Sequence record: OR699282.2
Direction: 5' to 3' (one strand)
From: Escherichia phage BAU.Micro_ELP-22
Length of the DNA stretch: 64,000 bases
Program-made: the position numbers and the translations under genes
Shown here: piece after piece, positions 1 to 64,000 of the stretch
Layout of the letters: the number at the start of each line of letters is the position of its first letter
Position numbering within the stretch: the stretch's first letter is position 1
Notes under the pieces: model-generated
What the model saw: only the letters and a program-made list of their open reading frames with translations
Database searches by the model: none
What the model was told of the DNA's origin: nothing

Positions 1-1
1 T

Positions 2-1792
2 GCAATTCTTACTGCTACACGTGAAATTATTGATAACAGCTTAGATGAATTTAAAAAAGCTGGAACCAAAGAACCTGTTTTGAAAGTTGATTTCAATGAA
101 GAAGAACTATCATTTGAAATTAGTGACAATGGACGTGGTATTCCAATTGATTATGTTCCAGAGTATCAGAAAAACTTGTGTACTATGGTAATGACTGAAA
201 CAAAAACAGGCCGTAACTTTGACGATTCAAAACGTGATGAAACGATTGGTCAGAATGGTTTAGGTGGTTCTGTTGCAATGATTGTCAGTTCTAAGGCAGA
301 GTTAGAAATTCATCGCCAAGGTCGTCCGTATAAAACACAAAGTAGTAATGATGGTTATGATGGGTTTTATAAGTTCAATCAGAAGTTTGAGGAAGGAACT
401 ATTATGTTCCCTGAGCTTCATGTACACGAACCTACTATTAGAAAGGTACAAACCGATAAAACTGGAACAACAATTCGTTTTACTTTGAGTAAAGAAGTTT
501 TTCCAAACAGAAAACTACCAACCGAATTACTTTATAGTATTCTTAAAGAAATGGCAGCAGCTAACCCAACTTATAAAATCTTTCTGAACGGGAAACGTAT
601 TGCTATTAAAGGAAACACTGAAAAAGCACTCTTCAATGCATCTAAATTAATGCAGTTGAATGTTAAAGATGATTCATTCAATTTTAACAGTACTTTTTAT
701 ATTGTTCCTAATGCAGTAGCTGGCATGAACACGAATTTCCATATGCATGGGTTGGTTAACAATGCTCCTGCATTTGATGGTGGTACACATCTTGATACAT
801 TCAAGAAATTCTTCTCACTCGGTGTAGGAACTGCACTAGAGAAAGAATCTAAGAAACGTAGGATGAAACCAAATCGTTCTGATATTGAAGAAGGTTTGTT
901 GATTTATAATGTCACAACTATGAAAGCACCTTCATTCAACTCACAGATTAAATCTAAACTAACTAATGAAAACGTAATCCGTCCAATTCAACAAGCTATG
1001 AGTACCGAATGGTTTGATGAATTAGTTAAGAAGAACAAAGAATGGGTTGATGAAATCTTCGAACGTTGTGCTGCCCGTACAAATAAGAAAGATGCAGAAG
1101 AAGATCGTCGCCTAGCAAAGAAACTTCTAAAAGGTAAAGTTGCAAAACTATTGGATAGTACTGGAACAGACCGTTCACAGTGTATTCTATTGATTGCAGA
1201 AGGTGACTCTGCAATTTCCAACATGGCTAGTGCTCGTATACCAAGTATTCATGGTATTCTACCATTGCGTGGGAAAATTATGAACGTCAGTGGTACTGAG
1301 AAAACCAAAGAATTAATGGATTCAATGGCTTTACATGATATAATGGCTAGTATCAACTTAGTTCCAGGTGTCAAAGCAGAACGTTCTGAACTAAACTATG
1401 GTAAGCTTTACATCTGTGCTGATGAAGATGAAGATGGGAAGAACATTGGTGCTCTAGTGTGTAACTTCTTATTTAAATTCTGGCCTGAATTGTTTCAAGA
1501 CCCAGAAAATCCATTTGTGTATGTATTCAAAACACCATTTATCATTCTTGAGAAAGGTAAAGAATCAAAATACTACTATGGTCATAATGTGCATGAATAT
1601 AACCCAGATGATTGGAAAGGCTGGAAAGCAACGCGTGCAAAAGGTTTAGGAACTTTAGAAAAAGCAAACTTCCGTGATGCATTCACTAATAGTGTTGCAG
1701 TAGCGATCACCGATGATGGCCGTCTTGGTGAAACTCTTGATTTGATTTTCAACAAGAAACGTGCAGATGATCGTAAGAACTGGATGGAATAA
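2..1792 (+). CDS. 39: DNA topoisomerase II large subunit, 5' partial (GyrB-like ATPase plus Toprim in one ORF)
   Basis: Frame open to window edge; GHKL N-box-like EIIDNSLDE at N-terminus, GQNGLGGS, Toprim ILLIAEGDSA and acidic ADEDEDG motif. Confidence 0.85.
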   Translation, partial: AILTATREIIDNSLDEFKKAGTKEPVLKVDFNEEELSFEISDNGRGIPIDYVPEYQKNLCTMVMTETKTGRNFDDSKRDETIGQNGLGGSVAMIVSSKAELEIHRQGRPYKTQSSNDGYDGFYKFNQKFEEGTIMFPELHVHEPTIRKVQTDKTGTTIRFTLSKEVFPNRKLPTELLYSILKEMAAANPTYKIFLNGKRIAIKGNTEKALFNASKLMQLNVKDDSFNFNSTFYIVPNAVAGMNTNFHMHGLVNNAPAFDGGTHLDTFKKFFSLGVGTALEKESKKRRMKPNRSDIEEGLLIYNVTTMKAPSFNSQIKSKLTNENVIRPIQQAMSTEWFDELVKKNKEWVDEIFERCAARTNKKDAEEDRRLAKKLLKGKVAKLLDSTGTDRSQCILLIAEGDSAISNMASARIPSIHGILPLRGKIMNVSGTEKTKELMDSMALHDIMASINLVPGVKAERSELNYGKLYICADEDEDGKNIGALVCNFLFKFWPELFQDPENPFVYVFKTPFIILEKGKESKYYYGHNVHEYNPDDWKGWKATRAKGLGTLEKANFRDAFTNSVAVAITDDGRLGETLDLIFNKKRADDRKNWME

Positions 1793-1842
1793 TATAGACT
1801 AATGGGGAACATGGTGTTCCCCTTTTACCAAGAGACAATGGA

Positions 1843-3255
1843 ATGGCTAAAAGTAAAAAAACAGAAAATCATAATATCGATAACCAAACACTAACTCTAC
1901 TAGATTATAACAGTTCTGATTATGTGAATACAACATCACTAGAATATTCGATGTATACACTAGACCGTGCTATTCCTGGAATTGATGGTCTAAAGAGTTC
2001 ACAACGTAAAGCAATCTTCACATTATCTAAAATTAGTGGGGAAATTAAAACAGTATCATGTGCTGGAAAAATGATTAGTGATGGTATCTATCTTCATGGG
2101 GACACGTCAGCATCAGGAACACTTCAAAATCTAGCATCTCCAGTAGCTAACAACTATCCTCTTATTGGAAAACGTGGTGGTTTTGGTACACAAGTAAACA
2201 GTACACCAGCATCTGCTCGTTACACTTATGTTAAAAAGAATAAGAGTACTGAGATGCTTGTTTTGCGTGATGCTGATATTATACCAATGAAAGAGAACTA
2301 TGACGGGACAACATATGAACCTGTTCATTTCTTGCCTATTATTCCATTATCATTGTTTGGTAATGATAGTATGTCAGTTGGTTATAAGAGTACAATTCTA
2401 CCACATAAAATTGAAGATATTATTGATAATTGTATTCGTGCTATTGATAAAAAACCACTAAAAGAAATGACCCCATATTATGTTTCATGTGGTGCAAGTG
2501 ATGTTGTGACTAAGCTTGATGAAAATAAGTATGAATTCTATGGTAAAGCTGAGGTTATTGATGCAAGCACTGTTAAAGTAACAGGCTTACCACCTAATTA
2601 CAGTATTGAGAAATTCATCGAAAAACTAATCAAAATGAGTGATGATGGTGAGATTCGTGATTATGACAATGATAGTACTGATGTAATTGATATTACCATT
2701 AAACTTCCACGTGGAACGTCAGCTAAATGGACAGAGATGGATGTTATTGAGTATTTTGGCATTAACAAAAAAATGACTCAACATTTAACTGTTCTAGGTG
2801 AAAATGGCAAAGTGAAAGTTTACGATACGACAATGGATTTGATTAAAGACTTCGTTGATTTCCGTTTCAAATATTACATCAAGCGTTATGAAAAGAAACT
2901 TGATGATTGTGCTGCTGAAGTTCGTTATAAAATTCTAATTAAAGAATGTTTCGATAATGATATGATTGCTAAGGTAAAAGGATTTGCAAACCGTGCTGAA
3001 ATGGTTGAATTCGTTAAATCGTTAAATACCGAAATTGAAGCAACGGAAGAGAATATTCAAAGCATTGTAAACTTCCCTTCATATCGCTGGACGCAAGATA
3101 ATTATCAATCAGTACTACAAGATATTCAAGATAATCTTGATTTGATGGATAAGTACAATGAACTGTTATCTAATCATGACTTAATTTGGGACATTTATAA
3201 ATCTGAACTAAAAGAACTAAGAAAGATTGACTTTACTCCTAAATCAGACAATTGA
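1843..3255 (+). CDS. 52: DNA topoisomerase II medium subunit (GyrA-like breakage-reunion domain)
   Basis: 470 aa; LDRAIPGIDGLKSSQRKAIF resembles GyrA/ParC N-terminal signature; immediately follows the large subunit. Confidence 0.8.
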   Translation: MAKSKKTENHNIDNQTLTLLDYNSSDYVNTTSLEYSMYTLDRAIPGIDGLKSSQRKAIFTLSKISGEIKTVSCAGKMISDGIYLHGDTSASGTLQNLASPVANNYPLIGKRGGFGTQVNSTPASARYTYVKKNKSTEMLVLRDADIIPMKENYDGTTYEPVHFLPIIPLSLFGNDSMSVGYKSTILPHKIEDIIDNCIRAIDKKPLKEMTPYYVSCGASDVVTKLDENKYEFYGKAEVIDASTVKVTGLPPNYSIEKFIEKLIKMSDDGEIRDYDNDSTDVIDITIKLPRGTSAKWTEMDVIEYFGINKKMTQHLTVLGENGKVKVYDTTMDLIKDFVDFRFKYYIKRYEKKLDDCAAEVRYKILIKECFDNDMIAKVKGFANRAEMVEFVKSLNTEIEATEENIQSIVNFPSYRWTQDNYQSVLQDIQDNLDLMDKYNELLSNHDLIWDIYKSELKELRKIDFTPKSDN

Positions 3256-3265
3256 TATATTTAAT

Positions 3266-3290
3266 GGAAGACCTTATGGGTCTTCCTTGT
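3266..3290 (+). terminator. Candidate hairpin terminator after topoisomerase genes
   Basis: ggaagacc-ttat-gggtcttcc stem-loop followed by T-rich tract. Confidence 0.45.
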
Positions 3291-3296
3291 CCTTTA

Positions 3297-3304
3297 TATA
3301 AATA
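3297..3304 (+). promoter_or_regulatory. T4-type late promoter box TATAAATA
   Basis: Exact TATAAATA about 40 nt upstream of the 3343 start. Confidence 0.5.
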
Positions 3305-3342
3305 ATCTATAGATAATGGCAGCTTGGCTATGGAGAATTATA

Positions 3343-5736
3343 ATGACAACTTTTACCCCACGATGGGATATAAAAGCCGATGCTCGATATATACAAGAAG
3401 GACAAGACATTCTTGTGCGTTTGAGTATCAATAAAGAAAGCACAACGGATGATAGCTATGTATTAAATGAAGATGAATACTTAGAAATGATTCTTAACAT
3501 ACAATGCTTGGATAGTTCAGGTGCTGTATTTGATCCAGAACCACATTATACTTTTTATGTTGGTAATGACGAAAATACTTTTGTTCCTATTTCAGATGGT
3601 ACAACTGGTAATAAATTAGTAAATGGTAAGCATAAGTGTAAAATCAGCAAAAATGAATTTAACTTATCTGCAAGTACTAATAGTGAAGATGTTTATTTTA
3701 TAAAAATTCATTGTAAAAATGATGGAACCTATAATAATACAGAAATTATAAATTTTTATTTACAAGCAGTAAATGTTATGTATTTTGGAAATATTTCACC
3801 AAGTGGTGTTCTAGGATTAACTGATACATCAATAACATATGATAGTCAAGAAGTTTGGGTTACACCCGGAGTTGAGATTGGTGATGACAAAAAGCTTTAT
3901 TGTATTGGTGATGTTGAGTATGGCTCCAACAGTACATTGTTCGTTCAAGGATTTGGAAGAAGACGACCTTTCATTTTGGGTACTGACATGACTACTGATA
4001 TTACACCTCGTGTCTTTTTTCCAGCATATCGTTTGATTGACATGGATATTTCTGAAGTTCCAGATAAACATATTACGAATGATTTCGCAGTATTCAAGCC
4101 AGCACAATCAACATGGCCTATTTCTGGTATAAACAAAGAAGTAAAAGTTAATATTCAAAATAGAAATGGTAATTTAATTGACACTGGAATGGTGTTCAAC
4201 CCAAATGGGCAATTATTGCAAACATTTTTATATGACTCAGATGCTTGTGATGCATATTTTAAAGTTGAGATTGTTGATATATTAAGTACATACACCGAAG
4301 AAAGTGAAAGGTTTGCTATCAATCAACGATATAAAGCATATCAAATGTGGGTTTGTCCTGAAGACATAGATACTATATATTCTATTTCAGAAAAACCACT
4401 ACCCAATCATTTATATCAATTAAAAGATAATGTTGTGTATCCATACGTAATTAGTGGTGAATACGATAATGGAACAATTAAGCCCGTTTATGATAGTAGT
4501 GATTGGATTGATTTAGGATATTATGACTCTACTCTTGGTGATAATATCATTGGTATGCAAAAAATGTTCAGGGTTTTGATAAACGCAGAAGAAGGTAATA
4601 ATATAAACTTTATTACTGATAGTGATTTAGGAACCATACATGTTGGTGAATATTTTGGAGACAGTATATATCCTAAAATTGAAACTGATAGCTCTAATCA
4701 AGTTTCGTATGTTTTAGATGGTGGTGATGACATTAGAAAGTATGGGATAGATTTGACACCAGATGGATATCTTGTAGGAACTGCATATGCCAAAAGTATT
4801 GATTTTAGTGAAAATGATGATATTAAATTATCGTTTTATGTTAAAGCATTTAGTACTGAAGGTGGTGAAGCAAGAAAAATATTTAACCTTAAGATTGTAA
4901 GAGGATTCGGACAGAATTATTTGAGTGCACATGTATTACCTTCGGTTGCATTTGAGAGAGAATGGTTTAAATGTATAAGTACTTCATCATTCACTAATCA
5001 ACTATTTTTCCGACAATCTGACAATAGATATGGTCTTCAGAAAATACCGAAGATGTTATTGAAAGAAAACTTCCTAAGTCAAACGTATCCATATACTAAC
5101 CTTTCTGATATCAAGAAAGTATTGAGAAATAGTATAATTAACCCAAATGGAACTACTATTCCAAATGGAAAATTTAAAATGGTAATGGGTAATTATAAAA
5201 TAATATCAGCACTTGACAATCAAGGTAACTTACAATATGATCTATTATATAGAGAGGTTTTACCTGAAGGTTCTTTAGTATCTGTATCCAAAAATCCACG
5301 TCAATATACTCAAATCGACAACGGTCAGCTTGGTGAATTATTTGGTTTACGACAAAATATTTTTCAGGCTATTGGTGAAGACACAACCAACTTAGTAAAA
5401 GACCCAACCGATTTACAAAATCGTGGTCTATACGTTGATGCGATACCAAGTATCAGTGATGAAATGCTTGATACGGTTCCAAGATTTATGAATCACCCAT
5501 ACATTGAAGATGGTATACAGAAAAAATTCATGCCTATCATTCCAGTTGCATATTGTCAACCAGGCAAAGGTGAAGCATTTTTCAACACTTTACTTCAGAA
5601 CAATGAACATGGTACAATGGTAGGTGTAGAGTTCGAAATCACATCGGTTGAATTCGGATACTTTTCGCATGAATCAGTGAATTATGTTTCAGATACATTT
5701 TTGATTACATTGCAAAACAATAACATAGGAGGTTAA
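3343..5736 (+). CDS. Large hypothetical protein (797 aa), possibly late/structural
   Basis: Long ORF; GGAG RBS before ATG 3343 (track start 3316 lacks RBS); late promoter box upstream; no motif recognised. Confidence 0.6.
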   Translation: MTTFTPRWDIKADARYIQEGQDILVRLSINKESTTDDSYVLNEDEYLEMILNIQCLDSSGAVFDPEPHYTFYVGNDENTFVPISDGTTGNKLVNGKHKCKISKNEFNLSASTNSEDVYFIKIHCKNDGTYNNTEIINFYLQAVNVMYFGNISPSGVLGLTDTSITYDSQEVWVTPGVEIGDDKKLYCIGDVEYGSNSTLFVQGFGRRRPFILGTDMTTDITPRVFFPAYRLIDMDISEVPDKHITNDFAVFKPAQSTWPISGINKEVKVNIQNRNGNLIDTGMVFNPNGQLLQTFLYDSDACDAYFKVEIVDILSTYTEESERFAINQRYKAYQMWVCPEDIDTIYSISEKPLPNHLYQLKDNVVYPYVISGEYDNGTIKPVYDSSDWIDLGYYDSTLGDNIIGMQKMFRVLINAEEGNNINFITDSDLGTIHVGEYFGDSIYPKIETDSSNQVSYVLDGGDDIRKYGIDLTPDGYLVGTAYAKSIDFSENDDIKLSFYVKAFSTEGGEARKIFNLKIVRGFGQNYLSAHVLPSVAFEREWFKCISTSSFTNQLFFRQSDNRYGLQKIPKMLLKENFLSQTYPYTNLSDIKKVLRNSIINPNGTTIPNGKFKMVMGNYKIISALDNQGNLQYDLLYREVLPEGSLVSVSKNPRQYTQIDNGQLGELFGLRQNIFQAIGEDTTNLVKDPTDLQNRGLYVDAIPSISDEMLDTVPRFMNHPYIEDGIQKKFMPIIPVAYCQPGKGEAFFNTLLQNNEHGTMVGVEFEITSVEFGYFSHESVNYVSDTFLITLQNNNIGG

Positions 5737-5737
5737 T

Positions 5738-6049
5738 ATGTTTAATCCGTTTTTTGACCCGTCTGGAATGACGGAAAAAGAACTACAGTTAAAAATTAAT
5801 GAACAGTCAATGCGTTTAACTTCTGCTCGTGCTGCTGGCCTAAGCGACATGATTATTGGTAATATGCAAACTGTCTTAAATCAATGTTATGCTGAACTAG
5901 AACTTCGCCAAGGACAAAAAGAAAAAACTGTTTATGACGAAGAAGACCCATGTATCTTCGATATGGATTCATATCTAACTGACAACGAAGAGGCCCAGAA
6001 GAAGAAAAATGAAAGTACAAGGAAACAGATTTATAAGTCCCAATGGTGA
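5738..6049 (+). CDS. Hypothetical protein
   Basis: 103 aa; GGAGG RBS directly upstream; start 1 nt after preceding stop. Confidence 0.6.
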   Translation: MFNPFFDPSGMTEKELQLKINEQSMRLTSARAAGLSDMIIGNMQTVLNQCYAELELRQGQKEKTVYDEEDPCIFDMDSYLTDNEEAQKKKNESTRKQIYKSQW

Positions 6050-6527
6050 TGTGAAATGTAATCTTAACGCAGTTGTTTATGCAATCAATTGCGGTGCAGA
6101 TATCCAGTACTTACAATTGCAGGAAATTGATGAACCTGAAAGGTTGAAATTCAATGATAACTGTAAAAAATTTGGCTTAGAACAACGTATGCTGGATTAT
6201 ACAATTGAGCATGATAAAAATCATGAACTGTGGCGATATGATCCAGTATACGACAATATAAATCTGCGTGACTTTTTCTTACAAAAATGCACATCCGATG
6301 AAGCACGAAAACGTGTTGAGTATGAACTTGATTTATATGAATATTATAATATGACAAAGCTACTAAGATGTATGATATGGCTTGTTGATTATATGGAAGA
6401 AAATGAGATCTTTTGGGGTCTAGGTCGTGGAAGCTCTGTTGCATCATACTGTTTGTTTTTGATTGGACTACATATGGTAGATTCATTGAAGTACGAACTT
6501 GATGTTAACGAATTTTTGAAATGGTAG
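6009..6527 (+). CDS. Hypothetical protein
   Basis: 172 aa ORF; overlaps previous gene by 41 nt; weak RBS. Confidence 0.45.
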   Translation: MKVQGNRFISPNGDVKCNLNAVVYAINCGADIQYLQLQEIDEPERLKFNDNCKKFGLEQRMLDYTIEHDKNHELWRYDPVYDNINLRDFFLQKCTSDEARKRVEYELDLYEYYNMTKLLRCMIWLVDYMEENEIFWGLGRGSSVASYCLFLIGLHMVDSLKYELDVNEFLKW

Positions 6528-6545
6528 AAAAACATGTGATATAAT
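6516..6545 (+). promoter_or_regulatory. Sigma70-type early promoter
   Basis: TTGAAA, 18 nt spacer, GATATAAT extended -10. Confidence 0.5.
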
Positions 6546-6590
6546 GTTTATTGTAGGCTTATATCACACATACAATAAAAGGATTTTGAT

Positions 6591-6935
6591 ATGTCTAAAC
6601 ATACAACTTATCGTGGTACAACAATTGACATGGATATGCTCAAGTACCAAAATCAACATCAGGTAGCATTAGGTAATGCTAATTTAAACGCACGTGGTGA
6701 TAAAATCGGTTCAGGTGGAACAATTATTAAAACTCGTGAAGAGTTGATTCAAGAAAAAGAACGAGAAATGCAAATTCCTGATTATATCCCTGAACATCAA
6801 CTTCATAGTACTGAACATGGTACGGATGAAGTATGGGATGATGAGAGTTTTGAAGTTAAGCCCGAAGAACAAGAAGCTGAGGTTTCTGAAGAGAAGAAAG
6901 CACCACGTCGAGCTAGAACCAAAGATCAGGAGTAA
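6591..6935 (+). CDS. Hypothetical acidic protein
   Basis: 114 aa; AAGGA RBS. Confidence 0.55.
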   Translation: MSKHTTYRGTTIDMDMLKYQNQHQVALGNANLNARGDKIGSGGTIIKTREELIQEKEREMQIPDYIPEHQLHSTEHGTDEVWDDESFEVKPEEQEAEVSEEKKAPRRARTKDQE

Positions 6936-6943
6936 TATATTAA

Positions 6944-7270
6944 ATGACTAATAAAGTAATGACTGCATGTAAAGGTAAAGTACTGGTAACTGAACTGGAA
7001 CATGGTGAACGCAAAACAGCAGGTGGTATCGTTTTAACAAACGATGACGGTAAAATTAGAGGTATTCGTTCTCGCTGGGCAAAAGTTTATTCTGTAGGCG
7101 AAGACATTACTGATATTAAAGAAGGTCAATGGATTTTAATTGATCATGGTCGATGGTCAAGAACTATTGAAGTTGATGGTATTGAATTAAACTTGGTTGA
7201 TTATCCAGCCGCAGTTAGTTTAGTTTCAGATGAAGATCCACGAACTAAAATGCTAACCTTTGGTCGTTAA
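6944..7270 (+). CDS. GroES-like cochaperonin (functional analogue of T4 gp31 / CocO-like)
   Basis: 108 aa; KTAGGIVLT matches GroES KSAGGIVLT; GGAG RBS. Confidence 0.55.
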   Translation: MTNKVMTACKGKVLVTELEHGERKTAGGIVLTNDDGKIRGIRSRWAKVYSVGEDITDIKEGQWILIDHGRWSRTIEVDGIELNLVDYPAAVSLVSDEDPRTKMLTFGR

Positions 7271-7323
7271 TAAAATATAATTAAAGCTCGGATGAATATC
7301 TGGGCTTTTTATTTGGACAGATT

Positions 7324-7596
7324 TTGATGATAACTGATGATGGAAAATTTAGTTTCAAGGATGTAACATTAGTATCTAAAAACGGAAGATTCATGTTTGA
7401 AGATAGAAAAAATACCAAATATGTATATGAAGTTTCACATGATATGTTTAAAGTTTTATTAGTTGCATCAGCCCAAGCTGAAAGTACTGGGATTAAAAAT
7501 AAGGCAAATTCTTTTAATTTTTTATTAAATCAATTGGAAATGACAGAAGAACTTTTCACGGCTTTATTATATAATTCAGCCGATTGGATTCTATAA
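7324..7596 (+). CDS. Hypothetical protein
   Basis: 90 aa ORF. Confidence 0.4.
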   Translation: MMITDDGKFSFKDVTLVSKNGRFMFEDRKNTKYVYEVSHDMFKVLLVASAQAESTGIKNKANSFNFLLNQLEMTEELFTALLYNSADWIL

Positions 7597-7619
7597 CACG
7601 TACACATAAGGAAATACAA

Positions 7620-8573
7620 ATGACCACACTATGGACTGAAAAATATCGCCCACAATCAATGGAAGATTATGTATCAAAAAACGATGCACTACGCCAGAAA
7701 ATGGAAGAATGGATTAAGACTGGTGACATTCCACATATTGGGTTTTTTGGCCCAGCAGGAACTGGTAAAACATCTGCGATCAAAGTACTAATTAATGGAC
7801 TAGTTCAAAATGGACACCTTGATCCAAGTGATGTGACCACGCTTAACATGTCCGATGAAGGCATTGATGCTGTTCGTGACAAAATCGATGCCGCAGCAAA
7901 GCTATCATGTTTTGGTAGATATCGTATTTTTGTTCTTGAAGAAATGGAGCAGATGAACCACAAAGCACAAGGTAGTTTGAAACGTGTAATGGAAGACTAT
8001 CATGAAAATGCTCGCTTTATTTTAACAAGTAACGAACCACATAAAATTCAAAAACCTATCATTTCTCGTGTTCAAGTTATTACAATCGAAAAGCATGATA
8101 TGGAACAATTCATGACTCGAATTTATAATATTCTTCTAGCAGAAGGTGTTGATTTGAGTAGTGATGATAGTGTTGAACAAGTTCAAAAGTACATCAATGC
8201 TTCCTATCCTGATTTCCGTAAAACACTAAACGTATTGCAAAGTTCAGTTGTTGATGGTAAGCTAGTAAAACTTGAAGATAGTATTGAAAATTCAGCAGGG
8301 TATCGTACTGCAATTGTTGAAGCATTAAAGGCAGGCAACATTCGCCAAATGCGTGAACAAATTGTACAAAATATCCCTGATGATGAGATGGATGCATTTT
8401 TCTCTTACTTGTACAGAAATGCTGAAATGTTCAGTACTGATGAAATCACACTGATGAAGATTAAAGTTAAAATTCGTGATGCAGTTGTTAAGCAAGCAAC
8501 CGTATCAGATCGTGAAATGAATCTTAGTGCTTTACTGTGTGAAATTGACCTAATTTGTTCGGGGAACATGTAA
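7620..8573 (+). CDS. 44: Clamp loader large subunit (RFC-like AAA+ ATPase)
   Basis: WTEKYRP motif, Walker A GPAGTGKTS, Walker B VLEEME; AGGA RBS at internal ATG 7620. Confidence 0.85.
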   Translation: MTTLWTEKYRPQSMEDYVSKNDALRQKMEEWIKTGDIPHIGFFGPAGTGKTSAIKVLINGLVQNGHLDPSDVTTLNMSDEGIDAVRDKIDAAAKLSCFGRYRIFVLEEMEQMNHKAQGSLKRVMEDYHENARFILTSNEPHKIQKPIISRVQVITIEKHDMEQFMTRIYNILLAEGVDLSSDDSVEQVQKYINASYPDFRKTLNVLQSSVVDGKLVKLEDSIENSAGYRTAIVEALKAGNIRQMREQIVQNIPDDEMDAFFSYLYRNAEMFSTDEITLMKIKVKIRDAVVKQATVSDREMNLSALLCEIDLICSGNM

Positions 8574-9199
8574 TGAAGCCACGTTGTATAGTTTTTGATT
8601 GTGATGAAGTTCTATTGGACCATATGGGTATGCTTTCTGAGTTTGTAAAACAAACTTATAATATCACACCATCAACACCATACCCATTAGAATATGATTT
8701 ATCAGACTGGTTGGGTGTTCCTCAACCTGAAGTTAAAAAGATTCTTGAACAGTTCAACCAACAATCATATTTGTTTGGGTTGTTAAAGCCAGTCGAACCA
8801 AATACAGTTGATATTGTACAAGAGCTACGTGATCGTTTTCATAAAGAAAAATTCGTAGTACTCACAAAATGTGGTAAAAAAGGCTATGGTGAAGTTTTAC
8901 GAAATGTAAATCTAATGCGTGAATTTGGTGAAAACTGCTTTGATGAGATTATTATCATAGAAATGAATGAATCAAAGAAAGAAGCATTAGAGGATTTACA
9001 AACACGATATGATGTAAAACTAATGATTGATGATTATATCAATAATATTGAAACTGCTATGGGTCTTGGTATTCCATCAGTTATGATGGGATGTTCTCAT
9101 AATACTATGTATAAGAATCATAGTGGTTTTGAATATATCGAAAACTGGACAGAACTTAGACTGAAAATTTATTCAGTACTAGGTAAATATTACAAATAA
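8573..9199 (+). CDS. Protein translationally coupled to clamp loader; HAD-like hydrolase motifs (or divergent clamp loader small subunit)
   Basis: TAATG overlap with gene 44; FDCDEVLLD resembles HAD motif I, KLMIDDY resembles motif IV. Confidence 0.5.
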   Translation: MKPRCIVFDCDEVLLDHMGMLSEFVKQTYNITPSTPYPLEYDLSDWLGVPQPEVKKILEQFNQQSYLFGLLKPVEPNTVDIVQELRDRFHKEKFVVLTKCGKKGYGEVLRNVNLMREFGENCFDEIIIIEMNESKKEALEDLQTRYDVKLMIDDYINNIETAMGLGIPSVMMGCSHNTMYKNHSGFEYIENWTELRLKIYSVLGKYYK

Positions 9200-9211
9200 A
9201 ACTTTTAAATT

Positions 9212-9238
9212 GGGGTTTGATTCAAACCCCTTTTGTTG
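9212..9238 (+). terminator. Rho-independent terminator
   Basis: ggggtttga/tcaaacccc hairpin followed by TTTT. Confidence 0.7.
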
Positions 9239-9295
9239 TATTTTAAAAGTAGTAAATAGTATTATATGTGCTAGTTTTTAAGGATAATATAAAAT

Positions 9296-9859
9296 ATGGA
9301 CGATTTAGATTATACAGATAATGCTATTCAGCAGTTGTATGATAACAGTGGTATGTTAGATATACTTCTTGCTGTAGAGAAATATTTCGATGATAATGAT
9401 TTATATGCGTATAAAGGAATTATTGAGGGTGAGTTGGTAGAGGGGCCAATTGTAAGTAAGTATTGGTGTACTGTTACATTTAAATACTATCGTGAAAATT
9501 TTCCCGATCCTACCGCATTCTCTATTTTAGAGAAACATGGAACTAAAGTATATGTTAAAGCTGATTATGAAATAACTCCTATTAAAGAACCAAATCGTCA
9601 AGCTGACATGAAAAGTGTAGCGACACAATCTGGCTCTGTACGTATACCAAAAAATGAAAGAATCCCAGTACTATTGGTTAGAGTGCAGATTCCACGAAAC
9701 TTGATTAATCCAGAAAGTTTTGATGAATATAAACTAATGGCAGCAGAATTCAATAGTAATCCAATGAATTCTCCTGAGAATATTGAAGAACCTGTAACTG
9801 GTGATGATGTGGATTTAGATGTAGAAGTAACGGATGAGACACAAGAAGGTGGAATGTAA
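9296..9859 (+). CDS. Hypothetical protein
   Basis: 187 aa ORF. Confidence 0.5.
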   Translation: MDDLDYTDNAIQQLYDNSGMLDILLAVEKYFDDNDLYAYKGIIEGELVEGPIVSKYWCTVTFKYYRENFPDPTAFSILEKHGTKVYVKADYEITPIKEPNRQADMKSVATQSGSVRIPKNERIPVLLVRVQIPRNLINPESFDEYKLMAAEFNSNPMNSPENIEEPVTGDDVDLDVEVTDETQEGGM

Positions 9860-10539
9860 TGAAAAAGAAATTAAATGAACAAGGCTTACGTCCGCAAGTT
9901 CTCAAAGATTTGATTCATCCTATCATTAGTGTTGATGAATATACTCCTAAAATTGAAGATAGTAATATTGTTATTATGTTTCAGGTACTTAACAATTTTG
10001 ATGCAGCATATGATTTATCTTCTTTTATTGAAAAATCACCTATTGATGTAGCTGATACAGAAGCAGCAGAAACACCAAATTTAGATGGTCGATATCAAGT
10101 TTATGTTGAAATGGAACGAAATGCTGAATTCCCTGAAAAACTTTTACGTTTAATTAAAACTATTGAAAATATTTGTCCAGACCCAGGTTGGAAAATACAA
10201 CTATATGGTGTTAATGACCCAATCGATGTTGATTTTGAAGAAATACAGCAGAGAATTGATTTGGGTATTCCTAGTTCAATTAGTGAGTTCCTTGATTATG
10301 CTGGTGTTTCAGTAATCAAAGAAGGAAACATGTTGACATTAAAAACAGCATATGGTAAATTACATTACAGTACTGGAAGCGGTTTTGTTTCAGAAACATA
10401 TGTGAAAAAGTTATTAAAGAATGATACACAATTAGACACTTCTCGTCTTAGTTCCATACTAGGGGAAAGCTATACAGTACTACGAAGTGGTGATCAATAT
10501 GTAATTGGAAGAAACGGGAAATATTTGGTGTTGCGATGA
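9859..10539 (+). CDS. Hypothetical protein
   Basis: 226 aa; TAATG start overlap. Confidence 0.55.
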   Translation: MKKKLNEQGLRPQVLKDLIHPIISVDEYTPKIEDSNIVIMFQVLNNFDAAYDLSSFIEKSPIDVADTEAAETPNLDGRYQVYVEMERNAEFPEKLLRLIKTIENICPDPGWKIQLYGVNDPIDVDFEEIQQRIDLGIPSSISEFLDYAGVSVIKEGNMLTLKTAYGKLHYSTGSGFVSETYVKKLLKNDTQLDTSRLSSILGESYTVLRSGDQYVIGRNGKYLVLR

Positions 10540-11354
10540 GAATTTTAAATATGCTTAAATCTCTTCACGAAACAACCAAATTACATCAGGATGAAAAGTA
10601 TCGTCGCAGCCTTACTAAAGATTTAGCATGTCGTATGTATATGCGTAGATTTGAAATTTCAAGAATTGGTAAAGGCTGGGATGATGTAAATCGTGAAGAC
10701 ATTGATCCAGATGCAATTTTTAAAGCATACATGGCTAGAAAAGTTTTCATAAATGAAAAAACTTTTTATATTGATAGTGATAGAGAATTAGAAAATAAAT
10801 TTACAAAAGGTTTATGGAAGATATGGTGTGTTGAAGTATTCGGTGAAGTATTACCTGAGCCACCTGTTCCAGAAACTTATAAAGATTTAAAAAGTATTTT
10901 TGATAATGAACATATACATTCAAATTTCTCATTATATGATACTGTGTCAGAAGCTGTATTTTATGGTGAGTTACATGGTCATAACAAATACTTTGATAGT
11001 ATGGTTAGTTTTGATTTGTTTTGTCACTTGCCTGGTGTATCAAGTTGGACATGTGATCAACACAGAGCAAGTAAGATTGATAAGCGAAAATTCTCGGCCC
11101 AAAGATTTATGCAAGTTGCTATGAGTATGTATAAACTTGATTATCTTGGTTGTCCAGAACCATATAAACATTTTTGGAAAGAAAGAGCACAAAAATGTTT
11201 AAACTATTGTATAATCCGTTTAATGGACACATACATTCTTAAGTTTAGAAATGCAACTGTATACGACATGCCTGAACCACCAAAGAATGAAAAATATCCA
11301 CCTGTCAAGACATTTGTATGGTACAAGGATAAAAGTAACAAAAGGATGCACTAA
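10536..11354 (+). CDS. Hypothetical protein
   Basis: 272 aa; ATGA overlap with upstream gene. Confidence 0.55.
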   Translation: MRILNMLKSLHETTKLHQDEKYRRSLTKDLACRMYMRRFEISRIGKGWDDVNREDIDPDAIFKAYMARKVFINEKTFYIDSDRELENKFTKGLWKIWCVEVFGEVLPEPPVPETYKDLKSIFDNEHIHSNFSLYDTVSEAVFYGELHGHNKYFDSMVSFDLFCHLPGVSSWTCDQHRASKIDKRKFSAQRFMQVAMSMYKLDYLGCPEPYKHFWKERAQKCLNYCIIRLMDTYILKFRNATVYDMPEPPKNEKYPPVKTFVWYKDKSNKRMH

Positions 11355-11370
11355 GGTGCGTCCTTTTTTC
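11343..11370 (+). terminator. Rho-independent terminator
   Basis: ggatgcac/gtgcgtcc hairpin plus TTTTTT, overlaps stop codon. Confidence 0.6.
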
Positions 11371-11379
11371 TTTTCAGGT

Positions 11380-11408
11380 GTTGACATGTGCAGTCGAAGT
11401 ATGTACAA
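11380..11408 (+). promoter_or_regulatory. Sigma70-type promoter
   Basis: TTGACA, 17 nt spacer, TACAAT. Confidence 0.55.
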
Positions 11409-11450
11409 TATCACCATCGCGTAAATTTTAATTGATTATGAGGTTTTATA

Positions 11451-12578
11451 ATGAAAGGTAAATATTTTTTCATTGAAAATGGCAAAGAAGTTGAGATTCA
11501 AGAATTTAACTATAATTATGTACTGAACTCTTTATTGAAACAATATGACCGTTCATCAAACAAAAAATACATTTATAATGTAATTGTTCGCCGCACCTAT
11601 GACTCATTGGGTAATCCGTTATTTGATGTAAAAACTCTGTCATTAGATGAAATCTATTTTGATAATAAACGTCTGAAAGTTCTTGATTTAATGAAGGATA
11701 AAATTCATTTTAGTAATATTAGAATTGATCCTAACATGCCAGTACCGCCATTAGAGTGTGAATATCGTGAATGGAAAGAAGGTCGTGCCAAACCACGTTT
11801 AGACTTGGTACAAACATCACCAGATGTACCTGCACCTATTGTTCTTAAGAAAAAACCTATCAACCCAGACGATAGCAGAATTGATGACATTGAAAGATGG
11901 GTTGAATTCCCTAGTACTATTGAAAAGAATTCAGTAAAAGTACTAGACTGGTTTGTAAACTTACCAGTTTGTGCACAAGAAATTGGAACTAAGATTCAAC
12001 AAATTTCAGAACGTCAATTGGATCTTAACTCAGCATTACAACAGCATAGTGATTATATTAGAATGCTTATGAATAACCTTACTGTTGCGTTGGAAACGTT
12101 GTTCCCATTGAAGCCGACCTTTACACAGAAATTGTTTGGTAAAACTGATATCAAAGTGCAACCATCAGATTTGCCAAAAGTGATGAAAGCACTAAATGAA
12201 GCAGTTAAGTATGACACTAATAAGTTTAGTGGTCTTAGTACGATGTTTTCAGAACTTAGAAACGAAGTTAATGAAATCAAAAATGAACTTGAATATGGTA
12301 AGTTGGGTTGTGAATACGCACTACGTTGTGTGGATGATGCGTTTGAATATGAATTAACATTAGAACGTATTATGAAAATGGGAATCACCACCTCCATGAC
12401 TGAAACGAGCATTATTGCAACAAGTAAGCAATATCAAGTTGATATGAATCGTATGGTAGATATTCAAACTATTACTATTCCTTTGATTATCAATCGTTTA
12501 CAATCACAGACAGGTAAAGCTGTGGATGAGAGTACTGTAGAAATTATTCGTAATCTGGCATATGGTAACAAAGAGTAA
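11451..12578 (+). CDS. Hypothetical protein
   Basis: 375 aa ORF. Confidence 0.55.
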   Translation: MKGKYFFIENGKEVEIQEFNYNYVLNSLLKQYDRSSNKKYIYNVIVRRTYDSLGNPLFDVKTLSLDEIYFDNKRLKVLDLMKDKIHFSNIRIDPNMPVPPLECEYREWKEGRAKPRLDLVQTSPDVPAPIVLKKKPINPDDSRIDDIERWVEFPSTIEKNSVKVLDWFVNLPVCAQEIGTKIQQISERQLDLNSALQQHSDYIRMLMNNLTVALETLFPLKPTFTQKLFGKTDIKVQPSDLPKVMKALNEAVKYDTNKFSGLSTMFSELRNEVNEIKNELEYGKLGCEYALRCVDDAFEYELTLERIMKMGITTSMTETSIIATSKQYQVDMNRMVDIQTITIPLIINRLQSQTGKAVDESTVEIIRNLAYGNKE

Positions 12579-12588
12579 AAAAAAATAC

Positions 12589-12617
12589 TTGACTATCATA
12601 CGTGCTGCCCGTATAAT
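12589..12617 (+). promoter_or_regulatory. Sigma70-type early promoter
   Basis: TTGACT, 17 nt spacer, TATAAT; inverted repeat gtgctgc/gcagcac flanks the -10. Confidence 0.65.
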
Positions 12618-12665
12618 GTTTATCACAGAGCAGCACATCATATTAAATTAAACGAGGAATACTAA

Positions 12666-13802
12666 ATGTCCGAGAAAGAAATCAATCCTAAAAAAGCATC
12701 CACCGCAGCTAAATCAGCAAAACGCACTACTAAAACTGCGTCTAAAGGTCATACAATTGATGCAAGTGATATTTTTAACCAAACTACAAAATCACTACCA
12801 GTACTGAAAGATGTTAAGGGAAATACTATGTCTCTAACAGTTCAAAACATCAATACTGTTGGTACAACTGCTGGTGCTGCTGTTGGGCGTTTGGCTGATG
12901 AAATTATGTCTAAAGTTAATGTAACGGATGACAATACCGAGTTTGGTAAATCAATCACCACAATTCTTACGTTGACTCGTGCAGTTGATATTGACAGTCT
13001 TCAAGAAGATAAATCAATTGTTGGTCGTATTAAGAAATTCTTTGTTAATGCTCAACAGAAAGTAGGTGATCAGTACAAAAACAGTAAAGAGCAAATTGAC
13101 GAAATTATGAAAACTCTTCAAACTGGTATTAATCGCCAGCACGGAGAATGTGAATGGCTTGATAAAGCATATAATGAAAACAAAGAATATTTGTTTGAAT
13201 TACGTGATACATTAGTTGGTTTAGAAGAAGTAACTAAAACACAAGATGCATTATTATTAGAAATGCAAGCAGACAAAAATGTAGACTCTTTTGCTATTCA
13301 AGAGCAAAAGATGATTTGTGAAGCACTTTCTAAACAAGAAGATAAGATTCGTCGTCTTATCATGATGTGCGAGCTAAGTGGTCCACGTTTGATGAGTATG
13401 AAAAAAGTAAACTTGAACACTGTTTCTAAGTTTGAAGATTTAAAATCTGTTGTTATTCCAGCATGGAAGTCTCAATTGGCTGAACAGTTAATTTCCGAGC
13501 GTCAACGTAAGGATAATGAACTAGGCAATCTAATTGATAATGAGACAAACCGTCTTTTGGAAACTAACTCTAAAATGGTTGCAGCAAATATGTTGGACGC
13601 AGCAAAGGCAAACAACCGTGGTATTGTGGATATTAAAACCTTGCGTAATGTACATAAAACGATGATTGACAGTATTGAAGCAGTTATTGAAGAAGAGAAA
13701 AAAGGTAAATTGGAACGTGAACGTGCTAAACAGGAAATTGCACAACTTTCCTATGAACTGGAAGACACTCTTCGTGAAATTGCCGAAAAAGCTAACAAGT
13801 AA
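12666..13802 (+). CDS. Hypothetical coiled-coil-rich protein (possibly TelA-like, unverified)
   Basis: 378 aa; lysine-rich N-terminus; family assignment is weak recall only. Confidence 0.55.
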   Translation: MSEKEINPKKASTAAKSAKRTTKTASKGHTIDASDIFNQTTKSLPVLKDVKGNTMSLTVQNINTVGTTAGAAVGRLADEIMSKVNVTDDNTEFGKSITTILTLTRAVDIDSLQEDKSIVGRIKKFFVNAQQKVGDQYKNSKEQIDEIMKTLQTGINRQHGECEWLDKAYNENKEYLFELRDTLVGLEEVTKTQDALLLEMQADKNVDSFAIQEQKMICEALSKQEDKIRRLIMMCELSGPRLMSMKKVNLNTVSKFEDLKSVVIPAWKSQLAEQLISERQRKDNELGNLIDNETNRLLETNSKMVAANMLDAAKANNRGIVDIKTLRNVHKTMIDSIEAVIEEEKKGKLERERAKQEIAQLSYELEDTLREIAEKANK

Positions 13803-13805
13803 TAG

Positions 13806-13834
13806 TTGACATATGAGTGCGTTTTTAATATAAT
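13806..13834 (+). promoter_or_regulatory. Sigma70-type early promoter
   Basis: TTGACA, 17 nt spacer, TATAAT. Confidence 0.6.
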
Positions 13835-13858
13835 CTTATTGAAAACGCACTCTTTTTA
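13815..13858 (+). terminator. Terminator hairpin whose loop contains the -10 of the next promoter
   Basis: gagtgcgtttt / aaaacgcactc 11-bp stem followed by TTTTT. Confidence 0.55.
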
Positions 13859-13881
13859 ATGTACAGATAAGGAACTAACTT

Positions 13882-14571
13882 ATGAAACGTCGTCATATTA
13901 GTGTTGATATTGAAGCTCTTGGAACACCTGAACTTTCCGGTTATGATATTATTATCCCAAATTACGCAGCAGTAGTAGTTCCAAGTAAACCTGAAAATGA
14001 CATTCGTCAGTTCTTATATATTAAATTACCATACCAGGATCAAGTTGCAACTGGTTTAAAATCAGACGCAGGTGCAATGGATTTTTGGATGAATACATGT
14101 CAGAAAGAATACCCTAATGCATATGCTGAAGTTGCCAGTACTATGAAACTCAAAGCACCTGAACTGTATGGACCTAATGGTCAATCACGACGTTTTTTTG
14201 CATACAGTAGTATTGTTGATTTCTGGAAAGAATTACGTTACAATGATTATGGTGAAGAAGTTCCTCATTCAGTCTGGGGCAACGGATGTAACTTCGATTG
14301 TAGTATTTTACAAGCAAACCATTTAAAACTAATGAACGCTGGTGAGTTGTGGAAGTATGATGCACCTGAAAATGCACGCACATTGAAACGTTTATTGAAT
14401 GAAGAAGCTCGTATTGAAATGGATGAAATCGTTTCGGTACAGTTGGATAAATTTATCAGATATGCAAATACGTGTGGGATTAATGGGTTGGAGTTACATC
14501 ACCCACTGTTTGATGCAGCACGTGAAGCAATCCAGATTTCATTCTGTCTAAACAAGCTTAAAATGGATTAA
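13882..14571 (+). CDS. dexA: DexA-like 3'-5' exonuclease (DEDDh family)
   Basis: 229 aa; Exo I motif SVDIEALG, Exo III-like HHPLFDAAREA; size and layout like T4 DexA. Confidence 0.65.
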   Translation: MKRRHISVDIEALGTPELSGYDIIIPNYAAVVVPSKPENDIRQFLYIKLPYQDQVATGLKSDAGAMDFWMNTCQKEYPNAYAEVASTMKLKAPELYGPNGQSRRFFAYSSIVDFWKELRYNDYGEEVPHSVWGNGCNFDCSILQANHLKLMNAGELWKYDAPENARTLKRLLNEEARIEMDEIVSVQLDKFIRYANTCGINGLELHHPLFDAAREAIQISFCLNKLKMD

Positions 14572-14574
14572 TAC

Positions 14575-15669
14575 ATGAATTTCATTATTCTGTTAATACC
14601 TGCTCTTATCGTTGTATTCGTTATGAAATACATGTACGATAAGCATATCAGTACTAAAGAACTATTGATTCATATTGGTTGTTGTCTGGTTGGTGCGGCT
14701 CTTGTTCTTGGTATTTCATACGCAATCAACTATAGCCAGCTTTATGATGTTGAGATTCTGAATGGTCAAGTAACTTCAAAATACAGCCACAAAGAATATT
14801 GCACACAATCTAGTTCATGTAAGCACTATACATGGCATGAGAAGTGCCATACGCGATATGATAGTAAAGGTAAATCACATCGTGAGTGTGAATCATATAA
14901 GGTTTTTGATTACTCATATGAAGTTGATTGGTATGTGAAAAGTACAGTAGGTGAGTTTGAGATTGAACGTGTGAACCGTCAAGGTACAATGACACCACCA
15001 CGTTGGCAGCAAGTTATGATTGGTGACTATGCCGCCGCAGAGAGTTCATATATCAACTATCTATTTGCTGATAAGAACTCATTGTTTAGTCCTGAAGAAC
15101 TACACAACATGTATGATGAAAAGTATCTTAGTACTATTCCAGAATACCCAAGTGTAGTTGATTATTACAAAATACATCACGTAATTAACACTACAAATTA
15201 CAACGTTGATGGTTACGATGAATACCTTCGTAATGAGCTAAAAACGATGGGTGCAAGAAAGCAGGTAAACATCCAAGTACTAGTTTATGATTACAAAGAT
15301 GTGGATTTTGTTGATGCTACCCTTGCATCGTGGCGTGGTGGTAAGAAGAATGATGTTATTATGTTCTTTGGTATTGACAATGATGGTAACGTTGTCAAAT
15401 TTTACAGTACATCATTTGCACAAGGAATGAAGAATGAAGAGTTACATGCAAAGATGCGTATTGATGCATTAAATGAAAAATTAACTCTTGACTTACTAGT
15501 TAAAGAAGTACATAATATTGACAAACATTTTGAGAGACTCTCTAATAAAGAGTTTGAGTACTTGTCAGTAAAAATGGAACCTAGAAAAGATGTTCTTATC
15601 GGTGCTTCCATTGTGTTGTTGATTCTGTCTATTTTCATTGGCCTTTATATGAGGGATAACGATTTATGA
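14575..15669 (+). CDS. Membrane protein, Cys/His-rich central region
   Basis: 364 aa; hydrophobic segments at both termini. Confidence 0.55.
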   Translation: MNFIILLIPALIVVFVMKYMYDKHISTKELLIHIGCCLVGAALVLGISYAINYSQLYDVEILNGQVTSKYSHKEYCTQSSSCKHYTWHEKCHTRYDSKGKSHRECESYKVFDYSYEVDWYVKSTVGEFEIERVNRQGTMTPPRWQQVMIGDYAAAESSYINYLFADKNSLFSPEELHNMYDEKYLSTIPEYPSVVDYYKIHHVINTTNYNVDGYDEYLRNELKTMGARKQVNIQVLVYDYKDVDFVDATLASWRGGKKNDVIMFFGIDNDGNVVKFYSTSFAQGMKNEELHAKMRIDALNEKLTLDLLVKEVHNIDKHFERLSNKEFEYLSVKMEPRKDVLIGASIVLLILSIFIGLYMRDNDL

Positions 15670-16220
15670 ATGGTAAACTCCTTGCGTTAATTGGTATTTT
15701 GGTAGTTATCGTACTAATGGTGTTTGGTTCTATTAGTATGTATGTTGGTGCACATGATCGTGCAGTTGAGTTTGAAGGAAACATTAAAAAGTACTATGAT
15801 GCATCAGAAAGTCAACTTAGCAATTATACTCTTACTATTCAAGATAAGGTTCAAGTAGCCGATAAGTATAAAGATGCGTTGAAAGAAACGATTGAATCAT
15901 ACTTTAAAGGGCGTGAAGGTGTTGACCAGAAGTTTGTAATGTCACAGATTCAACAACAGGTTCCAAATCTTGATCCTAAAATTTATCAGGAATTGATGGT
16001 GACAATTGAAACAGGACGTACAAAGTTCAACAATCTTCAGAAAATGAAAATTGACCAGTGTACTGATTATGCTAAGTTCCGCAAAGGCTTCTGGAATTCC
16101 AAAATTCTTGATTCGAATACGTTTCCAAGTGAAAATATTGAACACCTTTGTACAGTAGTATCTGATACGCGTACCAAGAAAGCAATGGATACTGGTATTC
16201 AAGAATCAATTAAACTATAA
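15666..16220 (+). CDS. Membrane-anchored hypothetical protein
   Basis: 184 aa; N-terminal TM helix; ATGA overlap. Confidence 0.55.
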   Translation: MNGKLLALIGILVVIVLMVFGSISMYVGAHDRAVEFEGNIKKYYDASESQLSNYTLTIQDKVQVADKYKDALKETIESYFKGREGVDQKFVMSQIQQQVPNLDPKIYQELMVTIETGRTKFNNLQKMKIDQCTDYAKFRKGFWNSKILDSNTFPSENIEHLCTVVSDTRTKKAMDTGIQESIKL

Positions 16221-16229
16221 TTAAATGTT

Positions 16230-16255
16230 GGGAGTACTTTGTACTCCCCTTTTCT
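16230..16255 (+). terminator. Rho-independent terminator
   Basis: gggagtac-ttt-gtactccc hairpin followed by CTTTTCT. Confidence 0.7.
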
Positions 16256-16267
16256 ATGGGGTGTACT

Positions 16268-16855
16268 ATGTTTTTAAAAAATACTTATGAATTAATTAAA
16301 ATGCTTCAAAATATGAATTCCGGTGGCTTGTTTCCCTATTACTCTGAGGATGAAACTCATCGTTTAGTCCTTAAATTGGATGAAACTGGACGTATTATAT
16401 CACTAAGAACAACAGTCCCCAGTGTAGAACCAGTAATTACCAAATCAACTCAAAATTCAGGAACTGCTGTTAAAACACCACAAACATACAACTCTAATTA
16501 CCAACAACCACAAATGTACACGATTAGCACTCCACCTATTAAACGAGTTGCTTGTATTGTGAATATAAAAGTATCTAAGGACTATCGCGACTTAATATCA
16601 GTTGAATGGTCAGAACTAACATCATCATTAGCAACAAATGGATTTGTAGTAACAAATACAGGTCTAGCACAAAATGTGAAAGAAGGACAACAGATCATGA
16701 GTGCATTGTATCTTAGTAATGGTTGTGTTATCATCAATGGTAAGTTGTATAGCGATGCCGACCCCACTGCATTCACTGAAGATTTGATTGGTGATAAAGA
16801 ATACAGCATTCTTGAAATTATGAATTTGAAAAAGGTATATGAAAACCATGACTAG
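16268..16855 (+). CDS. Hypothetical protein
   Basis: 195 aa from ATG 16268 with GGGGTG RBS. Confidence 0.5.
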   Translation: MFLKNTYELIKMLQNMNSGGLFPYYSEDETHRLVLKLDETGRIISLRTTVPSVEPVITKSTQNSGTAVKTPQTYNSNYQQPQMYTISTPPIKRVACIVNIKVSKDYRDLISVEWSELTSSLATNGFVVTNTGLAQNVKEGQQIMSALYLSNGCVIINGKLYSDADPTAFTEDLIGDKEYSILEIMNLKKVYENHD

Positions 16856-17420
16856 ATTTCATCAAGATGATTTGCCATTTATCCAAGAACTAGAAGAACT
16901 GGTGATAAGTATTATGGATGAAATTAGTACTTGGGATATAACAGTTTTTCGAAATGTATATGATAAAGTGGTGAATTTTAAAAATGTTAATATTGAAGTA
17001 AAACATAATAATTTTTACTTAACAAAACAATTCATTCTAACTCGACCAGGATCAAAGCCAGTTAAACGTAATTTATCATTCGGACACCTGATTGGTGCAG
17101 AAAATGTACATGATGAATGGGTTGATTCAATCTATTCGTATACAAAAGAACTTATTCCTGATATTGAGAAAAAATATTATCTTAGTATCACATTAGATGA
17201 AAACGGTAATCTTAATGCATATTCAATAAATTCTTCTTCAAATGTTCCATTACATTCACTGACGATTGGTGATAAAAAAATGCTAATAAATTCTGAAACA
17301 TGGTATAATAGAGAAAATTTCGCAGCAGAATCATTTCAGTACTCAGTATCTGAACCAAAGTCACCTTTTGATTTAGTGTTTGTTAATAATATTATTTTAC
17401 GTTTTGGTGTAGGAGTGTAA
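16839..17420 (+). CDS. Hypothetical protein
   Basis: 193 aa ORF. Confidence 0.5.
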   Translation: MKTMTRFHQDDLPFIQELEELVISIMDEISTWDITVFRNVYDKVVNFKNVNIEVKHNNFYLTKQFILTRPGSKPVKRNLSFGHLIGAENVHDEWVDSIYSYTKELIPDIEKKYYLSITLDENGNLNAYSINSSSNVPLHSLTIGDKKMLINSETWYNRENFAAESFQYSVSEPKSPFDLVFVNNIILRFGVGV

Positions 17421-17423
17421 TTT

Positions 17424-17777
17424 ATGCTAATTTATTTAAGTGTTATTGTAATTTCATTACTGGTATCATTCGCTGTTCTTAAAATTGTTGCTATTTGTAG
17501 AAGTAAGATTGATAGTTCTGAAACTAGTTCAGTACTTGACTTGATTATGGACCATCCTAAAATCTGTGGTATTATTGTATTATTCGTTGTACTGATTAAT
17601 ACATATATTGTCAGGGAACATTTATATAATATGTATGATTGTAGTGTTAGATCTATATCACAAGGTGTTGAAACAGACTATAGTTGGTACTATGAGAAAT
17701 GTCGATTTAAAAACCAGCATGGTATTTGGGTTGATTTTGATAAACTACGTGGAACACCTTCAGGAGAAGAAGAATAA
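17424..17777 (+). CDS. Small membrane protein
   Basis: 117 aa; two hydrophobic helices. Confidence 0.5.
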   Translation: MLIYLSVIVISLLVSFAVLKIVAICRSKIDSSETSSVLDLIMDHPKICGIIVLFVVLINTYIVREHLYNMYDCSVRSISQGVETDYSWYYEKCRFKNQHGIWVDFDKLRGTPSGEEE

Positions 17778-17779
17778 TT

Positions 17780-18271
17780 ATGTTTGAATTCCCAGAAGAG
17801 TCATTTAACTTCATTGACCCTACTGATGATGGATACCGACATATTAACATTTATAGTAAAGCCAGAACGAAGTTAGGTAGAGATCTATCTAACTTTTCTT
17901 CGCATAGCTTCACACTTGAACCATATGGTTGGTTCCCTTCAGTTGAAACATTTTACTTTTGGTTTTTAACTGGGCAAAAACATGATGACCTTAGAAAAGT
18001 ATCTGGTGCAGCAGCAAAAGCAGCCGCTAACAAATATATGCATGATCGAATTGAAATGACGGATGATTGTATTTCTATTATTCAAGATGCTATTTGTGCT
18101 AAGATAATTCAAAATCCAGAGTTAGCCGAAAGATTAAGAAAAAGCAAGTTGCCTTTTTACCATTACTATGTATATGGTGGTAAAGTTGTAGATGTATCCG
18201 ACGAACATGATTGGTTTGTTAAAACATTCGAATATATAAGAACGGTGTTAAAGGAAAACTATAATGGGTAA
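17780..18271 (+). CDS. YbiA/NADAR-like protein
   Basis: 163 aa; INIYS, LSNFS, FPSVETFYF and AKIIQNPELAERL segments parallel E. coli YbiA blocks as recalled. Confidence 0.5.
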   Translation: MFEFPEESFNFIDPTDDGYRHINIYSKARTKLGRDLSNFSSHSFTLEPYGWFPSVETFYFWFLTGQKHDDLRKVSGAAAKAAANKYMHDRIEMTDDCISIIQDAICAKIIQNPELAERLRKSKLPFYHYYVYGGKVVDVSDEHDWFVKTFEYIRTVLKENYNG

Positions 18272-18542
18272 ATGTTGGGTATGCTTCAAGGTGTTTGATG
18301 AAGAATATGAAATAATATTAGATGTATTGCCACAGCAGTACATGGTGTGTAATGAAAAATACAAATTGGACACCTACCCGACCCCCAAGTACATGGGAAT
18401 ATGTCCTTTGTGTGATGCAAATGGCGTGTCCAATAGTGAGATTTCATTCACTAACCAAGCCACAACTAACTGTGTATCTGGGTATATAAGAGAGAATCGA
18501 GAATATTTTATTAGGAGATTATATGAACGACAAAATCTTTGA
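18264..18542 (+). CDS. Zinc-ribbon protein
   Basis: 92 aa; CWVC and CPLC pairs. Confidence 0.45.
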   Translation: MGKCWVCFKVFDEEYEIILDVLPQQYMVCNEKYKLDTYPTPKYMGICPLCDANGVSNSEISFTNQATTNCVSGYIRENREYFIRRLYERQNL

Positions 18543-18753
18543 TACATATGACATCGATACTTTACTAACACCATCTGATAACAGTACTGTTAAAATGGAC
18601 ATGTACTGGATTGTCGTTGATAAAAAAGTATTTAGACATAAAATTACTAAAGTTTGGCAATGTAATAAAAACAAATCTATTGTTGAAGGATTGGCACAAT
18701 GCATTCCTAATGCAGAGGTTTTATTTTTACCATATGCATATACAAAGGAATAA
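18523..18753 (+). CDS. Hypothetical protein
   Basis: 76 aa ORF. Confidence 0.4.
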   Translation: MNDKIFDTYDIDTLLTPSDNSTVKMDMYWIVVDKKVFRHKITKVWQCNKNKSIVEGLAQCIPNAEVLFLPYAYTKE

Positions 18754-18754
18754 A

Positions 18755-18916
18755 ATGAAAAAAACTTGGAAAATATTCACAATACCTGCTATAATGTTGT
18801 TATTGGCACTTTTCACACCGCAGAGTCATGTATTGTCTCTTAATATTGTGGAAATAATTCTTCTTGTAATTCACTGTGTCGTGTGTTATAATTATGTAAA
18901 AGGTGATAAAGAATGA
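18755..18916 (+). CDS. Small membrane protein
   Basis: 53 aa from internal ATG with AAGGAA RBS; hydrophobic core. Confidence 0.4.
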   Translation: MKKTWKIFTIPAIMLLLALFTPQSHVLSLNIVEIILLVIHCVVCYNYVKGDKE

Positions 18917-19335
18917 AGTTCTTTAAAATTCGAATTGGTGTAAGTTCTGGTTTATCTCATTGGGTATTTTATGATTTACCTGATAGTTATACTATTGATG
19001 ATGTAATTGATTTATATACCGAAGATCAACAATGGGTGTTAGATACCGAAACACATAGAATTGATTGTCAAGAGATTAGTGAAGAAGATTACAAGCACGG
19101 AAAGCAAGCCATGAAGTATTTTGAAACAAATATCAAAATGCTGACTGAAAACGTATTTCCAGTAAAAGAATGGGCAATTTTACTTGCTAATCCTAAAAAA
19201 CCTGTTAGAATTGGTTATCCAAATTTTCATATGGTGTATCGTATGAATGATAAGCGAGAGCTTAACTATCAATACGATTACGATTCATCTAAGTTTGGAG
19301 TTCTTAAACAATTTTTAAAGGCTTATCCAGTATGA
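18913..19335 (+). CDS. Hypothetical protein
   Basis: 140 aa; ATGA overlap. Confidence 0.5.
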   Translation: MKFFKIRIGVSSGLSHWVFYDLPDSYTIDDVIDLYTEDQQWVLDTETHRIDCQEISEEDYKHGKQAMKYFETNIKMLTENVFPVKEWAILLANPKKPVRIGYPNFHMVYRMNDKRELNYQYDYDSSKFGVLKQFLKAYPV

Positions 19336-19667
19336 GTGAAGATAGTAAAGAGTATATTTTACGTTGTTCTTGTGGCGATAAAATGGAGCATTGCGTTCAC
19401 ATTGCACAATTTGACTTGACAGAGGAATATGGAGATGATAAACTTGGTCAATGTCTGATAAGTATGCGTTTAAATCCTTTTTTAAAATGGTATAACCGTG
19501 TATGGGTTGCAGTAAAGTATGTTTTTGGTGTAAACGACTATCAATATGTAGAAGCAACAATTGATGTTGACATTCTAAAAGAAGTTGTGTTACAATTAGA
19601 AGATACTAGAACTGATGAGGTTAAAAAAGAACAAAGAGAAAAACGTACTGATGTGAAGGTTTTATGA
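19332..19667 (+). CDS. Hypothetical protein
   Basis: 111 aa; ATGA overlap. Confidence 0.5.
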   Translation: MSEDSKEYILRCSCGDKMEHCVHIAQFDLTEEYGDDKLGQCLISMRLNPFLKWYNRVWVAVKYVFGVNDYQYVEATIDVDILKEVVLQLEDTRTDEVKKEQREKRTDVKVL

Positions 19668-19858
19668 GTACTGAACTTTATGAAAAAAAGTACTGTACAA
19701 ATTGCTCAACTGAGTATACAATACAAGGTATGTTGATTTGTACAATATGTCAGTCAAAGAAATCAGCAACTTTCATCGTTGATGATAGATTTGGTGATTT
19801 GAAACAGTTTAAAGCAAACCGCAATCTTCGTATTTTTAGCAATCTAAATAAGGAATAA
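19664..19858 (+). CDS. Zinc-ribbon protein
   Basis: 64 aa; CTNC and CTIC pairs. Confidence 0.45.
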   Translation: MSTELYEKKYCTNCSTEYTIQGMLICTICQSKKSATFIVDDRFGDLKQFKANRNLRIFSNLNKE

Positions 19859-19861
19859 TAT

Positions 19862-20290
19862 ATGAATATCGAACAAACTATCCGTGAACATTCTTTCTTC
19901 GCTCCAGAAACTGGTCGTGTTATTGAGAGCGTCAAAATTGAAGAACTAATGGTCAATGTTAAATACAAAGAACCAAATGATGAGATTAGCAGTACTTTTT
20001 GTGCTCTACGTGCACCATTCCGTAATGAAAAAGCTAAGAAACCAGCATATGTTCTTGCCATTGCACTGGGTTGTGTTGTAAAACTTGCAGTTGATGAAAA
20101 TCTTCTGAATATTAAAGTTGCACCAAGCAATGACGATGAAAACATTGATTTGAACTTTGATGGTTCTCTTGATGAAGATGTATTTTTCCAACAGTCACTT
20201 GTTTACGACTTCCGTACAGTGACACATTCTCACATCAAGTTCATTAATGAAATGGTTGGGATTGTTGCTGAATACGAAGAATCTCTCTAA
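19862..20290 (+). CDS. C-terminal FFQ-x-S motif family member
   Basis: 142 aa; C-terminal DEDVFFQQSLVYD. Confidence 0.55.
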   Translation: MNIEQTIREHSFFAPETGRVIESVKIEELMVNVKYKEPNDEISSTFCALRAPFRNEKAKKPAYVLAIALGCVVKLAVDENLLNIKVAPSNDDENIDLNFDGSLDEDVFFQQSLVYDFRTVTHSHIKFINEMVGIVAEYEESL

Positions 20291-20301
20291 GTAAATACAA
20301 A

Positions 20302-20324
20302 AGCCTCCATTATGGAGGCTTTTA
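20302..20324 (+). terminator. Rho-independent terminator
   Basis: agcctcca/tggaggct hairpin followed by TTTT. Confidence 0.7.
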
Positions 20325-20343
20325 TCACATAAGGAAATGAAAT

Positions 20344-20895
20344 ATGATAGACCAAATTAAAATCCTTACAAAGCAAATCACTGATTTTCTTTCTGATAAA
20401 GATGGATTTAATACAGAAGTAAAAATGCACGGTGTTAGTGTTGATGTAATTGCACCAAATGGTAATGTAACAAGTTACGACATGTATGAATTACTTCTTT
20501 ATACTCTAGCAGTACGTAAACTAGGTAGTGATATTGAACTCAATATCAATACTGATGAAAGTGGGAATAAAATTTTTGCAATCAACACCAGTGCTAAATT
20601 CGATATCAGTACTGAAATTAAAAAAATAAATGAAAGTTTTATTGGCTTTAAGCATGAATCAATTCAAAGTGTTTTTATTGGAAAGCAAACTTCTAATAGT
20701 GAATGCCCATATTGTGTAATGACTTTATATAAAGATGGAAACTGGATGCGTCAAGATTTAGTATTTGCTGAACTTCTGTATGCATTTACACATGAACTTA
20801 AAATCGAATTGGACGATAGTGTTTATTGCTTTAAGAAAATTCGAAATATAACTAAAGATATACAAACCCAACTTAAAGAATTAAATGATAAATAA
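20344..20895 (+). CDS. Hypothetical protein
   Basis: 183 aa; AGGAAA RBS. Confidence 0.55.
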   Translation: MIDQIKILTKQITDFLSDKDGFNTEVKMHGVSVDVIAPNGNVTSYDMYELLLYTLAVRKLGSDIELNINTDESGNKIFAINTSAKFDISTEIKKINESFIGFKHESIQSVFIGKQTSNSECPYCVMTLYKDGNWMRQDLVFAELLYAFTHELKIELDDSVYCFKKIRNITKDIQTQLKELNDK

Positions 20896-21010
20896 ATATA
20901 CCAGAAATGGTTAACATATCATGTTACTTTCCTCCCTTACATAATAATGATGCGTTATTATATTTTCATTTTGTTCTTATTCCCCTTTTGGTACAAAATC
21001 ATTTTAGTAC

Positions 21011-21036
21011 TGCCCCGATCTTCGGGGCATTTTTCT
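21011..21036 (+). terminator. Rho-independent terminator
   Basis: tgccccg-atctt-cggggca hairpin followed by TTTTT. Confidence 0.7.
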
Positions 21037-21055
21037 TATCTAAAATTGAGGATAT

Positions 21056-21451
21056 ATGAAGAACAATATTGGAACTTCAATAATTAAACCACTTTCTTAT
21101 TACCTTGAAAAATTTAGAAGCACAAATGGTAATAAATTTAATAATATATTTCAGTTCTCTCATAAAGAATATATTACAATTGATCATTTTTCAAAGAAAC
21201 TAATGTATGTAAATGATAATAGTCATATTATTAAATTATCATTCGATATTGAGTTAGATAAATTAACATTTACGGAATACATTAATCAAAAAACTTCTTT
21301 TTTATGTCAATACAATAGGAAAGTATATAGTAATATTTCTATGTATCTAAATGATGAATATCACTTTCAACAATCTACAATAGAAGAAGTATTGTTCAGT
21401 ACTGAAGAATTAAAAGAACTATATTACTGGTATAATTATTTCACATCTTGA
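21056..21451 (+). CDS. C-terminal FFQ-x-S motif family member
   Basis: 131 aa; NDEYHFQQSTIEE; GAGGA RBS. Confidence 0.55.
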   Translation: MKNNIGTSIIKPLSYYLEKFRSTNGNKFNNIFQFSHKEYITIDHFSKKLMYVNDNSHIIKLSFDIELDKLTFTEYINQKTSFLCQYNRKVYSNISMYLNDEYHFQQSTIEEVLFSTEELKELYYWYNYFTS

Positions 21452-21506
21452 CATTATTGTGGGTTTATCCTACAATACATGATGATGCTGCATTGAGGAT
21501 AAATTT

Positions 21507-21917
21507 ATGAGTTTAGATTTACACAATGAACTAAAATATTTTTTAGATTTGGACATATCAGAATTGAACCACCACGTCAATCATATGACTAGTACTGTAT
21601 GGTGGTCTAATGATCAAGACGACCCAATTATCCAACTAAGTGATGAATCGTCAATTATGCGATTTTATAAGATTAATTATAAAACGAACATCAAGATCAC
21701 ATATGTACCATACAAAAACATACTACTAGTCGAAACACTTAATCCAAGTTCTTTATTAAAAATCACCGATTTAGATACATTACAAACAAGTGAATCTTTA
21801 TTCCAACGTTCATTAGTTGATGATCTTGGTGGTATTACTTTTGAAGATATATTACAATTGAAGAATATGTATAGTGAATTGTTGGAGATTAAAAACACTT
21901 TAGTAATGGGGAATTGA
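21507..21917 (+). CDS. C-terminal FFQ-x-S motif family member
   Basis: 136 aa; TSESLFQRSLVDD. Confidence 0.55.
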   Translation: MSLDLHNELKYFLDLDISELNHHVNHMTSTVWWSNDQDDPIIQLSDESSIMRFYKINYKTNIKITYVPYKNILLVETLNPSSLLKITDLDTLQTSESLFQRSLVDDLGGITFEDILQLKNMYSELLEIKNTLVMGN

Positions 21918-21918
21918 T

Positions 21919-22323
21919 ATGGTAAGTTTACTAGATATTGATAATACCAGTTTAGTGCTGGTGAAAAAAGGTTTAATTCCAAATTCTAAAAAAATTGATT
22001 ATGCTGTTATTGAAACAAATATTGGAAATATCTGGTACGACTCTGAAAGGGATATTGTGTTTAGCTGTGTAGACAGTGATCGTTCTGAATGTTGTAGAGT
22101 CGGTCATGACGGACAATTTGTTTTTGAATTTCGTTATTGGAAGGACGCAAAATTTCACCAAGAACTGGTTGCTTTGTCAAATGAACTATATACAGAAGAA
22201 TCGTTCTTCATGGCTAGTACTATTAATGATTTTGGTTCAGTTACATTTGAGTACTATAAAAAAATATACGCACTATCCAGAGAAGTTATGAAAATTATCA
22301 GAACTGCTGAAGGTAAAGAATAA
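21919..22323 (+). CDS. C-terminal FFQ-x-S motif family member
   Basis: 134 aa; TEESFFMASTIND. Confidence 0.55.
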   Translation: MVSLLDIDNTSLVLVKKGLIPNSKKIDYAVIETNIGNIWYDSERDIVFSCVDSDRSECCRVGHDGQFVFEFRYWKDAKFHQELVALSNELYTEESFFMASTINDFGSVTFEYYKKIYALSREVMKIIRTAEGKE

Positions 22324-22324
22324 C

Positions 22325-22702
22325 ATGACTACTATATATGATATTTTGGGTGTTCTGAGTAGAAATATAGATGATGATTTTGTTATTGTTCAAGATACTA
22401 GAAATACATTTCAACTACCAATAGGTTCACCAGATAGGTTAATTTTTAATAGATACTCAAATGAACTAACTTACATCCATGATGGGATTGCAATTGTATC
22501 AGTTTCTATAAACGACTATACAATACGATATGTATATGACTTCAACGATTATTGTACAAGAATCCACAGTATTGATATTTCCGAAGAGGAACTATTCCAA
22601 TTGTCATTGATTGAGAAAAATGTAATAGGAATTACAGAAATTGGTATTATTAAAAAAGCATTAAACTATACAAATATAAGAATTAATGGTGGGTGCGGAT
22701 GA
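22325..22702 (+). CDS. C-terminal FFQ-x-S motif family member
   Basis: 125 aa; SEEELFQLSLIEK. Confidence 0.55.
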   Translation: MTTIYDILGVLSRNIDDDFVIVQDTRNTFQLPIGSPDRLIFNRYSNELTYIHDGIAIVSVSINDYTIRYVYDFNDYCTRIHSIDISEEELFQLSLIEKNVIGITEIGIIKKALNYTNIRINGGCG

Positions 22703-23154
22703 ATGTTGACGAAATAAAAAATCATTTTGAAATTGCAATGTCATGTGAATTTGACACACAACGTGTTCATGACCCGAAAGAACATATACGAATTTGTTGT
22801 GAATTGTCAGATGATTGTAATATTTTTATTGGAAAAACCTATGACATGATCGATCTTTCATGTATAGATCCATTGGAAAGAAAAACAAAATATTTATATC
22901 TGTACAACACAACATCAGATACGATTGCAATACAACTAATATCAACCACAACATCCCAAAGTTATTATAACATAACTGAGGTTAGTAGTTTAACGTTAAC
23001 CGAAGAAGGATTCTTTCAACAATCGCTTATTCGTGAAATTGGTGTTAGTTATGATGAGTTAAATGTATTAGTAGATTGTTTCGAAAAATTAAGTACTTTT
23101 GTATTATCCCTTTTTAATATACAGTCGCAAAATCCAATGGTGGTGAAATGCTAA
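22693..23154 (+). CDS. C-terminal FFQ-x-S motif family member
   Basis: 153 aa; TEEGFFQQSLIRE. Confidence 0.55.
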   Translation: MRMNVDEIKNHFEIAMSCEFDTQRVHDPKEHIRICCELSDDCNIFIGKTYDMIDLSCIDPLERKTKYLYLYNTTSDTIAIQLISTTTSQSYYNITEVSSLTLTEEGFFQQSLIREIGVSYDELNVLVDCFEKLSTFVLSLFNIQSQNPMVVKC

Positions 23155-23588
23155 ATCCAAGTAAATTTCTCCACTTACTTTCGATAACATCAATACCGGA
23201 TCTTACCAGTGAAACTAATGAATATCGTGAAGCTGGGGTGGTGTCTATGGAACTCGATACATTTGACCACAAATGCTATGTGACATATGACCCACCGCGT
23301 TATGGTAAAGAACATTCTTCTTTTATTTTTGTATTCGTATACACTGTATATGATAATACAACACTTGATGATGTTTGTATTGACACTTACGAAATTTGTG
23401 ATAATATCATAACTGATGACAACAATAACTCATTTGATATGTCACTATATAACACAGAAGAATCGTTGTTTCAACTTAGTACTGTTATTGATGCACCATC
23501 ATTAGAAGATATAAAACAATTTCAAGAACATCTTGACGCAGTTCGTGAGATGTTCTATAATCATTATCCAGAAGTAGAGTTCAATTAA
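23148..23588 (+). CDS. C-terminal FFQ-x-S motif family member
   Basis: 146 aa; TEESLFQLSTVID. Confidence 0.55.
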   Translation: MLNPSKFLHLLSITSIPDLTSETNEYREAGVVSMELDTFDHKCYVTYDPPRYGKEHSSFIFVFVYTVYDNTTLDDVCIDTYEICDNIITDDNNNSFDMSLYNTEESLFQLSTVIDAPSLEDIKQFQEHLDAVREMFYNHYPEVEFN

Positions 23589-23602
23589 CTAAAGGTAATA
23601 AG

Positions 23603-23863
23603 ATGACTAAAGTAGTTCGTAAACGCCACATGATGAACATGGATGAATTTCGCACATTTGACAAATATCGTACTATGTTTCGTATGCTTTCACAGGGCCG
23701 TCCAATCGTCATTGTAACAGAGAATTACATGTCACCTGAGATTATGTTTGGTAATTATGAAAAGGTCTTCATGTTGTACGTGAAGCGTGGATTACTTACA
23801 ATCAAGACATTAGCTGAAGCAACTGATGAAGATATGGATGGTGATAATACCTTTACCATGTGA
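23603..23863 (+). CDS. Hypothetical protein
   Basis: 86 aa; AAGG RBS. Confidence 0.5.
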   Translation: MTKVVRKRHMMNMDEFRTFDKYRTMFRMLSQGRPIVIVTENYMSPEIMFGNYEKVFMLYVKRGLLTIKTLAEATDEDMDGDNTFTM

Positions 23864-23938
23864 GGAAATATATGTCTGAAAAGCCAAAAGAACCATTAGA
23901 TCGTGATGATGATTTTTATGACGAACGATATGGAGATG

Positions 23939-24193
23939 ATGATGAGTGAACATAGTGCTGTGCTTAAAAAGATTTTAAAGGAACTTGATGGTGAATTTAA
24001 TGTCACAGAAGAAGAATATCAGCATTGGAAGAAAGGTTTTGAACAACTAACCGAGTATGATAAAGTGTTCAATATGATTGGCGTAATTAGCCAGTATTTA
24101 CTCGGTGGAGGACGTGCAAGTGCTTCAATTCTGGCATCTGCAATCATCTGTACATCACGATGGTGTGATGAAAAAAGTTTGGAAGATTTCTAA
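23939..24193 (+). CDS. Hypothetical protein
   Basis: about 84 aa; start ambiguous among a run of ATGs 23930-23942 after GGAG. Confidence 0.45.
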   Translation: MMSEHSAVLKKILKELDGEFNVTEEEYQHWKKGFEQLTEYDKVFNMIGVISQYLLGGGRASASILASAIICTSRWCDEKSLEDF

Positions 24194-24245
24194 ATAAGAT
24201 GCTATAATATATTATAGTACCTTAACAATATAAAAAGGATTTTAT

Positions 24246-25106
24246 ATGAAACCTATCCGAATACTTTCTCTTTTTAATGGAATGAGTGTGGGATATATGG
24301 CATTGCAAGATGCGGGTATCCCAGTTGAAAAATATTATTCATCCGAAATTGATAAGTACGCAATAGCTGAATCTCAATCTAACTTTCCTGATATTATCCA
24401 ATTGGGTGATATAACTAAGTGGAGAGAATGGGATATTGAGTGGGACAAAATAGATTTATTAATGGGTGGTTTCCCATGCCAAGCCTGGTCAGTTGCAGGT
24501 AAACAGGGTGGTTTAAATGATATACGTGGGCAGTTATTTTTAGTAATGGTTGAAATTTTTGATCATATCAAAAGTCTCAATCCTAACTTGAAATTTCTGT
24601 TTGAAAATGTTAAAATGAAGGAAGATTTCAAAGAATACATTAATAGTATTTTAGGAATCACGCCAGTACTGATAAACTCCCAGCATTATACGCCTCACTT
24701 CAGGCAGAGATATTACTGGTACAGTACTGATAAGCTTTTTATACCACCTGCATTATCCAATGCACCTAAACTTCAAGATATTATTGAAGATGGTTGGTAC
24801 ACTGACAGAACCGCTTCGTACTGTATAGATGCTAACTATTTTAAAGGTGGTGATTGTAACCAGTACTTTAATAAATCCAGACGACAATTGGTGTTTCGTG
24901 ACCCAGTGATCAGTCGTCAATATCTATTAGAGAATGGCAAAAGAAATATTGACTATAGACACTTAAGTGTAGTAGAATGTTGTAAATTACAGGGTGTTCC
25001 TGAAGATTTCTTTAAAGTGTCTAGTAAGACACAAGCATACAAAATGCTTGGGAATGGATGGACTATGCCAGTTATATCACATTTACTAAGAGAGATATTC
25101 TTTTGA
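24246..25106 (+). CDS. DNA cytosine-5 methyltransferase
   Basis: 286 aa; motif I LSLFNGMSVG, motif IV GFPCQAWS, motif VI LFENV, C-terminal LGNGWTMPV. Confidence 0.8.
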   Translation: MKPIRILSLFNGMSVGYMALQDAGIPVEKYYSSEIDKYAIAESQSNFPDIIQLGDITKWREWDIEWDKIDLLMGGFPCQAWSVAGKQGGLNDIRGQLFLVMVEIFDHIKSLNPNLKFLFENVKMKEDFKEYINSILGITPVLINSQHYTPHFRQRYYWYSTDKLFIPPALSNAPKLQDIIEDGWYTDRTASYCIDANYFKGGDCNQYFNKSRRQLVFRDPVISRQYLLENGKRNIDYRHLSVVECCKLQGVPEDFFKVSSKTQAYKMLGNGWTMPVISHLLREIFF

Positions 25107-25588
25107 ACATAAACAAATACCAAACTTATATAAAACGTACAGAAAGTTTCAAACGGCTGGCTGTAAAATCTGAATTAGAATTTAATTTGTATTATCCTAA
25201 TATTGGTGATGAGGTATTTTATTGCTCTCATTCAAAGAATGGAACTTTACTTAAATCGGGTAAAGGAACTATTGTTGATATGACCGCAAATTTCAGAGGT
25301 AAACTTAATGTAATGTACAAAGTACAAGATTCAAGTACTGAGTGTATTCATGAAGTGATGCATAACATACCTGCATATCCAAAAGATTTTGTTCAGCTAA
25401 TATCTCGAAGGGAGAAACCTATGTTTTATTGTGGTTACGACAAATTAACCAAACAAATTATTCCTAATACTATGGGAAAATTTAAAAGTGATGTGAAATC
25501 TGAACTTGAAAAGAAATTTGGCACGTCATGGGAAACTGAAAACGAGTTTATCGAAATTCGTTTAATTGAAATTACTATACTTGAATAA
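25058..25588 (+). CDS. Hypothetical protein
   Basis: 176 aa; overlaps MTase 3' end by 49 nt, start uncertain. Confidence 0.45.
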   Translation: MDYASYITFTKRDILLNINKYQTYIKRTESFKRLAVKSELEFNLYYPNIGDEVFYCSHSKNGTLLKSGKGTIVDMTANFRGKLNVMYKVQDSSTECIHEVMHNIPAYPKDFVQLISRREKPMFYCGYDKLTKQIIPNTMGKFKSDVKSELEKKFGTSWETENEFIEIRLIEITILE

Positions 25589-25593
25589 TTACA

Positions 25594-25618
25594 AATCCAC
25601 GCATTGCGTGGATTTTTC
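25594..25618 (+). terminator. Rho-independent terminator
   Basis: atccacgc/gcgtggat hairpin followed by TTTT. Confidence 0.65.
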
Positions 25619-25630
25619 ATAGGTGCATAT

Positions 25631-26146
25631 ATGCCAATTCCTTATGTTAAAATTATTAATAATATTCTCGATTCATGGGAAGATGTTATTACTGGTAAAA
25701 AGCAACCATCACCAGTACATGCTTTATCTGGGAAACTTCAATTCAGAATGTCAAACCAAACTGAAACATTTAATAATCATGATATTTGCATTACATTAAA
25801 AACACCTATTAGTATTGTAATTAAAAAAAATAAAGATGATGAATTGACATTATCTATTGGTCGTGATAAAATCATTTTAAGTAATTTGTCTGAAGAAGAA
25901 TTCTTTCAAAGAAGTACTATTATCGATATGAAAGATTTCACATATGAATCATTGGTTGAACTCAATACACGTTTTAACGATATTCAGGAACGATTGCGAC
26001 CAATTCTTCGTATCGAAGAAGAAGCCTGGATTGAAAGTATTAGGAAGATGCAAGAAATGTTGAAAGAAAATATTAACAATCTGGGTAAAGCTACAATGGA
26101 ATTTGGTAAAACTTTTAAACTGAACTTTTCAAAGGATCGTAAATGA
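25631..26146 (+). CDS. C-terminal FFQ-x-S motif family member
   Basis: 171 aa from ATG 25631 (track start 25604 lies in the terminator); SEEEFFQRSTIID. Confidence 0.55.
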   Translation: MPIPYVKIINNILDSWEDVITGKKQPSPVHALSGKLQFRMSNQTETFNNHDICITLKTPISIVIKKNKDDELTLSIGRDKIILSNLSEEEFFQRSTIIDMKDFTYESLVELNTRFNDIQERLRPILRIEEEAWIESIRKMQEMLKENINNLGKATMEFGKTFKLNFSKDRK

Positions 26147-26598
26147 AAATTGATAATTTGATTCATGTTTTAGGATCTTTACATAAAATATTATCACATC
26201 TACATGAGATAAAGAAACTGGGATTTAACATCTCAAATTCAATTGAAACTACATTTAAATATCAATCAATTACTGGTGATGGTTATTACATAATCGAATA
26301 TACTTATGAAACCGATCCAGACTTCTATCCTCTTACGTTGAGAATTTATCCAACAAATCCGAGAGGAATTCACGACATATCATCAATTTCACTTGATCCA
26401 GATGGTGAAACGAGTATTGAATACAATAATGATTCAAAACCAGAATTTTACATTGATGATATTAAAATGATGTTCAACGATGAATATGTGTTCCAGCAAA
26501 GTACAGTGCATGATGTTGGAAGTACTAATGGACAATTTTGGAATACATGTTATTATCATATGATTGAAATTTGTAAATTACTAAAAGGTGATGATTAA
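26143..26598 (+). CDS. C-terminal FFQ-x-S motif family member
   Basis: 151 aa; NDEYVFQQSTVHD; ATGA overlap. Confidence 0.55.
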   Translation: MKIDNLIHVLGSLHKILSHLHEIKKLGFNISNSIETTFKYQSITGDGYYIIEYTYETDPDFYPLTLRIYPTNPRGIHDISSISLDPDGETSIEYNNDSKPEFYIDDIKMMFNDEYVFQQSTVHDVGSTNGQFWNTCYYHMIEICKLLKGDD

Positions 26599-26981
26599 TG
26601 AAATACAGCATTGAAGTACATTACACTACAGGGGACACTGAAACTGAAGATTCAGTTACCAATACATTGGATGTTCAATGGGAATCAAAGGATGAGGCAG
26701 TTGTAGCATTACAGTCTTTGAAAGAGCATTGGGTATTCTTTAAGAAACTCGATGATGCATATAGTAACGAACGTGCGACAATAATCGATGAAGCCAAACA
26801 TAAAGAATGGTTTGATCCAATGTCATGTGAATTCTCTTTCTTTGTAAAAATTGGAGATAAAAAAATTCCAGTACGAACACCGTGGAACGGCTACTTTGAA
26901 ACTCTTCATAATGCACGAGTTGTCGCTGTTGATAATCCTGAGCAAATCGATTTCGATTCATTGGACTGGAAAAAACTATGA
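26598..26981 (+). CDS. Hypothetical protein
   Basis: 127 aa; TAATG overlap. Confidence 0.5.
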   Translation: MKYSIEVHYTTGDTETEDSVTNTLDVQWESKDEAVVALQSLKEHWVFFKKLDDAYSNERATIIDEAKHKEWFDPMSCEFSFFVKIGDKKIPVRTPWNGYFETLHNARVVAVDNPEQIDFDSLDWKKL

Positions 26982-27421
26982 CAGTACTGCACCAATTGAA
27001 GAAGGTTAAGCATCCAGTTGTATACGAGGATTGGAAACGACAGAAGTTGATGGGTGATTTTTATTTCCCAAAATCTAAAGTTCTTGCGAATTCAAGATGT
27101 ACATATTTCAAACATAATGATAAAGATACAGTATTTGTTGAAATGGGTTTCAATCCATCAAATACAATGTTCAGTACTAACCAAACATTTTACAAATTTC
27201 ATATCCAAAAAGATTCATTTTCTATCATGATTTTAAAACTTTTCGTTGAAGATCTGCTATACCGTGGTGAAAGTGTTCCTTTATCATTAGTGGATATTCC
27301 TTATAATAATTTAGAGGAAATGTACTTCCAACAGTTGACAGTGCAAGAAAACTTCGGTATGATAGGACTTCAAGAGTTAGAGATGATTAAACAAATTCGT
27401 GATATCTACTTTAAGGAGTAA
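26978..27421 (+). CDS. C-terminal FFQ-x-S motif family member
   Basis: 147 aa; NLEEMYFQQLTVQE. Confidence 0.55.
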   Translation: MTVLHQLKKVKHPVVYEDWKRQKLMGDFYFPKSKVLANSRCTYFKHNDKDTVFVEMGFNPSNTMFSTNQTFYKFHIQKDSFSIMILKLFVEDLLYRGESVPLSLVDIPYNNLEEMYFQQLTVQENFGMIGLQELEMIKQIRDIYFKE

Positions 27422-27423
27422 CT

Positions 27424-27567
27424 ATGCCAGTACGTAACAGTACTTCACGCTTTACGCTTCAACAGAAAGCAGATCTTTTGAATATGGCAAACAAAGATTC
27501 TAATTTTCACTATCTAGTGCTCGGTGGGTCAGTAGAAAAGATTGACCTACGTGAGTGTATGAAATAA
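27424..27567 (+). CDS. Small hypothetical protein
   Basis: 47 aa; GGAG RBS; below ORF-track threshold. Confidence 0.35.
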   Translation: MPVRNSTSRFTLQQKADLLNMANKDSNFHYLVLGGSVEKIDLRECMK

Positions 27568-27581
27568 CAAAAGGGGCTAAA

Positions 27582-27752
27582 ATGAGTTTACGTGAATCAT
27601 GGGAACAATTTAAAGAAGAGATTGGTTATCGTGGTGTTAAGATTGAACCAATCAATCGTACTGAAAGCATCAAAGCTAGTACTAATGGTACTACCTATGA
27701 TCGTTATGATGAAAAGTATGGTTTACATTCTAAACCAAAGGATACTGAGTAA
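27582..27752 (+). CDS. Small hypothetical protein
   Basis: 56 aa from ATG with AAGGGG RBS (track start 27555 is GTG). Confidence 0.4.
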   Translation: MSLRESWEQFKEEIGYRGVKIEPINRTESIKASTNGTTYDRYDEKYGLHSKPKDTE

Positions 27753-27895
27753 TGGTGTATACTAATATTTTTACTGGTATTATGCGTAAATTTATTAATG
27801 GTACTGGATACGTATCTAATGACAACGGTAGTACATGGGTAAAAAATAATACGTCTGAATCTTTAGTAAAAAGTCTTCCGTATTATAAAGCTTGA
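27752..27895 (+). CDS. Small hypothetical protein
   Basis: 47 aa; TAATG coupling; below ORF-track threshold. Confidence 0.3.
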   Translation: MVYTNIFTGIMRKFINGTGYVSNDNGSTWVKNNTSESLVKSLPYYKA

Positions 27896-27920
27896 CACAT
27901 GAAAATGGAGTATGTATAAT
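27892..27920 (+). promoter_or_regulatory. Sigma70-type early promoter
   Basis: TTGACA, 17 nt spacer, TATAAT. Confidence 0.65.
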
Positions 27921-27952
27921 ACTCCTATATTAATTAAACGAGGATATACGAA

Positions 27953-28525
27953 ATGGCTGGTGTTGATAAAATTTGTGAATTCAGTTCAGATTATGAAGGT
28001 TACGAAATGTACAAGTCCAAGCGTAATCACATCCAAGTACTGTCAAAGTACCGTAAAGAATTCAGAGGCCACAAAGCAACATTGTATGTTTTTGAGAATG
28101 GATATTCTGAAGTTTTCACAAGTGGTGGGTACAGTACAGCTAACATGGCACATATCAACCCAAACCCAACTGAAGATGATTGGAATAGTGGTAACGCTTT
28201 TCGTATTTCAATTTTGAATAAAATGAATCGTTACGACCGTTATTGTACATTCTTTGAAAATATTTCAGAATACAAGCAAGCATTAAAGAAATATAATCAA
28301 CGCTTACTAATGAATTATGATTACATTCTTCATGTGCCAACTGTTCCAGGTCAGGTTAATGGTCTGTATACGAATAGTACACATGATTTAACTGCGGTGA
28401 AGCGTCGCCTCAAACGTATGTTGGGTTGTCGTAATTTAACAATCAAGGTTGTGCGTAATGAATCAATGTATAACTTTTTAGATGTACTACACTACACATT
28501 GAAGGATAATAATGGAAACGATTAA
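27953..28525 (+). CDS. Hypothetical protein
   Basis: 190 aa; GAGGA RBS. Confidence 0.55.
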   Translation: MAGVDKICEFSSDYEGYEMYKSKRNHIQVLSKYRKEFRGHKATLYVFENGYSEVFTSGGYSTANMAHINPNPTEDDWNSGNAFRISILNKMNRYDRYCTFFENISEYKQALKKYNQRLLMNYDYILHVPTVPGQVNGLYTNSTHDLTAVKRRLKRMLGCRNLTIKVVRNESMYNFLDVLHYTLKDNNGND

Positions 28526-28709
28526 GTTTATGTTTGAGGTGTTTGTTGCATTCATCTTATGTGCTGTGTCTATTACTATTGCTTTAATCCCAGTAATCGT
28601 TTACCAAGTTAATGGTGGGACAGATCCAACAATTGATATTTTACTTCGTTGTTTCGGGTTTTTTATATGGTTGGCGATGTTTATGTACTACATGCATCTT
28701 GAGGATTGA
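28512..28709 (+). CDS. Small membrane protein
   Basis: 65 aa; two hydrophobic helices. Confidence 0.45.
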   Translation: METIKFMFEVFVAFILCAVSITIALIPVIVYQVNGGTDPTIDILLRCFGFFIWLAMFMYYMHLED

Positions 28710-29542
28710 TTATGTCATTAGAAAAAATAATCATTTCTGAATTCCGAAAGTATATCATGGATTGTGATAGAGATGTACAGCGTAAGTTCAATGAGTACCT
28801 TGACAAATATCCGTATTTGATGTTTAATCCGTTTGAAACTGATGATGATTTATATCTTGGTTTTTACATAGGATTTACTCAACGAATTCTTCATAAAGAT
28901 GAAATGAAACAATCTGAGATTTGGGTAGAAACTGACTCATCAGAGTCTAATGTTTTTTATCTTTATACATATTATGCCGAAATTGTTAGAGATACGACAC
29001 CTGATGGTTGTCTATTTGTACAATCTTCTGATATTGAAAGAATATATATCGAACCTGTATCTTTGGATATGGTGGCACAGCTTCCAACTATCCAAGAACT
29101 AGGTGCAGACGAATTAACTTATTCTGTATTTGAATATCTAAATAGAGATGATTTGACTCAAGAAATTGATAAAATGGTTTCTAGATATACTTCATCACTT
29201 ATTTCGAATGGTAAACTTAAATTAGAATTAATTTTTGAAGATACTAGTATTAATCCAGTAAGAGGGGTTACAATTGGAAAAGTTACCATACGTGTTGTTT
29301 ACGATAATGAAGTACTAGGATATATTTCAAAACGTGGACATGATTTATGTATAATTAGTACATTCGTTATTTCTCGTAAAAAATGGAATGATTTAATGCA
29401 AAAAATCGTGGACGGCAGTAAAATTCGTGATATAATATGTAATGACATGGTAATTATGAATCCTGATGTTGACTGTGATGTATATTTTCCAGTTCCTGGA
29501 TTTACACGAGAAAACTTTAGTAAATTGAAGGATACGAAATGA
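28706..29542 (+). CDS. Hypothetical protein
   Basis: 278 aa; ATGA overlap. Confidence 0.55.
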   Translation: MIMSLEKIIISEFRKYIMDCDRDVQRKFNEYLDKYPYLMFNPFETDDDLYLGFYIGFTQRILHKDEMKQSEIWVETDSSESNVFYLYTYYAEIVRDTTPDGCLFVQSSDIERIYIEPVSLDMVAQLPTIQELGADELTYSVFEYLNRDDLTQEIDKMVSRYTSSLISNGKLKLELIFEDTSINPVRGVTIGKVTIRVVYDNEVLGYISKRGHDLCIISTFVISRKKWNDLMQKIVDGSKIRDIICNDMVIMNPDVDCDVYFPVPGFTRENFSKLKDTK

Positions 29543-29829
29543 AAATTTTAGAAGTCTTGCTAGAAAAAGATGCATCTGGTACTCTTTATGTTGGTAATGA
29601 GTTTAGTCCAGATCCAATTGATATGTTACAGAGAATTCAAACACTGACTCAAAACATCTCGGTTAAAAAACCGTTTCAGAAAGAATTGGAAATCTTTTGT
29701 GATAAAGATATTGAACAGCATGATAATGTGATTTCAGATATTAAAAGTCTATTGACAAAAAATGGTTATGTAGAGTATAATCCTCCTATCGTAATCGTTA
29801 TTCCAGACTTCATGAAAGGAACAATCTAA
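29539..29829 (+). CDS. Hypothetical protein
   Basis: 96 aa; ATGA overlap. Confidence 0.5.
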   Translation: MKILEVLLEKDASGTLYVGNEFSPDPIDMLQRIQTLTQNISVKKPFQKELEIFCDKDIEQHDNVISDIKSLLTKNGYVEYNPPIVIVIPDFMKGTI

Positions 29830-30098
29830 TGACTAAAGACGAAATGAAATCTCGCTTAAGCGAACTGAAGAAAGAACGTAAACTAGTACGTTTAGACTGG
29901 GATATCCTTAACAGGAAAGATGAGCAATCATATGCTAACTGGAGTTCTGATAAAGTACGAAATGACCGTTCTAAAGAAGATGCAAAGCAATTCATGGCAT
30001 TATCGAAGCGACTATCATCTTTGAACAGTGAAATTACTGGCCTTCAGAAAGAGATCATTTCCATTCTTAAAGCGGAGATTGAATCACTCTATGAATAA
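29829..30098 (+). CDS. Hypothetical protein
   Basis: 89 aa; TAATG overlap. Confidence 0.5.
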   Translation: MTKDEMKSRLSELKKERKLVRLDWDILNRKDEQSYANWSSDKVRNDRSKEDAKQFMALSKRLSSLNSEITGLQKEIISILKAEIESLYE

Positions 30099-30387
30099 AC
30101 ATGAAGTAATTCATTTTGATGATAAGATCTATATTCCAAATATTGATAGTACTGAAACATATTACCTAATCAATAAGATTATGGCTGAAACAAATACGTG
30201 TTGTCGTCAACAGCCAGGAAAATATGAGTTCAGTCAGACTATTGGTTATTACCGATATGATATGTTAGAATCATTTACAATTGATAAGTCTAAAGTTATT
30301 GACATTCTTGTACAGAATGGATATAATGAACAACGTGTAAATGATACAGATTTACCAGTTTCAAAAATTGTTCTTTCTAATAATTAA
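30091..30387 (+). CDS. Hypothetical protein
   Basis: 98 aa from ATG 30091 (track start 30028 overlaps upstream gene by 70 nt). Confidence 0.45.
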   Translation: MNKHEVIHFDDKIYIPNIDSTETYYLINKIMAETNTCCRQQPGKYEFSQTIGYYRYDMLESFTIDKSKVIDILVQNGYNEQRVNDTDLPVSKIVLSNN

Positions 30388-30390
30388 AAA

Positions 30391-30419
30391 TTGGACAAGA
30401 ACAGATATTGTGATATAAT
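30391..30419 (+). promoter_or_regulatory. Sigma70-type early promoter
   Basis: TTGGAC, 17 nt spacer, GATATAAT. Confidence 0.55.
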
Positions 30420-30502
30420 GTTTGTTATCGGCAGATATTAAAATGCAAACCATTCCTCAATGATGAGGGTTTTTCATAAAAAAGAAATAAAAGGGTATTA
30501 AA

Positions 30503-30712
30503 ATGGCTAAAGAAACTAACGCACAAGTACTAGATATCACCGACTTCGACCGCACTGTGAACTACATTCAATTCCAGATTCATCAAGCAGAAGAAGCTCT
30601 AGCAGTATTCCACGGTACTGGTGCAAGGCCAATCCGTTTTGCTCACTTGATTGCATGGAAGAAAAGTCTTCAAGAAGAACTATCTGAACTGCGTAAAGCA
30701 AATCGTAAGTAA
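30503..30712 (+). CDS. Hypothetical protein
   Basis: 69 aa; AAGGG RBS. Confidence 0.5.
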   Translation: MAKETNAQVLDITDFDRTVNYIQFQIHQAEEALAVFHGTGARPIRFAHLIAWKKSLQEELSELRKANRK

Positions 30713-30723
30713 TTTATCTTACC

Positions 30724-30751
30724 GCCTCATCATTTTTGATGGGGCATTTTA
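30724..30751 (+). terminator. Rho-independent terminator
   Basis: gcctcatca/tgatggggc hairpin with one G-U pair, followed by TTTT. Confidence 0.55.
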
Positions 30752-30777
30752 ATCATATAAAGTAAGAGGATTTATAA

Positions 30778-31284
30778 ATGAGTGTTGAATATTGGTTTTT
30801 GTTTGTGTGTATTGGTACACTTGCATTAATCACCATTGGATTGATTTTCAATACCATGATTAGTGGAAGTAAGTACTTTAAGACATTCCAACTTTTAATG
30901 TCTGCTATGCCATATAGTGCTGATGCCGAAAAAACAATTTCTCTAATTTTAGATAAGTTCGATGCAAATCTTTTGGTGGCTAAAATTTCAGCATGTGATA
31001 CAAATATTTCATTCTACTCGGTTGACACGGATCTAGATGGAATTGATACACAATACTCAAATCCAGTAGTTGCTGAAATTTTCATTGGTTCAAAATATTA
31101 TGCCTATGGATATGTAAGAAAATATTATTCAGAAGCAAAAGCTGAGTTGACGAAGAAGCGACCATCAATAAAAACTTTAAAACGCATCATTGCGTTGGAA
31201 AAATCACTTCGTGGTCAAACAAGCGTTAATGAGCCACCATCAGTGATTAAATCCAAAAAAAGTAATGTTGTGGAGTTGGAGTAA
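30778..31284 (+). CDS. Membrane-anchored protein
   Basis: 168 aa; N-terminal TM helix; AGAGGA RBS. Confidence 0.55.
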   Translation: MSVEYWFLFVCIGTLALITIGLIFNTMISGSKYFKTFQLLMSAMPYSADAEKTISLILDKFDANLLVAKISACDTNISFYSVDTDLDGIDTQYSNPVVAEIFIGSKYYAYGYVRKYYSEAKAELTKKRPSIKTLKRIIALEKSLRGQTSVNEPPSVIKSKKSNVVELE

Positions 31285-31574
31285 TGGAACCAGAAAAATC
31301 AAGAAAAATTCTTATTGATGTCCAAACTAAATTACTAGATATTATGGAAATCATCAATGAGTTACCACAGGGTTATCAGTACAAAGTTCGTGAAATGTTA
31401 TCTTGTGCCGAAACCGTTGTTTCTATGTACGATGATATTCAACATGGTATTATCCCTGATATTCTCAAAGATGACGTAAATATTAACACTGAGGTAAAAG
31501 AAACTAAATTAGAATCAGAAACAGTATCTAATAAAAAAGTTCTAGACCTTAGTGGTATAAAAATTAATATCTAA
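31284..31574 (+). CDS. Hypothetical protein
   Basis: 96 aa; TAATG overlap. Confidence 0.5.
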   Translation: MEPEKSRKILIDVQTKLLDIMEIINELPQGYQYKVREMLSCAETVVSMYDDIQHGIIPDILKDDVNINTEVKETKLESETVSNKKVLDLSGIKINI

Positions 31575-31596
31575 AAAACATCCAATAGGAGAAGTA

Positions 31597-31746
31597 ATGA
31601 GTAATCAAAAAATCGACTTAGTAGTAAAACTTCAAGAGATTCAAGCACTAGCTAAAGACCTTGATAACACACGTGCATCAGTAGTTGATTCACTATGTGC
31701 AACAATCCTGACTGTTTTTACAGATTACGAAAAGAAATCTGATTAA
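31597..31746 (+). CDS. Small hypothetical protein
   Basis: 49 aa; strong AGGAGAAG RBS; below ORF-track threshold. Confidence 0.45.
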   Translation: MSNQKIDLVVKLQEIQALAKDLDNTRASVVDSLCATILTVFTDYEKKSD

Positions 31747-31761
31747 ACGTTACTTTGTAAA

Positions 31762-31789
31762 TACCCAGTACTTGACTGGGTATTTTTTT
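31762..31789 (+). terminator. Rho-independent terminator
   Basis: taccca/tgggta stem, 9-nt loop containing TTGAC, followed by TTTTTTT. Confidence 0.65.
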
Positions 31790-31800
31790 AAGGAAATAAA

Positions 31801-32193
31801 ATGACTGAATCAGAACTACACGAAATGATAGATTTCATTTATGAAATGGTACAAGATAAAAATAACATCAATACAATTGCATCAGGCCCAAGACAAATTG
31901 GTAACCAAATAACATATTCTTTGTCCTTATGGTTACACCCGTGCATTAAGGTTGATTGTTTGTATTTCCGTCCTGATATTGATGCTTATTATTTTGTCAA
32001 TCATGATGCATTAATGAAACCACATAATCGTCCATTTGATGATACCTTTGTGACACACCCATTTTACCTGGCTGATTCCGAAGAAGATGAGTTTCAAAAG
32101 AACACAACGTTAAGCCCAGGTGAAATTTGCATCCCTTACGTACTTAAAGATAAAATGAATCACATCACAGAAGTTATGAAAACATGCTGGTAG
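31801..32193 (+). CDS. Hypothetical protein, divergent FFQ-family-like C-terminus
   Basis: 130 aa; SEEDEFQKNTTL. Confidence 0.5.
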   Translation: MTESELHEMIDFIYEMVQDKNNINTIASGPRQIGNQITYSLSLWLHPCIKVDCLYFRPDIDAYYFVNHDALMKPHNRPFDDTFVTHPFYLADSEEDEFQKNTTLSPGEICIPYVLKDKMNHITEVMKTCW

Positions 32194-32241
32194 ATGCAAT
32201 GAAACTTTGATATAATACAAATAATGATAATAGGAGGATAT

Positions 32242-32460
32242 ATGAAATTTATTGATTTTGATATTTCTAAGGCCAAAGAATTATTTGTAAGAAATGAAGT
32301 TTATGATATCATGTTACATAACGGCACTGTACAAGAAGATGTTGTGTTGTTTTCGTTTGATGGTGAAAATCTCGAAACTATATATAAATTCAGCAACTTA
32401 GATGGTGACTTTTGGGAAACCAGTGCTGTTAAAATGTATAGAATTAAAAAGGAGCATTAA
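32242..32460 (+). CDS. Hypothetical protein
   Basis: 72 aa from ATG with AGGAGG RBS. Confidence 0.5.
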   Translation: MKFIDFDISKAKELFVRNEVYDIMLHNGTVQEDVVLFSFDGENLETIYKFSNLDGDFWETSAVKMYRIKKEH

Positions 32461-32461
32461 C

Positions 32462-32950
32462 ATGCCAATTCGTGGTGTACCAGAACCATTAATGGAAGTT
32501 ATTAAGCATGTTCGCATTGGAGATCGAGAAGTTAATCTTCGCCGTAATAACATTTATTACTTTAAAACTTCAGAAATGAGTTCTGTACAGATTGTCATTG
32601 GTACATCTATTAAGATCACTCGCGTACTTGATGGTAGTACTGACTTCGTTGAATATAATGTACTTACTAATAAAGTAACGCATATATATAAATGGAGTGG
32701 GTATAAAACTATTAAGTATGAATTTGACTTAGCTAGAACTGAAGAAGAACGATTTATGCTGAGTACTATCAATCCAGCAAACTATCCCGATCTTGATGCA
32801 TTTTTGCTAATTTTAAAATTGTATAATGAAGCAAATCAGAAAGCTAAAGAGTATGATAGAATCATGTATGAACGCCGAAAAGAACGTGCACAAAAAAGTT
32901 ATGATCTGTATGATAGCCCATACGTAAAATATAGTAAGGGATCGAAATGA
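32462..32950 (+). CDS. C-terminal FFQ-x-S motif family member (variant FM-x-S)
   Basis: 162 aa from ATG 32462 with AGGAG RBS; TEEERFMLSTINP. Confidence 0.5.
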   Translation: MPIRGVPEPLMEVIKHVRIGDREVNLRRNNIYYFKTSEMSSVQIVIGTSIKITRVLDGSTDFVEYNVLTNKVTHIYKWSGYKTIKYEFDLARTEEERFMLSTINPANYPDLDAFLLILKLYNEANQKAKEYDRIMYERRKERAQKSYDLYDSPYVKYSKGSK

Positions 32951-33351
32951 ATAAAGAAGTTCAAATTATCATAACTCCACCTATACAAAGTCTGGATGTA
33001 TCCATTAGTGATTTTTTGGAAAAATACTATGAATGGTTTAATGAAGATTCAGTAATTTATAACCATTCATTGCCTGATGGTTTCGTTGAGCTTATTGAAT
33101 TAAATGCCAAATCACTATACTTCTGTGTTGAATACAATGATTATATGACAGATGAAGCATATCGTTTTCGTTGTACATTGTATCCTAACCATTTTTCCAT
33201 TGGTTATAAAGATTACCAGTACTGTACCACTAACTATAGTGTTGAGGAAGAATTTCAGTACAATTTACTTTATCCTGATTTAGATTATACGATTGCAGTA
33301 CTGTTGACTAAAATCATGGATTTTTATAAAGATAAATATAATGCAGCCTAA
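32947..33351 (+). CDS. Hypothetical protein, divergent family-like C-terminus
   Basis: 134 aa; VEEEFQYNLLYPD. Confidence 0.45.
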   Translation: MNKEVQIIITPPIQSLDVSISDFLEKYYEWFNEDSVIYNHSLPDGFVELIELNAKSLYFCVEYNDYMTDEAYRFRCTLYPNHFSIGYKDYQYCTTNYSVEEEFQYNLLYPDLDYTIAVLLTKIMDFYKDKYNAA

Positions 33352-33526
33352 GACATTTGATGAGTGGTTTAATCTACACTATAATATAAATGCAGCAGAT
33401 ATATACTATTTTAAGCTTGAATTGTATATATCATTGCGTAACCCAATTGAGTACTATAACAACATTATCAATTGTGATGATTTTGGTACATATTTTAGTA
33501 TAGCCGTTATGGATATTAAGAGATGA
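33341..33526 (+). CDS. Hypothetical protein
   Basis: 61 aa ORF. Confidence 0.35.
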   Translation: MQPKTFDEWFNLHYNINAADIYYFKLELYISLRNPIEYYNNIINCDDFGTYFSIAVMDIKR

Positions 33527-33702
33527 CACATGAAGAATGGATGACAATGATGAAAAAACGTTATGACCAGTTTGGAAATGGATTTATTGATGGTCATTTC
33601 GATATTTTACGAGACAAATATAAGTTCGAATCATATGTACTAGATGAGAATGGAAATCGTTGGTTCATCTATGAGCTTGCGGTTAGAGACAAAAAAATAT
33701 AA
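33523..33702 (+). CDS. MTHEEW mini-protein family member 1
   Basis: 59 aa; MTHEEWM N-terminus, WFIYELAVRDKK C-terminus; ATGA overlap. Confidence 0.5.
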   Translation: MTHEEWMTMMKKRYDQFGNGFIDGHFDILRDKYKFESYVLDENGNRWFIYELAVRDKKI

Positions 33703-33755
33703 TAATCTTTTCCATTGTCCATTGCAATGCTTTCTTTACAGAAGAATAAATGAAA

Positions 33756-33800
33756 CACTTAATTGAACTGGATACATAAAATGACACATGAAGAATGGAT
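33756..33800 (+). repeat. 45-bp direct repeat, copy 1 (junction preceding an MTHEEW gene)
   Basis: cacttaattgaactggatacataaaatgacacatgaagaatggat; copy 2 at 34276-34319 with 2 mismatches; partial third copy near 35418. Confidence 0.7.
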
Positions 33801-33957
33801 AGAGTCACTAAAATATAAACATGATCATTTTGGATTTGGTATACGCCAAGGCCATTATGATGTTTTGAACGATAAAAAAACGTTCGAATCATTGGTTTTG
33901 AACGAAGATTCCAACCACTGGTTCATCTACGAGCTTGCTATTAGAGATAAAAAATAG
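33781..33957 (+). CDS. MTHEEW mini-protein family member 2
   Basis: 58 aa; MTHEEWI...WFIYELAIRDKK. Confidence 0.5.
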   Translation: MTHEEWIESLKYKHDHFGFGIRQGHYDVLNDKKTFESLVLNEDSNHWFIYELAIRDKK

Positions 33958-33962
33958 TAAGA

Positions 33963-34298
<336 letters not shown>

Positions 34299-34299
34299 A

Positions 34300-34482
34300 A
34301 TGACACACGAAGAATGGATGTCCAAACAGCATAAAGAACATGACTGCTTTGGGAATGGCATTCGTCAGGTACATTATGATATATTAAGAGATGAAAATCT
34401 TTTCAGGTCATATGTTTTGGATACCAGAAAACCCTGGTTTATATGCGAACTGGCATTTAGAAAGTCAAATAATCAAAACTAA
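34300..34482 (+). CDS. MTHEEW mini-protein family member 3
   Basis: 60 aa; MTHEEWM...WFICELAFRK. Confidence 0.5.
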   Translation: MTHEEWMSKQHKEHDCFGNGIRQVHYDILRDENLFRSYVLDTRKPWFICELAFRKSNNQN

Positions 34483-34498
34483 ACAAGGAATACAAAAA

Positions 34499-34717
34499 AT
34501 GGAAACAACTTTATTAGAAGTTATTCAATCATTAAAACCTGAAGATGAGGTTCAAGTACTACTACATGGTTATCGTGTAAAAGGTACTGTGGTTTTAGTC
34601 AATGATACAACATTGGTTATTACAGAAACAAACCCATATGATAGTAATCAACTTGCCAATATCCATATCGATATCACTGGAATTATTGGTGTCGGTGTAT
34701 CTAAAACACTTGCATAA
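34499..34717 (+). CDS. Hypothetical protein
   Basis: 72 aa from ATG with AGGAA RBS. Confidence 0.45.
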   Translation: METTLLEVIQSLKPEDEVQVLLHGYRVKGTVVLVNDTTLVITETNPYDSNQLANIHIDITGIIGVGVSKTLA

Positions 34718-34770
34718 ATCATTAATTCATTATATAATGATTATCACTGGTTCTAGATGAGGATAATATT

Positions 34771-35043
34771 ATGCATTTTGAAAAATTCAACGTAAATCGT
34801 AACACACGCATTGAAGTTCTTTATGAAACTCAAGACACCATTAGTATTCGTACAAGTAGTGGGGATGTATATCATGACTGTACGATTGGCTGGGAACAGG
34901 GAAGAACGCGTAGTGCAGTATTTGATAATTATCGCTTTTATCAAGGAGACACTACGATTTGGCCTGAATACGTAGAAGATATTGCGTTTGAAGATGAACA
35001 TAAAGATGAATTTATCAAATTTAATCCTCAAACTGAATCATAA
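34771..35043 (+). CDS. Hypothetical protein
   Basis: 90 aa; GAGGA RBS. Confidence 0.5.
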   Translation: MHFEKFNVNRNTRIEVLYETQDTISIRTSSGDVYHDCTIGWEQGRTRSAVFDNYRFYQGDTTIWPEYVEDIAFEDEHKDEFIKFNPQTES

Positions 35044-35048
35044 ATAAT

Positions 35049-35176
<128 letters not shown>

Positions 35177-35180
35177 AAAT

Positions 35181-35282
<102 letters not shown>

Positions 35283-35287
35283 AAACC

Positions 35288-35448
35288 ATGACGCATGAAG
35301 AATGGATGAATGACATTAATTTTAGATATTCGGGTATCGGTAAATGGCTAAAGTATCATTGGGAATTCATTTCAGAGCCACATATGTATGATAAACTTAT
35401 CAACGATCCAGCATATGAAATGTACTTAATTGAACTACTGGTACGAAT

Positions 35449-35452
<4 letters not shown>
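35288..35452 (+). CDS. MTHEEW mini-protein family member 4
   Basis: 54 aa; MTHEEWMNDINF...; below ORF-track threshold. Confidence 0.4.
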
Positions 35453-35614
<162 letters not shown>

Positions 35615-35624
35615 AAAAAAAAGA

Positions 35625-36033
<409 letters not shown>

Positions 36034-36037
<4 letters not shown>

Positions 36038-36061
36038 CTAAATAATTCAGTACTGTATAAT
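36034..36061 (+). promoter_or_regulatory. Early promoter, conserved-spacer family
   Basis: TTGACT-aaataattcagtactg-TATAAT; drives tRNA-Gly. Confidence 0.7.
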
Positions 36062-36063
36062 GC

Positions 36064-36147
<84 letters not shown>

Positions 36148-36167
36148 TTAATAATTCAAAGGTGAAT

Positions 36168-36344
36168 ATGATGCTATCACACAAAACAGCAACTGTTGAA
36201 AATATTGAATCATTATCTGCACAAGAATTGGTTGACAAAATTAAAGAAGTATGTGATAATAATGGCATTGATATGAATGATACATTTATTAGTGTAGGTT
36301 ATGGTGATTTAGAAATTCAATCTAAAACACTATATTATACTTGA
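36168..36344 (+). CDS. Small hypothetical protein
   Basis: 58 aa from ATG with AAGGTGA RBS. Confidence 0.45.
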   Translation: MMLSHKTATVENIESLSAQELVDKIKEVCDNNGIDMNDTFISVGYGDLEIQSKTLYYT

Positions 36345-36362
36345 CTAAATAGTTCAGTACCG
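36341..36362 (+). repeat. Degenerate copy of conserved-spacer promoter (has -35 and spacer, lacks -10)
   Basis: TTGACTaaatagttcagtacc followed by GAAGGAG rather than TATAAT. Confidence 0.5.
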
Positions 36363-36400
36363 AAGGAGATTAATATGTTTAAAGATGAACGTCCAGATTT

Positions 36401-36441
<41 letters not shown>

Positions 36442-36448
36442 GAATTCC

Positions 36449-36788
36449 ACAATCAGACGTATATGGTGTAAGTTACGTCGATGCAATCCAGAACAAGATC
36501 TCTGGTACTCTAGGAAGTGGTGAATGTTAACCTAGACGGGTTTGATAATTGGACGATAGGCAATTATTACTTGACTAGCAGGTTGAAACTAGAGGTGACA
36601 GTCCTTCACCAAACTGGAAAACCGGATGGACTTTTATTTAAAAGGGTAAGGCGTGGAAATATGTTTACAGAAGTTGCTTTTAGTAGCCTGTACGCCCCAC
36701 GTCAAGGTAGCCGAAAGGCAAGTTAAAACGGATGGTTATAAAGCTGAATTAACAGCGGCGTTTAAAAGCGTCACCATCCATTTTTTTT
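36449..36788 (+). ncRNA. Candidate structured non-coding RNA (about 340 nt) within the tRNA island
   Basis: Starts at predicted TSS of promoter 36413; GC-enriched versus flanks; ends in ggatggt...caccatcc stem plus T8; only internal ORF has GTG start. Confidence 0.35.
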
Positions 36789-36804
36789 AATTAAAGTTGG
36801 TGAT

Positions 36805-37194
<390 letters not shown>

Positions 37195-37210
37195 TATTAA
37201 GTATTGATAT

Positions 37211-37456
<246 letters not shown>

Positions 37457-37461
37457 CTAAA

Positions 37462-37626
<165 letters not shown>

Positions 37627-37650
37627 ACGAAATTACAATAGGAAATTAAA

Positions 37651-37836
37651 ATGCAACTTTTAATTCTTTCAATATTGTATATTATTATAATGGTTCCGAT
37701 ATCAATACGTTTAATTACAGTTGAACGATTTTTATCGAAACATGGAAATAGATCTATGATCTTTGTACCAATCGGGTTGATATTGTTTGGTATATTTTCA
37801 TTTATAATGGGAATTAACGCTACATTCATTTCATAG
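37651..37836 (+). CDS. Small membrane protein
   Basis: 61 aa; two hydrophobic helices; AGGAAA RBS. Confidence 0.45.
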   Translation: MQLLILSILYIIIMVPISIRLITVERFLSKHGNRSMIFVPIGLILFGIFSFIMGINATFIS

Positions 37837-37845
37837 GAAACAAAT

Positions 37846-38103
<258 letters not shown>

Positions 38104-38111
38104 GAATTTAA

Positions 38112-38513
38112 ATGAAAAAGAATGACTTGATCAAAATGCTTCAAGAGATTGACGGCAATCCAGAGATTGTTATTTGGAATGGATATGTCGATGATTATAT
38201 GAACATCGAAAAAGGCTTGACTAAAATCACTCTAGTCAAAGAAACTGAACAGTTCCTTCTGGAAGCATTAGTGCACGAATGGTGCAAACGTAACAATACA
38301 TTCGACATTCCAGAAGATCAACGAACTAAGATTGCAGAACGTGCTAAAGAACTGCATAAGAAACGCGAATACGATTTCCAGAACCCACATGTTACTGAAG
38401 ACGAATTCAATCACTGGTACGGTAAAAAGAAATTGACAAAGTATGTCCTTTCACCTAAACTACGTGGTAAGACTTCACTTGGTGTATTCAACGCCGCAGA
38501 CTTAAACTACTAG
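38112..38513 (+). CDS. Hypothetical protein (paralogue of next gene)
   Basis: 133 aa; N-terminus MKKNDLIKMLQEIDGNPEIV parallels next ORF. Confidence 0.55.
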   Translation: MKKNDLIKMLQEIDGNPEIVIWNGYVDDYMNIEKGLTKITLVKETEQFLLEALVHEWCKRNNTFDIPEDQRTKIAERAKELHKKREYDFQNPHVTEDEFNHWYGKKKLTKYVLSPKLRGKTSLGVFNAADLNY

Positions 38514-38522
38514 CGGGTATTA

Positions 38523-39071
<549 letters not shown>

Positions 39072-39073
39072 TA

Positions 39074-39130
<57 letters not shown>

Positions 39131-39143
39131 AGTAAGAGTAAAA

Positions 39144-39316
<173 letters not shown>

Positions 39317-39328
39317 TATCTTACTTCT

Positions 39329-39407
<79 letters not shown>

Positions 39408-39424
39408 CAAAATAAAGGTACACT

Positions 39425-39850
39425 ATGAAATACAACATTGTTAAAATGGTGAACTATGTATTAAAAAACAACGCATGGTCACTGCATGATGTACATATAG
39501 AAGATATTGGTGAAGTTAGAGTATTTTGCTATGATCCAGATTTGAATCAAACCACAGATTTGAGTAAATGTTTTAATATTTTTCTTGGTTATGAATTCAA
39601 TAATCATTTTTATTCATTTGATGTGTATTTTGAAAAAGTTATATTCAGAAGTTATGAATGTGATAATGAAGATTATGATTATGATGATGAATCAATTGAA
39701 TTGAATGTTAACGATATTGATACTGAAGAAAAATTCTTCCAGTACTGCCTCGTTAACAACACATTAGGATTAACATTTGATGACATTAGTGCTATCCTTA
39801 AAGTTCAAAAATTGATTCCAGAAGAGGTATTAAATCCGTTAAATGACTAG
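39425..39850 (+). CDS. C-terminal FFQ-x-S motif family member
   Basis: 141 aa; TEEKFFQYCLVNN. Confidence 0.55.
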   Translation: MKYNIVKMVNYVLKNNAWSLHDVHIEDIGEVRVFCYDPDLNQTTDLSKCFNIFLGYEFNNHFYSFDVYFEKVIFRSYECDNEDYDYDDESIELNVNDIDTEEKFFQYCLVNNTLGLTFDDISAILKVQKLIPEEVLNPLND

Positions 39851-40058
39851 AACAGTTTACAAGCACAATGGTGTGGTGTATCTAGCAGATAATACTGGAA
39901 CTTGGATTGTTAATCAAGGTAATCCACCAAATCCATATTCAGTTGGAAGTGAGTTTTCACTTAAAAGAACATGGCTATCAACTGATAATATGTGTAAGTA
40001 TGGGGATTTTGATACATATGAAGATGCTATGAATCGTGTTCGTTCTATAATTGATTAA
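39843..40058 (+). CDS. Hypothetical protein
   Basis: 71 aa ORF. Confidence 0.45.
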   Translation: MTRTVYKHNGVVYLADNTGTWIVNQGNPPNPYSVGSEFSLKRTWLSTDNMCKYGDFDTYEDAMNRVRSIID

Positions 40059-40428
40059 AAGGTACTTGATGGATAGTCTAATAGTACGTATAATGCAAGA
40101 TGTTCGTAAGAATCTTTATACTGGTAATTTTGATGATCATAACATAAAAATATTATGTTATGATGGTTTCACACTGACACATCCATCAGAATCTAATAAT
40201 ATATACATAGCATATACTTCTCCTAATATTTTGTATCAATTTGATTTATATAGTACAATGGCTAAGATAACCTTAGATGTTTCTAATGAGCCGATTTTTA
40301 TAGCAGTACGTGATGTTGAGTACACAGAAGAGTCATTATTCCAGTACTCAATGATAAATGACATTGGTGACTTGACATTAGAAGAAATAAATGTTATAGT
40401 TGGTATGTGTCGTTTGATTAATCCATAA
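40051..40428 (+). CDS. C-terminal FFQ-x-S motif family member
   Basis: 125 aa; TEESLFQYSMIND. Confidence 0.55.
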   Translation: MIKRYLMDSLIVRIMQDVRKNLYTGNFDDHNIKILCYDGFTLTHPSESNNIYIAYTSPNILYQFDLYSTMAKITLDVSNEPIFIAVRDVEYTEESLFQYSMINDIGDLTLEEINVIVGMCRLINP

Positions 40429-40441
40429 CTCGGAGCTTAAT

Positions 40442-40633
40442 ATGTTTTGGAATTTGTTATGCTTATTTGGTCGTACATTGGTTCTTGCTATTATTCATAC
40501 ACCTGGTATTCGTAATTATGTTTCTTATGAATTTAAGAAAAATTATCATAACAATACTGAAGTTCGTACAACTAAGATGTGCAAAGACTTCAAGGTAGAT
40601 GTTCCACCATTCAAGAAGTACGAGGATGAATAA
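40442..40633 (+). CDS. Small membrane protein
   Basis: 63 aa; hydrophobic N-terminus. Confidence 0.45.
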   Translation: MFWNLLCLFGRTLVLAIIHTPGIRNYVSYEFKKNYHNNTEVRTTKMCKDFKVDVPPFKKYEDE

Positions 40634-40917
40634 TGGAATTCATTGTTGCACCTGATGAACTTAAAACATTTACGTTCAGAGATAATAACAATTATCCTTA
40701 TACAAATCATTCATTGAATTCATTGCATGTTATTTCAATCATTGCATCTGAATACAGAGATAATCCATGTATTGATTTTAAAACCACTGATGGTGAATAT
40801 ACATGGGTGTTCCCAAAAGATAAATATAGTTATCAAGGGGCAGTAGAAATTCGTGACTCGATTCTAAAACAAATCGAAGATGGAAATACTCATCCTAAAC
40901 TAAACACTCAGTACTGA
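40633..40917 (+). CDS. Hypothetical protein
   Basis: 94 aa; TAATG overlap. Confidence 0.5.
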   Translation: MEFIVAPDELKTFTFRDNNNYPYTNHSLNSLHVISIIASEYRDNPCIDFKTTDGEYTWVFPKDKYSYQGAVEIRDSILKQIEDGNTHPKLNTQY

Positions 40918-40931
40918 AATCGTTTAACCCG

Positions 40932-41135
40932 ATAGCTTCTAGTCAGTACTGATTCCTCCTTATGTATAGAAGCTATCACTTTTTTACGTATAATGATATT
41001 ACCCTCAAATTCATTATATTCGTTACCCTCTAACAGTATCTTTTTATTCCTCTTGGATGCTGTAATTTAGAAGTTGACTTTTTAACTTCTACTGTGTTAT
41101 ACTTAAGGCTGATTCGATGAATCGGCCTTTTTTCT
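40932..41135 (+). terminator. Cluster of three hairpins, the last a probable terminator
   Basis: gatagcttcta...tagaagctatc (11-bp stem) plus T6; tagaagtt/aacttcta; ggctgattc/gaatcggcc plus T6. Confidence 0.5.
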
Positions 41136-41151
41136 TATATAGGTGAATGCA

Positions 41152-41571
41152 ATGAGTTATTTGTTTACTTTAATTGATAAGTATGTTGACATTGTATACC
41201 GTCAAGTTTGTAGTGATACGTTTGAAACAAAAAACCCAATTAGAGATGGCATTTTTGATGTTGTCGTTGGATCATTTTTGAATGGATACACCGAGACATT
41301 ATACAACAGTAATAATATTTTTATTTCAGTTCAATCCAGACATACATCAGACTATGCTGTTAGCATTGATATTTGGGAAAATAATATAGAAATAGATATA
41401 ACGGAACATACTAACATTCATGTTGATGATACATTTAATCAATTAACTGAAGAAATGTACTTGCAGTTGAATTTTGTACATGATCTTACAAATATCAGTT
41501 ATGATACATTAAGGAAAATATGTTTTCTTAGTGGGGTGATCCGTAGTAATATGAGTAAGGATGGGAAGTGA
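41152..41571 (+). CDS. C-terminal FFQ-x-S motif family member (variant)
   Basis: 139 aa from ATG with GGTGA RBS; TEEMYLQLNFVHD. Confidence 0.5.
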   Translation: MSYLFTLIDKYVDIVYRQVCSDTFETKNPIRDGIFDVVVGSFLNGYTETLYNSNNIFISVQSRHTSDYAVSIDIWENNIEIDITEHTNIHVDDTFNQLTEEMYLQLNFVHDLTNISYDTLRKICFLSGVIRSNMSKDGK

Positions 41572-41572
41572 A

Positions 41573-41989
41573 ATGTTAAAAATTCCACCTAAGTCGTTAA
41601 CACATCTTATTGAATGTGGTGTAATATTTTCCGAAGGTGATACCTCATCATACACATCGGTCGATGAACCTTATAATTTTTCATACCAATCTTATAAAAA
41701 TAATTCTAAAATTTCTTGTAGATATGCTGAAAACATATTAATAGATGTTTCGTTACATAATGTTCCGAAATTTTACATTGATATCTTTGGTGATTCTTTG
41801 ACAATTCGAACATATGATTATTTTATTAATAACGACCTCTTGAGTCTTCCAATTGAACATGATACTATAGATTCAGAGATGTTCTTTCAACTATCAACAG
41901 TTTACGATTTACAGGGTTTAACTGTTGAGCAGTTGAATGGAATATTTGAGATTTCACGAAACATACGAAGCAGGAATAAAAATGTCTAA
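41573..41989 (+). CDS. C-terminal FFQ-x-S motif family member
   Basis: 138 aa; DSEMFFQLSTVYD. Confidence 0.55.
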   Translation: MLKIPPKSLTHLIECGVIFSEGDTSSYTSVDEPYNFSYQSYKNNSKISCRYAENILIDVSLHNVPKFYIDIFGDSLTIRTYDYFINNDLLSLPIEHDTIDSEMFFQLSTVYDLQGLTVEQLNGIFEISRNIRSRNKNV

Positions 41990-42392
41990 TATTTTAAATG
42001 AAAAAACAGTTGATGTTGTTATTGGTGTTCTTAACACCGCAACTTCATTTCAGAAGAAACACAGTGTTGTATACTTCGGTGAAGATTGTTGGCTGAACTA
42101 TACTAATAATTCGTTTATAATTCGTGTAGAGGCTGATGATATTGGATTAACCGTTCAGGTAGGATGTGCCAAAACTGACAAACAAATCACTGTCATTGTT
42201 GATAAACTTACGTCTTCTTTTTATGATAGTATAGATGATTGTGAACACTATAGTTCAACATTTTATGATACAGAAGAAGAACATTTTATGGAAAGTACTG
42301 TTCAAGAGTTAGCTATTCCATATAAGCTAATGAAAGCAGTGAGTGATTTAATTTTAAAATATAAAAAAATAGGAGTTACTAATGCAATTTAA
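41982..42392 (+). CDS. C-terminal FFQ-x-S motif family member (variant FM-x-S)
   Basis: 136 aa from ATG with AGGAA RBS; TEEEHFMESTVQE. Confidence 0.5.
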   Translation: MSNILNEKTVDVVIGVLNTATSFQKKHSVVYFGEDCWLNYTNNSFIIRVEADDIGLTVQVGCAKTDKQITVIVDKLTSSFYDSIDDCEHYSSTFYDTEEEHFMESTVQELAIPYKLMKAVSDLILKYKKIGVTNAI

Positions 42393-42828
42393 TGGTAAAG
42401 TTTCCAAAGTAGGTTTGGTTTTTGAAAACTGTGAATTTGTTGATATTGATGTAAAGAATGTTTTATGGATGCATATTGCTGATGAGAAGACTCTTTGTAG
42501 CCGTTTTTCAAACGGACTGACAATTAGTACTGTTATCGGTGAGTTCGGTATTGCATTACGCAGCAATACACCATCGGATTTCATGGACAACTCTACACTG
42601 TTAGACCGTTTAAAAATGCGTGACGTTACACACGTTTATCTATATGATACTAACGGTGTTGAACAGCGTTATGTAGTTGAATGGGCTAATTATAACCTTA
42701 GTGATCAATATTCAGTAAACCAGCGTGTTCAAATCACCCCTGGTGGTAATATTGTGTTTGTTAGTTCAACTGGTAAATTAATCAGTGTAGATGATAAAAA
42801 CATTGACCTATTCACAGCATATAACTAA
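42382..42828 (+). CDS. Hypothetical protein
   Basis: 148 aa ORF. Confidence 0.5.
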   Translation: MQFNGKVSKVGLVFENCEFVDIDVKNVLWMHIADEKTLCSRFSNGLTISTVIGEFGIALRSNTPSDFMDNSTLLDRLKMRDVTHVYLYDTNGVEQRYVVEWANYNLSDQYSVNQRVQITPGGNIVFVSSTGKLISVDDKNIDLFTAYN

Positions 42829-42839
42829 TACGAGCTTCC

Positions 42840-43259
42840 ATGAAAACAATCAAAATTCATTTCAAAGACACTTGGACAGAAGTAAGTACTGGTAATATTC
42901 AGGATATTTTATATAGTACTGAAACTATTCATGTTTATGATGAAGAGACTGCTTCCGAGCAGTTAAAAGTTTTGCATCGTAGTGTTGGTGTGCACACTGA
43001 ATATGGCATTAAACATACTCGTGAATTACTTAATACTAATCACATTGAAACCCGTAAAGCAAACTTATCAAAAGAAGAAATGTTCGATTTCATCCTGAAC
43101 CATAAAGTTCATATTGAGCCTGATGGGTCTATATGGGAGAACACTGCTGGACAAAAAGTGCTGAAAAAATATCATGTTTCAATTGATAATGTAAAAATGT
43201 CAGGGTATGATTTGGAAGATGCAATTAATGAATATGTATCTAGGCAGAGGGCAAATTGA
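42840..43259 (+). CDS. Hypothetical protein
   Basis: 139 aa ORF. Confidence 0.5.
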   Translation: MKTIKIHFKDTWTEVSTGNIQDILYSTETIHVYDEETASEQLKVLHRSVGVHTEYGIKHTRELLNTNHIETRKANLSKEEMFDFILNHKVHIEPDGSIWENTAGQKVLKKYHVSIDNVKMSGYDLEDAINEYVSRQRAN

Positions 43260-43630
43260 TGAGCTTGATAACATTTACAATTATTTGTTGCATTACTATT
43301 GTACTTTGTCGCCTGATTCATGTATACTCATATCATAAAGCGTTGCGAATCGAACAAGAGATTTACAACGAAAACCGAGAACCAGAACCAGTCAAGAAGC
43401 CACCATCACCTTATGGGTTGAAACGTGAGATGCATTCTCAAAGTAAAAAGTGGGGTTATGCAATTACTAAAAATGGCTACATCTATACTGCAAGTAATGG
43501 TTATTTTCAAATTCACCACGAATTAGAAGTGGCAGTTCAAATTTTGTGGGAGATGGAGGACATTGGTGGTTATGAGCGTACTAAGTTTGAATTCATATCA
43601 AATGATCCAGGAACTTCACGAGAAACATGA
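43256..43630 (+). CDS. Membrane-anchored protein
   Basis: 124 aa; N-terminal TM; ATGA overlap. Confidence 0.5.
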   Translation: MMSLITFTIICCITIVLCRLIHVYSYHKALRIEQEIYNENREPEPVKKPPSPYGLKREMHSQSKKWGYAITKNGYIYTASNGYFQIHHELEVAVQILWEMEDIGGYERTKFEFISNDPGTSRET

Positions 43631-43775
43631 TATAATTGTTGATGTGGAGAAGAAGGAAGTCGTTATGAAAAAGCAAGCATATAGAATTTTAGAAGACTTC
43701 CATCTAAAAGCATTTATAATGAAGTTCTGTACAGATGAACATCTTACCGGACGAGTAATACGTAAGGAGTTGTAA
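43602..43775 (+). CDS. Small hypothetical protein
   Basis: 57 aa; start uncertain (alternatives 43563 or 43665). Confidence 0.3.
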   Translation: MIQELHEKHDIIVDVEKKEVVMKKQAYRILEDFHLKAFIMKFCTDEHLTGRVIRKEL

Positions 43776-44117
43776 ATGAACTTAAGTTCAACAATTCAGT
43801 ACTTGAGCAGTAACTTCGAGAAAATTATTTCTCGCGGTGGGATGATTGTACACCCAGAAACAGAGGAAATGTACATCATTGGATTTGATAAAAATTCTTA
43901 TGATCAAGTACTTGTAATTTCCAAGTTAGAAAGTTATAATGAAGTTGTTCAGTTTTGCTGTACCGAATTTGGTATCTATATTAAAGACGCTGAAACTAAT
44001 ACAATTTCGCATTATTTTTACCACACACTGATGGGTACTAAAGACTTCGGCTTGAAGTTCGATGATTTAGTACAATGTCACTATATGTTTAAAACCTTCC
44101 CAGCTAGTGGGCATTAA
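43776..44117 (+). CDS. Hypothetical protein
   Basis: 113 aa ORF. Confidence 0.5.
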   Translation: MNLSSTIQYLSSNFEKIISRGGMIVHPETEEMYIIGFDKNSYDQVLVISKLESYNEVVQFCCTEFGIYIKDAETNTISHYFYHTLMGTKDFGLKFDDLVQCHYMFKTFPASGH

Positions 44118-44130
44118 GGAGTATATCAAT

Positions 44131-44919
44131 ATGAGCAACATTTTCTTCAAAACTATTTCTTTCAAAAAAGCATCTTACTCCTACGCCTACGTTGATGGTA
44201 AAGTGCTTAATATTGTACTGGATGGTGTTGACGTACCAGTTGAATTTAAAACACATGAAGAAGCAGTTGAAGGTGCTAAAGAATTGAATTCAATTCTTAA
44301 TGGTGAAGTAAGTCAAAAACAACATGTAAAATCTGATTTAGATGTACTTTTGGAAAAAATCAAAACTGGTGAAGTATTAGAAATTTTAGACAACTGTAAT
44401 GAAAAACTTCGTAATGTAGTTAATAATGTTCGTGACCAGATTCAAGAAAAAGCACTAGAGCAAGCATTCAAACATGTATCCAAGAATGCTGAATCTCGTA
44501 TTGACGGTATGGTTAAAAATCTTGATGATGTACTATCCCATCTCTTTACTAAAGAATACGAACAAGAAGTTGAAGAAGAACCAGTAAAAGAAACTAAAAA
44601 AGAAAAACGTAGCTTTGGCTCAGGTGATGATGTGTTTGGTTTTACGAATGTCAGAACAAGTGCAGATGAACCAAAAGAAATTAGTGAGATGCTCATTGGT
44701 GACATGACAACTAAGCAGCTTCGTAATGAAATTGACAAGTTTGTAACTAGTTGTATCAAATCAGAACGTGCACAAAGTATGTTTAAAAGCATTAGTGAGA
44801 ACTTTGGTCCAGAAGCAACTGAGCAGGCACTAACTGCATTTAAAGAATTGATTTATAATGTAGCCATTAGCAATCCAGATAAAACACTTGAAGAAGTTCT
44901 ACGTGACAATTTCAAATAA
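44131..44919 (+). CDS. Hypothetical acidic protein
   Basis: 262 aa from ATG with GGAG RBS. Confidence 0.55.
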   Translation: MSNIFFKTISFKKASYSYAYVDGKVLNIVLDGVDVPVEFKTHEEAVEGAKELNSILNGEVSQKQHVKSDLDVLLEKIKTGEVLEILDNCNEKLRNVVNNVRDQIQEKALEQAFKHVSKNAESRIDGMVKNLDDVLSHLFTKEYEQEVEEEPVKETKKEKRSFGSGDDVFGFTNVRTSADEPKEISEMLIGDMTTKQLRNEIDKFVTSCIKSERAQSMFKSISENFGPEATEQALTAFKELIYNVAISNPDKTLEEVLRDNFK

Positions 44920-44931
44920 TTAGATAAAATT

Positions 44932-44961
44932 AAAGCCACTACAATGTAGTGGCTTTTTTTA
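44932..44961. terminator. Bidirectional terminator between convergent genes
   Basis: agccactac/gtagtggct hairpin flanked by A-run upstream and T7 downstream. Confidence 0.7.
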
Positions 44962-46116
44962 TTATGCGTTGTAACCAACTATTACGACTGAGCAGTCAAG
45001 CGGTTCTACTACTTTAAGAATTACATTATCATCTTCATCCACTTGTATTTCACTATGAACTACATGATTGTCTGAAGAATATAATTGAACTTGTGGTAGT
45101 GCTTTACCATGTTCAGTTACTGGAACTGAGATAGAGTACATAGAGTCTTCACCGAGAACCCACTCACTTAAAGTATATTCTTTATGGAAAGGAGTAGTAT
45201 GCAGTGTTTTTCCGATTATACTCAAAGAAACAGGTAAATTATCAGTTTGATACACAGTAATATTACCTTCTGCGTCTACAGAAAGATCTACACCAACTTG
45301 ATATAAGTCACCACTGTATGCTTGAAGTGCTAAGTACTGTCCACGATCATGAACATCAAATGGAACAACCGCAGAAAATACACCTTCCGAAACAGGTTCA
45401 AATTGGGATAGAAGAACTGATGTAACAAAATCAATATCCTCACCACTTTCAAGAACATCAAATTCCACCACTTTAGTGTTATAATATGGAGAAGTGAGTG
45501 TAGCAGTACCTTTCCCTGATTGTGTGATAACATCAACTGGAATTGTAAATGCATCATTAACAAATTGGGTAGTAAAGTATTCTGTCCCGTCTGGTAATAC
45601 GATTGTTATTACCATACCGTTAGTATCAATTTCTGAACCAGTGTTGAATAATTTACCACTAATTGAGTCATTACCAACAAATACTGGTGAAATGAGAATA
45701 TTATCTATATCACGATCTATAATACCACATTCAGGTGTATACATATGATACAAGGTTTGTGAACTACCTAAAATTGTTTTATGTAGCATGAATTTATATA
45801 CAAATCCAGTATCAGTTTCTTGTGGCTCTTCAGAATATCCACGAACAAAGAAACAATTTTTATTAATTTCACTTAATAGTTGGTCATTAGTTTTATTGTA
45901 ATTTAATAGATAACCTTTATTATCTTTAGTTGTTATTTGTACTTTACGATATATTATATTAGTTCTTGGATCAACTAAATCATATAATCTATGGCTTCTT
46001 TGGCGATAGATTCTAATATTTTTTAGTCTAGTTCCATCATTGAGGATTGCACCATCAACAACATAACCACATTCACCAAACTTATAGCGTCCAGCCGCAG
46101 CAATTGACCTTGACAT
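44962..46116 (-). CDS. Hypothetical protein (only minus-strand gene in window)
   Basis: 384 aa; GGAGGG RBS on minus strand upstream of start; no motif recognised. Confidence 0.6.
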   Translation of the reverse strand: MSRSIAAAGRYKFGECGYVVDGAILNDGTRLKNIRIYRQRSHRLYDLVDPRTNIIYRKVQITTKDNKGYLLNYNKTNDQLLSEINKNCFFVRGYSEEPQETDTGFVYKFMLHKTILGSSQTLYHMYTPECGIIDRDIDNILISPVFVGNDSISGKLFNTGSEIDTNGMVITIVLPDGTEYFTTQFVNDAFTIPVDVITQSGKGTATLTSPYYNTKVVEFDVLESGEDIDFVTSVLLSQFEPVSEGVFSAVVPFDVHDRGQYLALQAYSGDLYQVGVDLSVDAEGNITVYQTDNLPVSLSIIGKTLHTTPFHKEYTLSEWVLGEDSMYSISVPVTEHGKALPQVQLYSSDNHVVHSEIQVDEDDNVILKVVEPLDCSVVIVGYNA

Positions 46117-46232
46117 TTATCCCTCCATTGGTATAATTATTATAACGTATTTATTATGCATATCCAAAAAATGAGCTTGACTGGTGTATGATTTGGTGTT
46201 ATCATGTAGTGAATGAATAATGAGGTGTTTTT

Positions 46233-46817
46233 ATGAATGTTATTGATAATAGATTAGTACTGAAAAATGGAAAAATGACTGTTAAGTTATATAAAGATGA
46301 AGCTGATTCCTTTATGGCAAAAGCGATTGAAAAATCAGAAAGATATAAACTTTTGGCTCCAGCAAGTAAATCGCCATATGGTTTTAATCATGCACATAGT
46401 CATTTTGTTGGTATGGTGTGTGAGCACGCATCTTTAGTACTTTTTAATGAAATTGAAAACAATACTGGTATTAAACTTAATATCGATCCAGCATTCCAAA
46501 ATGAAGCACGTGACGGTGAATGTGATATTAAGGTAAACAACCTTCGTATTGAAGTAAAAGGTATCAAGTATAAATCATGGACTGACTTTGGACCATGTGT
46601 TAGTACTCGACAGTTAAAAAATATCCAGAAAAAAGCTGACGTAATACTATGGGTATTGTATAATGAGAAAAAACAAGAGTTCACGTTTGAGGGATTCAAC
46701 TATGTAAAAGATATTAGTTCTATCCCAGTTGTCCTCACTGGTGTACCAGGGCGACCAATGATTGAAAATCACCCAGTACTCGGTATTATGAAACCACTAC
46801 AGGAGTTACCATTGTGA
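46233..46817 (+). CDS. Hypothetical protein; weak PD-(D/E)xK-like D...EVK motif
   Basis: 194 aa; GAGG RBS; RDGECDIKVNNLRIEVKG segment. Confidence 0.5.
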   Translation: MNVIDNRLVLKNGKMTVKLYKDEADSFMAKAIEKSERYKLLAPASKSPYGFNHAHSHFVGMVCEHASLVLFNEIENNTGIKLNIDPAFQNEARDGECDIKVNNLRIEVKGIKYKSWTDFGPCVSTRQLKNIQKKADVILWVLYNEKKQEFTFEGFNYVKDISSIPVVLTGVPGRPMIENHPVLGIMKPLQELPL

Positions 46818-47041
46818 TTACTGCAACTGTATATCAAGATATCAATGAAGAATTTCATTCTAAAATTGCGTTCTTATCATTTCCTGTACTCCCAGTAGTT
46901 GGGTCAACGTTGAATCTTACCATTTGTGGGTTTGAGAAATATTATAAAGTTCTAGATATTGAGTACTGTGCTGATGTGTATTCATGTAATAGTGAAATTG
47001 CAATTCCAGTATCAATCGATATTATTGTAAAAGAGGTTTGA
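46814..47041 (+). CDS. Hypothetical protein
   Basis: 75 aa; overlap coupling. Confidence 0.45.
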   Translation: MITATVYQDINEEFHSKIAFLSFPVLPVVGSTLNLTICGFEKYYKVLDIEYCADVYSCNSEIAIPVSIDIIVKEV

Positions 47042-47499
47042 TTATGTTTAAGAATTTTATGGTTATCGTAGCAGTACTGTTTGGCACATCATGTTTTATT
47101 TCCCCAGTACACGCAGAAGAACAACGTCAAACTATTAAAACTATTGGGACTGGTAAAACTCCCCCTAAACGTACTGCTGACGAATACATGCCTGAAATGC
47201 GTGAACGTTATCGTCAGACATACAGGGAAAAACATGCTAATGATAAACCCATCAAGAAGCATAAATGGGAAGTTGTTAAATCTCCTTCATTTTGTGCTGG
47301 ATATGCTAAAGTAAAGATTGAGCAGCACAAAAACCAGTACTATAAAGATATGTATTCCTTCTATGACTCCAGAATTTCTGACACAGATATGATGGCAGGG
47401 AAGGTTGATAAAGAAGAATTTCTACAAGGCTATGATATGATGGACGATGACAAAATCATGGAATGCGTTGAAGTGTATGAAAAATACAGAGGCTTCTGA
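47038..47499 (+). CDS. Secreted protein
   Basis: 153 aa; N-terminal signal peptide ending VHA-EE. Confidence 0.55.
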   Translation: MIMFKNFMVIVAVLFGTSCFISPVHAEEQRQTIKTIGTGKTPPKRTADEYMPEMRERYRQTYREKHANDKPIKKHKWEVVKSPSFCAGYAKVKIEQHKNQYYKDMYSFYDSRISDTDMMAGKVDKEEFLQGYDMMDDDKIMECVEVYEKYRGF

Positions 47500-47975
47500 T
47501 GTTAACAATAGTGTTGTTGGTAAGTCCATTTGTGTATTTTGTGCTGTATAATATTTTTAGTAATGCTAATCATTTTAAATATGCACAAACAATTGCAAAA
47601 CATGAAGGATTTTGGAATTTTTTCCCAGCGTTACTATGCTCATATCTATACCATGAACGCTATTTCATTTTTCCTGAATATAAAAATTATGGTTATGATT
47701 CTAAAGTAAATGGTATAATTGAGTACTGTATAAGAAATTATCTTAATAATAATGATAACGTCCAAGTAAGAATAGGAAATGGTAATATATCAAGAATAGT
47801 TTTCATACCTGATATACAAGACCCAATATACTTATATCCATATGATTATAGTATTAGTGTAGGTTGTTCGATACATGGTAGTAAATCTATGTACGATTAC
47901 TTTATCTTACCACCAACACAAATTAAATTAATAGAAAAATATTTGAGGGAAAAGTTTGACAACAAAGATTCTTAG
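47499..47975 (+). CDS. Membrane-anchored protein
   Basis: 158 aa; N-terminal TM. Confidence 0.5.
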   Translation: MLTIVLLVSPFVYFVLYNIFSNANHFKYAQTIAKHEGFWNFFPALLCSYLYHERYFIFPEYKNYGYDSKVNGIIEYCIRNYLNNNDNVQVRIGNGNISRIVFIPDIQDPIYLYPYDYSISVGCSIHGSKSMYDYFILPPTQIKLIEKYLREKFDNKDS

Positions 47976-48016
47976 TATTATAATTAACACACCAAGTAAC
48001 CCAAGGGGGATGGAAA

Positions 48017-48475
48017 ATGGATGTATTAGCTACAAATTTCAAACGTAATGTTGAAGAGCGTGAAGGTTATTTTAGTATTAGTGAAGTTGTCGATGACAAT
48101 TTTAAACAATACATTTTTAATAGTGCAATTAAATTAAAATGCACAAAAGATTCACCTGATCGTAGCTTTACTAAATGGATTGCGTATTGGGAAGATTCAC
48201 CAGTTGCAATTGAAATGACTGTGATTACAACAGTACTTGAAACTGGTTACATCAAAGCCATTATAGTTGATAAGAAAGTCCGTACTCTTGATGAAATTAA
48301 TCCATATCCAGCCCGAAATTCTAAAGTTTTTGGTGTGTTGGTTGATGGTAAATTTATGATAGAAAAAGATGCAAAGGAATATGTAATTAATAAACTTCAA
48401 ACTACATCAGAAAAAAAGGAAGTAGTGGACCAAAACTCTGTTGATGCAATCAAAAAAGCATGGGGACTAAAGTAA
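48017..48475 (+). CDS. Hypothetical protein
   Basis: 152 aa; AAGGGGGA RBS. Confidence 0.55.
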   Translation: MDVLATNFKRNVEEREGYFSISEVVDDNFKQYIFNSAIKLKCTKDSPDRSFTKWIAYWEDSPVAIEMTVITTVLETGYIKAIIVDKKVRTLDEINPYPARNSKVFGVLVDGKFMIEKDAKEYVINKLQTTSEKKEVVDQNSVDAIKKAWGLK

Positions 48476-48476
48476 T

Positions 48477-48899
48477 ATGTTCACACTAAGTAATGCAAAA
48501 TATCTTTTTCTTATTAGTATTATTGGTTGGGTTATGGCTCCAGTGCTAAATGCACTGGGGTTTTCCGATGAACATAAACTTTTAAATGTTTCAGGTTTAA
48601 TTCAGGGTATTTCATGGTATACATTAATTACATTTTCAGTGTGCATCAATACATTTGCCCGTGATTATCGACGTTTGTTATATCTGAAAGTATTTGGAAC
48701 TACACGATATAGTTTTGTTTACACTTTCATTTTAGTACCGTGTATGTTATATGCATTTGTATTTGATTACTATACATATCTATGGGTATGTGGAACTATG
48801 TTTGTTATGTTGGAATACATCAGAACTGTTCAAAACTCATATGCCGATGAGTTTCATGATCTAGAAGTTAAACGAAAATTAACGGAGCTAAACAAATGA
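48477..48899 (+). CDS. Polytopic membrane protein
   Basis: 140 aa; about 4 hydrophobic helices. Confidence 0.5.
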   Translation: MFTLSNAKYLFLISIIGWVMAPVLNALGFSDEHKLLNVSGLIQGISWYTLITFSVCINTFARDYRRLLYLKVFGTTRYSFVYTFILVPCMLYAFVFDYYTYLWVCGTMFVMLEYIRTVQNSYADEFHDLEVKRKLTELNK

Positions 48900-49321
48900 G
48901 AGGCTATAATAAGATTTGTATTTTTGTATTTTTAGTTTGTGCATTCAATTCGTTTGGTTACTACTGTACAGAAAATAATATTTCATATGGTTTAAATCCT
49001 TTGTGGTTTACAATTTCCAATGTAGCACAAATTGGTATTGCTCTTATGTCTGCACTTATGTTCTGTCCAATTGTCACTATGGATACTGATCATGAAAGGC
49101 TTGGATTTCTCCGTGATACTGGAGACGAACCTTACAGTAGATTGATTGTGTTGTATCCATTTATTGTTATTTTAGGTACTAACATCCAACTTGGGTCATT
49201 ATCTAATAGTGTTACATCAGCAGCTATTGCTATATTTGCATTCACATTTTTTATGGTACACAAATCAGTACTTAATTGGTATATCACAAAAATGGCAGAA
49301 GAAGGTACTAAAAATACTTGA
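48896..49321 (+). CDS. Polytopic membrane protein
   Basis: 141 aa; several hydrophobic helices; ATGA overlap. Confidence 0.5.
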   Translation: MRGYNKICIFVFLVCAFNSFGYYCTENNISYGLNPLWFTISNVAQIGIALMSALMFCPIVTMDTDHERLGFLRDTGDEPYSRLIVLYPFIVILGTNIQLGSLSNSVTSAAIAIFAFTFFMVHKSVLNWYITKMAEEGTKNT

Positions 49322-49346
49322 CATAATTTAGTATGTTATATATAAT
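49318..49346 (+). promoter_or_regulatory. Sigma70-type early promoter
   Basis: TTGACA, 17 nt spacer, TATAAT. Confidence 0.6.
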
Positions 49347-49380
49347 TATTTTGTTAAAAACAAATTAGAGTAAGGAACTT

Positions 49381-49632
49381 ATGAACATCGATAAGGTCAA
49401 AGAACTTAGTGCTGCACTAATTAAGAATGAAGAAGTTTGTGAAGAACTTCGCAGTACTATCAAAGTTGAGTACGCACGACTCCAAGGTATGCTTCAAGAA
49501 TCAGAATGGGTAGTAACTAAATCTATCGAAGCAATCTATAAGGATATCGAATCCCTTTTCAACAAGAAAAGTAAGATTGAATCTGATTCATATAACAAAC
49601 GTAAAGAGTTATCTACTGCACTTGGTATCTAA
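49381..49632 (+). CDS. Hypothetical protein
   Basis: 83 aa; AAGGAA RBS. Confidence 0.5.
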   Translation: MNIDKVKELSAALIKNEEVCEELRSTIKVEYARLQGMLQESEWVVTKSIEAIYKDIESLFNKKSKIESDSYNKRKELSTALGI

Positions 49633-49706
49633 AAGTATTTGAGATAACAAATAATATGGAGTACAATGTGCTCCTAATTTAATTATCAGCTAAAAAGGAA
49701 AACATT

Positions 49707-49967
49707 ATGAAATCTATTCTCGTTGCAGTTAACCTGGTTGCTTCCCCATCTTTCAACTTCAAACAAGTTGTTGCTGATAATCTGAAGAAGATCTGTCCAA
49801 ACGCTGAATTAACTTTCTGTGTGTTTGATTCAGAAAAAGTAACTAAAGTTGATCTAAACTATCTTTTGAACGAAGTAAAAAGCGTTTCTGGTGAAAGTAA
49901 CTTAAAAGTTCTTCATGATATTGCAGAAGATTATGATGACACTCTAGTAATTTCGGAGAAATTCTAA
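49707..49967 (+). CDS. Hypothetical protein
   Basis: 86 aa; AAGGAAA RBS. Confidence 0.5.
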   Translation: MKSILVAVNLVASPSFNFKQVVADNLKKICPNAELTFCVFDSEKVTKVDLNYLLNEVKSVSGESNLKVLHDIAEDYDDTLVISEKF

Positions 49968-49972
49968 ATCAA

Positions 49973-50392
49973 ATGATTACATTCATTCAGTACTTAATCA
50001 TTAAATTTTTTGGCTATCATACGATTGAAGGCAAAGCTACACTCGCACATAAAATCTTTGTAGCATTATGTACGGGTGATTATGACGTATTGAATAAGTA
50101 CTGTAAATCTAAAGCATGTATTGATATAATGGCACTTCGTATCTATGAGTGCCGTTCCAATAGATACAATTTTTACCAATACAGATTTGATGAAAAAGAA
50201 TTTGATAGCATCAAAATGCTTAAGAATTTATGTAACAATAAAAAGAATATGCATATATCAGAATTTGTTGCTTTGTATTTTTATTTAAAAAGTTCATTGT
50301 ATATGAACACAATGCAAAGATTCGATACTAGAATTAATGTATTCACCGATAAAGAATTTTATATATACGATAAATTCTTAGATAAGGTTTAA
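49973..50392 (+). CDS. Hypothetical protein
   Basis: 139 aa ORF. Confidence 0.5.
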   Translation: MITFIQYLIIKFFGYHTIEGKATLAHKIFVALCTGDYDVLNKYCKSKACIDIMALRIYECRSNRYNFYQYRFDEKEFDSIKMLKNLCNNKKNMHISEFVALYFYLKSSLYMNTMQRFDTRINVFTDKEFYIYDKFLDKV

Positions 50393-50393
50393 T

Positions 50394-50891
50394 ATGACAA
50401 CTGTTTATATTGATAAACGATTAAATTTATTGATTACCGATTCTAGAGTTACGTCAACTATACCACGAAACTTATTTGGTTTTTTCCCACTAAGACCAAA
50501 ATATCAATATGGAGTTGTTAATCAAAAAACTTTATATGTACATGACCGTTTATTCAGTGCTAGTGGGGTAGTAAGTGAAATTGATAAAGTACTGGATTGG
50601 TTAATTAATAAAGTACCAGTTATACCTGACAGAAAGTTAAGTTGCCATTGTGTGCTTCTTTCTAAAGATTATGTTATTCATATGATTTTAACTAAAGGAA
50701 AGTTTATTAAAAAACTTGAATATCTACATGAAGACTACACTTTCTTTATGGGAAGTGGTGGAGAATACATGCTAGATGCTGCTATTCATGAAGAACATAC
50801 AACTTTATATGATAAAGTGTTTAGTACTTTCATGGATGTGCACAACCATGATTGTTTCACAGATGATAATATTAATGTATATCGATTTTGA
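50394..50891 (+). CDS. HslV-like N-terminal-nucleophile peptidase (proteasome beta-type)
   Basis: 165 aa; starts MTT (Thr nucleophile position as in HslV MTTIVSV); FMGSGGEYMLDAA parallels HslV IGSGGPYAQAA. Confidence 0.55.
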   Translation: MTTVYIDKRLNLLITDSRVTSTIPRNLFGFFPLRPKYQYGVVNQKTLYVHDRLFSASGVVSEIDKVLDWLINKVPVIPDRKLSCHCVLLSKDYVIHMILTKGKFIKKLEYLHEDYTFFMGSGGEYMLDAAIHEEHTTLYDKVFSTFMDVHNHDCFTDDNINVYRF

Positions 50892-50912
50892 TTTCGTCAT
50901 TAGGAGATGTAA

Positions 50913-51878
50913 GTGAAAAAGCTTGATTTAAATACAATTGCCGAAGAAGTTCTGGATGAATGTTTTGCTAATGAAGAAGTCAACACACTAGAAGCCTTAG
51001 ATTTCGTTGAAGATAAAGATGAAAATGAAGGTAAAGTACAAAGCAGTTTCAAATATAATATTACACTTAAGCGACCACCAAATGTTTCCAATGAAGATCT
51101 AATTCGTGATATTCAAGCTGGTATCAATGTAAAGAAAAACACTGAACTGTTAGTTCGTTACAATTATGGACTGATTATTGATGTAGCAAGTAAATGTACT
51201 TGTTATATCCCATTTGAAGATAAGATTTCATATGGTGTTGAGGGGTTCATGAGAGCACTAAAAACCTTTGATCTTAATAAGAATGTTAAGTTCATTACCT
51301 ATGCTTCTTCTAGTATTTACATGACAGTCTATAACGAAAGTTCTGACGCTAACTATATGGTACACTTCCCACGTTATATGAGTGTTCATAAGATCAAAGT
51401 AAAAAGATTCTGTCAGGAATATATGCGTAAACATGGTGTTCGCCCAACTCCTGAAATAATCTCAGAGGGTACTGGGATTGAGATTCAGCATGTTAATAAT
51501 TGTTTGTTATTTCAAAGCGAATACACTTCGCTGGATGCACCATTAGACGGTGTTACAGATGGTACATTAGGTGACATTATTCATTCACCTGCTTCTGATT
51601 TTAACCTCAATGTTGATAGTATCCGTGCACCTTTACGTTATGCTATCAATGAACTGACTAACGAATTGAGTACTAAAGAACGTGAGATTATCCAGCGTGT
51701 TCATGGTCTAGGTGAATATGAACCTGAAACGCTTCGTGAGATTGCTGATAATGGTTTTGTTGATGATAATGGAAAATATGTTAAATCCCGTTCATCAATA
51801 CACCGAAAGTACAGTGAAGCTATGCAAAAGCTTAAGAAGTTAGTACTTGCAAAAGGGTACGAATACGAAGATTTCTAA
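50913..51878 (+). CDS. Sigma-70 family RNA polymerase sigma factor
   Basis: 321 aa, GTG start after AGGAG; region 2-like GVEGFMRALKTFDLNKNVKFITYASSSI and HFPRYM; region 4-like TLREIAD... Confidence 0.65.
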   Translation: MKKLDLNTIAEEVLDECFANEEVNTLEALDFVEDKDENEGKVQSSFKYNITLKRPPNVSNEDLIRDIQAGINVKKNTELLVRYNYGLIIDVASKCTCYIPFEDKISYGVEGFMRALKTFDLNKNVKFITYASSSIYMTVYNESSDANYMVHFPRYMSVHKIKVKRFCQEYMRKHGVRPTPEIISEGTGIEIQHVNNCLLFQSEYTSLDAPLDGVTDGTLGDIIHSPASDFNLNVDSIRAPLRYAINELTNELSTKEREIIQRVHGLGEYEPETLREIADNGFVDDNGKYVKSRSSIHRKYSEAMQKLKKLVLAKGYEYEDF

Positions 51879-51885
51879 AGAACAA

Positions 51886-51911
51886 GGGTTGGCTTATGCC
51901 AACCTTTTTTT
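51886..51911 (+). terminator. Rho-independent terminator
   Basis: ggttggc-ttat-gccaacc hairpin followed by T7. Confidence 0.75.
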
Positions 51912-51914
51912 ATG

Positions 51915-51941
51915 GGATGAAGTAAAAGTTTGTGATATAAT
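51915..51941 (+). promoter_or_regulatory. Probable early promoter (strong extended -10, weak -35)
   Basis: TGTGATATAAT. Confidence 0.4.
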
Positions 51942-51944
51942 TAT

Positions 51945-52430
51945 CTTGTACAATTCTGTTGGCATGATATTCATGTACCTGATCCACTCGAAAACGTAGA
52001 GGGCAGTTGAGCAGTCCGACAGTGCGAACAGCAAAAGAAACCCGTTAGATGTGGGCATAGTTTGAACCCCTCACGGCAATGCGGCTGTATAAAGAACCAC
52101 GTTAGGATAGCTGGTGGTTCCTTGATAGACATATAAGGATAACACCTTACGAATTATCTAAGGGAGAGTTATCGAATTTTGTACAGGAAAGTTGCGTCCA
52201 AAATTTGAGTACTCACATTAAGTATTTGATTGCATAGATACTTAATGAAGATACACTATGTTTAAAAGTGTAGACCGTCATATGAAACTGAAGTAGAGAG
52301 AAACAGGATGACCCGCTTTCGCACTCGTTATGAGTAATCTTCAATGCAATAGCTCTGATACCATCAGCGTCAAATTTCCCTCCTTGTGGGGGGAAGAAAA
52401 ATCCCTTCCTCAAATCCCGTCAATATTAAA
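51945..52430 (+). ncRNA. ORF-free, partly GC-enriched block; candidate structured RNA
   Basis: No + strand ORF of 60 aa or more; first ~150 nt markedly more GC-rich than genome; ends with 8-bp hairpin ttccctcc/ggggggaa. Confidence 0.3.
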
Positions 52431-52435
52431 AGTCC

Positions 52436-52464
52436 TTGACAGTTATTAATCATTCGCGTAGAAT
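52436..52464 (+). promoter_or_regulatory. Sigma70-type promoter
   Basis: TTGACA, 17 nt spacer, TAGAAT. Confidence 0.55.
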
Positions 52465-52528
52465 ACGTAGTATTAGAAGCGAACAGACATCTCGAAGAGA
52501 TGGATGATTAACCATTAAGGAATATCCA

Positions 52529-52738
52529 ATGAATTCAGTAATCTTTTTAGTAGTCGCTTTTTCTGTTAATTCCGGTGTACAAATAACCCCAATGAATTCC
52601 ATGAATCAATGTATAGCAGTACGTGATAGTACATACGAACAAGTAAACAAAGATATTTGGATTACAGTTAATAAAGAACAAATGTGGTGTTACAATAGTA
52701 ATACTAACACAAAGCTTATTGTAGGACAAACTCAATGA
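52529..52738 (+). CDS. Small secreted protein
   Basis: 69 aa; hydrophobic N-terminus; AAGGAA RBS. Confidence 0.5.
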   Translation: MNSVIFLVVAFSVNSGVQITPMNSMNQCIAVRDSTYEQVNKDIWITVNKEQMWCYNSNTNTKLIVGQTQ

Positions 52739-52965
52739 GTTATGGTGTTCGTTTTGAGATTCGTTCTATTGTCATCGATGCAGAGAAACAAGTATCGTTA
52801 GATGGTGATATACGTGAAATTTATCTATCATGTATACGTGCGAAATCTGAAGCAGATGCCTTAGTACAAATGTATAGTTTTAACTTTTCAAATGGATTCT
52901 ATTTGGTACGAGTTATTGAAGTGAAAAAAGTACTTATTGGTTGTAGCATAGAAGGATTAATGTAA
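52735..52965 (+). CDS. Hypothetical protein
   Basis: 76 aa; ATGA overlap. Confidence 0.45.
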   Translation: MSYGVRFEIRSIVIDAEKQVSLDGDIREIYLSCIRAKSEADALVQMYSFNFSNGFYLVRVIEVKKVLIGCSIEGLM

Positions 52966-52966
52966 A

Positions 52967-53755
52967 ATGAGCACTATAGATGAACTGATTCGACGGAATT
53001 CAAAATATTACCAACCATCAGAAATTGTAGGTAACATTACCAAATCAGAGTTTGGTCCAAATACTCGAAAACTCATTCATGTAATGTCACGTGATGGCTT
53101 TAAATGTGATTGTTGTGGTGAATCAAATGTAGTATTCACTTTACACAAGCACAGTACTAAAGAACGTTATAAATTCAGACCTTATGTACTTAAAGGGAAA
53201 CGCCTTGTACGCATGACGTTAGACCATAATGTACTGGACTGTCTTCAGGGCGGTAATGATAAAGAGAACATGACTGCACTGTGTGAAGATTGTAACGCAT
53301 TACGCCAGCATAAGTTTGCTGAATACAGTGAGTTTAAACACTGGTATCATAACGCGGATCGTTCAATCGAGCCTGACGTTAACTACTGCTTCATTGAGTA
53401 CATTAAGAATGCCAAAGATACATACATTCTTAAATCAATGTCACCTATTACCGTGTTTCCTGAGAACCTATTCACTACATTAAAGAATAGTTTTATTGTA
53501 GGTGATATTGATGCATTCAAGTATTTTGACAAAGGTGCAAAACATTTTGAAATTCAATGTCTTAGTACTGCACTATGTGAACTCATTAAAATTTACATAA
53601 AAGAGTATTTGGGTATTGACAATGTACGTGTACCAGAGTATACTTTTTCTATTGAATTCGATTGTGAATCAATCAAAGAGTTTGGAATTCTTTTCAATAA
53701 ACAAATAGAACTTGCAATTCAAAACGAAATCAAGTACTATACTACTAACATTTAA
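52967..53755 (+). CDS. HNH endonuclease (probable free-standing homing endonuclease)
   Basis: 262 aa; Cys cluster FKCDCCGE; HNH core TLDHNVLDCLQGGNDKENMTALCEDCNALRQH. Confidence 0.7.
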   Translation: MSTIDELIRRNSKYYQPSEIVGNITKSEFGPNTRKLIHVMSRDGFKCDCCGESNVVFTLHKHSTKERYKFRPYVLKGKRLVRMTLDHNVLDCLQGGNDKENMTALCEDCNALRQHKFAEYSEFKHWYHNADRSIEPDVNYCFIEYIKNAKDTYILKSMSPITVFPENLFTTLKNSFIVGDIDAFKYFDKGAKHFEIQCLSTALCELIKIYIKEYLGIDNVRVPEYTFSIEFDCESIKEFGILFNKQIELAIQNEIKYYTTNI

Positions 53756-53770
53756 TCAGAGGAAATTATC

Positions 53771-53953
53771 ATGCAAATTATCATTCTTATCGTTGGCATC
53801 ATGCTGGGTGTTTACGGTCACTCCTGGATGAACGAGAAGTTTCCTAATACGCGTCCTGAGTATTGCAGTACTAATGTATTCCAGAATGGTGAGAAACCAA
53901 AGGAAAGCATTGGTAAAAAGCTGGATAAAGTACTTGATGTGATCAATGAATAA
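53771..53953 (+). CDS. Small membrane protein
   Basis: 60 aa; hydrophobic N-terminus; GAGGAAA RBS. Confidence 0.45.
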   Translation: MQIIILIVGIMLGVYGHSWMNEKFPNTRPEYCSTNVFQNGEKPKESIGKKLDKVLDVINE

Positions 53954-53963
53954 GGGCCATAAA

Positions 53964-54164
53964 ATGTTTAAACCGAATTCCAATGTTGGTAAGAAAGTTC
54001 AATTACTTGAAGATGTATCCACCATGAGTGGAATTTTCCCAAGAGGTCACATCATGACTATTATTGCCGAAACATCCCGTGGGTGGGATTTGGAAGATGC
54101 TGATGGTAATCGCATCCTTGAGGCTGGATTCTATGGTCATCGTGAATATAAAATCATTGATTAA
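53964..54164 (+). CDS. Hypothetical protein
   Basis: 66 aa from ATG with AAGGG RBS. Confidence 0.45.
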   Translation: MFKPNSNVGKKVQLLEDVSTMSGIFPRGHIMTIIAETSRGWDLEDADGNRILEAGFYGHREYKIID

Positions 54165-54173
54165 GGATACAAC

Positions 54174-54257
54174 ATGACTTTAGAGATTGTCTTTGGTATT
54201 GTTAGCTTAGTCGTCTGTGTGGGTTGGTTTGGGTATCTGATGATTTTTGGTGATTAA
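54174..54257 (+). CDS. Possible hydrophobic micro-protein
   Basis: 27 aa; AAGGA RBS; almost entirely hydrophobic. Confidence 0.25.
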   Translation: MTLEIVFGIVSLVVCVGWFGYLMIFGD

Positions 54258-54260
54258 TAC

Positions 54261-54288
54261 TTGACATAAGATATCAGTACTGTATAAT
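54261..54288 (+). promoter_or_regulatory. Early promoter, conserved-spacer family
   Basis: TTGACA-taagatatcagtactg-TATAAT. Confidence 0.7.
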
Positions 54289-54301
54289 GTTTATATCAAA
54301 G

Positions 54302-54351
54302 GGAATGCAGTGAAAGGAAAGACAGCATAATCGTACTCGTCACTGCGTTCC
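54302..54351 (+). promoter_or_regulatory. 5' leader hairpin, possible regulatory structure
   Basis: gggaatgcagtga ... tcactgcgttccc 13-bp stem (one G-U), 24-nt loop, 30 nt upstream of the 54382 start. Confidence 0.45.
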
Positions 54352-54381
54352 CGCCCTTTTAAATTAAATGAGGAATTAACT

Positions 54382-54690
54382 ATGTTTCAAACTAACACTC
54401 AAGGTTTTGTAATCATCGATTTGAATCAAAACAGCGGTTATTGGATGAAACCTACTGACGCATGTATGCAGTTTGATTTTTTAGGTTACAGGATTAGTGT
54501 AAGTACTGGTGCTTCTGTACTGCGTGGTGGTTGTATCGTTGAACATCTGGTAACTGATCCAGAAGGTCGTGAGTATGAAATCGCAGGTTCGGTACAAGAT
54601 GCCATTATGTTTGTATGTCAGCGTGAAATGAATAGTTCGAATTCAAATGCACTGACTCATGCTCTTTCTCAAGAAGTGGAGGTTCGTTAA
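54382..54690 (+). CDS. Hypothetical protein
   Basis: 102 aa; GAGGAA RBS. Confidence 0.55.
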   Translation: MFQTNTQGFVIIDLNQNSGYWMKPTDACMQFDFLGYRISVSTGASVLRGGCIVEHLVTDPEGREYEIAGSVQDAIMFVCQREMNSSNSNALTHALSQEVEVR

Positions 54691-54941
54691 TGAAATATAT
54701 CGTAGCAGTACTCGTTGCATTTTTACTCACTGCATGTGACGCTTCAACAAAAGAACGCACAAGTGATTTTATTCTCCCTATTGAATTACAAGAAGCAGGA
54801 TGTAAGATTTATCGTATGCAAAAGGACGGTGCTGGCGTAACCTTGTATACAGTTTATTGCCCTAATGCAAATACCAGTACTGGATACAGCAGCGGTAAAA
54901 CACGAATCAATACTTCAGTGATTAATGGAGTACAACAATGA
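54690..54941 (+). CDS. Small lipoprotein
   Basis: 83 aa; signal peptide with lipobox LTAC. Confidence 0.55.
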   Translation: MKYIVAVLVAFLLTACDASTKERTSDFILPIELQEAGCKIYRMQKDGAGVTLYTVYCPNANTSTGYSSGKTRINTSVINGVQQ

Positions 54942-55306
54942 GCCTTGATACAACCCGTGCAACAGATTTATTAACTCGTATGAATAATGAAGAATTTCTT
55001 GCTGAAATAAAGTACAAGCTTGAAAAACTGGCACGAAGTGCTGAAGTAATTGAAGTTGAAGGTCACTTACCAATGGACCAATTCAATACGTTCAACGAAG
55101 ATATGGTTTATTATCCAAATGAAATTTGGATTGAGTGGGAGTCATGGACTAACAAAACTCTACGCATTGAAGGTTATTGTGTGAATTATGAATCTGAACC
55201 TGGTGATGTTACAAAAACTCTCTCCATTTGGTGTACAAAAACACATGAACTCGTTGAGGTGAATTTGAATTATATGAAAGGTTTCCGTTGGGGTGATGTT
55301 CAATGA
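54938..55306 (+). CDS. Hypothetical protein
   Basis: 122 aa; ATGA overlap. Confidence 0.5.
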   Translation: MSLDTTRATDLLTRMNNEEFLAEIKYKLEKLARSAEVIEVEGHLPMDQFNTFNEDMVYYPNEIWIEWESWTNKTLRIEGYCVNYESEPGDVTKTLSIWCTKTHELVEVNLNYMKGFRWGDVQ

Positions 55307-55578
55307 TTAAAAAACTATTGACAGTTGTCTTTGTATTCTGTACAATGTTTCTTACAGCATGTAATGATGACGGCAGGTTTAGTGCAAAAGACTTAGTTCG
55401 TCAGGATTGTACATTCACAGGTAAGTCTTTTATTAACGAGTATGAGGTATGTACACAATCAGGCCGTATCTGTGGTGGTTGGGAAAAACGACAGGAGCGA
55501 TTGTATGTATATGAATGCCCTGGACATCACAACAAAGTACTAAGCACACACAAACTTGTTTATGATAAGGTTGAATAA
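55303..55578 (+). CDS. Small lipoprotein
   Basis: 91 aa; signal peptide with lipobox LTAC; 4 further Cys. Confidence 0.55.
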   Translation: MIKKLLTVVFVFCTMFLTACNDDGRFSAKDLVRQDCTFTGKSFINEYEVCTQSGRICGGWEKRQERLYVYECPGHHNKVLSTHKLVYDKVE

Positions 55579-55793
55579 TGACTACCAATGAAATGATGCA
55601 GGTTATTTGGGATAAAGGTTGTGATATTAAAATCACTAGTACTGATGTTCGTGTATTCAAAACTGAATATATGGAGTACTTGGACCTTGATACTTATAAT
55701 AATATTGTATCAATTGAACACAAAGGTGCAGTACTGGAAACCATTGACGTAGTACTCAAGAAAGCTACCGACCTATTAGGAGTGGCAGTGTGA
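55578..55793 (+). CDS. Hypothetical protein
   Basis: 71 aa; TAATG overlap. Confidence 0.5.
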   Translation: MTTNEMMQVIWDKGCDIKITSTDVRVFKTEYMEYLDLDTYNNIVSIEHKGAVLETIDVVLKKATDLLGVAV

Positions 55794-55936
55794 ATAACAA
55801 AGAGTGGGAAGATTACCGCAAGAAGTGCAGGGAGTTTGATAAAGAACTTACTGGTACAGTGAATGCAGTAATGTGGGTATCTGTAATTATTGCAGTTCTT
55901 GCGTTGGGTGCTATTATTATTAATAAATTATTCTAA
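55790..55936 (+). CDS. Small C-terminally anchored membrane protein
   Basis: 48 aa, GTG start overlapping upstream stop, AGGAG RBS. Confidence 0.35.
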   Translation: MNNKEWEDYRKKCREFDKELTGTVNAVMWVSVIIAVLALGAIIINKLF

Positions 55937-55944
55937 GGACTAAT

Positions 55945-56145
55945 ATGTTTACTTTATATCTTGCAGTAGTACTAACTAATGGTGAAATCACTCGCACCGT
56001 TGGTGAAGGTGTATATAAAACACCTGATCAGTGTTACTCTGCAACTCATTGGCCTCGTGATGCTGGTGATGAATCTCGCACTGAATACAAATGTATGAAG
56101 GTTAAAGGTGACTTTGTAAATCTAAAGGTTATTGAGACTAAGTAA
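55945..56145 (+). CDS. Small secreted or membrane protein
   Basis: 66 aa; hydrophobic N-terminus. Confidence 0.45.
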   Translation: MFTLYLAVVLTNGEITRTVGEGVYKTPDQCYSATHWPRDAGDESRTEYKCMKVKGDFVNLKVIETK

Positions 56146-56663
56146 TGGATATTAATGAGTTGTTGAAATTAGTGTTTAATCGTGAACGCCGCGATACAAG
56201 ACCAATTGAATATCAAGATGTGATACGCATTGAAACTGATTTCTGTTATGGTAAAACAACTCATGACCTTTTGAATCTCTCTGGAAAACGCTATGCTGAT
56301 GTTTGTTTTTCAGAGAGAAGTGATGGTTCAGAAATAACGAGTACTGATATTGTTTGTTACGCACGCAGTGCTGATAAATCTTATGAAATAGAACTTATAT
56401 ATTCCCCTAGTTCTAAAACAAATCATCACCGCCATATTTTATATGATGTTTACACACCACCTGGTATTGCTGAATATTTTGTTATTGATTATAGTACTGA
56501 AGAAAATGTGTTTCAACAAAGTTTGATTCATAACTTTGAGGTTAATGATCCATTAGTGCCAAAGTTATTCAAACTACTTGACACCATCGATGTTGATTTT
56601 GAATTTGTTATGTGTATTAGAACTTCTTTATTCAATGAATTCATGGAACTTTTTAATATATGA
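56145..56663 (+). CDS. C-terminal FFQ-x-S motif family member
   Basis: 172 aa; TEENVFQQSLIHN. Confidence 0.55.
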   Translation: MDINELLKLVFNRERRDTRPIEYQDVIRIETDFCYGKTTHDLLNLSGKRYADVCFSERSDGSEITSTDIVCYARSADKSYEIELIYSPSSKTNHHRHILYDVYTPPGIAEYFVIDYSTEENVFQQSLIHNFEVNDPLVPKLFKLLDTIDVDFEFVMCIRTSLFNEFMELFNI

Positions 56664-56881
56664 ATAGATACTATGTTGTGTATGAACACGTCTCTGAATT
56701 TAATAACATACGAGGTTATTCCAGAGTTGTCACAAAGATGGATGTATTCATTCGTGCTCTTAGTGAAGTGGATGCACTGTTTAAATTGTTTGATGAAATT
56801 ACAAAGTATAACACACCCAAAACACACCGCTATGTGGAAACTGTACATAGCATTATACTAACTGAAAGTGATGAGGAATGA
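56660..56881 (+). CDS. Hypothetical protein
   Basis: 73 aa; ATGA overlap. Confidence 0.45.
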   Translation: MNRYYVVYEHVSEFNNIRGYSRVVTKMDVFIRALSEVDALFKLFDEITKYNTPKTHRYVETVHSIILTESDEE

Positions 56882-56884
56882 TAA

Positions 56885-57103
56885 ATGAATTTATATCTAG
56901 TTGAAGGTTTAGTACAAGTCTATAAACCAGAAGGTGAAGGTCAACGTTTTTCACACGTAGAAGAATTTAAGTACGTTGTACAGGCTGATGGTCAGTACGA
57001 TGCGGAAATTCAAGTAGATGAATCATTCCGTAAGAAAAATGAAATTGGTAAATTTCAATACCAGAACTTACAATATAAAGTATGGCCTAGTATAAATGAC
57101 TAA
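56885..57103 (+). CDS. Hypothetical protein
   Basis: 72 aa ORF. Confidence 0.45.
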   Translation: MNLYLVEGLVQVYKPEGEGQRFSHVEEFKYVVQADGQYDAEIQVDESFRKKNEIGKFQYQNLQYKVWPSIND

Positions 57104-57311
57104 GATGTGGTGGTGTCATGGTGTATATAACGTGTATGTAAATGGTAGATATAAAATGTCTAGTACCTATGCAAGACGTGTTAATGCGAACAACCAAGTT
57201 GATGCTGCTTGTGAGATCATTGAGTGGTATGCTGAGTTCAATGCACCTGACTATATGTACGAAATAGTTACAATAAATGTTGTACAAATCGATACATCTT
57301 TGATACAATAA
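57096..57311 (+). CDS. Hypothetical protein
   Basis: 71 aa ORF. Confidence 0.45.
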   Translation: MTKMWWCHGVYNVYVNGRYKMSSTYARRVNANNQVDAACEIIEWYAEFNAPDYMYEIVTINVVQIDTSLIQ

Positions 57312-57343
57312 CCACATCAAAAAAATTGCATCTGAGGATACTT

Positions 57344-58006
57344 ATGTTAGTTAATCTTAATTTCATCACTTCACCTGACTGGGCATTACGTGGAGTTTCT
57401 TTAAACTTCAAGGAAACTATGTTTGACTACATTGGTGAGTGTACATTGGTAAATGCAACTTTTGATCCAAATCATCCGTTTTGGGCTGAAATTCATGATC
57501 CAAATGTAAACAACAATACATCTGTTATGACTATTGTCCAGACTAAACATGCAGGTATCCTTGCAGGTTATCGACCTGCACATGCAATTGAACACTTCAC
57601 TGATTACGATGTCGTGGATGAATACCCAATGATCCATGAAGATGGAAGTCTATACACATCTGAAGACTTCCGTGCTATCTTTAATAGTACTGATGATATT
57701 CTACCAAGTGGACGTCCACGTCCTGAGTCTTATCTTATGCATCCATCTTATGGTGTAGCAGATACGCTTGAACAGATTATGAATAAGTACAAGAACCTAA
57801 TTGAAGGTCCAGAAGAAATTGTCCTGTGCTATCACCCAGTACTGAAGTCTGAACAACCAAAGGATGGTGGATGGCGTTGGCATAAGAATGGTGAGTATAT
57901 CGGTACTAAACGAAGTAAAGAACGTTTTGAGTACTTGTATGATGAGCCAGATGTTGATGTGGTTTTGTGTTATAATTTTATTAAGGTGAAAAAGAAATGT
58001 ATCTAG
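57344..58006 (+). CDS. Hypothetical protein
   Basis: 220 aa from ATG with GAGGA RBS (track start 57326 is TTG). Confidence 0.55.
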   Translation: MLVNLNFITSPDWALRGVSLNFKETMFDYIGECTLVNATFDPNHPFWAEIHDPNVNNNTSVMTIVQTKHAGILAGYRPAHAIEHFTDYDVVDEYPMIHEDGSLYTSEDFRAIFNSTDDILPSGRPRPESYLMHPSYGVADTLEQIMNKYKNLIEGPEEIVLCYHPVLKSEQPKDGGWRWHKNGEYIGTKRSKERFEYLYDEPDVDVVLCYNFIKVKKKCI

Positions 58007-58239
58007 TACTAAGTTTTGTTGTTGCACTATTGTTTATGTTCTATCCTACACTAGTGGCATTAGCCACTAGGCGAACGATGGTAGATCTCACTACTGTATT
58101 CTTGCTAAACGTGGCATTAGTACTGGTGTCTATTATCATTCCAGTGAGCTTTACAGTTATTGATATTATTTCGGTATTACTCTTCGTGTTAAGTTATCTT
58201 ATGCTTATTGAAGAAACAAATGTTGACAAACGTTCGTAG
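57997..58239 (+). CDS. Small membrane protein
   Basis: 80 aa; two or three hydrophobic helices. Confidence 0.5.
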   Translation: MYLVLSFVVALLFMFYPTLVALATRRTMVDLTTVFLLNVALVLVSIIIPVSFTVIDIISVLLFVLSYLMLIEETNVDKRS

Positions 58240-58250
58240 TACTGTATAAT
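58223..58250 (+). promoter_or_regulatory. Early promoter, conserved-spacer family
   Basis: TTGACA-aacgttcgtagtactg-TATAAT, overlaps 3' end of previous gene. Confidence 0.65.
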
Positions 58251-58297
58251 GGTTCCTGTAGTCTGAAACTTAACACTTAAACTTGAGGTAAAAAAAT

Positions 58298-58624
58298 ATG
58301 CTATCAGTACTAATTTCAATTCCGTCTTTAATTCTGATTTGGCTTCTGGTTTACGAATGCTTTATTACTGATGATAATGATAAAAAAGAGTTCTCTGAGT
58401 TGTTTATGCTTGATTCACCGATTGTGCGTATTTTCTATACAGTCGTTGTGGTTTCAGTAATTGTATGGATTTTGAGTTTTATCTTCCCACTCGGTGCAGT
58501 AGTTAAAACTTTGGATTTAGTTGAGAACTTTGTTGCAATTATGTGGCTAATCAAAGCACTATTTGCAGGAAATGTTAAAATTTGGATTGATATTATCAAA
58601 TTCAAGTTCACGAATAAGATGTAA
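58298..58624 (+). CDS. Polytopic membrane protein
   Basis: 108 aa; three hydrophobic helices. Confidence 0.5.
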   Translation: MLSVLISIPSLILIWLLVYECFITDDNDKKEFSELFMLDSPIVRIFYTVVVVSVIVWILSFIFPLGAVVKTLDLVENFVAIMWLIKALFAGNVKIWIDIIKFKFTNKM

Positions 58625-58650
58625 CAGTGAAAATATCTCTATAGTATTAA

Positions 58651-58683
58651 ATACTTCTGTACATATATATAGTACAGAAGTAT
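58651..58683 (+). terminator. Long perfect hairpin, probable terminator
   Basis: atacttctgtac - atatatata - gtacagaagtat (12-bp stem) followed by TTCT. Confidence 0.5.
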
Positions 58684-58702
58684 TTCTCGTTAGAGGTTTG
58701 TT

Positions 58703-59062
58703 ATGAAGAGTTATATAAAATTAATAGCACTTGTGTGTGCATTATTTTCATGTTTTAGTTATGGTGCAGCAGCAGAAACATATTGTCGTAGTACTAAGGG
58801 AACGTGGCATGTATTGACTAACGACCCTAGAAATGGTAAAAATATAGTTGTTGATGGTGTGATTTATCGTTTTAAAGTAGAAAGTATTATCGGTAATAAA
58901 AAAATCTCGACTTATAGAGATGATTCTGGTACATTAGCAAACGTAATATTAATTGTAGACCCAAGAACTGGTAATGGTGATATCTATATAGTAATTTACT
59001 TGGACTCATCGGTACGCCGTGACCTAGATATAGATAAATTGAACTTACACTGTGAAATATAG
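58703..59062 (+). CDS. Secreted protein (paralogue of 59453 gene)
   Basis: 119 aa; signal peptide; shares C..G..H, IVVDGVIYRF pattern with 59453 ORF. Confidence 0.55.
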   Translation: MKSYIKLIALVCALFSCFSYGAAAETYCRSTKGTWHVLTNDPRNGKNIVVDGVIYRFKVESIIGNKKISTYRDDSGTLANVILIVDPRTGNGDIYIVIYLDSSVRRDLDIDKLNLHCEI

Positions 59063-59072
59063 GACTTAAAAA

Positions 59073-59450
59073 ATGGTAAACACTATTTTACTTTTGTTGT
59101 TGAATATTCCAATTATTCTGTCTTTTTTAATTTCTATTTTTATGGCAGGATATTGTTTAGTTGCAGTAATTCATTTCATTTTAACAAACAAATATGTCCT
59201 AATTTCTAAGCTTGATTCTATTTTTGCTTGCGATTCGATTGCTTATAACTTGTGGTTAATTTGTTCTTGCATTATGGGAGTAACTTTCCTTCTGTATGTA
59301 TTTGATGTCCTTGACCAAAAGTTCGTATACATCAGTACTGGATTGGCTCTTTATCCTGCTACGTGGTACTTGATTTACGTTGGTGATATATGGTATAGTA
59401 CTTATAAAGAATATCAGTACAAGAAATCACTTAACGTTGGAGGAAAATAA
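59073..59450 (+). CDS. Polytopic membrane protein
   Basis: 125 aa; about 4 hydrophobic helices. Confidence 0.5.
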   Translation: MVNTILLLLLNIPIILSFLISIFMAGYCLVAVIHFILTNKYVLISKLDSIFACDSIAYNLWLICSCIMGVTFLLYVFDVLDQKFVYISTGLALYPATWYLIYVGDIWYSTYKEYQYKKSLNVGGK

Positions 59451-59452
59451 TC

Positions 59453-59803
59453 ATGAAAATTATTTTATTTTTTGTATGTATGTTAATGTGTGGATTGTCA
59501 TATGCTGAACCATTGGAAGGTTTAGTTTGTACAGATGGTAATATTAAACATATCTATCAAGGTGATAGTGACAATCGAGATATTGTATATATTGATGGAC
59601 AATCATATACGTTTGTTAAAGAGCATACAGTAGGCGACATTAGCTTCACTGAGTTTTCTAACGACACAGACCCTAACTTCTTAGCGTTTATTGAAGTAGA
59701 TGTATATGAAGATAGTAATGGCACACAATATGCTAAATTAGTTATGATGCGTCGTGGTGCTAAAGAAACTAGTTTTGGTGGCTTGTGTAAATATAAGGAT
59801 TGA
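59453..59803 (+). CDS. Secreted protein (paralogue of 58703 gene)
   Basis: 116 aa; signal peptide SYA-EP; IVYIDGQSYTF. Confidence 0.55.
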   Translation: MKIILFFVCMLMCGLSYAEPLEGLVCTDGNIKHIYQGDSDNRDIVYIDGQSYTFVKEHTVGDISFTEFSNDTDPNFLAFIEVDVYEDSNGTQYAKLVMMRRGAKETSFGGLCKYKD

Positions 59804-59807
59804 TATT

Positions 59808-59999
59808 ATGTTGATTTATCAAAGTGATAATATTCGTGTTATGCAGCATCCCTACTTACAAATCTTTGATGTGCAGCAGTATATGGAAGGTGATGACCCA
59901 AGAACCTATGGTCGTAAGTATGATTACTTCACTGTAAAGCAGTGTAAAAATATTAACGAAGTACGACAATTAGTTCAAGAACTTCAAAACAAAGGTTGA
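59808..59999 (+). CDS. Hypothetical protein
   Basis: 63 aa from ATG with AAGGA RBS. Confidence 0.45.
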   Translation: MLIYQSDNIRVMQHPYLQIFDVQQYMEGDDPRTYGRKYDYFTVKQCKNINEVRQLVQELQNKG

Positions 60000-60025
60000 C
60001 TTCGGTCAGCCTTTTTTGTTATAAT
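59994..60025 (+). terminator. Composite terminator-promoter element, copy 1
   Basis: ggttgac-ttcg-gtcagcc hairpin plus T6; the hairpin contains TTGACT and is followed 18 nt later by TATAAT. Confidence 0.65.
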
Positions 60026-60053
60026 TCTCTTAATAAATTAGAGGATTTTAATT

Positions 60054-60494
60054 ATGTATGTATATCGTTTTGAACTTAAATTTAGTTACATTGAACCTAA
60101 CTTAGATCCTGCACGAACTGTAGGTCCGTTTGCACGGTATTCAACTAGATACAGTACTAAAAATGGATTTGACCGTTTGTGCATGACCACACCTTCGCAA
60201 TTCCAACCAGAACCAACTGAAGATGGAATCTATTCAATCAAACGTGGCTGGGTATTTGGCTGTCAAAGTTTGAAAGATTTGTTCAGATTCTTCACTATGG
60301 ACTTGGGTAAATTGCATCGTGCTGGGTTTGCTATATCTGTATATGAAGTTCCAGACCACCATGTAGACATTGGTCGTAATCAGGTTCAGTACTATTGCGG
60401 TAGTGCTAAATTAGTTCGTATCATGTCAGTTAAGGAAGCAAAGGATGAGTTCCGACAAAGTAAAAGAGAAACACATGAGGTAATATATGGATAA
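60054..60494 (+). CDS. Hypothetical protein
   Basis: 146 aa; GAGGA RBS. Confidence 0.55.
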   Translation: MYVYRFELKFSYIEPNLDPARTVGPFARYSTRYSTKNGFDRLCMTTPSQFQPEPTEDGIYSIKRGWVFGCQSLKDLFRFFTMDLGKLHRAGFAISVYEVPDHHVDIGRNQVQYYCGSAKLVRIMSVKEAKDEFRQSKRETHEVIYG

Positions 60495-60831
60495 AACTCA
60501 AATAGAATTAAAGAAATTTGTTTCATTCTATTTTCCTGATGACCCACGTAATTCACAAAAAGATATTGAATATTATAATATCCTATCTAAACAGTTAATG
60601 AGAAAGTTTCAACAGTGTTTAACTATATTCAATACAGATGGAAGACGTAGATACCGAATCGTTTCAATGAATGATGAAAACGCAAATTTCTTTGATTACG
60701 ATGTAGTTTTTAGAGCATATAATGATGATCGTATAAAATTAAATTATGATCAAATTATACTTGACCTGAATGTTATATGTGTTATAATCACTCACGTAGC
60801 CGAACTTAATGGTTTTAAAGAATGGTATTGA
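60487..60831 (+). CDS. Hypothetical protein
   Basis: 114 aa; overlap coupling. Confidence 0.5.
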   Translation: MDKTQIELKKFVSFYFPDDPRNSQKDIEYYNILSKQLMRKFQQCLTIFNTDGRRRYRIVSMNDENANFFDYDVVFRAYNDDRIKLNYDQIILDLNVICVIITHVAELNGFKEWY

Positions 60832-60845
60832 ATAGAGGATAACAT

Positions 60846-61112
60846 ATGAAGCTTAAATTACAATATAATGGATTTACTTTACGTAATGATACTGAATTTA
60901 TTAATCGTTCTCCTGGTGCTGAACTGTTTTTACGAGAGATGAACATTCCTTTCATCATTACTACAGTGGGCGACCGTGAAGTTCTACAATATGCAGAGCA
61001 TCCGATTATTGATGTTCCTTGGTACTCTGAGCATATGTACATGGATATGGCACGTCGCTACAACTGTAAGTTCGTAGTTGAAGGTGATAAAATTACAGTC
61101 GAATTTAAATAA
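60846..61112 (+). CDS. Hypothetical protein
   Basis: 88 aa; GAGGA RBS. Confidence 0.5.
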   Translation: MKLKLQYNGFTLRNDTEFINRSPGAELFLREMNIPFIITTVGDREVLQYAEHPIIDVPWYSEHMYMDMARRYNCKFVVEGDKITVEFK

Positions 61113-61124
61113 GGTAAATTAAAA

Positions 61125-61418
61125 ATGATCAGTACTTCAGTTAATGAAAGCATCGTCGCTGACGTAGAAATGGTTAAAGAATGTGCAGATGAAACTCTTC
61201 GTGATATGTACATTAATGATTTAATTACTGAATACGGTAGTCGTGGTGTACACGAATTTATTCGTTTAAGTGGAGAGTTGATGAAAAATCGAATTCGTAT
61301 GAAGCTTAACGTACATCCAAAAGCATGGGCATTTACATTAAAATACGCAGAAGATATTGTGAATTTGCGTCGAACTGAAGTATATGAACGTTTGCACAAT
61401 GGTATGTTAGATAAATGA
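61125..61418 (+). CDS. Hypothetical protein
   Basis: 97 aa ORF. Confidence 0.5.
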   Translation: MISTSVNESIVADVEMVKECADETLRDMYINDLITEYGSRGVHEFIRLSGELMKNRIRMKLNVHPKAWAFTLKYAEDIVNLRRTEVYERLHNGMLDK

Positions 61419-61427
61419 TTGTAAAAA

Positions 61428-61457
61428 AGGAATTCTTAAATGAATTCCTTTTTGTTT
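61428..61457 (+). terminator. Rho-independent terminator
   Basis: aggaattc/gaattcct hairpin followed by TTTTT. Confidence 0.7.
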
Positions 61458-61470
61458 ATAAGGTATAGTA

Positions 61471-61692
61471 ATGAAATATATAGTACTTGTACTGATATTA
61501 TTCAGTACTGTTGTAAGTGCTAAACAAAAAGAATATGTTAAATGTATAAATTATGAAGAGAAATATGTTGAAACATATAAAAAAAGTATAATTAAAAACG
61601 TTTCGATTACTAACAGAGCAACAATCATTGTACTTAAAAATGGGTTAATTATGCTATATAAACCACACGTTAAATGTGAAATTATTAATTGA
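61471..61692 (+). CDS. Small secreted protein
   Basis: 73 aa; signal peptide ending VVSA-KQ. Confidence 0.5.
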   Translation: MKYIVLVLILFSTVVSAKQKEYVKCINYEEKYVETYKKSIIKNVSITNRATIIVLKNGLIMLYKPHVKCEIIN

Positions 61693-61699
61693 GGAAATT

Positions 61700-62272
61700 A
61701 TGAATCGTAAAGGTCGTTTTAAAGTATCAAAAAAGAACAAAAGTTCTAGGTTTAAACCTATTGTTTTAACAGTTAAATCTAACAAAGATTTAACTGCACT
61801 TAGTAAAAAGATAATTTCATCTAAGATTGAAGTATCATACGTAAATTCATTAAAATATATGAATGTCAAACCACTGGACCAACTCATTTCACTTATATTT
61901 GAACGTAATGATTTTGAGATATCAGTAGATGATTATAGAGCCTATAATGCTGGTTTCATTAATGTTACTTGTAATAAAAAACTAACTGAGTTGGAAAATT
62001 TGTCATGTATAATAAATCTAGATAAAGGTGTTGTGAAGTACCATTTTGTACATTTCACTAATATCAATAATGGAATGGGTGTACAATCCAGACCTATAGT
62101 GCCTACGTGTGATGTTACTAAATTAGCAAAGCTCAATGATGAAGAATATTTTCAAGAAAGCATTGTAACTGAGCATTTAGATGATATAATAGCTACTTAC
62201 AAAGAATGCATATGGGTGTTGAATGCTATAAAACCTAAATTGTGTTTAATGAATATTGTTCGTGATTTATGA
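61700..62272 (+). CDS. C-terminal FFQ-x-S motif family member (variant)
   Basis: 190 aa from ATG with GAGGAAA RBS; DEEYFQESIVTEH. Confidence 0.5.
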   Translation: MNRKGRFKVSKKNKSSRFKPIVLTVKSNKDLTALSKKIISSKIEVSYVNSLKYMNVKPLDQLISLIFERNDFEISVDDYRAYNAGFINVTCNKKLTELENLSCIINLDKGVVKYHFVHFTNINNGMGVQSRPIVPTCDVTKLAKLNDEEYFQESIVTEHLDDIIATYKECIWVLNAIKPKLCLMNIVRDL

Positions 62273-62285
62273 ATGGGGAATCGTA

Positions 62286-62729
62286 ATGAGTTGGGTAAAT
62301 GTTAATAGTATTGAACTTAACGAACAAGATATTTTTGCATTTGTAAATTTAACTAATAACACAGTACTAAAAGGGCGTTTGTTCAGTGCTAGTGATGGGT
62401 ACAAATGGATCTCTTTGATGGATGATAGTGGTGTGATTTATAATGTAATGCAATTACCCCAATGGGTATATAGTAACACTGCTGACGATGTTCTTACCGC
62501 AGTTATGCGTGAGTTTGAAAAACTCCCAGGTGGTGATATCAAAAACAAAGTTTTTAATGCAGAACGTAAAAATTATACAGCACAGCAATTGGAATCCCTT
62601 GCCATTGCTGCTTATCAAGCTGCTATTAAGAAGCCAGAGTGCGTTATTCTTAAGTATGTACCAGACTTAAAACTTACGTTGGAAGACATGGATGCATTCA
62701 TTTTTACATCTGAACTTGATCAGTACTAA
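62286..62729 (+). CDS. Hypothetical protein
   Basis: 147 aa from ATG with GGGGAA RBS. Confidence 0.5.
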   Translation: MSWVNVNSIELNEQDIFAFVNLTNNTVLKGRLFSASDGYKWISLMDDSGVIYNVMQLPQWVYSNTADDVLTAVMREFEKLPGGDIKNKVFNAERKNYTAQQLESLAIAAYQAAIKKPECVILKYVPDLKLTLEDMDAFIFTSELDQY

Positions 62730-62738
62730 TTTAACTTT

Positions 62739-62766
62739 GGGACAACCATTCTTATTATGATATAAT
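62739..62766 (+). promoter_or_regulatory. Early-type promoter
   Basis: GGGACA -35-like, 16 nt spacer, GATATAAT. Confidence 0.5.
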
Positions 62767-62800
62767 GTTTTATGTCATTCGATATAAATGACAACGGAAC

Positions 62801-62808
62801 TATAAATA
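62801..62808 (+). promoter_or_regulatory. T4-type late promoter box TATAAATA
   Basis: Exact TATAAATA 37 nt upstream of the 62845 start. Confidence 0.5.
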
Positions 62809-62844
62809 TTATAGTAAAATTTATCTCTTATAGGAGTTATAAAA

Positions 62845-63228
62845 ATGGTTGATAAATGGAATAAGAAAGATCCATCACATGATGTTGATATTTCTGGTCT
62901 AGACAATGCACATAAGCACAAGTATCTAGATTCACTAGGTCTTCTAAAACCAGACCAAAGTCTTGCACATGATCGTCCATCCCGTGAAAAAGCATTTAGC
63001 CTAGAATCACTAGGTCATGAGCTTAATCGTGTGTTTGAGGATCACCCAATCTATGTACGTGATATTATCGAGAAACTTAAAGTAACTCCTAAAGAGCACT
63101 TTAAAGCAACTGTACACTCTGCATTCCGTGCATTACATGAATCTCTAAAGAAAACTCACAATCTTCGTAAAATTCATGATGAAATCGTGAATGCTATCGA
63201 AAGTGAAAAACATAAGTTCAAGAAGTAA
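62845..63228 (+). CDS. Hypothetical protein, probably late-expressed
   Basis: 127 aa; TAGGAG RBS; contains KYLDSLGLLKPDQ motif shared with the 63475 ORF. Confidence 0.55.
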   Translation: MVDKWNKKDPSHDVDISGLDNAHKHKYLDSLGLLKPDQSLAHDRPSREKAFSLESLGHELNRVFEDHPIYVRDIIEKLKVTPKEHFKATVHSAFRALHESLKKTHNLRKIHDEIVNAIESEKHKFKK

Positions 63229-63234
63229 TAAAAA

Positions 63235-63260
63235 GGGTTGACTAAGGTCAGCCCTTTGTT
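63235..63260 (+). terminator. Composite terminator-promoter element, copy 2
   Basis: gggttgac-taag-gtcagccc hairpin plus T-rich tail; contains TTGACT. Confidence 0.6.
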
Positions 63261-63296
63261 GTATCATAACTTCTCAATATAACTGAGGTATCATAT

Positions 63297-63410
63297 ATGC
63301 AAGGTTTAAAATTTGTAGTTGCTGCACTCATCGCCGCAGTACTGGTTGGTGGTGTATTCTATGTAGTGGATCAAAAAGTAAATCCACCTGCACAAGAACA
63401 ATCTACGTAA
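63297..63410 (+). CDS. Small membrane peptide
   Basis: 37 aa; GAGG RBS; hydrophobic core VVAALIAAVLVGGVFYVV. Confidence 0.4.
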   Translation: MQGLKFVVAALIAAVLVGGVFYVVDQKVNPPAQEQST

Positions 63411-63418
63411 CAAAATAA

Positions 63419-63440
63419 GGTTGACTTCGGTCAGCCTTTT
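63419..63440 (+). terminator. Composite terminator-promoter element, copy 3
   Basis: ggttgac-ttcg-gtcagcc hairpin plus TTTT; near-identical to copy 1. Confidence 0.65.
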
Positions 63441-63448
63441 CTTTATAC

Positions 63449-63456
63449 TATAAATA
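63449..63456 (+). promoter_or_regulatory. T4-type late promoter box TATAAATA
   Basis: Exact TATAAATA 19 nt upstream of the 63475 start. Confidence 0.5.
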
Positions 63457-63474
63457 TAGACATAGAGAAAAAAA

Positions 63475-64000
63475 ATGAAATCTATGGAGAGAAATCAAAT
63501 GCCAAGTAATTTTACTGATAAAAATGGTGGTAACATGGCTGGTCACTCTGATAAATGGAGTGAACGCAACCGCCGTCCAAATAGTTATCAAGCAGGTCAA
63601 GGTTCACGTGGGTCACGTAATCAAGGAACTGGTCTAGCTGGTAAAGCAAACGCAGAAGCAGGTGAAGTTAAGAGTACTGAGAACATGACTGAGCTAGAAA
63701 AGCTACGTTATGTTAATTCATTGGGACTTCTTAATGCTACACAAAAACAACGTCTAGCTGATATGGAACGTGAAGAAAAAGAAAAATCTGCTCCTGCTAA
63801 AGAAGAACCAAAACAAGAAGCACCAAAGGCGGTTAACCCTGTCAAAGAACTGTCGGATAAGTTAGGTAAGATTTTTGCTAATAAACCACAACTTATCCAA
63901 GGTATTGTGAAAGAATTGCAATCTGTACCTAAAGAAGAATTAAAAGTCAAAGCACAAGCTGTACTTGATGCAATGAGTGGAAATACCAGTACTGAACCAA
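63475..64000 (+). CDS. Hypothetical protein, 3' partial, probably late-expressed
   Basis: Open frame from ATG 63475 to window end (175+ codons, no stop); absent from ORF track because no stop in window; RYVNSLGLLNATQ motif. Confidence 0.55.
   Translation, partial: MKSMERNQMPSNFTDKNGGNMAGHSDKWSERNRRPNSYQAGQGSRGSRNQGTGLAGKANAEAGEVKSTENMTELEKLRYVNSLGLLNATQKQRLADMEREEKEKSAPAKEEPKQEAPKAVNPVKELSDKLGKIFANKPQLIQGIVKELQSVPKEELKVKAQAVLDAMSGNTSTEP

What the first reader, a model, noticed from the sequence alone, without database searches (positions are those of the whole stretch)
52529..59803. Cluster of small exported proteins, lipoproteins and polytopic membrane proteins
Between 52529 and 59803 many ORFs carry signal peptides (52529, 58703, 59453), lipoboxes (54690, 55303, both LTAC) or multiple TM helices (57997, 58298, 59073); the two secreted proteins at 58703 and 59453 are paralogues. 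These could be envelope-acting functions such as superinfection exclusion or receptor masking; function is inferred from localisation signals only.
Basis: partly seen in the sequence, partly recalled or inferred. Interest (0 to 1): 0.45.

Follow-up and report, generated by a model that had tools for sequence, protein, structure and literature searches.

The report
Early envelope-protein genes of jumbo phage
This stretch of a 121Q/RaK2-type jumbo coliphage does encode many small membrane, lipoprotein and periplasmic proteins, and its conserved core is an early operon with two secreted proteins predicted to have the fold of bacterial lysozyme inhibitors, but their function has not been tested.

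Summary
The window is an Asteriusvirus-type jumbo phage, 98% identical to UB and 121Q. Ten of 22 genes in 52529-59803 carry a hydrophobic targeting segment, against 17 of 122 elsewhere. Both LTAC lipoboxes are real, and 58703 and 59453 are true distant paralogues (hhalign 94.9%, signal peptides removed).

The "cluster" is not one unit. It spans at least three transcription units with different evolutionary histories. The solid core is 57997-59803: five consecutive envelope proteins (permutation p=0.02), colinear in Klebsiella phage RaK2. A conserved consensus sigma-70 promoter lies at 58223 and a terminator at 59991.

Best reading: early, non-structural envelope modifiers, possibly peptidoglycan-hydrolase inhibitors acting like T4 Spackle. 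The Cor/Llp "receptor-masking" labels on the lipoproteins are not supported. All functional claims are inference.

The parts
52436..52464 (+). sigma-70-like promoter (TTGACA-17-TAGAAT, 11 of 12) upstream of 52529
   Evidence: The same site is present in fEgEco12 and 121Q.
52529..52738 (+). 69-aa protein with an N-terminal hydrophobic segment; probably exported, but the signal peptide is atypical (no basic n-region); conserved Cys28/Cys54
   Evidence: Own family phrog_37707. 34% identical to RaK2 ORF246. omega 0.09-0.23.
53771..53953 (+). 60-aa protein with an N-terminal membrane anchor (residues 1-21) and a charged C-terminal domain
   Evidence: Conserved in Turkey5 and RaK2.
54174..54257 (+). 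possible 27-codon single-TM mini-protein (MTLEIVFGIVSLVVCVGWFGYLMIFGD); status uncertain
   Evidence: AAGGA Shine-Dalgarno. Intact in fEgEco12 and CRJP21, frameshifted in 121Q and phAPEC6.
54261..54288 (+). perfect sigma-70 consensus promoter (TTGACA-16-TATAAT) in the intergenic gap before 54382 and the lipoprotein genes
   Evidence: 10 perfect sites in the window against 0.31 expected, all on the + strand. Conserved in relatives.
54690..54941 (+). lipoprotein 1 (83 aa; lipobox LTAC, Cys16; +2 Asp; two more conserved Cys), member of a family widespread in virulent phages (phrog_902)
   Evidence: AF2 model has low confidence (pLDDT 66). No PDB match.
55303..55578 (+). lipoprotein 2 (91 aa; lipobox LTAC, Cys20; +2 Asn/+3 Asp; four more Cys), restricted to RaK2-like jumbo phages
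55790..55936 (+). 48-aa protein with a C-terminal membrane anchor, a highly charged N-terminal part and a GTG start
57344..58006 (+). 220-aa soluble protein of unknown function; first gene of the six-gene block colinear with RaK2 ORF262-267; its end overlaps the start of 57997 by 10 nt
57997..58239 (+). 80-aa membrane protein, 2-3 TM segments, short charged C-terminus
   Evidence: 46% identical to RaK2 ORF263.
58223..58250 (+). perfect sigma-70 consensus promoter (TTGACA-16-TATAAT) heading the 58298-59999 operon
   Evidence: Equivalent sites lie upstream of the orthologues in fEgEco12, 121Q, Turkey5 and RaK2.
58298..58624 (+). 108-aa membrane protein, 2-3 TM segments, Lys-rich C-terminus
   Evidence: Unrelated to 59073 and 57997.
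58703..59062 (+). secreted paralogue A (119 aa; signal peptide about 24 aa; mature domain with Cys28/Cys117)
59073..59450 (+). 125-aa membrane protein, 3-4 TM segments, Lys-rich C-terminus
59453..59803 (+). secreted paralogue B (116 aa; signal peptide 18 aa). Predicted eight-stranded beta-barrel with Cys26 in strand 1 and Cys112 in strand 8; best fold match is PliC
59808..59999 (+). 63-aa soluble protein, last gene of the operon (phrog_6957)
59991..60014 (+). intrinsic terminator hairpin overlapping the -35 box of the next promoter (a PeSL-like cassette)

Best explanation
SHOWN. The region is part of the sigma-70-driven, presumably early, non-structural "short-ORF" region of an Asteriusvirus-type jumbo phage. 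It encodes a heterogeneous set of small envelope-targeted proteins, all under purifying selection: two lipoproteins, three polytopic membrane proteins, two single-anchor proteins and two or three Sec-exported proteins.

Only one part behaves as a module. It is the operon P(58223) - 58298 (membrane) - 58703 (secreted) - 59073 (membrane) - 59453 (secreted) - 59808 - terminator (59991). Together with 57344 and 57997 upstream, it keeps its gene order as far away as Klebsiella phage RaK2. The two secreted proteins are ancient paralogues. They are predicted to fold as eight-stranded beta-barrels of the MliC/PliC type, closed by a strand 1-strand 8 disulfide.

INFERRED. Early after infection the host RNA polymerase transcribes this operon. 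The two barrels are exported by Sec, oxidised in the periplasm, and bind a peptidoglycan hydrolase. The most likely target is the tail-associated lysozyme of secondary (superinfecting) virions. Alternatives are the phage's own membrane-tethered endolysin or a host lytic transglycosylase. The infected cell would thereby be protected from lysis-from-without or superinfection. This is the job T4 Spackle does with an unrelated helical fold.

The interleaved membrane proteins may anchor or partner the barrels, or block DNA entry at the inner membrane as T4 Imm does. The two lipoproteins are separate, probably inner-membrane-anchored periplasmic factors of unknown target; one belongs to a family shared by many virulent phages.
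For: - Identity and gene set.
- Export, lipidation and TM signals and their conservation.
- Purifying selection on every gene.
- Not in the virion: none of phAPEC6 gp045c-gp065c is among the 62 MS-detected virion proteins. The RaK2 orthologues are not flagged as structural.
- Early expression: two perfect TTGACA-16-TATAAT promoters lie in the intergenic gaps at 54261 and 58223. Ten such sites occur in the window, all on the + strand, against 0.31 expected. The promoter is conserved before the orthologues in fEgEco12, 121Q, Turkey5 and RaK2, with a terminator after the operon. The CBB paper assigns the equivalent promoter-rich short-ORF region, which includes the sigma-factor gene, to early host-takeover genes (PMC5259590).
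- Module: five consecutive envelope genes (p=0.02), colinear with RaK2 ORF262-267 at 22-46% identity.
- Paralogy: hhalign 94.9%, E=4.6e-8 without signal peptides; alignment A8.
- Disulfide: the only Cys invariant in both paralogue families lie in predicted strands 1 and 8. This is the disulfide conserved in MliC, PliC and ACP (PMC5507604).
- Precedents: ACP inhibits lysozyme without the family motifs. T4 Spackle is an early, signal-peptide-bearing periplasmic inhibitor of the tail lysozyme gp5 (PMC7677548, PMC7650644).
- Possible target: the phAPEC6 virion contains a 96-kDa lysozyme-family protein, gp241.
Against: - No experiment bears on function.
- The MliC/PliC motifs SxSGAxY and YxxxTKG are absent. 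The single YxxxTKG occurrence, found only in 58703 and one 98%-identical homologue, lies at strand 1, the wrong place.
- Pfam MliC is not matched. Profile searches of the PDB and of 1.84 billion representatives give no bridge to MliC/PliC.
- In the model the strand 4-strand 5 connection is a two-residue turn. In MliC/PliC that connection is the inhibitory loop, so the same insertion mechanism is unlikely.
- The model rests on only 20 sequences.
- The membrane proteins have no detectable relatives and are unrelated to each other.
- Early timing is inferred from promoter consensus only.
- The whole-region enrichment is only marginal after correction for window choice (p=0.07).
Confidence: 0.4

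Rival explanations
1. The region is a heterogeneous set of unrelated accessory envelope proteins with no common function. The beta-barrels bind something other than a peptidoglycan hydrolase, for example a host periplasmic or outer-membrane protein, a small ligand, or an incoming phage's tape-measure or ejection proteins. The PliC resemblance would then be only a generic eight-stranded barrel.
For: - At least three transcription units.
- dS against fEgEco12 is about 0 for 54382-55936 but saturated for 58298-59803, so the region is a mosaic of different histories.
- The lipoproteins have no RaK2 match in the stretch examined, while 57344-59803 is conserved there.
- All families are unrelated to each other.
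- Non-inhibitor barrels score almost as high as PliC.
- The inhibitor motifs are absent and the equivalent loop is short.
- The sliding-window enrichment is p=0.07.
Against: - The conserved strand 1-strand 8 Cys pair matches the family.
- The run of five envelope genes and its conserved synteny and promoter argue for a real module.
Confidence: 0.35
2. These are lysis-control genes. The small multi-TM proteins would be holins or antiholins, the lipoproteins would be o-spanins, and the secreted proteins would be antiholin or lysis-inhibition factors like T4 RI.
For: 57997, 58298 and 59073 are small, have 2-4 TM segments and end in short charged C-termini, as holins do. Small lipoproteins in virulent phages are often o-spanins (general knowledge). 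The RaK2-like endolysin has an N-terminal TM domain, so periplasmic control is conceivable (PMC5259590).
Against: - The endolysin of 121Q is gp532, far from genes 168-190.
- The genes sit behind consensus sigma-70 promoters in the presumed early region, not behind late promoters.
- No i-spanin-like partner (N-terminal TM plus a periplasmic coiled coil) adjoins or embeds either lipoprotein gene.
- Asp at +2 of 54690 predicts inner-membrane retention, which is incompatible with an o-spanin (plus the established +2 rule).
- Homologues of 54690 in Felix O1, phiTE, Vibrio D332 and others lie among replication and early genes.
Confidence: 0.12
3. The two lipoproteins are Cor/Llp-type lytic-conversion lipoproteins that mask an outer-membrane receptor, as annotated in phage fEgEco12.
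For: fEgEco12 annotates both orthologues as "lytic conversion lipoprotein". There is a weak full-length hit of 54690 to the Cor family phrog_1119, E=9.4e-4, and a sub-threshold hit to the entry-exclusion lipoprotein TrbK, E=0.03.
Against: - The Cor hit vanishes once the signal peptide is removed. Only phrog_902 (unknown function) remains.
- A family-profile search (lipoprotein 1) and a single-sequence search (lipoprotein 2) of the PDB found no Llp or any other match, and the fold search of the lipoprotein 1 model gave no significant hit.
- Asp at +2 (36 of 81 family members; CDAS in the window) points to the inner membrane.
- The fEgEco12 paper says nothing about these genes.
Confidence: 0.1
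4. Some of these products are virion structural proteins. CRJP21 annotates the orthologues of 59453 and 60054 as "structural protein".
For: The CRJP21 annotation.
Against: None of the orthologues (gp045c-gp065c) is among the 62 proteins detected by MS in phAPEC6 virions. The RaK2 orthologues are not marked as structural. A cleavable Sec signal peptide and a periplasmic disulfide do not fit cytoplasmic virion assembly.
Confidence: 0.03

Closest known systems
MliC/PliC periplasmic and membrane-bound inhibitors of C-type lysozyme (Pfam PF09864), and the motif-less relative Neisseria ACP
   Same: - Small (about 95-aa mature) Sec-exported proteins.
- Conserved Cys pair in strands 1 and 8, as in MliC, PliC and ACP.
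   Different: - No sequence similarity: no Pfam, PDB-profile or 1.84-billion-protein profile match.
- The SxSGAxY and YxxxTKG motifs are absent.
- The equivalent of inhibitory loop 4 is a two-residue turn.
- Encoded by a virulent phage in an early operon, interleaved with membrane-protein genes.
- Inhibition is untested.
T4 Spackle (gp61.3), the superinfection-exclusion protein that inhibits the tail lysozyme gp5
   Same: An early phage gene product with a cleaved signal peptide that acts in the periplasm (PMC7677548, PMC7650644). The proposed role, neutralising a phage muramidase, is the same. T4 also pairs it functionally with a small membrane protein, Imm (own knowledge).
   Different: Spackle is fully alpha-helical and acts allosterically. 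The proteins here are predicted all-beta. There is no sequence match. Here there are two paralogues in one operon with three membrane proteins.
Cor (phi80/N15/T1) and T5 Llp receptor-blocking outer-membrane lipoproteins
   Same: Small phage-encoded lipoproteins of 60-90 aa with disulfide-forming Cys, expressed from a virulent or lytic programme.
   Different: - No homology once the signal peptide is removed.
- No PDB sequence or fold match.
- The +2 Asp predicts inner-membrane rather than outer-membrane location.
- The family of 54690 (phrog_902) is spread over Felix O1-like, rV5-like, Vibrio (114-kb and 158-kb genomes) and jumbo phages with very different receptors.
Hyperplastic regions of T4-type phages bounded by PeSL promoter/terminator cassettes
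   Same: Runs of short accessory ORFs of unknown function. Consensus early promoters overlap stem-loop terminators, and the same hairpin occurs at 59992 and 63417 and recurs in relatives. Neighbouring blocks have mosaic histories (PMC2839356, PMC4122927).
   Different: Described for T4-like phages proper. Here it occurs in the distantly related RaK2-like jumbo phages, and I did not show recombination at the cassettes.

Membership tests
MliC/PliC lysozyme inhibitors (PF09864) | Eight-stranded antiparallel beta-barrel | tested here: met
MliC/PliC lysozyme inhibitors (PF09864) | Disulfide bridge between strand 1 and strand 8 | tested here: met
   Cys26 lies in predicted strand 24-28 and Cys112 in strand 106-114. 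Both are invariant across the two paralogue families. The feature is defined in PMC5507604. Bond formation itself is inferred.
MliC/PliC lysozyme inhibitors (PF09864) | SxSGAxY motif on loop 4 (strand 4-strand 5) | tested here: not met
   Absent from all 20 family members, even with a relaxed pattern. The loop is a two-residue turn in the model.
MliC/PliC lysozyme inhibitors (PF09864) | YxxxTKG motif on strand 6 | tested here: not met
   Only 58703 and one near-identical homologue contain YCRSTKG, and it lies at strand 1, not strand 6. It is not conserved.
MliC/PliC lysozyme inhibitors (PF09864) | Match to the family HMM or sequence similarity to members | tested here: not met
   No Pfam hit at E<=1. 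No PliC or MliC chain found in a PDB profile search at E<=10. No bridge in the 1.84-billion-protein profile search.
MliC/PliC lysozyme inhibitors (PF09864) | Inhibition of lysozyme activity | not testable with these tools
   Needs a biochemical assay.
T4 Spackle-type superinfection exclusion | Early-expressed periplasmic protein with a cleavable signal peptide | tested here: inconclusive
   Signal peptides have AXA-type cleavage sites and are supported by Shine-Dalgarno sequences. A consensus sigma-70 promoter lies upstream and is conserved. Expression timing was not measured.
T4 Spackle-type superinfection exclusion | Homology or fold of gp61.3 (five-helix globule) | tested here: not met
   The model is all-beta. 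A PDB profile search at E<=10 returned six chains, none of them Spackle. The Spackle fold is described in PMC7650644.
Bacterial-type lipoproteins (signal peptidase II substrates) | Lipobox [LVI][ASTVI][GAS]C after a basic n-region and a hydrophobic h-region | tested here: met
   54690: MKYIVAVLVAFLLTAC. 55303: MIKKLLTVVFVFCTMFLTAC. A lipobox is present in 81 of 84 members of the 54690 family and in all four 55303 orthologues inspected. LipoP and SignalP were not available.
Cor superinfection-exclusion lipoproteins (phrog_1119) | HMM match over the mature domain | tested here: not met
   The full-length hit (E=9.4e-4) covers residues 1-49 including the signal peptide. There is no hit for mature 54690 or 55303 at E<=1.
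T5 Llp lytic-conversion lipoprotein | Sequence or fold similarity to Llp (solved, per my own recollection; I did not confirm that it is in the searched PDB copy) | tested here: not met
   No PDB sequence match with the family profile or with 55303. No Foldseek hit at E<=0.001 for the 54690 model, which has low confidence (pLDDT 66).
Two-component spanins (o-spanin lipoprotein plus i-spanin) | Lipoprotein gene embedded in, overlapping or adjacent to a gene for a type-II membrane protein with a periplasmic coiled coil, within a lysis cassette | tested here: not met
   The neighbours of both lipoprotein genes are soluble proteins without TM segments. The endolysin gene is elsewhere. Homologues lie among replication and early genes in other phages.
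Holins | Small protein with one or more TM segments and a charged C-terminus, encoded next to the endolysin and expressed late | tested here: inconclusive
   Size, TM count and C-terminal charge fit 57997, 58298 and 59073. Location (no endolysin nearby) and the sigma-70 early-type promoters do not fit.

The most novel reading that the evidence does not exclude
58703 and 59453 found a new family, restricted to RaK2-like jumbo phages, of phage-encoded periplasmic peptidoglycan-hydrolase inhibitors. They have an MliC/PliC-like barrel but lack the canonical inhibitory motifs. They are produced early, together with dedicated small membrane partners, and make the infected cell refractory to the tail lysozymes of superinfecting phages, or hold the phage's own membrane-tethered endolysin in check. 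This would be a second, structurally independent solution to the problem T4 solves with Spackle and Imm.
Probability: 0.3. Interest if true: 0.6.

Novelty: new variant of a known kind. Interest (0 to 1): 0.4.

Why it matters
Most genes of jumbo phages have no assigned function (83% in phAPEC6). This analysis turns an anonymous stretch into a defined, conserved early operon with a testable hypothesis: two periplasmic barrels with a lysozyme-inhibitor fold, plus membrane partners. If correct, it would give a second mechanism of Spackle-like superinfection exclusion or protection from lysis-from-without. It would also show that the MliC/PliC fold has been recruited by viruses. That matters for phage-cocktail design, because 121Q/PBECO4-type phages are used against pathogenic E. 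coli and Salmonella, and exclusion between cocktail members reduces efficacy. The analysis also corrects database labels that are not supported: "lytic conversion lipoprotein" in fEgEco12, "structural protein" in CRJP21, and the truncated starts in 121Q that remove the signal peptides.

Tried and rejected
- Cor/Llp homology of the lipoproteins: rejected. The hit is driven by the signal peptide, and there is no PDB sequence or fold match.
- Precomputed Pfam label PF16225 on all homologues of 54690: not reproducible with hmmscan at E<=10.
- Duplication of a two-gene module (membrane protein plus secreted protein): rejected. 58298, 59073 and 57997 are mutually unrelated, with hhalign probability below 1%.
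- Further paralogues of the barrel family among other exported proteins (61471, 47044, lipoprotein 55303): none.
- 121Q gene 173, which the window lacks, as an extra exported protein: it is a soluble acidic protein.
- Positive selection as the cause of the strong divergence of 58298-59803 among close relatives: rejected. dS is saturated and omega is about 0.14-0.31, so these are old alleles exchanged by recombination.
- Pfam, PHROGs, NCBIfam and PADLOC scans of all genes gave no functional assignment except the HNH endonuclease at 52967.
- The AF2 model of lipoprotein 54690 was too weak (pLDDT 66) to interpret.
- The AFDB fold library was unavailable.
- No paper on CRJP21 was found. The fEgEco12 paper does not discuss these genes.
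- Three large repeat proteins hit by the barrel profile are flagellin-like or repeat proteins that share only a short hairpin motif.

Full report
**Identity and context.**
The window is AT-rich (about 33% GC) and almost all long ORFs are on the + strand. Region 52000-60500 is 97-98% identical over its full length to Escherichia phages UB, 121Q, PBECO4 and phAPEC6, which are Asteriusvirus jumbo myoviruses of about 350 kb. The finding corresponds to 121Q genes 168-190. It lies directly downstream of the phage sigma-factor gene (50913-51878). Depositors call nearly everything here "hypothetical". The exceptions are an HNH endonuclease (52967), "lytic conversion lipoprotein" twice in fEgEco12, and "structural protein" for the 59453 and 60054 orthologues in CRJP21.

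**Checking the observation.**
SignalP, LipoP and TMHMM are not among the tools. I used a transparent Kyte-Doolittle, lipobox and -3/-1-rule script on all 144 + strand genes of the window, and then used conservation.
- *Signal peptides.* 58703 and 59453 have textbook signal peptides (MKSYIK-h-region-GAAA|E and MK-h-region-SYA|E). Their upstream ATG starts carry GAGG and GGAGG Shine-Dalgarno boxes. The shorter starts annotated in 121Q, which delete the signal peptides, have none.
- *Lipoproteins.* 54690 and 55303 both have ...LTAC lipoboxes after a basic n-region.
- *Polytopic proteins.* 57997, 58298 and 59073 have 2-3, 2-3 and 3-4 long uncharged hydrophobic runs and Lys/Arg-rich C-termini.
- *52529.* It has a conserved hydrophobic N-terminus and two conserved Cys, even in RaK2, but no basic n-region. 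Export is probable, not certain.
- *Statistics.* 10 of 22 genes in the region carry a hydrophobic segment, against 17 of 122 elsewhere (Fisher p=0.0016). Corrected for having picked the window, a 23-gene sliding-window permutation gives p=0.07. The run of five consecutive envelope genes, 57997-59453, gives p=0.02.

The statistically and evolutionarily solid part is the right-hand third.

**Paralogy.**
BLASTP between 58703 and 59453 gives 23% identity, partly across the signal peptides. I removed the signal peptides and built small ortholog profiles from fEgEco12, Turkey5 and RaK2. With these, hhalign gives 94.9% probability, E=4.6e-8. PHROG cross-hits persist on the mature parts. The 20-member alignment shows shared motifs along the whole length and two invariant Cys near the mature N- and C-termini. 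Both paralogues already exist side by side in RaK2, so the duplication is old. The paralogy claim is confirmed.

**Are these genes, and are they structural?**
Every gene has omega = 0.02-0.42 against fEgEco12 and/or Turkey5. None of the phAPEC6 orthologues (gp045c-gp065c) is among the 62 virion proteins found by mass spectrometry (PMC7247149). RaK2 ORF262-267 are not flagged as structural. The CRJP21 "structural protein" label is therefore unsupported.

**Architecture.**
- Perfect consensus sigma-70 promoters (TTGACA-16-TATAAT) lie in the two intergenic gaps at 54261-54288 and 58223-58250. An 11-of-12 site lies at 52436. Strong terminators lie at 51884, 59991 and 63417.
- The window has ten perfect sites, all on the + strand, against 0.31 expected.
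- The site before the 58298 orthologue is conserved in fEgEco12, 121Q, Turkey5 and, with one mismatch, RaK2. The hairpin after the 59808 orthologue is conserved in the three coliphages.
- For the related phage CBB, the published analysis places the RpoD-type promoters in the short-ORF region containing the sigma-factor gene and interprets it as the early, host-takeover region. It also locates the 121Q endolysin at gp532, far from here (PMC5259590).

The region therefore comprises at least three early-type transcription units. The last is P58223 - 58298 - 58703 - 59073 - 59453 - 59808 - T59991.

**Evolution.**
Per-gene tblastn shows that 57344 - 57997 - 58298 - 58703 - 59073 - 59453 is colinear with RaK2 ORF262-267 (46, 46, 28, 31, 22 and 42% identity). 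Neither lipoprotein has a match in the 16-kb syntenic RaK2 stretch examined. Against fEgEco12 the segment 54382-55936 is almost identical (dS 0-0.09). The segment 58298-59803 is 43-77% identical with saturated dS and omega of about 0.14-0.31. This is mosaic exchange of old alleles, not positive selection. An identical hairpin that overlaps a -35 box occurs at 59992 and 63417 and recurs in the relatives. It resembles the PeSL promoter/terminator cassettes that mediate module shuffling in T4-type phages (PMC2839356, PMC4122927).

**The secreted paralogues.**
- *Family size.* It is tiny. Twenty clusters turn up among 5.8 billion proteins and 12 representatives among 1.84 billion. Nine of those are small phage proteins. 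The other three are large repeat or flagellin-like proteins that share only a hairpin motif.
- *Model.* An AlphaFold2 model of 59453 has pLDDT 79, about 85-90 over most of the mature domain, and eight strands.
- *Family definition.* The literature defines MliC/PliC by this barrel, a strand 1-strand 8 disulfide and the motifs SxSGAxY (loop 4) and YxxxTKG (strand 6). ACP keeps the fold and disulfide, lacks the motifs, and still inhibits lysozyme (PMC5507604).
- *What matches.* The two Cys invariant across both paralogue families fall in predicted strands 1 and 8.
- *What does not.* Both motifs are absent. No HMM or profile link exists. The strand 4-strand 5 connection is a tight turn.

The conclusion is an MliC/PliC-like fold with family membership not established. 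The inhibitor function is a reasonable but unproven inference. T4 Spackle is an early, signal-peptide-bearing periplasmic inhibitor of the tail lysozyme gp5 with an unrelated helical fold, and it is the closest functional precedent (PMC7677548, PMC7650644). The phAPEC6 virion does contain a 96-kDa lysozyme-family protein.

**The membrane proteins.**
57997, 58298 and 59073 each form their own conserved family, are unrelated to one another and match nothing known. Their size and charged C-termini are holin-like. Their early-type promoters and their distance from the endolysin argue against a lysis role.

**The lipoproteins.**
- *54690.* It belongs to a family found in 571 phage records: Felix O1-like, rV5-like, Vibrio phages (114-kb and 158-kb genomes), and Erwinia and Yersinia jumbo phages. 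A profile search returned 154 clusters.
  - The lipid Cys and Cys38 are invariant in all 84 aligned members; C57-P58 and G69-K70 are at least 90% conserved.
  - In other phages the gene sits among replication and early genes, never in a lysis cassette.
  - Asp is the commonest +2 residue (36 of 81; CDAS here). By the established E. coli +2 rule this predicts inner-membrane retention.
  - The Cor hit is a signal-peptide artefact.
  - The model is poor (pLDDT 66) and matches nothing.
- *55303.* It is confined to RaK2-like jumbo phages and has four extra Cys. It matches nothing.

Their targets are unknown. "Receptor masking" is not supported.

**Verdict.**
Superinfection exclusion is plausible and now has a concrete, testable mechanism for two of the proteins. 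Receptor masking by Cor/Llp-like lipoproteins is not supported. The feature is a new variant of a known kind, namely phage early envelope or exclusion functions using an MliC/PliC-like fold. Interest is moderate.

Noticed in passing
window 59992-60013 and 63417-63438 (also L001 at 1354 and 9479; L012 at 9555, 13115, 13391 and 15006; L003 at 9843; L011 at 14397): The identical hairpin AAGGTTGACTTCGGTCAGCCTT occurs at both window sites and has a T-run after it. It acts as a terminator and contains the -35 box (TTGACT) of the next promoter. It recurs at block borders in relatives and resembles the PeSL promoter/terminator cassettes of T4-type phages (PMC2839356, PMC4122927). It may explain the mosaicism seen here.
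   Followed up: partly
window 54174-54257: Unannotated 27-codon ORF (MTLEIVFGIVSLVVCVGWFGYLMIFGD) with an AAGGA Shine-Dalgarno, just before the 54261 promoter. It is intact in fEgEco12 and CRJP21 but frameshifted in 121Q and phAPEC6. Turkey5 has a peptide with the same GWFGYLM motif immediately before another hairpin cassette (L012 13323-13379).
   Followed up: partly
window 54164-54382: The window lacks 121Q gene 173, a 97-aa soluble acidic protein. Relatives carry an extra ~350 bp here that holds this gene and a second perfect promoter.
   Followed up: partly
window 52735-53755: The HNH endonuclease gene (262 aa) and the preceding 76-aa gene are absent from Turkey5 and RaK2 at the syntenic position. 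This is probably a mobile homing-endonuclease insertion.
   Followed up: no
window 47044-49321: A second small group of envelope proteins: 47044 has a signal peptide, and 47499, 48477 and 48896 have 1, 2 and 4 TM segments. 48477 and 48896 are conserved in RaK2 (ORF239 "membrane protein" and ORF240). Perfect sigma-70 promoters lie at 46110, 47956 and 49318.
   Followed up: partly
window 61471-61692 and 63297-63410: Further exported or membrane mini-proteins just outside the finding. One is a 73-aa protein with a signal peptide (TVVSA|KQ) and Cys near both mature ends. It is not related to the barrel family and is only 49% identical in fEgEco12. CRJP21 annotates it as "protein kinase", which is implausible. 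The other is a 37-aa single-TM peptide.
   Followed up: partly
window 33523-33702, 33781-33957, 35288-35452: Three paralogous proteins of about 55-60 aa, all starting MTHEEW, are interspersed with the tRNA genes. The window has seven tRNAs between 33985 and 39408.
   Followed up: no
window 50913-51878: The phage sigma-factor gene is only 57-59% identical in protein to those of fEgEco12 and Turkey5 (dS about 1.3), although genes 3 kb downstream are about 100% identical to fEgEco12. This is striking allelic mosaicism in a regulatory gene.
   Followed up: no
relatives: 121Q genes 168, 188 and 190; phAPEC6 region L004 4540-5428 and 8474-8923: Database annotation problems. 121Q starts genes 168, 188 and 190 downstream of the signal or hydrophobic N-termini. 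phAPEC6 does not annotate either lipoprotein gene or the 58703 orthologue.
   Followed up: yes

What the first reader, a model, noticed from the sequence alone, without database searches (positions are those of the whole stretch)
52967..53755. Free-standing HNH endonuclease in the accessory region
A Cys cluster plus the DH...N...H core indicate an HNH nuclease. It is not inside an intron and lies ~500 bp downstream of the anomalous GC-rich block, which may be an acquired target-site remnant.
Basis: partly seen in the sequence, partly recalled or inferred. Interest (0 to 1): 0.45.

Follow-up and report, generated by a model that had tools for sequence, protein, structure and literature searches.

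The report
Free-standing HNH endonuclease, jumbo phage
The ORF is a real stand-alone HNH DNA-cutting enzyme already annotated in close relatives of this giant E. coli phage, most likely a selfish, dispensable gene, while the "GC-rich block" upstream is a conserved structured RNA and not a target-site remnant.

Summary

The gene is free-standing, and with the upstream 76-aa ORF it forms a dispensable cassette. Related phages show four states at this locus: intact, 31-bp frameshift, in-frame loss of the nuclease domain, and cassette deleted. Intact copies are under purifying selection (dN/dS 0.15-0.29). Sequence identity to an otherwise 99-100% identical HNH-less phage drops sharply at the cassette edges. 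This fits a homing-type selfish endonuclease, but cleavage and homing are untested. The "empty" alleles are deletion derivatives, not naive target sites.

That block (about 51997-52426) is a roughly 430-nt structured RNA with strong covariation. It occurs 3-5 times per genome in Rak2-like jumbo phages, including HNH-less ones, and has no Rfam match. It is the more interesting object here.

The parts
52967..53755 (+). HNH endonuclease ORF (262 aa plus stop), orthologue of 121Q gp170
53099..53341 (+). HNH beta-beta-alpha-metal core (residues ~45-125): CxxC 53105-53116, DH 53222-53227, N101 53267-53269, CxxCN 53282-53296
   Evidence: Invariant or >=90% conserved columns in the 23- and 60-sequence alignments. 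Model secondary structure is E79-87, E102-106, H107-113. Pfam HNH/HNH_5 match residues 83-119.
53354..53752 (+). C-terminal helical domain (residues ~130-262), candidate DNA-binding or specificity domain
52735..52965 (+). 76-aa ORF of unknown function, lost together with the HNH gene in cassette-less phages
   Evidence: PHROG 28392 at E 8e-50, function unknown. Its start overlaps the stop of the upstream ORF (ATGA), and its stop lies 1 nt before the HNH ATG. Absent in JNE01 and EC22.5-2. A 54%-identical homologue is retained in phage A4.
52739..53615 (.). Main segment (877 bp) missing from HNH-less relatives (EC22.5-2, JNE01). A second 87-bp segment, 53660-53746, is also missing.
   Evidence: Pairwise BLAST and alignments. 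The retained piece L003 4242-4285 aligns to window 53616-53659 with score 41, against 20.5 +/- 2.7 in 500 shuffles and none as high.
52436..52464 (+). Sigma-70-type promoter (TTGACA-17-TAGAAT, 11/12), likely driving the orf69-orf76-HNH operon
   Evidence: Consensus scan. Conserved at the same position in L002, L003 and L009. Function is inferred, not shown.
53616..53644 (+). Sigma-70-type promoter (TTGACA-17-TATACT, 11/12) embedded in the 3' end of the HNH ORF, likely feeding the downstream genes
   Evidence: Consensus scan. The same promoter lies inside the HNH 3' end of the 59%-identical metagenomic homologue (L004 6644) and of the truncated A4 remnant (L009 2996). It is intergenic in the HNH-less alleles, at L003 4242 and L002 4778.
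52529..52738 (+). 69-aa ORF flanking the cassette; its 3' half forms the left divergence tract
   Evidence: Identity between the window and the HNH-less EC22.5-2 is 99-100% for 2.4 kb. It then falls to 89%, 81% and 46% over 52508-52742. On the right side it is 70% over 53737-53836 and then 95-100%.
51997..52426 (+). The finding's 'GC-rich block': a conserved structured RNA of ~430 nt. It is context only, not part of the HNH cassette.
   Evidence: Alignments A4 and A5. RNAalifold. Pair counts with controls. The covariance model R1 hits 52013-52168 at 171 bits, E 1e-40, the only copy in the window. No Rfam match.

Best explanation
ORF 52967-53755 encodes a free-standing HNH (beta-beta-alpha-metal) DNA endonuclease of a family confined to Rak2-like jumbo phages.

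Shown:
- Two CxxC pairs (C47/C50 and C106/C109) form the zinc site that staples the fold.
- H87, in the DH motif at the end of strand 1, sits at the general-base position.
- N101 and N110 occupy the structural and metal-ligand positions, making this an HNN variant.
- A fast-evolving helical C-terminal domain follows the nuclease core.
- The gene and the upstream 76-aa ORF form a dispensable cassette in an early operon that lies downstream of the phage sigma-factor gene and a structured RNA.
- The three ORFs orf69, orf76 and HNH abut or overlap.
- A promoter-like site sits upstream at 52436-52464, and another at 53616-53644 lies inside the HNH 3' end.

Inferred:
- The protein behaves as a homing-type selfish endonuclease. 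In mixed infections it cuts a related genome that lacks the cassette or carries a variant allele, near this locus.
- Recombinational repair then copies the cassette and short flanking tracts from the HNH+ genome.
- The C-terminal domain supplies site recognition.
- The embedded promoter keeps the downstream genes expressed.
- Once the cassette is fixed in a lineage it decays, which would explain the truncated, frameshifted and deleted alleles.
For: Identity as an HNH nuclease:
- PHROG 35175 at E 2e-188.
- Invariant C47, C50, H87, G95, C106, C109 and >=90% conserved T84, D86, N101, N110 in 60 homologues down to about 20% identity.
- 19 of 23 family members hit Pfam HNH_5 and 16 of 23 hit HNH.

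Functional protein: dN/dS is 0.15-0.29, like the neighbouring genes.

Dispensable and decaying, with three independent inactivations:
- The cassette is absent in JNE01 and EC22.5-2. Turkey5 and ECO103 4-12-1 cover the query in the same partial way as JNE01 and EC22.5-2, but their loci were not read.
- A 31-bp deletion in SD-1_S14, and an in-frame deletion of about 531 bp that removes the whole nuclease domain in A4.

Localised exchange:
- Identity to the otherwise 99-100% identical EC22.5-2 collapses only within about 200 bp to the left and 100 bp to the right of the cassette.
- The HNH-less patch of EC22.5-2 is 96-100% identical to that of the otherwise divergent JNE01.
- Against fEgEco12 the nuclease half is 91-98% identical, while the adjacent sigma-factor gene is 51-86%.

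Different locus in another genus: the homologue CBB_535 lies in a different gene neighbourhood. [quoted passage not shown]
Against: - No cleavage activity, target site or super-Mendelian inheritance has been shown for this protein or any family member I could find.
- The 'empty' alleles are not naive sites. They keep a 44-nt piece of the HNH 3' end. The polymorphism therefore documents loss, not invasion.
- The direction of the recombination tracts cannot be resolved.
- The gene sits at the same syntenic position in a relative whose HNH is only 59% identical. That also fits long vertical inheritance of a useful gene.
- Purifying selection fits any function.
- The final metal ligand is Asn rather than His. 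This is common in active HNN enzymes, but it is not proof of activity.
Confidence: 0.6

Rival explanations
1. A domesticated accessory nuclease that benefits the phage, for example by degrading host DNA or the DNA of competing phages early in infection. It is not a self-propagating homing element.
For: - It lies in an early operon behind a consensus sigma-70-type promoter.
- It is under purifying selection, dN/dS 0.15-0.29.
- It keeps the same syntenic position down to 59% protein identity.
- It is intact in about 28 of about 35 related genomes.
Against: - It has been lost or inactivated independently at least three times in phages that were isolated and propagated.
- Family members are patchy and sit at different loci in other genera.
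- Divergence and recombination are concentrated at the cassette edges.
- No PADLOC match.
Confidence: 0.22
2. A catalytically inactive HNH-like zinc-finger protein that acts only as a DNA-binding protein or regulator.
For: - The canonical last His is Asn, and H115 is not conserved.
- The Pfam HNH score is below the gathering cut-off.
Against: - The general-base His and its Asp, both Asn residues and all four Cys are conserved across about 60 homologues. That pattern is expected for an active HNN enzyme.
- From general knowledge of the family, Cas9 HNH and I-HmuI also use Asn at this position.
- A4 lost exactly the nuclease domain and kept the C-terminal part. If the C-terminal domain were the whole function, intact genomes would not need to conserve the catalytic residues.
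Confidence: 0.1
3. A packaging-associated HNH that assists the terminase, as in HK97-like cos phages.
For: Only the general precedent that many phage HNH proteins work with terminases (general knowledge).
Against: - The neighbours are a sigma factor, an HslV-like ORF and small early ORFs, not terminase or portal genes.
- The gene is absent or broken in viable relatives.
Confidence: 0.03
4. An RNA-guided or RNA-associated nuclease that works with the structured RNA about 540 bp upstream, by analogy with IscB and its omega RNA.
For: - The structured RNA lies just upstream of the promoter that likely drives the HNH operon.
- There is a sub-threshold NCBIfam hit to IscB.
Against: - The IscB match is only the HNH segment, 19.8 bits against a 175-bit cut-off, and there is no RuvC domain.
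- The RNA has no HEARO/omega-RNA or any other Rfam match.
- The RNA is kept unchanged in HNH-less phages and at 2-4 other loci per genome whose downstream genes are unrelated to HNH.
- Two ORFs and a promoter separate the RNA from the HNH gene.
Confidence: 0.02

Closest known systems
Escherichia phage 121Q gp170 and its orthologues in PBECO4, SHEFM2K, E9.1 and JP4 (PHROG 35175, 'HNH endonuclease')
   Same: The same gene at the same locus, 96-99.6% protein identity, with a full-length profile match.
   Different: Nothing of substance. These are database annotations without experimental work. The window's genome differs nearby by lacking a 92-aa gene.
Free-standing HNH homing endonucleases of Rak2-like phages (CBB_535 and the GAP32, Serratia BF and Yersinia fHe-Yen9 homologues), described in PMC5259590
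   Same: The same protein family, with 31-42% identity over the nuclease half plus a related C-terminal domain in the ~300-aa members. They are free-standing and sit in early or accessory regions.
   Different: A different genomic locus, and they are 40-60 aa longer at the ends. They too are called homing endonucleases by inference only.
Characterised phage HNH homing endonucleases (I-HmuI of SPO1, T4 MobE and I-TevIII). This comparison is from general knowledge, not tested here.
   Same: A beta-beta-alpha-metal nuclease module joined to a separate DNA-recognition region. They are selfish, dispensable, patchily distributed among close relatives, and flanking markers are co-converted. I-HmuI also has the HNN variant.
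   Different: There is no detectable sequence similarity beyond the HNH motif. I-HmuI and I-TevIII are intron-encoded, whereas this gene is not. Target site and activity are unknown here. The C-terminal domain has no recognisable counterpart.
HNH domains of Cas9 and IscB (closest solved structures)
   Different: No RuvC domain and no guide-RNA family match. The NCBIfam IscB score is 19.8 bits against a 175-bit cut-off. The resemblance is at the level of the domain fold only.

Membership tests
HNH (beta-beta-alpha-metal) nuclease superfamily | Beta-beta-alpha-metal fold | tested here: met
HNH (beta-beta-alpha-metal) nuclease superfamily | Conserved general-base His (the first H, usually in a D/E-H motif) | tested here: met
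   H87 is invariant in 60 sequences and D86 is >=90% conserved.
HNH (beta-beta-alpha-metal) nuclease superfamily | Conserved Asn (the N) and a final His or Asn metal ligand on the helix | tested here: met
   N101 and N110 are >=90% conserved in 60 sequences and invariant in the 23 closer ones. The final position is Asn, so this is an HNN variant. H115 is not conserved.
HNH (beta-beta-alpha-metal) nuclease superfamily | Two CxxC pairs forming the structural zinc site (zinc-finger subclass) | tested here: met
   C47, C50, C106 and C109 are invariant in 60 sequences.
HNH (beta-beta-alpha-metal) nuclease superfamily | Score above the Pfam HNH or HNH_5 gathering cut-off (an operational criterion, not a biochemical one) | tested here: inconclusive
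   This protein scores 15.7 bits against 21.4 and 15.1 against 27.5, below both cut-offs. At E<0.01, 19 of 23 family members match HNH_5 and 16 of 23 match HNH.
HNH (beta-beta-alpha-metal) nuclease superfamily | Metal-dependent nuclease activity | not testable with these tools
   Needs purified protein and an H87A control.
Free-standing homing endonuclease gene | ORF not embedded in an intron or intein | tested here: met
   It lies between ordinary ORFs. There is no group I or group II intron match, nor any other Rfam match, in 51700-52800 or in the whole window apart from tRNAs.
Free-standing homing endonuclease gene | Presence/absence polymorphism at one locus among close relatives | tested here: met
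   Intact in most 121Q-like genomes. Absent in EC22.5-2 and JNE01, truncated in A4, and frameshifted in SD-1_S14. ECO103 4-12-1 and Turkey5 show the same partial coverage, but their loci were not read.
Free-standing homing endonuclease gene | A naive (never occupied) empty allele that carries the recognition site | tested here: not met
   The HNH-less alleles retain a 44-nt fragment of the HNH 3' end, including its embedded promoter (score 41 against 20.5 +/- 2.7 in shuffles, 0 of 500 as high). They are deletion derivatives. No naive site was found in the collections searched.
Free-standing homing endonuclease gene | Flanking co-conversion or recombination tracts centred on the gene | tested here: met
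   Against EC22.5-2, identity runs 99-100%, then 89%, 81% and 46% on the left, and 70% then 95-100% on the right. A mosaic pattern is also seen against fEgEco12. The direction of transfer is not resolvable.
Free-standing homing endonuclease gene | Site-specific cleavage of the endonuclease-lacking allele and its over-inheritance in crosses | not testable with these tools
   Requires in vitro cleavage mapping and mixed-infection crosses.
IscB / RNA-guided HNH nucleases | A RuvC domain split by the HNH insertion, and an adjacent omega (HEARO) RNA | tested here: not met
   The NCBIfam IscB match covers only profile positions 200-249 of 314, at 19.8 bits against a 175-bit cut-off. There is no HEARO or other Rfam match near the gene.
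Terminase-associated HNH (HK97-type packaging factor) | Adjacency to terminase or portal genes, and essentiality | tested here: not met
   The neighbours are a sigma factor, an HslV-like ORF and small early ORFs. The gene is absent in viable relatives.

The most novel reading that the evidence does not exclude
The most novel thing tied to this finding is not the nuclease. On this reading the block belongs to an undescribed family of ~430-nt structured RNAs confined to Rak2-like jumbo phages. The family is kept at 3-5 orthologous intergenic slots per genome, and the HNH cassette merely sits in the operon that begins right after one copy. A much less likely extension (about 2-3%) is that the RNA and the nuclease work together.
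Probability: 0.6. Interest if true: 0.7.

Novelty: already known. Interest (0 to 1): 0.18.

Why it matters
As a gene call it adds nothing new. The same protein is already annotated as an HNH endonuclease in GenBank records of 121Q-like phages, and its homologues have been called free-standing homing endonucleases.

Its modest value is as a clean natural series for studying the life cycle of a selfish nuclease in jumbo phages. Close relatives carry intact, frameshifted, nuclease-deleted and cassette-deleted alleles, with sharply localised recombination tracts and a promoter built into the 3' end of the gene. Isolated HNH+ and HNH- phages exist, so homing could be tested directly.

That block is a strongly supported, apparently unclassified, multi-copy structured RNA specific to this clade of giant phages, and it deserves its own study.

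Tried and rejected
- Pfam on the single protein gave only sub-threshold HNH hits.
- A sequence search of the PDB found nothing relevant; the only hit was ribosomal protein L33 at E 0.8, a zinc-ribbon artefact.
- The word-indexed homologue search returned only 5 close clusters. The exhaustive profile search was needed to reach the wider family.
- The first AF2 model, built from a 4-sequence alignment, was unusable at pLDDT 50.7. The 60-sequence alignment gave pLDDT 92.
- PADLOC found no defence-system match.
- NCBIfam gave only a sub-threshold IscB HNH segment, so the RNA-guided reading was rejected.
- The terminase-partner reading was rejected on gene context.
- I first read the HNH-less alleles as naive empty sites. 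I dropped that after finding the HNH-derived promoter fragment in them.
- For the RNA, Rfam gave nothing at gathering thresholds or at E<=10.
- The RNA-seq-defined ncRNA001 and ncRNA002 of the distantly related phage PA5oct (PMC7318152) do not match the covariance model.
- Four literature searches found no description of the RNA and no experimental work on this HNH family. Reading the Sharanji and fEgEco12 genome papers added nothing.

Full report
**1. What is at the coordinates**

The ORF list shows an ATG-initiated ORF at exactly 52967..53755 on the + strand, 262 aa. A megablast of 51500-54500 identifies the window as a 121Q/PBECO4/SP27-like (Asteriusvirus) jumbo phage of E. coli. Identity is 97-99.3% over the whole query in about 20 records. 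Several of these annotate the ORF as 'HNH endonuclease', for example 121Q gene 170. By tblastn the protein is 99.6% identical to those of SHEFM2K, E9.1 and JP4. The object is therefore real and already carries this annotation in public records.

**2. Is it an HNH nuclease?**

- Pfam alone is weak: HNH scores 15.7 bits against a 21.4-bit cut-off, and HNH_5 scores 15.1 against 27.5.
- PHROGs gives a full-length match to phrog_35175 'HNH endonuclease' (E 2e-188) and to 13 other HNH PHROGs.
- A profile search of 1.84 billion representative proteins finds 139 relatives. About 20 of them are ~300-aa proteins that align over nearly the whole length.
- In a 23-sequence alignment reaching down to 22% identity, C47, C50, T84, D86, H87, L90, G95, N101, C106, C109, N110, R113 and F123 are invariant.
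- In 60 sequences, C47, C50, H87, G95, C106 and C109 remain invariant, and T84, D86, N101 and N110 are at least 90% conserved.
- This is the classical zinc-stapled pattern CxxC...DH...N...CxxC(N/H). The last ligand is Asn, so this is an HNN variant.
- Scanned individually, 19 of 23 family members hit Pfam HNH_5 and 16 of 23 hit HNH.
- An AlphaFold model from a 4-sequence alignment was poor, pLDDT 50.7. With 60 sequences it reached pLDDT 92.2. It shows strands 79-87 and 102-106 followed by helix 107-113, which is the beta-beta-alpha-metal arrangement.
- Foldseek against the PDB was not significant.
- The C-terminal ~130 residues are helical and have no convincing neighbour.

That criterion is not met, so the identification stands.

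**3. Context and expression signals**

The order of features is as follows.
- An HslV-like ORF (50394-50891) and a sigma-70-family sigma factor gene (50913-51878) lie upstream.
- An intrinsic terminator sits at 51884-51907.
- A ~650-bp non-coding stretch follows.
- A TTGACA-17-TAGAAT promoter-like site sits at 52436-52464.
- Three ORFs come next: a 69-aa ORF (52529-52738), a 76-aa ORF (52735-52965) and the HNH ORF.
- The first two ORFs overlap in ATGA. Only 1 nt separates the 76-aa stop from the HNH ATG. This suggests co-transcription and translational coupling, which is an inference.
- A second near-consensus promoter-like site, TTGACA-17-TATACT at 53616-53644, lies inside the last 140 nt of the HNH ORF.
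- The same site occurs at the same position in a metagenomic homologue whose HNH is only 59% identical (L004 6644) and in the truncated A4 remnant (L009 2996).
- No intron-type RNA or any other Rfam family is found here. The gene is free-standing.

**4. Comparison with relatives: a dispensable, decaying cassette**

- In EC22.5-2 (L003) and JNE01 (L002), homology to the window stops at 52707. It resumes at 53747 in L003 and 53752 in L002, with 86-94 bp in between. Both the 76-aa ORF and the HNH ORF are missing.
- ECO103 4-12-1 and Turkey5 show the same partial coverage of the query. Their loci were not read.
- The short intergenic piece in the HNH-less alleles contains a TTGACA-17-TATACT promoter.
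- That piece aligns to window 53616-53659, inside the HNH 3' coding region. The score is 41 against 20.5 +/- 2.7 in 500 shuffles, none as high.
- This part of the protein is also aligned in distant family members. It is HNH-gene sequence.
- The 'empty' alleles are therefore deletion derivatives. They lack 52739-53615 and 53660-53746, and they are not naive target sites.
- Two further independent inactivations exist. Phage A4 keeps the start codon (MSTI) fused in frame to residues ~181-end of a fEgEco12-type HNH, so about 531 bp and the whole nuclease domain are gone. Salmonella phage SD-1_S14 has a 31-bp deletion at ORF nt 366-396.
- Intact copies are under purifying selection. dN/dS is 0.29 against fEgEco12 and 0.15 against the metagenomic homologue, similar to the sigma-factor gene at 0.18-0.24.

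**5. Signs of localised exchange**

- The window and the HNH-less EC22.5-2 are 99-100% identical for 2.4 kb to the left. Identity then falls to 89%, 81% and 46% over the last 235 nt before the cassette. It is 70% in the first 100 nt after it and then returns to 95-100%.
- In that patch EC22.5-2 is 96-100% identical to JNE01, which is otherwise divergent. A short haplotype centred on the cassette has therefore moved between lineages. The direction cannot be determined.
- Against fEgEco12 the region is a mosaic:
  - sigma-factor gene: 51-86%
  - RNA block: 98-100%
  - orf69 and orf76: 78-87%
  - HNH nuclease half: 91-98% (pN 0.010)
  - HNH C-terminal half: 63-82% (pN 0.245)
  - downstream 54000-55900: 97-100%
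- In other genera, family members lie elsewhere. CBB_535 sits in a different gene neighbourhood, and its genome paper describes it as following a virion structural protein.
- No experimental characterisation of the family turned up.

**6. Most likely mechanism**

Shown: an HNH nuclease fold with conserved catalytic and zinc residues; a free-standing, dispensable cassette; repeated decay; purifying selection on intact copies; recombination tracts at its borders.

Inferred: it acts as a homing-type selfish endonuclease, or at least as an agent of inter-phage competition. It would cut related genomes that lack it or carry a variant allele during co-infection, and it would be copied in by recombinational repair. 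The divergent C-terminal domain would set site specificity, and the embedded promoter would preserve expression of downstream genes.

I put about 0.95 on 'HNH nuclease' and about 0.6 on the homing reading.

The rivals are:
- a domesticated beneficial nuclease (about 0.22);
- an inactive DNA-binding derivative (about 0.10);
- a terminase partner (about 0.03);
- an RNA-associated nuclease (about 0.02).

The last is disfavoured for three reasons. The only IscB signal is the HNH segment at 19.8 bits against a 175-bit cut-off. PADLOC finds nothing. The upstream RNA is phylogenetically independent of the HNH gene.

**7. The 'anomalous GC-rich block'**

- GC is 0.37-0.41 there against about 0.30-0.33 nearby.
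- A blastn search of 51900-52530 finds the element in 61 records of Rak2-like jumbo phages. These infect Escherichia, Salmonella, Erwinia, Serratia, Pectobacterium, Cronobacter, Yersinia, Klebsiella and Xanthomonas. Identity is 68-100%, with 3-5 places per genome.
- The window holds one copy.
- The element occupies ~650-bp intergenic gaps that carry no credible genes.
- Copies fall into orthologous slots, each with its own conserved downstream gene: a 69-aa ORF, a ~174-aa protein, a ~267-303-aa protein, or a ~124-131-aa protein. None is an HNH.
- A 7-sequence alignment gave 72 predicted pairs, 26 of them with compensatory changes.
- A 24-sequence alignment of distinct copies gave 45 consensus pairs in 10 helices, including long-range ones.
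- With that structure, 98.2% of cells are paired against 43-50% when partners are slid by 1-3 columns. There are 184 double-change cells against 3-29, and the covariation score is 0.529 against at most 0.125. In 500 column shuffles, none reached the observed value for four of the five measures.
- Frequent G-U pairs on the + strand indicate a + strand RNA.
- A covariance model of the 5' domain scores 171 bits (E 1e-40) at 52013-52168.
- Rfam 15 has no match, either at gathering thresholds or at E<=10.
- The RNA-seq-defined ncRNAs of PA5oct (PMC7318152) do not match the model.
- The invariant motif CACGGCAATGCGGCNNTATAAA occurs in 20 IMG/VR stretches, all but two of them on ~350-380-kb contigs. 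It occurs in 22 metagenome stretches. It occurs in only one of 185,579 species genomes, on a 212-kb MAG contig.
- The block is unchanged in the HNH-less phages.

It is therefore a conserved structured RNA, not a remnant of an HNH target site. Its function is unknown, and I found no published description.

**8. Verdict**

The nuclease is already known as an annotated gene family and is of low interest in itself. The upstream RNA is the noteworthy by-product.

Noticed in passing
window 51997-52426 (+): A ~430-nt conserved structured RNA, the finding's 'GC-rich block'. It occurs 3-5 times per genome in Rak2-like jumbo phages of nine host genera. Covariation is strong: 45 pairs, 98.2% of cells paired against 43-50% in slid controls, and 184 compensatory cells against 3-29. 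It has no Rfam match and I found no literature on it. Its function is unknown.
   Followed up: yes
alignment A5; loci L028 (Yen904_c), L032 (BF_b), L029, L008 (7t3), L018: The RNA family shows modular rearrangements. The conserved module ACAAT..AGATCCGTCCAAAATTTGAG usually sits after TAAGGGAG, but in three copies it lies inside a different helix loop. Three copies (7t3, L018, L029) carry an extra hairpin followed by a T-run, terminator-like, before the 3' G-rich hairpin.
   Followed up: partly
window 54164-54382, compared with L001 5811-6131: The window lacks a ~320-350-bp segment holding a 92-aa gene that is present in E9.1, JNE01, EC22.5-2, A4 and SD-1_S14. In A4 this gene is annotated, oddly, as a sigma-70 family protein. 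A 28-bp overlap of the flanking matches (54282-54309) adjoins a consensus promoter at 54261-54288, which suggests deletion between repeated promoter-region sequences. fEgEco12 also lacks the gene.
   Followed up: partly
window 54000-55900: The window is a mosaic of two lineages. Downstream of the HNH locus it is 97-100% identical to fEgEco12, yet only 72-93% identical to the 121Q-like EC22.5-2 over 54737-55236. Over the HNH gene itself it is 99% identical to 121Q-like phages and only 63-98% identical to fEgEco12.
   Followed up: partly
window 33985-39408: A cluster of seven tRNA genes: Gly-TCC twice, Ser-TGA, Ser-GCT, Met, Asn and Thr. There is also a borderline tRNA-like Rfam hit at 35181-35259 (29.3 bits against a 29-bit cut-off) that ARAGORN did not call.
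   Followed up: no
window 50394-50891 (+): A 165-aa ORF just upstream of the sigma-factor gene. It has a weak PHROG match to the HslV peptidase family (E 9e-6) and is annotated as HslV in fEgEco12. Pfam finds nothing.
   Followed up: no
L004 4498-5946 (metagenomic relative): In the relative whose HNH is 59% identical, there is no single 76-aa ORF between the orf69 homologue and the HNH gene. Instead there are two small ORFs (70 and 67 aa) with a similar C-terminal '...VEV..V' pattern, plus a 286-aa ORF of unknown function. The cargo next to the HNH gene therefore varies.
   Followed up: no

What the first reader, a model, noticed from the sequence alone, without database searches (positions are those of the whole stretch)
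54261..54381. Long 5' leader hairpin between an early promoter and its first gene
The transcript from the 54261 promoter would begin with a 13-bp stem (gggaatgcagtga / tcactgcgttccc) and 24-nt loop, ending ~30 nt before the GAGGA RBS. Such leader structures can act as processing sites, translational operators or small RNAs.
Basis: seen in the sequence. Interest (0 to 1): 0.4.

Follow-up and report, generated by a model that had tools for sequence, protein, structure and literature searches.

The report
tRNA-slot hairpin in a phage leader
The hairpin is real and evolutionarily maintained, and it sits where this jumbo phage normally places a tRNA gene between an early promoter and a small gene; its unusually conserved loop also occurs inside a pseudo-tRNA of a related Klebsiella phage, so the loop, not the stem, is probably the working part.

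Summary
The window is an Asteriusvirus (PBECO4/121Q-like E. coli jumbo phage). The hairpin exists at 54301-54313 / 54340-54352: 13 bp with one G.U. The loop is 26 nt, not 24. The stem ends 17 nt before GAGGA and 29 nt before the ATG. It lies 12 nt downstream of a 12/12 sigma-70 consensus promoter.

The hairpin is single-copy in 35 Asteriusvirus genomes. Every stem substitution keeps pairing: three double compensatory changes in a metagenomic relative, and C-to-U changes giving G.U on the + strand only. The apical 42 nt are 100% identical where third codon positions of the downstream gene are 63% identical.

A 27-nt loop segment is 24/27 identical to the expanded anticodon loop of RaK2 pseudo-tRNA gt006. 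That element follows the same kind of promoter but precedes a different gene. The window's own tRNA genes all sit in promoter-tRNA-spacer-small ORF units, and the hairpin fills the tRNA slot of one.

My best reading is a tRNA-derived structured RNA whose stem is a scaffold and whose loop is recognised by an unknown partner. Whether it acts in cis (5' protection) or as a released small RNA is unresolved. It is not a terminator, a tRNA, a typical RNase III site or any Rfam family. Function is inferred, not shown.

The parts
54261..54288 (+). Sigma-70-type promoter: -35 TTGACA (54261-54266), 16-bp spacer, -10 TATAAT (54283-54288). The predicted start is near A54295.
   Evidence: 12/12 consensus match. 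The same -10 plus GTTTATATCAA context precedes the tRNA-like elements in RaK2-like phages. The TSS is inferred only.
54301..54313 (+). 5' arm of the hairpin (GGGAAUGCAGUGA).
   Evidence: Positions 1, 3 and 4 covary with their partners in L016.
54314..54339 (+). 26-nt loop, AAGGAAAGACAGCAUAAUCGUACUCG.
   Evidence: Invariant in the 13 aligned leader variants outside the window (11 phage records plus two metagenome contigs) and in L016, where third-codon identity of the downstream gene is 63%.
54340..54352 (+). 3' arm of the hairpin (UCACUGCGUUCCC).
   Evidence: The only within-genus changes are C-to-U, giving G.U pairs. There are compensatory changes in L016. The last 7 nt of this arm plus 6 nt downstream are deleted in metagenome variant L029.
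54305..54346 (+). Apical core (upper stem plus loop), constrained at the sequence level.
   Evidence: 42/42 identical between the window and L016, against 80% identity in the coding region and 63% at third positions.
54315..54341 (+). 27-nt segment homologous to the expanded anticodon loop and 3' anticodon-stem strand of RaK2 pseudo-tRNA F403_gt006.
   Evidence: 24/27 identity; local score 39 against a maximum of 26 in 2000 shuffles. The CM built from the hairpin hits RaK2-like loci at E of about 0.002. gt006 scores 33.6 bits on Rfam tRNA with an 18-nt anticodon-loop insertion.
54353..54381 (+). A/U-rich spacer with the Shine-Dalgarno GAGGA (54370-54374).
   Evidence: Conserved also in RaK2-like relatives that lack the hairpin, so it belongs to the gene's translation-initiation region. 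It resembles the spacers after the window's tRNA genes.
54382..54690 (+). Downstream ORF, 102 aa, function unknown (phrog_26720). It is the homolog of RaK2 ORF257.
   Evidence: No Pfam hit. The AlphaFold model has low confidence, pLDDT 61.

Best explanation
The hairpin is a structured RNA that occupies the tRNA slot of one of this phage's standard early units (sigma-70 promoter, tRNA, A/U-rich spacer with SD, small ORF). It is related to a pseudo-tRNA of RaK2-like phages. The cloverleaf is replaced here by a plain 13-bp helix, and the helix displays a roughly 26-nt loop that is homologous to the expanded anticodon loop of RaK2 gt006. The helix acts as a scaffold, because only pairing is selected in its lower half. 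The apical 42 nt are the functional part and are recognised sequence-specifically by a partner not yet identified, either a protein or an RNA.

My committed mechanism is as follows. The element is transcribed as the first 55-65 nt of the early mRNA and folds co-transcriptionally. Like the neighbouring tRNAs, it behaves as an RNA product in its own right, either staying on the mRNA 5' end or being cut off in the A/U-rich spacer. While attached, it also shields the mRNA 5' end from RppH and RNase E.

Shown: the structure, the selection on it, the homology and the genomic architecture. Inferred: the transcription start, any processing, the partner and the effect.
For: Structure: MFE stem, z = -3.1.

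Selection on pairing: 100% of the 52 pair cells are paired across 4 distinct sequences. Three pairs changed on both sides (G-C to A-U, G-C to C-G, A-U to G-C). Four one-sided changes are all wobble-compatible on the + strand only. Slid controls give 31-56% paired.

Selection on loop sequence: 42/42 identity against 63% at third codon positions in L016. The hairpin is 51/52 identical where flanks are 57-80% identical in Turkey5.

Loop motif on another scaffold and before another gene: RaK2 gt006 shares 24/27, is a tRNA-like cloverleaf, is annotated as a pseudo-tRNA (PMC3622015), and lies upstream of the ORF254 homolog rather than ORF257.

tRNA-slot architecture: the window's tRNAs have a -10 box ending 6-12 nt upstream and a small ORF starting 15-31 nt downstream. 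The hairpin has the same geometry.

Natural deletion variant L029 keeps the apical part and loses the lower-stem 3' strand.

5' structures stabilise E. coli mRNAs because RppH and RNase E need single-stranded 5' ends (PMC3997798).
Against: There are no transcript data, so the TSS, any processing and RNA abundance are unknown. The covariation rests on one metagenomic contig (L016) and four distinct sequences, and 18 of 500 column shuffles reach the observed score. No partner or target was found. The loop has no significant complementarity to the downstream mRNA or the phage tRNAs, and there is no match in E. coli genomes. The predicted 5' overhang of 4-8 nt is longer than ideal for 5'-end protection. 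The hairpin lacks the T-arm, and a 3' RCC is present in only some variants, so RNase P or tRNA-type processing cannot be assumed. The direction of evolution (tRNA to hairpin, or motif inserted into a tRNA) is not resolved. The hairpin has no significant similarity to the window's functional tRNAs.
Confidence: 0.4

Rival explanations
1. It is a purely cis-acting 5'-terminal stabiliser or insulator. The stem blocks RppH and RNase E access and keeps the leader from pairing with the RBS. The loop has no specific role.
For: The hairpin starts about 4-8 nt after the predicted start in every promoter context. The stem covaries. The SD remains unpaired in the predicted folds. There is an established precedent for 5' stem-loops (PMC3997798 and its refs 93-95).
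Against: It does not explain 26 invariant loop nucleotides, which are more conserved than the coding gene. It does not explain conservation of the motif in RaK2 on a cloverleaf. A 26-nt loop weakens a hairpin that only needs to be stable. L029 keeps the loop and loses the lower stem.
Confidence: 0.25
2. It is a translational or transcriptional operator in cis. A phage or host protein binds the loop to control the downstream ORF or operon, either by autoregulation or by a nut/put-like modification of RNA polymerase.
For: Loop invariance together with stem covariation is typical of protein-binding hairpins. The element is promoter-proximal, 17 nt upstream of the SD.
Against: The motif precedes non-homologous genes in the two genera, which argues against autoregulation by the downstream protein. 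The hairpin does not overlap the SD or AUG. No Rfam family matches. No terminator lies before 59991. The downstream protein gives no hint of an RNA-binding fold, but the model is poor.
Confidence: 0.15
3. It is a decaying pseudo-tRNA relic without function, whose conservation reflects recent common ancestry or recombination.
For: RaK2-like leader elements are visibly decaying and shuffled: a D-armless copy in K64-1 and an acceptor mismatch in Muenster. RaK2's annotators call them pseudo-tRNAs (PMC3622015). L029 carries a deletion. Most Asteriusvirus genomes are 95-99% identical in this region.
Against: Every one of the 10 substituted stem positions preserves pairing. The apical part is 42/42 identical where neutral-like sites are 63% identical. 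The flanks in Turkey5 and JNE01 are far more diverged than the hairpin.
Confidence: 0.1
4. It is a ribonuclease processing site (RNase III on the stem, or RNase P on an acceptor-like helix) that sets the 5' end of the mRNA.
For: T7 early mRNAs carry RNase III hairpins after their promoters (from my own knowledge). The 13-bp helix is close to the 12-bp acceptor/T-stem stack, and it is followed by GCCC or ACCC in most genomes. The element sits in a tRNA slot.
Against: 13 bp is short for E. coli RNase III. The RCC motif is absent in UE-S1, ph0011 and L016. There is no T-loop. Cleavage would remove only a few nucleotides.
Confidence: 0.07
5. It is an intrinsic terminator or attenuator that produces a short RNA and limits read-through.
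For: A stem followed by a UUUU tract 4 nt later.
Against: The loop is 26 nt. The U tract is separated from the stem by GCCC, so the terminal hybrid would be G/C-rich. The terminator scan did not call it. The UUUUAA tract is conserved in relatives that lack the hairpin.
Confidence: 0.03

Closest known systems
RaK2 pseudo-tRNA F403_gt006 (NC_019526 194649-194735), together with gt007 and other leader tRNA-like elements of Alcyoneusvirus phages
   Same: It has the same kind of promoter and initial transcribed sequence (TATAAT GTTTATATCAA). It holds the same position between promoter and RBS of a small early gene. A 27-nt segment is 24/27 identical.
   Different: gt006 is a cloverleaf with acceptor, D and T arms (33.6 bits on Rfam tRNA). 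The window element is a single helix with no tRNA score. It also precedes a different gene.
Promoter-tRNA-ORF co-transcription units (this window's own tRNA genes; the E. coli tufB operon as a textbook case, from my own knowledge)
   Same: A structured RNA lies directly after the promoter and directly before an SD and ORF.
   Different: The structured RNA here is not a tRNA and cannot be charged or decode.
5'-terminal stem-loop mRNA stabilisers (ompA, papA; Emory, Bouvet and Belasco, cited in PMC3997798)
   Same: A stable hairpin close to the 5' end of an E. coli-expressed mRNA, upstream of and not overlapping the RBS.
   Different: Those need no specific loop sequence. Here the loop is large and is the most conserved part. 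The predicted overhang is 4-8 nt.
RNAs displayed on tRNA scaffolds or tRNA-linked viral small RNAs (engineered tRNA scaffolds; MHV68 tRNA-miRNA TMERs; from my own knowledge)
   Same: In RaK2 the motif sits where the anticodon loop of a tRNA-like scaffold would be. This suggests a payload-on-scaffold logic.
   Different: There is no evidence here for processing or trans activity, and the host system is different.
T4 PeSL (promoter-early stem-loop) cassettes (from my own knowledge)
   Same: Promoter-associated hairpins and promoter-mediated gene shuffling. The UB-versus-window cassette polymorphism shows the latter.
   Different: In PeSLs the stem-loop (a terminator) precedes the promoter. Here it follows the promoter and is transcribed from it. 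True PeSL-like sites do exist elsewhere in the window (59991, 63232, 63417).

Membership tests
tRNA (Rfam RF00005 / ARAGORN) | Cloverleaf with acceptor, D, anticodon (7-nt loop) and T arms | tested here: not met
   ARAGORN finds 7 tRNAs in the window and none at 54301. Rfam gathering and E<=10 scans give no tRNA hit in 54240-54420.
RaK2 gt006-type leader pseudo-tRNA | Sequence homology to the expanded anticodon arm | tested here: met
   24/27 identity; score 39 against a null maximum of 26. CM hits at 19 bits.
RaK2 gt006-type leader pseudo-tRNA | tRNA-like cloverleaf with acceptor and T arm | tested here: not met
   gt006 scores 33.6 bits on RF00005. The window element folds as one helix.
RaK2 gt006-type leader pseudo-tRNA | Position immediately downstream of the TATAAT-GTTTATATCAA promoter and upstream of an SD and small ORF | tested here: met
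Intrinsic (Rho-independent) terminator | G+C-rich stem, 3-8 nt loop, U tract within 0-2 nt of the stem | tested here: not met
   The loop is 26 nt and GCCC separates the stem from UUUU. It was not called by the scan.
5'-terminal stabiliser hairpin (ompA type) | Stem-loop at or within a few nucleotides of the transcript 5' end | tested here: inconclusive
   The stem starts 12 nt after the -10 box (10-13 nt in variants), which implies a 4-8 nt overhang. The TSS is not mapped.
5'-terminal stabiliser hairpin (ompA type) | Lengthens mRNA half-life | not testable with these tools
   Needs rifampicin-chase or reporter assays.
RNase III processing hairpin (T7 R-site type) | About two helical turns of (interrupted) duplex | tested here: not met
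   There are only 13 bp, and the loop pairs predicted above the stem are weak and not conserved.
RNase P minihelix-type substrate | About 12-bp coaxial helix with a 3' RCCA/RCC tail | tested here: inconclusive
   The helix is 13 bp. GCCC or ACCC follows it in most genomes, but AACC, GUAC and CCUU follow it in UE-S1, ph0011 and L016.
Any curated Rfam family | Score at or above the gathering threshold | tested here: not met
   Best hit is DUF2815 RNA at 15.4 bits against a gathering score of 41.2, E = 1.9.

The most novel reading that the evidence does not exclude
The roughly 20-27-nt loop motif (ACAGCAUAAU-S-GUACUCGUC) is a conserved RNA payload that Rak2-like jumbo phages display on interchangeable scaffolds: a tRNA-like cloverleaf in RaK2 and a plain helix in Asteriusvirus. 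It is expressed from strong early promoters. On this reading the so-called pseudo-tRNAs are not dead genes but carriers of a small trans-acting RNA. That RNA could be, for example, an anticodon-arm mimic or decoy for a host tRNA-targeting defence nuclease or a tRNA-binding enzyme.
Probability: 0.15. Interest if true: 0.8.

Novelty: new variant of a known kind. Interest (0 to 1): 0.5.

Why it matters
If the loop is functional, this adds a new conserved non-coding RNA motif to a large and poorly understood group of jumbo phages. Many of these phages are being developed for therapy against E. coli and Klebsiella. It would also re-label the 'pseudo-tRNAs' of RaK2-like phages as functional RNA carriers. 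In addition, the locus documents a simple genome architecture (promoter, structured RNA, small ORF) in which leader RNAs and genes are reshuffled by recombination between near-identical promoters. The element is short and comes with natural variants: compensatory stems and a lower-stem deletion. That makes it directly testable.

Tried and rejected
- **Known RNA family:** Rfam at gathering threshold and at E<=10 gave nothing.
- **tRNA:** ARAGORN gave nothing at this site.
- **Repeated element in the window or genome:** the stem motif is unique in the window. There is a single copy per genome in 35 records. The CM search of the window finds only itself.
- **Loop pairing with the downstream mRNA or RBS:** duplex energy is no better than for shuffled loops, 56% of which do as well.
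- **Loop pairing with the phage's own tRNAs:** not significant.
- **Similarity of the hairpin to the window's functional tRNAs:** not significant.
- **Host homolog or long antisense target in 5,426 E. coli genomes:** none.
- **Small leader peptide:** the AUA-initiated 11-codon frame and the AUG-CAG-UGA mini-ORF are not conserved in frame or SD in L016 (read). Rejected.
- **SD-sequestering helix CCUU/GAGG:** predicted but broken in UE-S1 and ph0011.
- **Inner loop helix:** the G7-C18 to C7-G18 swap between the window and RaK2 is suggestive, but L017 breaks the adjacent pair. Left inconclusive.
- **Function of the downstream protein:** no Pfam hit, PHROG of unknown function, AlphaFold pLDDT 61. 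No fold search was run on such a weak model.
- **Wider homolog harvest:** metagenome, genome and viral scans added only near-identical or RaK2-type loci.
- **Literature:** I found no transcriptome or promoter study of Asteriusvirus.
- **Failed run:** a whole-window duplex scan timed out.

Full report
**Identity of the window**

A BLAST search with 53900-54750 finds 35 near-full-length matches. All are Asteriusvirus jumbo phages of E. coli or Salmonella (PBECO4, 121Q, slurp01, UB, fEgEco12 and others) at 95-99% identity. Two diverged members, Turkey5 and JNE01, match at 76-82%. Klebsiella Alcyoneusvirus phages (RaK2, K64-1) give weaker matches. The region 52-64 kb is an array of small + strand ORFs with sigma-70 consensus promoters, which is typical of an early region.

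**The observation**

The sequence contains GGGAATGCAGTGA (54301-54313) and TCACTGCGTTCCC (54340-54352). These form 13 contiguous pairs, one of them U.G, around a 26-nt loop. RNAfold returns this stem as both MFE and centroid structure (-27 kcal/mol, z = -3.1, 1 of 200 shuffles as good).

The stem ends 17 nt before GAGGA (54370-54374) and 29 nt before the ATG at 54382. The promoter TTGACA-16-TATAAT (54261-54288) is a perfect consensus match.

Stems of this quality occur 4 times on the + strand of the window against 0.7 expected. The stem by itself is therefore only mildly unusual. It is unique in the window and single-copy in each of the 35 genomes.

**Comparative evidence for a selected RNA structure**

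I aligned twelve leader variants (the window plus eleven phage records). The 5' arm and the whole loop are invariant. The only changes in the 3' arm are three C-to-U transitions, and each converts a G-C pair to G.U. These would be A.C mismatches on the other strand or in DNA, so the constraint acts on the + strand RNA.

A metagenomic relative, L016, has a downstream protein 84% identical to the window's. It carries AGCGATGCAGTGA-[identical 26-nt loop]-TCACTGCATCGCT. That gives three pairs changed on both sides (G-C to A-U, G-C to C-G, A-U to G-C) and U.G changed to U-A.

On the four distinct sequences, 100% of pair cells are paired, against 31-56% when the 3' partners are slid by 1-3 columns. 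Eighteen of 500 column shuffles reach the observed covariation.

Between the window and L016 the coding region is 80% identical and third codon positions are 63% identical. Yet 54305-54346 (upper stem plus loop) is 42/42 identical. In Turkey5 and JNE01 the hairpin is 51/52 identical, while Turkey5's flanks are 57-80% identical.

The lower six or seven base pairs are therefore constrained only to pair, while the apical 42 nt are constrained in sequence more strongly than the gene they precede. One short metagenome contig (L029) lacks 13 nt. This removes the 3' strand of the lower stem but keeps the apical part.

**What the loop is related to**

I built a covariance model from the hairpin. Besides the hairpin itself, it hit three RaK2-like loci with the loop positions only (19 bits, E about 0.002).

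In RaK2 the hit lies inside an 87-nt element that follows a TTGACA-17-TATAAT promoter and the same GTTTATATCAA initial sequence. The record annotates this element as pseudo tRNA F403_gt006. The RaK2 paper reports two pseudo-tRNA genes in a roughly 1-kb cluster (PMC3622015).

The element folds as a cloverleaf. It scores 33.6 bits on Rfam tRNA (gathering score 29), with 18 nt inserted in the anticodon loop. The window segment 54315-54341 is 24/27 identical to that expanded loop plus the 3' anticodon-stem strand. The local score is 39, against a maximum of 26 in 2000 shuffles.

Synteny shows that gt006 precedes the homolog of window ORF 53946-54164 (73% identity). The window hairpin instead precedes the homolog of RaK2 ORF257 (67%), and in RaK2-like phages that gene is preceded by gt007 plus a second tRNA-like element. 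The motif therefore travels with the promoter and a scaffold, not with a particular gene.

The leader elements are plastic among close relatives. K64-1 has a D-armless gt007-like copy in the gt006 position. Muenster has an acceptor mismatch. Salmonella phage 7t3 has the same promoter with a short unstructured leader.

**The genomic logic**

The window's functional tRNA genes (33985-39408) are each arranged the same way. A -10 box ends 6-12 nt upstream of the tRNA. One of them, upstream of tRNA-Gly 36071, is a full TTGACT-16-TATAAT with the same CAGTACTG spacer end. After the tRNA comes an A/U-rich spacer with an SD, and a small + strand ORF starts 15-31 nt downstream.

The hairpin sits in exactly this slot: the -10 box ends 12 nt upstream, and the ORF starts 29 nt downstream. 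It has no significant similarity to any of these functional tRNAs. The link to tRNAs therefore runs through architecture and through gt006, not through direct sequence descent that I can demonstrate.

**What it is not**

- It is not a tRNA.
- It is not any Rfam family. The best hit is DUF2815 RNA at 15 bits, against a gathering score of 41.
- It is not an intrinsic terminator. The loop is 26 nt, GCCC lies between the stem and the U tract, and the UUUUAA tract is conserved in relatives that lack the hairpin.
- It is not a typical RNase III site, because it has only 13 bp.
- It does not sequester the SD.
- A weak CCUU/GAGG helix and several mini-ORFs are not conserved.
- The loop has no significant complement in the downstream mRNA or the phage tRNAs, and no match in E. 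coli genomes.

**Mechanism**

The shown facts are a selected + strand RNA helix, an ultra-conserved loop, homology of that loop to the expanded anticodon loop of a leader pseudo-tRNA, and placement in a tRNA slot.

From these I infer that the helix is a scaffold and the loop is the working part, recognised by a partner that I could not identify. In the sibling units the structured RNA (a tRNA) is itself the product. The motif is also kept on two different scaffolds in front of two different genes. For both reasons I favour an RNA product or factor-binding module over a gene-specific operator.

While attached, a 5'-proximal helix should also hinder RppH and RNase E, which need single-stranded 5' ends (PMC3997798). 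However, the predicted 4-8-nt overhang and the large loop argue that protection is not the whole story.

I put about 0.4 on this combined reading and 0.25 on a pure cis stabiliser. I give 0.15 to a cis protein operator or antitermination-type site and 0.1 to a functionless relic. Nuclease-site and terminator readings get less.

**Novelty and limits**

I found no transcriptomic or regulatory study of this phage genus in the held literature, and none of the records annotates the element. It is a new RNA motif in a narrow clade, and a new variant of known kinds (structured 5' leaders, tRNA-like relics).

The covariation depends on one metagenomic lineage. All statements about transcription and function are inferences.

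Noticed in passing
window 33985-39408 (tRNA cluster) compared with 54261-54382: Every tRNA gene of the window sits in a unit made of a -10 box (6-12 nt upstream), the tRNA, an A/U-rich spacer with SD, and a small ORF starting 15-31 nt downstream. For example, promoter TTGACT-16-TATAAT at 36034 is followed by tRNA-Gly at 36071 and an ORF at about 36162. tRNAs here look like 5' leaders of small-ORF mRNAs.
   Followed up: partly
window 54261-54300; L001 (phage UB) 962-1345; Ecwhy_1 in alignment A1: Most Asteriusvirus genomes carry an extra 92-aa gene (phrog_24324) plus a second, similar promoter between this promoter and the hairpin. The window, fEgEco12, EC.P1 and others lack it. Ecwhy_1 has a chimeric promoter, with the P1 -35 box and spacer and the P2 -10 box. 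This indicates gain or loss of a gene cassette by recombination between near-identical promoters.
   Followed up: partly
window 59991-60025, 63232-63267, 63417-63449 (+ strand): Terminator-like hairpins (AAAGGTTGACTTCGGTCAGCCTTT followed by a T run) have a stem that contains a -35 box TTGACT, followed by a -10 box. These overlapping terminator-promoter units are reminiscent of T4 PeSL cassettes.
   Followed up: no
window 54174-54257 (+): A 27-codon hydrophobic ORF (MTLEIVFGIVSLVVCVGWFGYLMIFGD) with an AAGGA Shine-Dalgarno sequence ends 3 nt before the promoter's -35 box. It is not annotated in the related records I looked at (UB, fEgEco12).
   Followed up: partly
L014 (RaK2) 1141-1216 and 1259-1347; L004 (K64-1) 437-497; L034 (Muenster) 391-467: RaK2-like Klebsiella phages carry several tRNA-like leader elements directly after copies of one promoter. 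gt007 scores 30 bits on Rfam tRNA and has an 11-nt anticodon loop. A second element has a good acceptor and T arm but scores only 21 bits on tRNA-Sec. K64-1 has a D-armless copy. These elements are swapped, truncated or lost between close relatives.
   Followed up: partly
L029 (ENA ERZ27235517 k119_71915) 314-362: A metagenomic Asteriusvirus-like contig has a 13-nt deletion that removes the 3' strand of the lower stem (CGTTCCCGCCCTT) while keeping the upper stem and loop. This is either a natural minimal version or an assembly artefact.
   Followed up: no
window 52967-53755 (+): An HNH endonuclease gene lies about 500 bp upstream, in a region whose flanks differ between Asteriusvirus genomes. 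Turkey5 has different genes there. It may be a mobile insertion.
   Followed up: no
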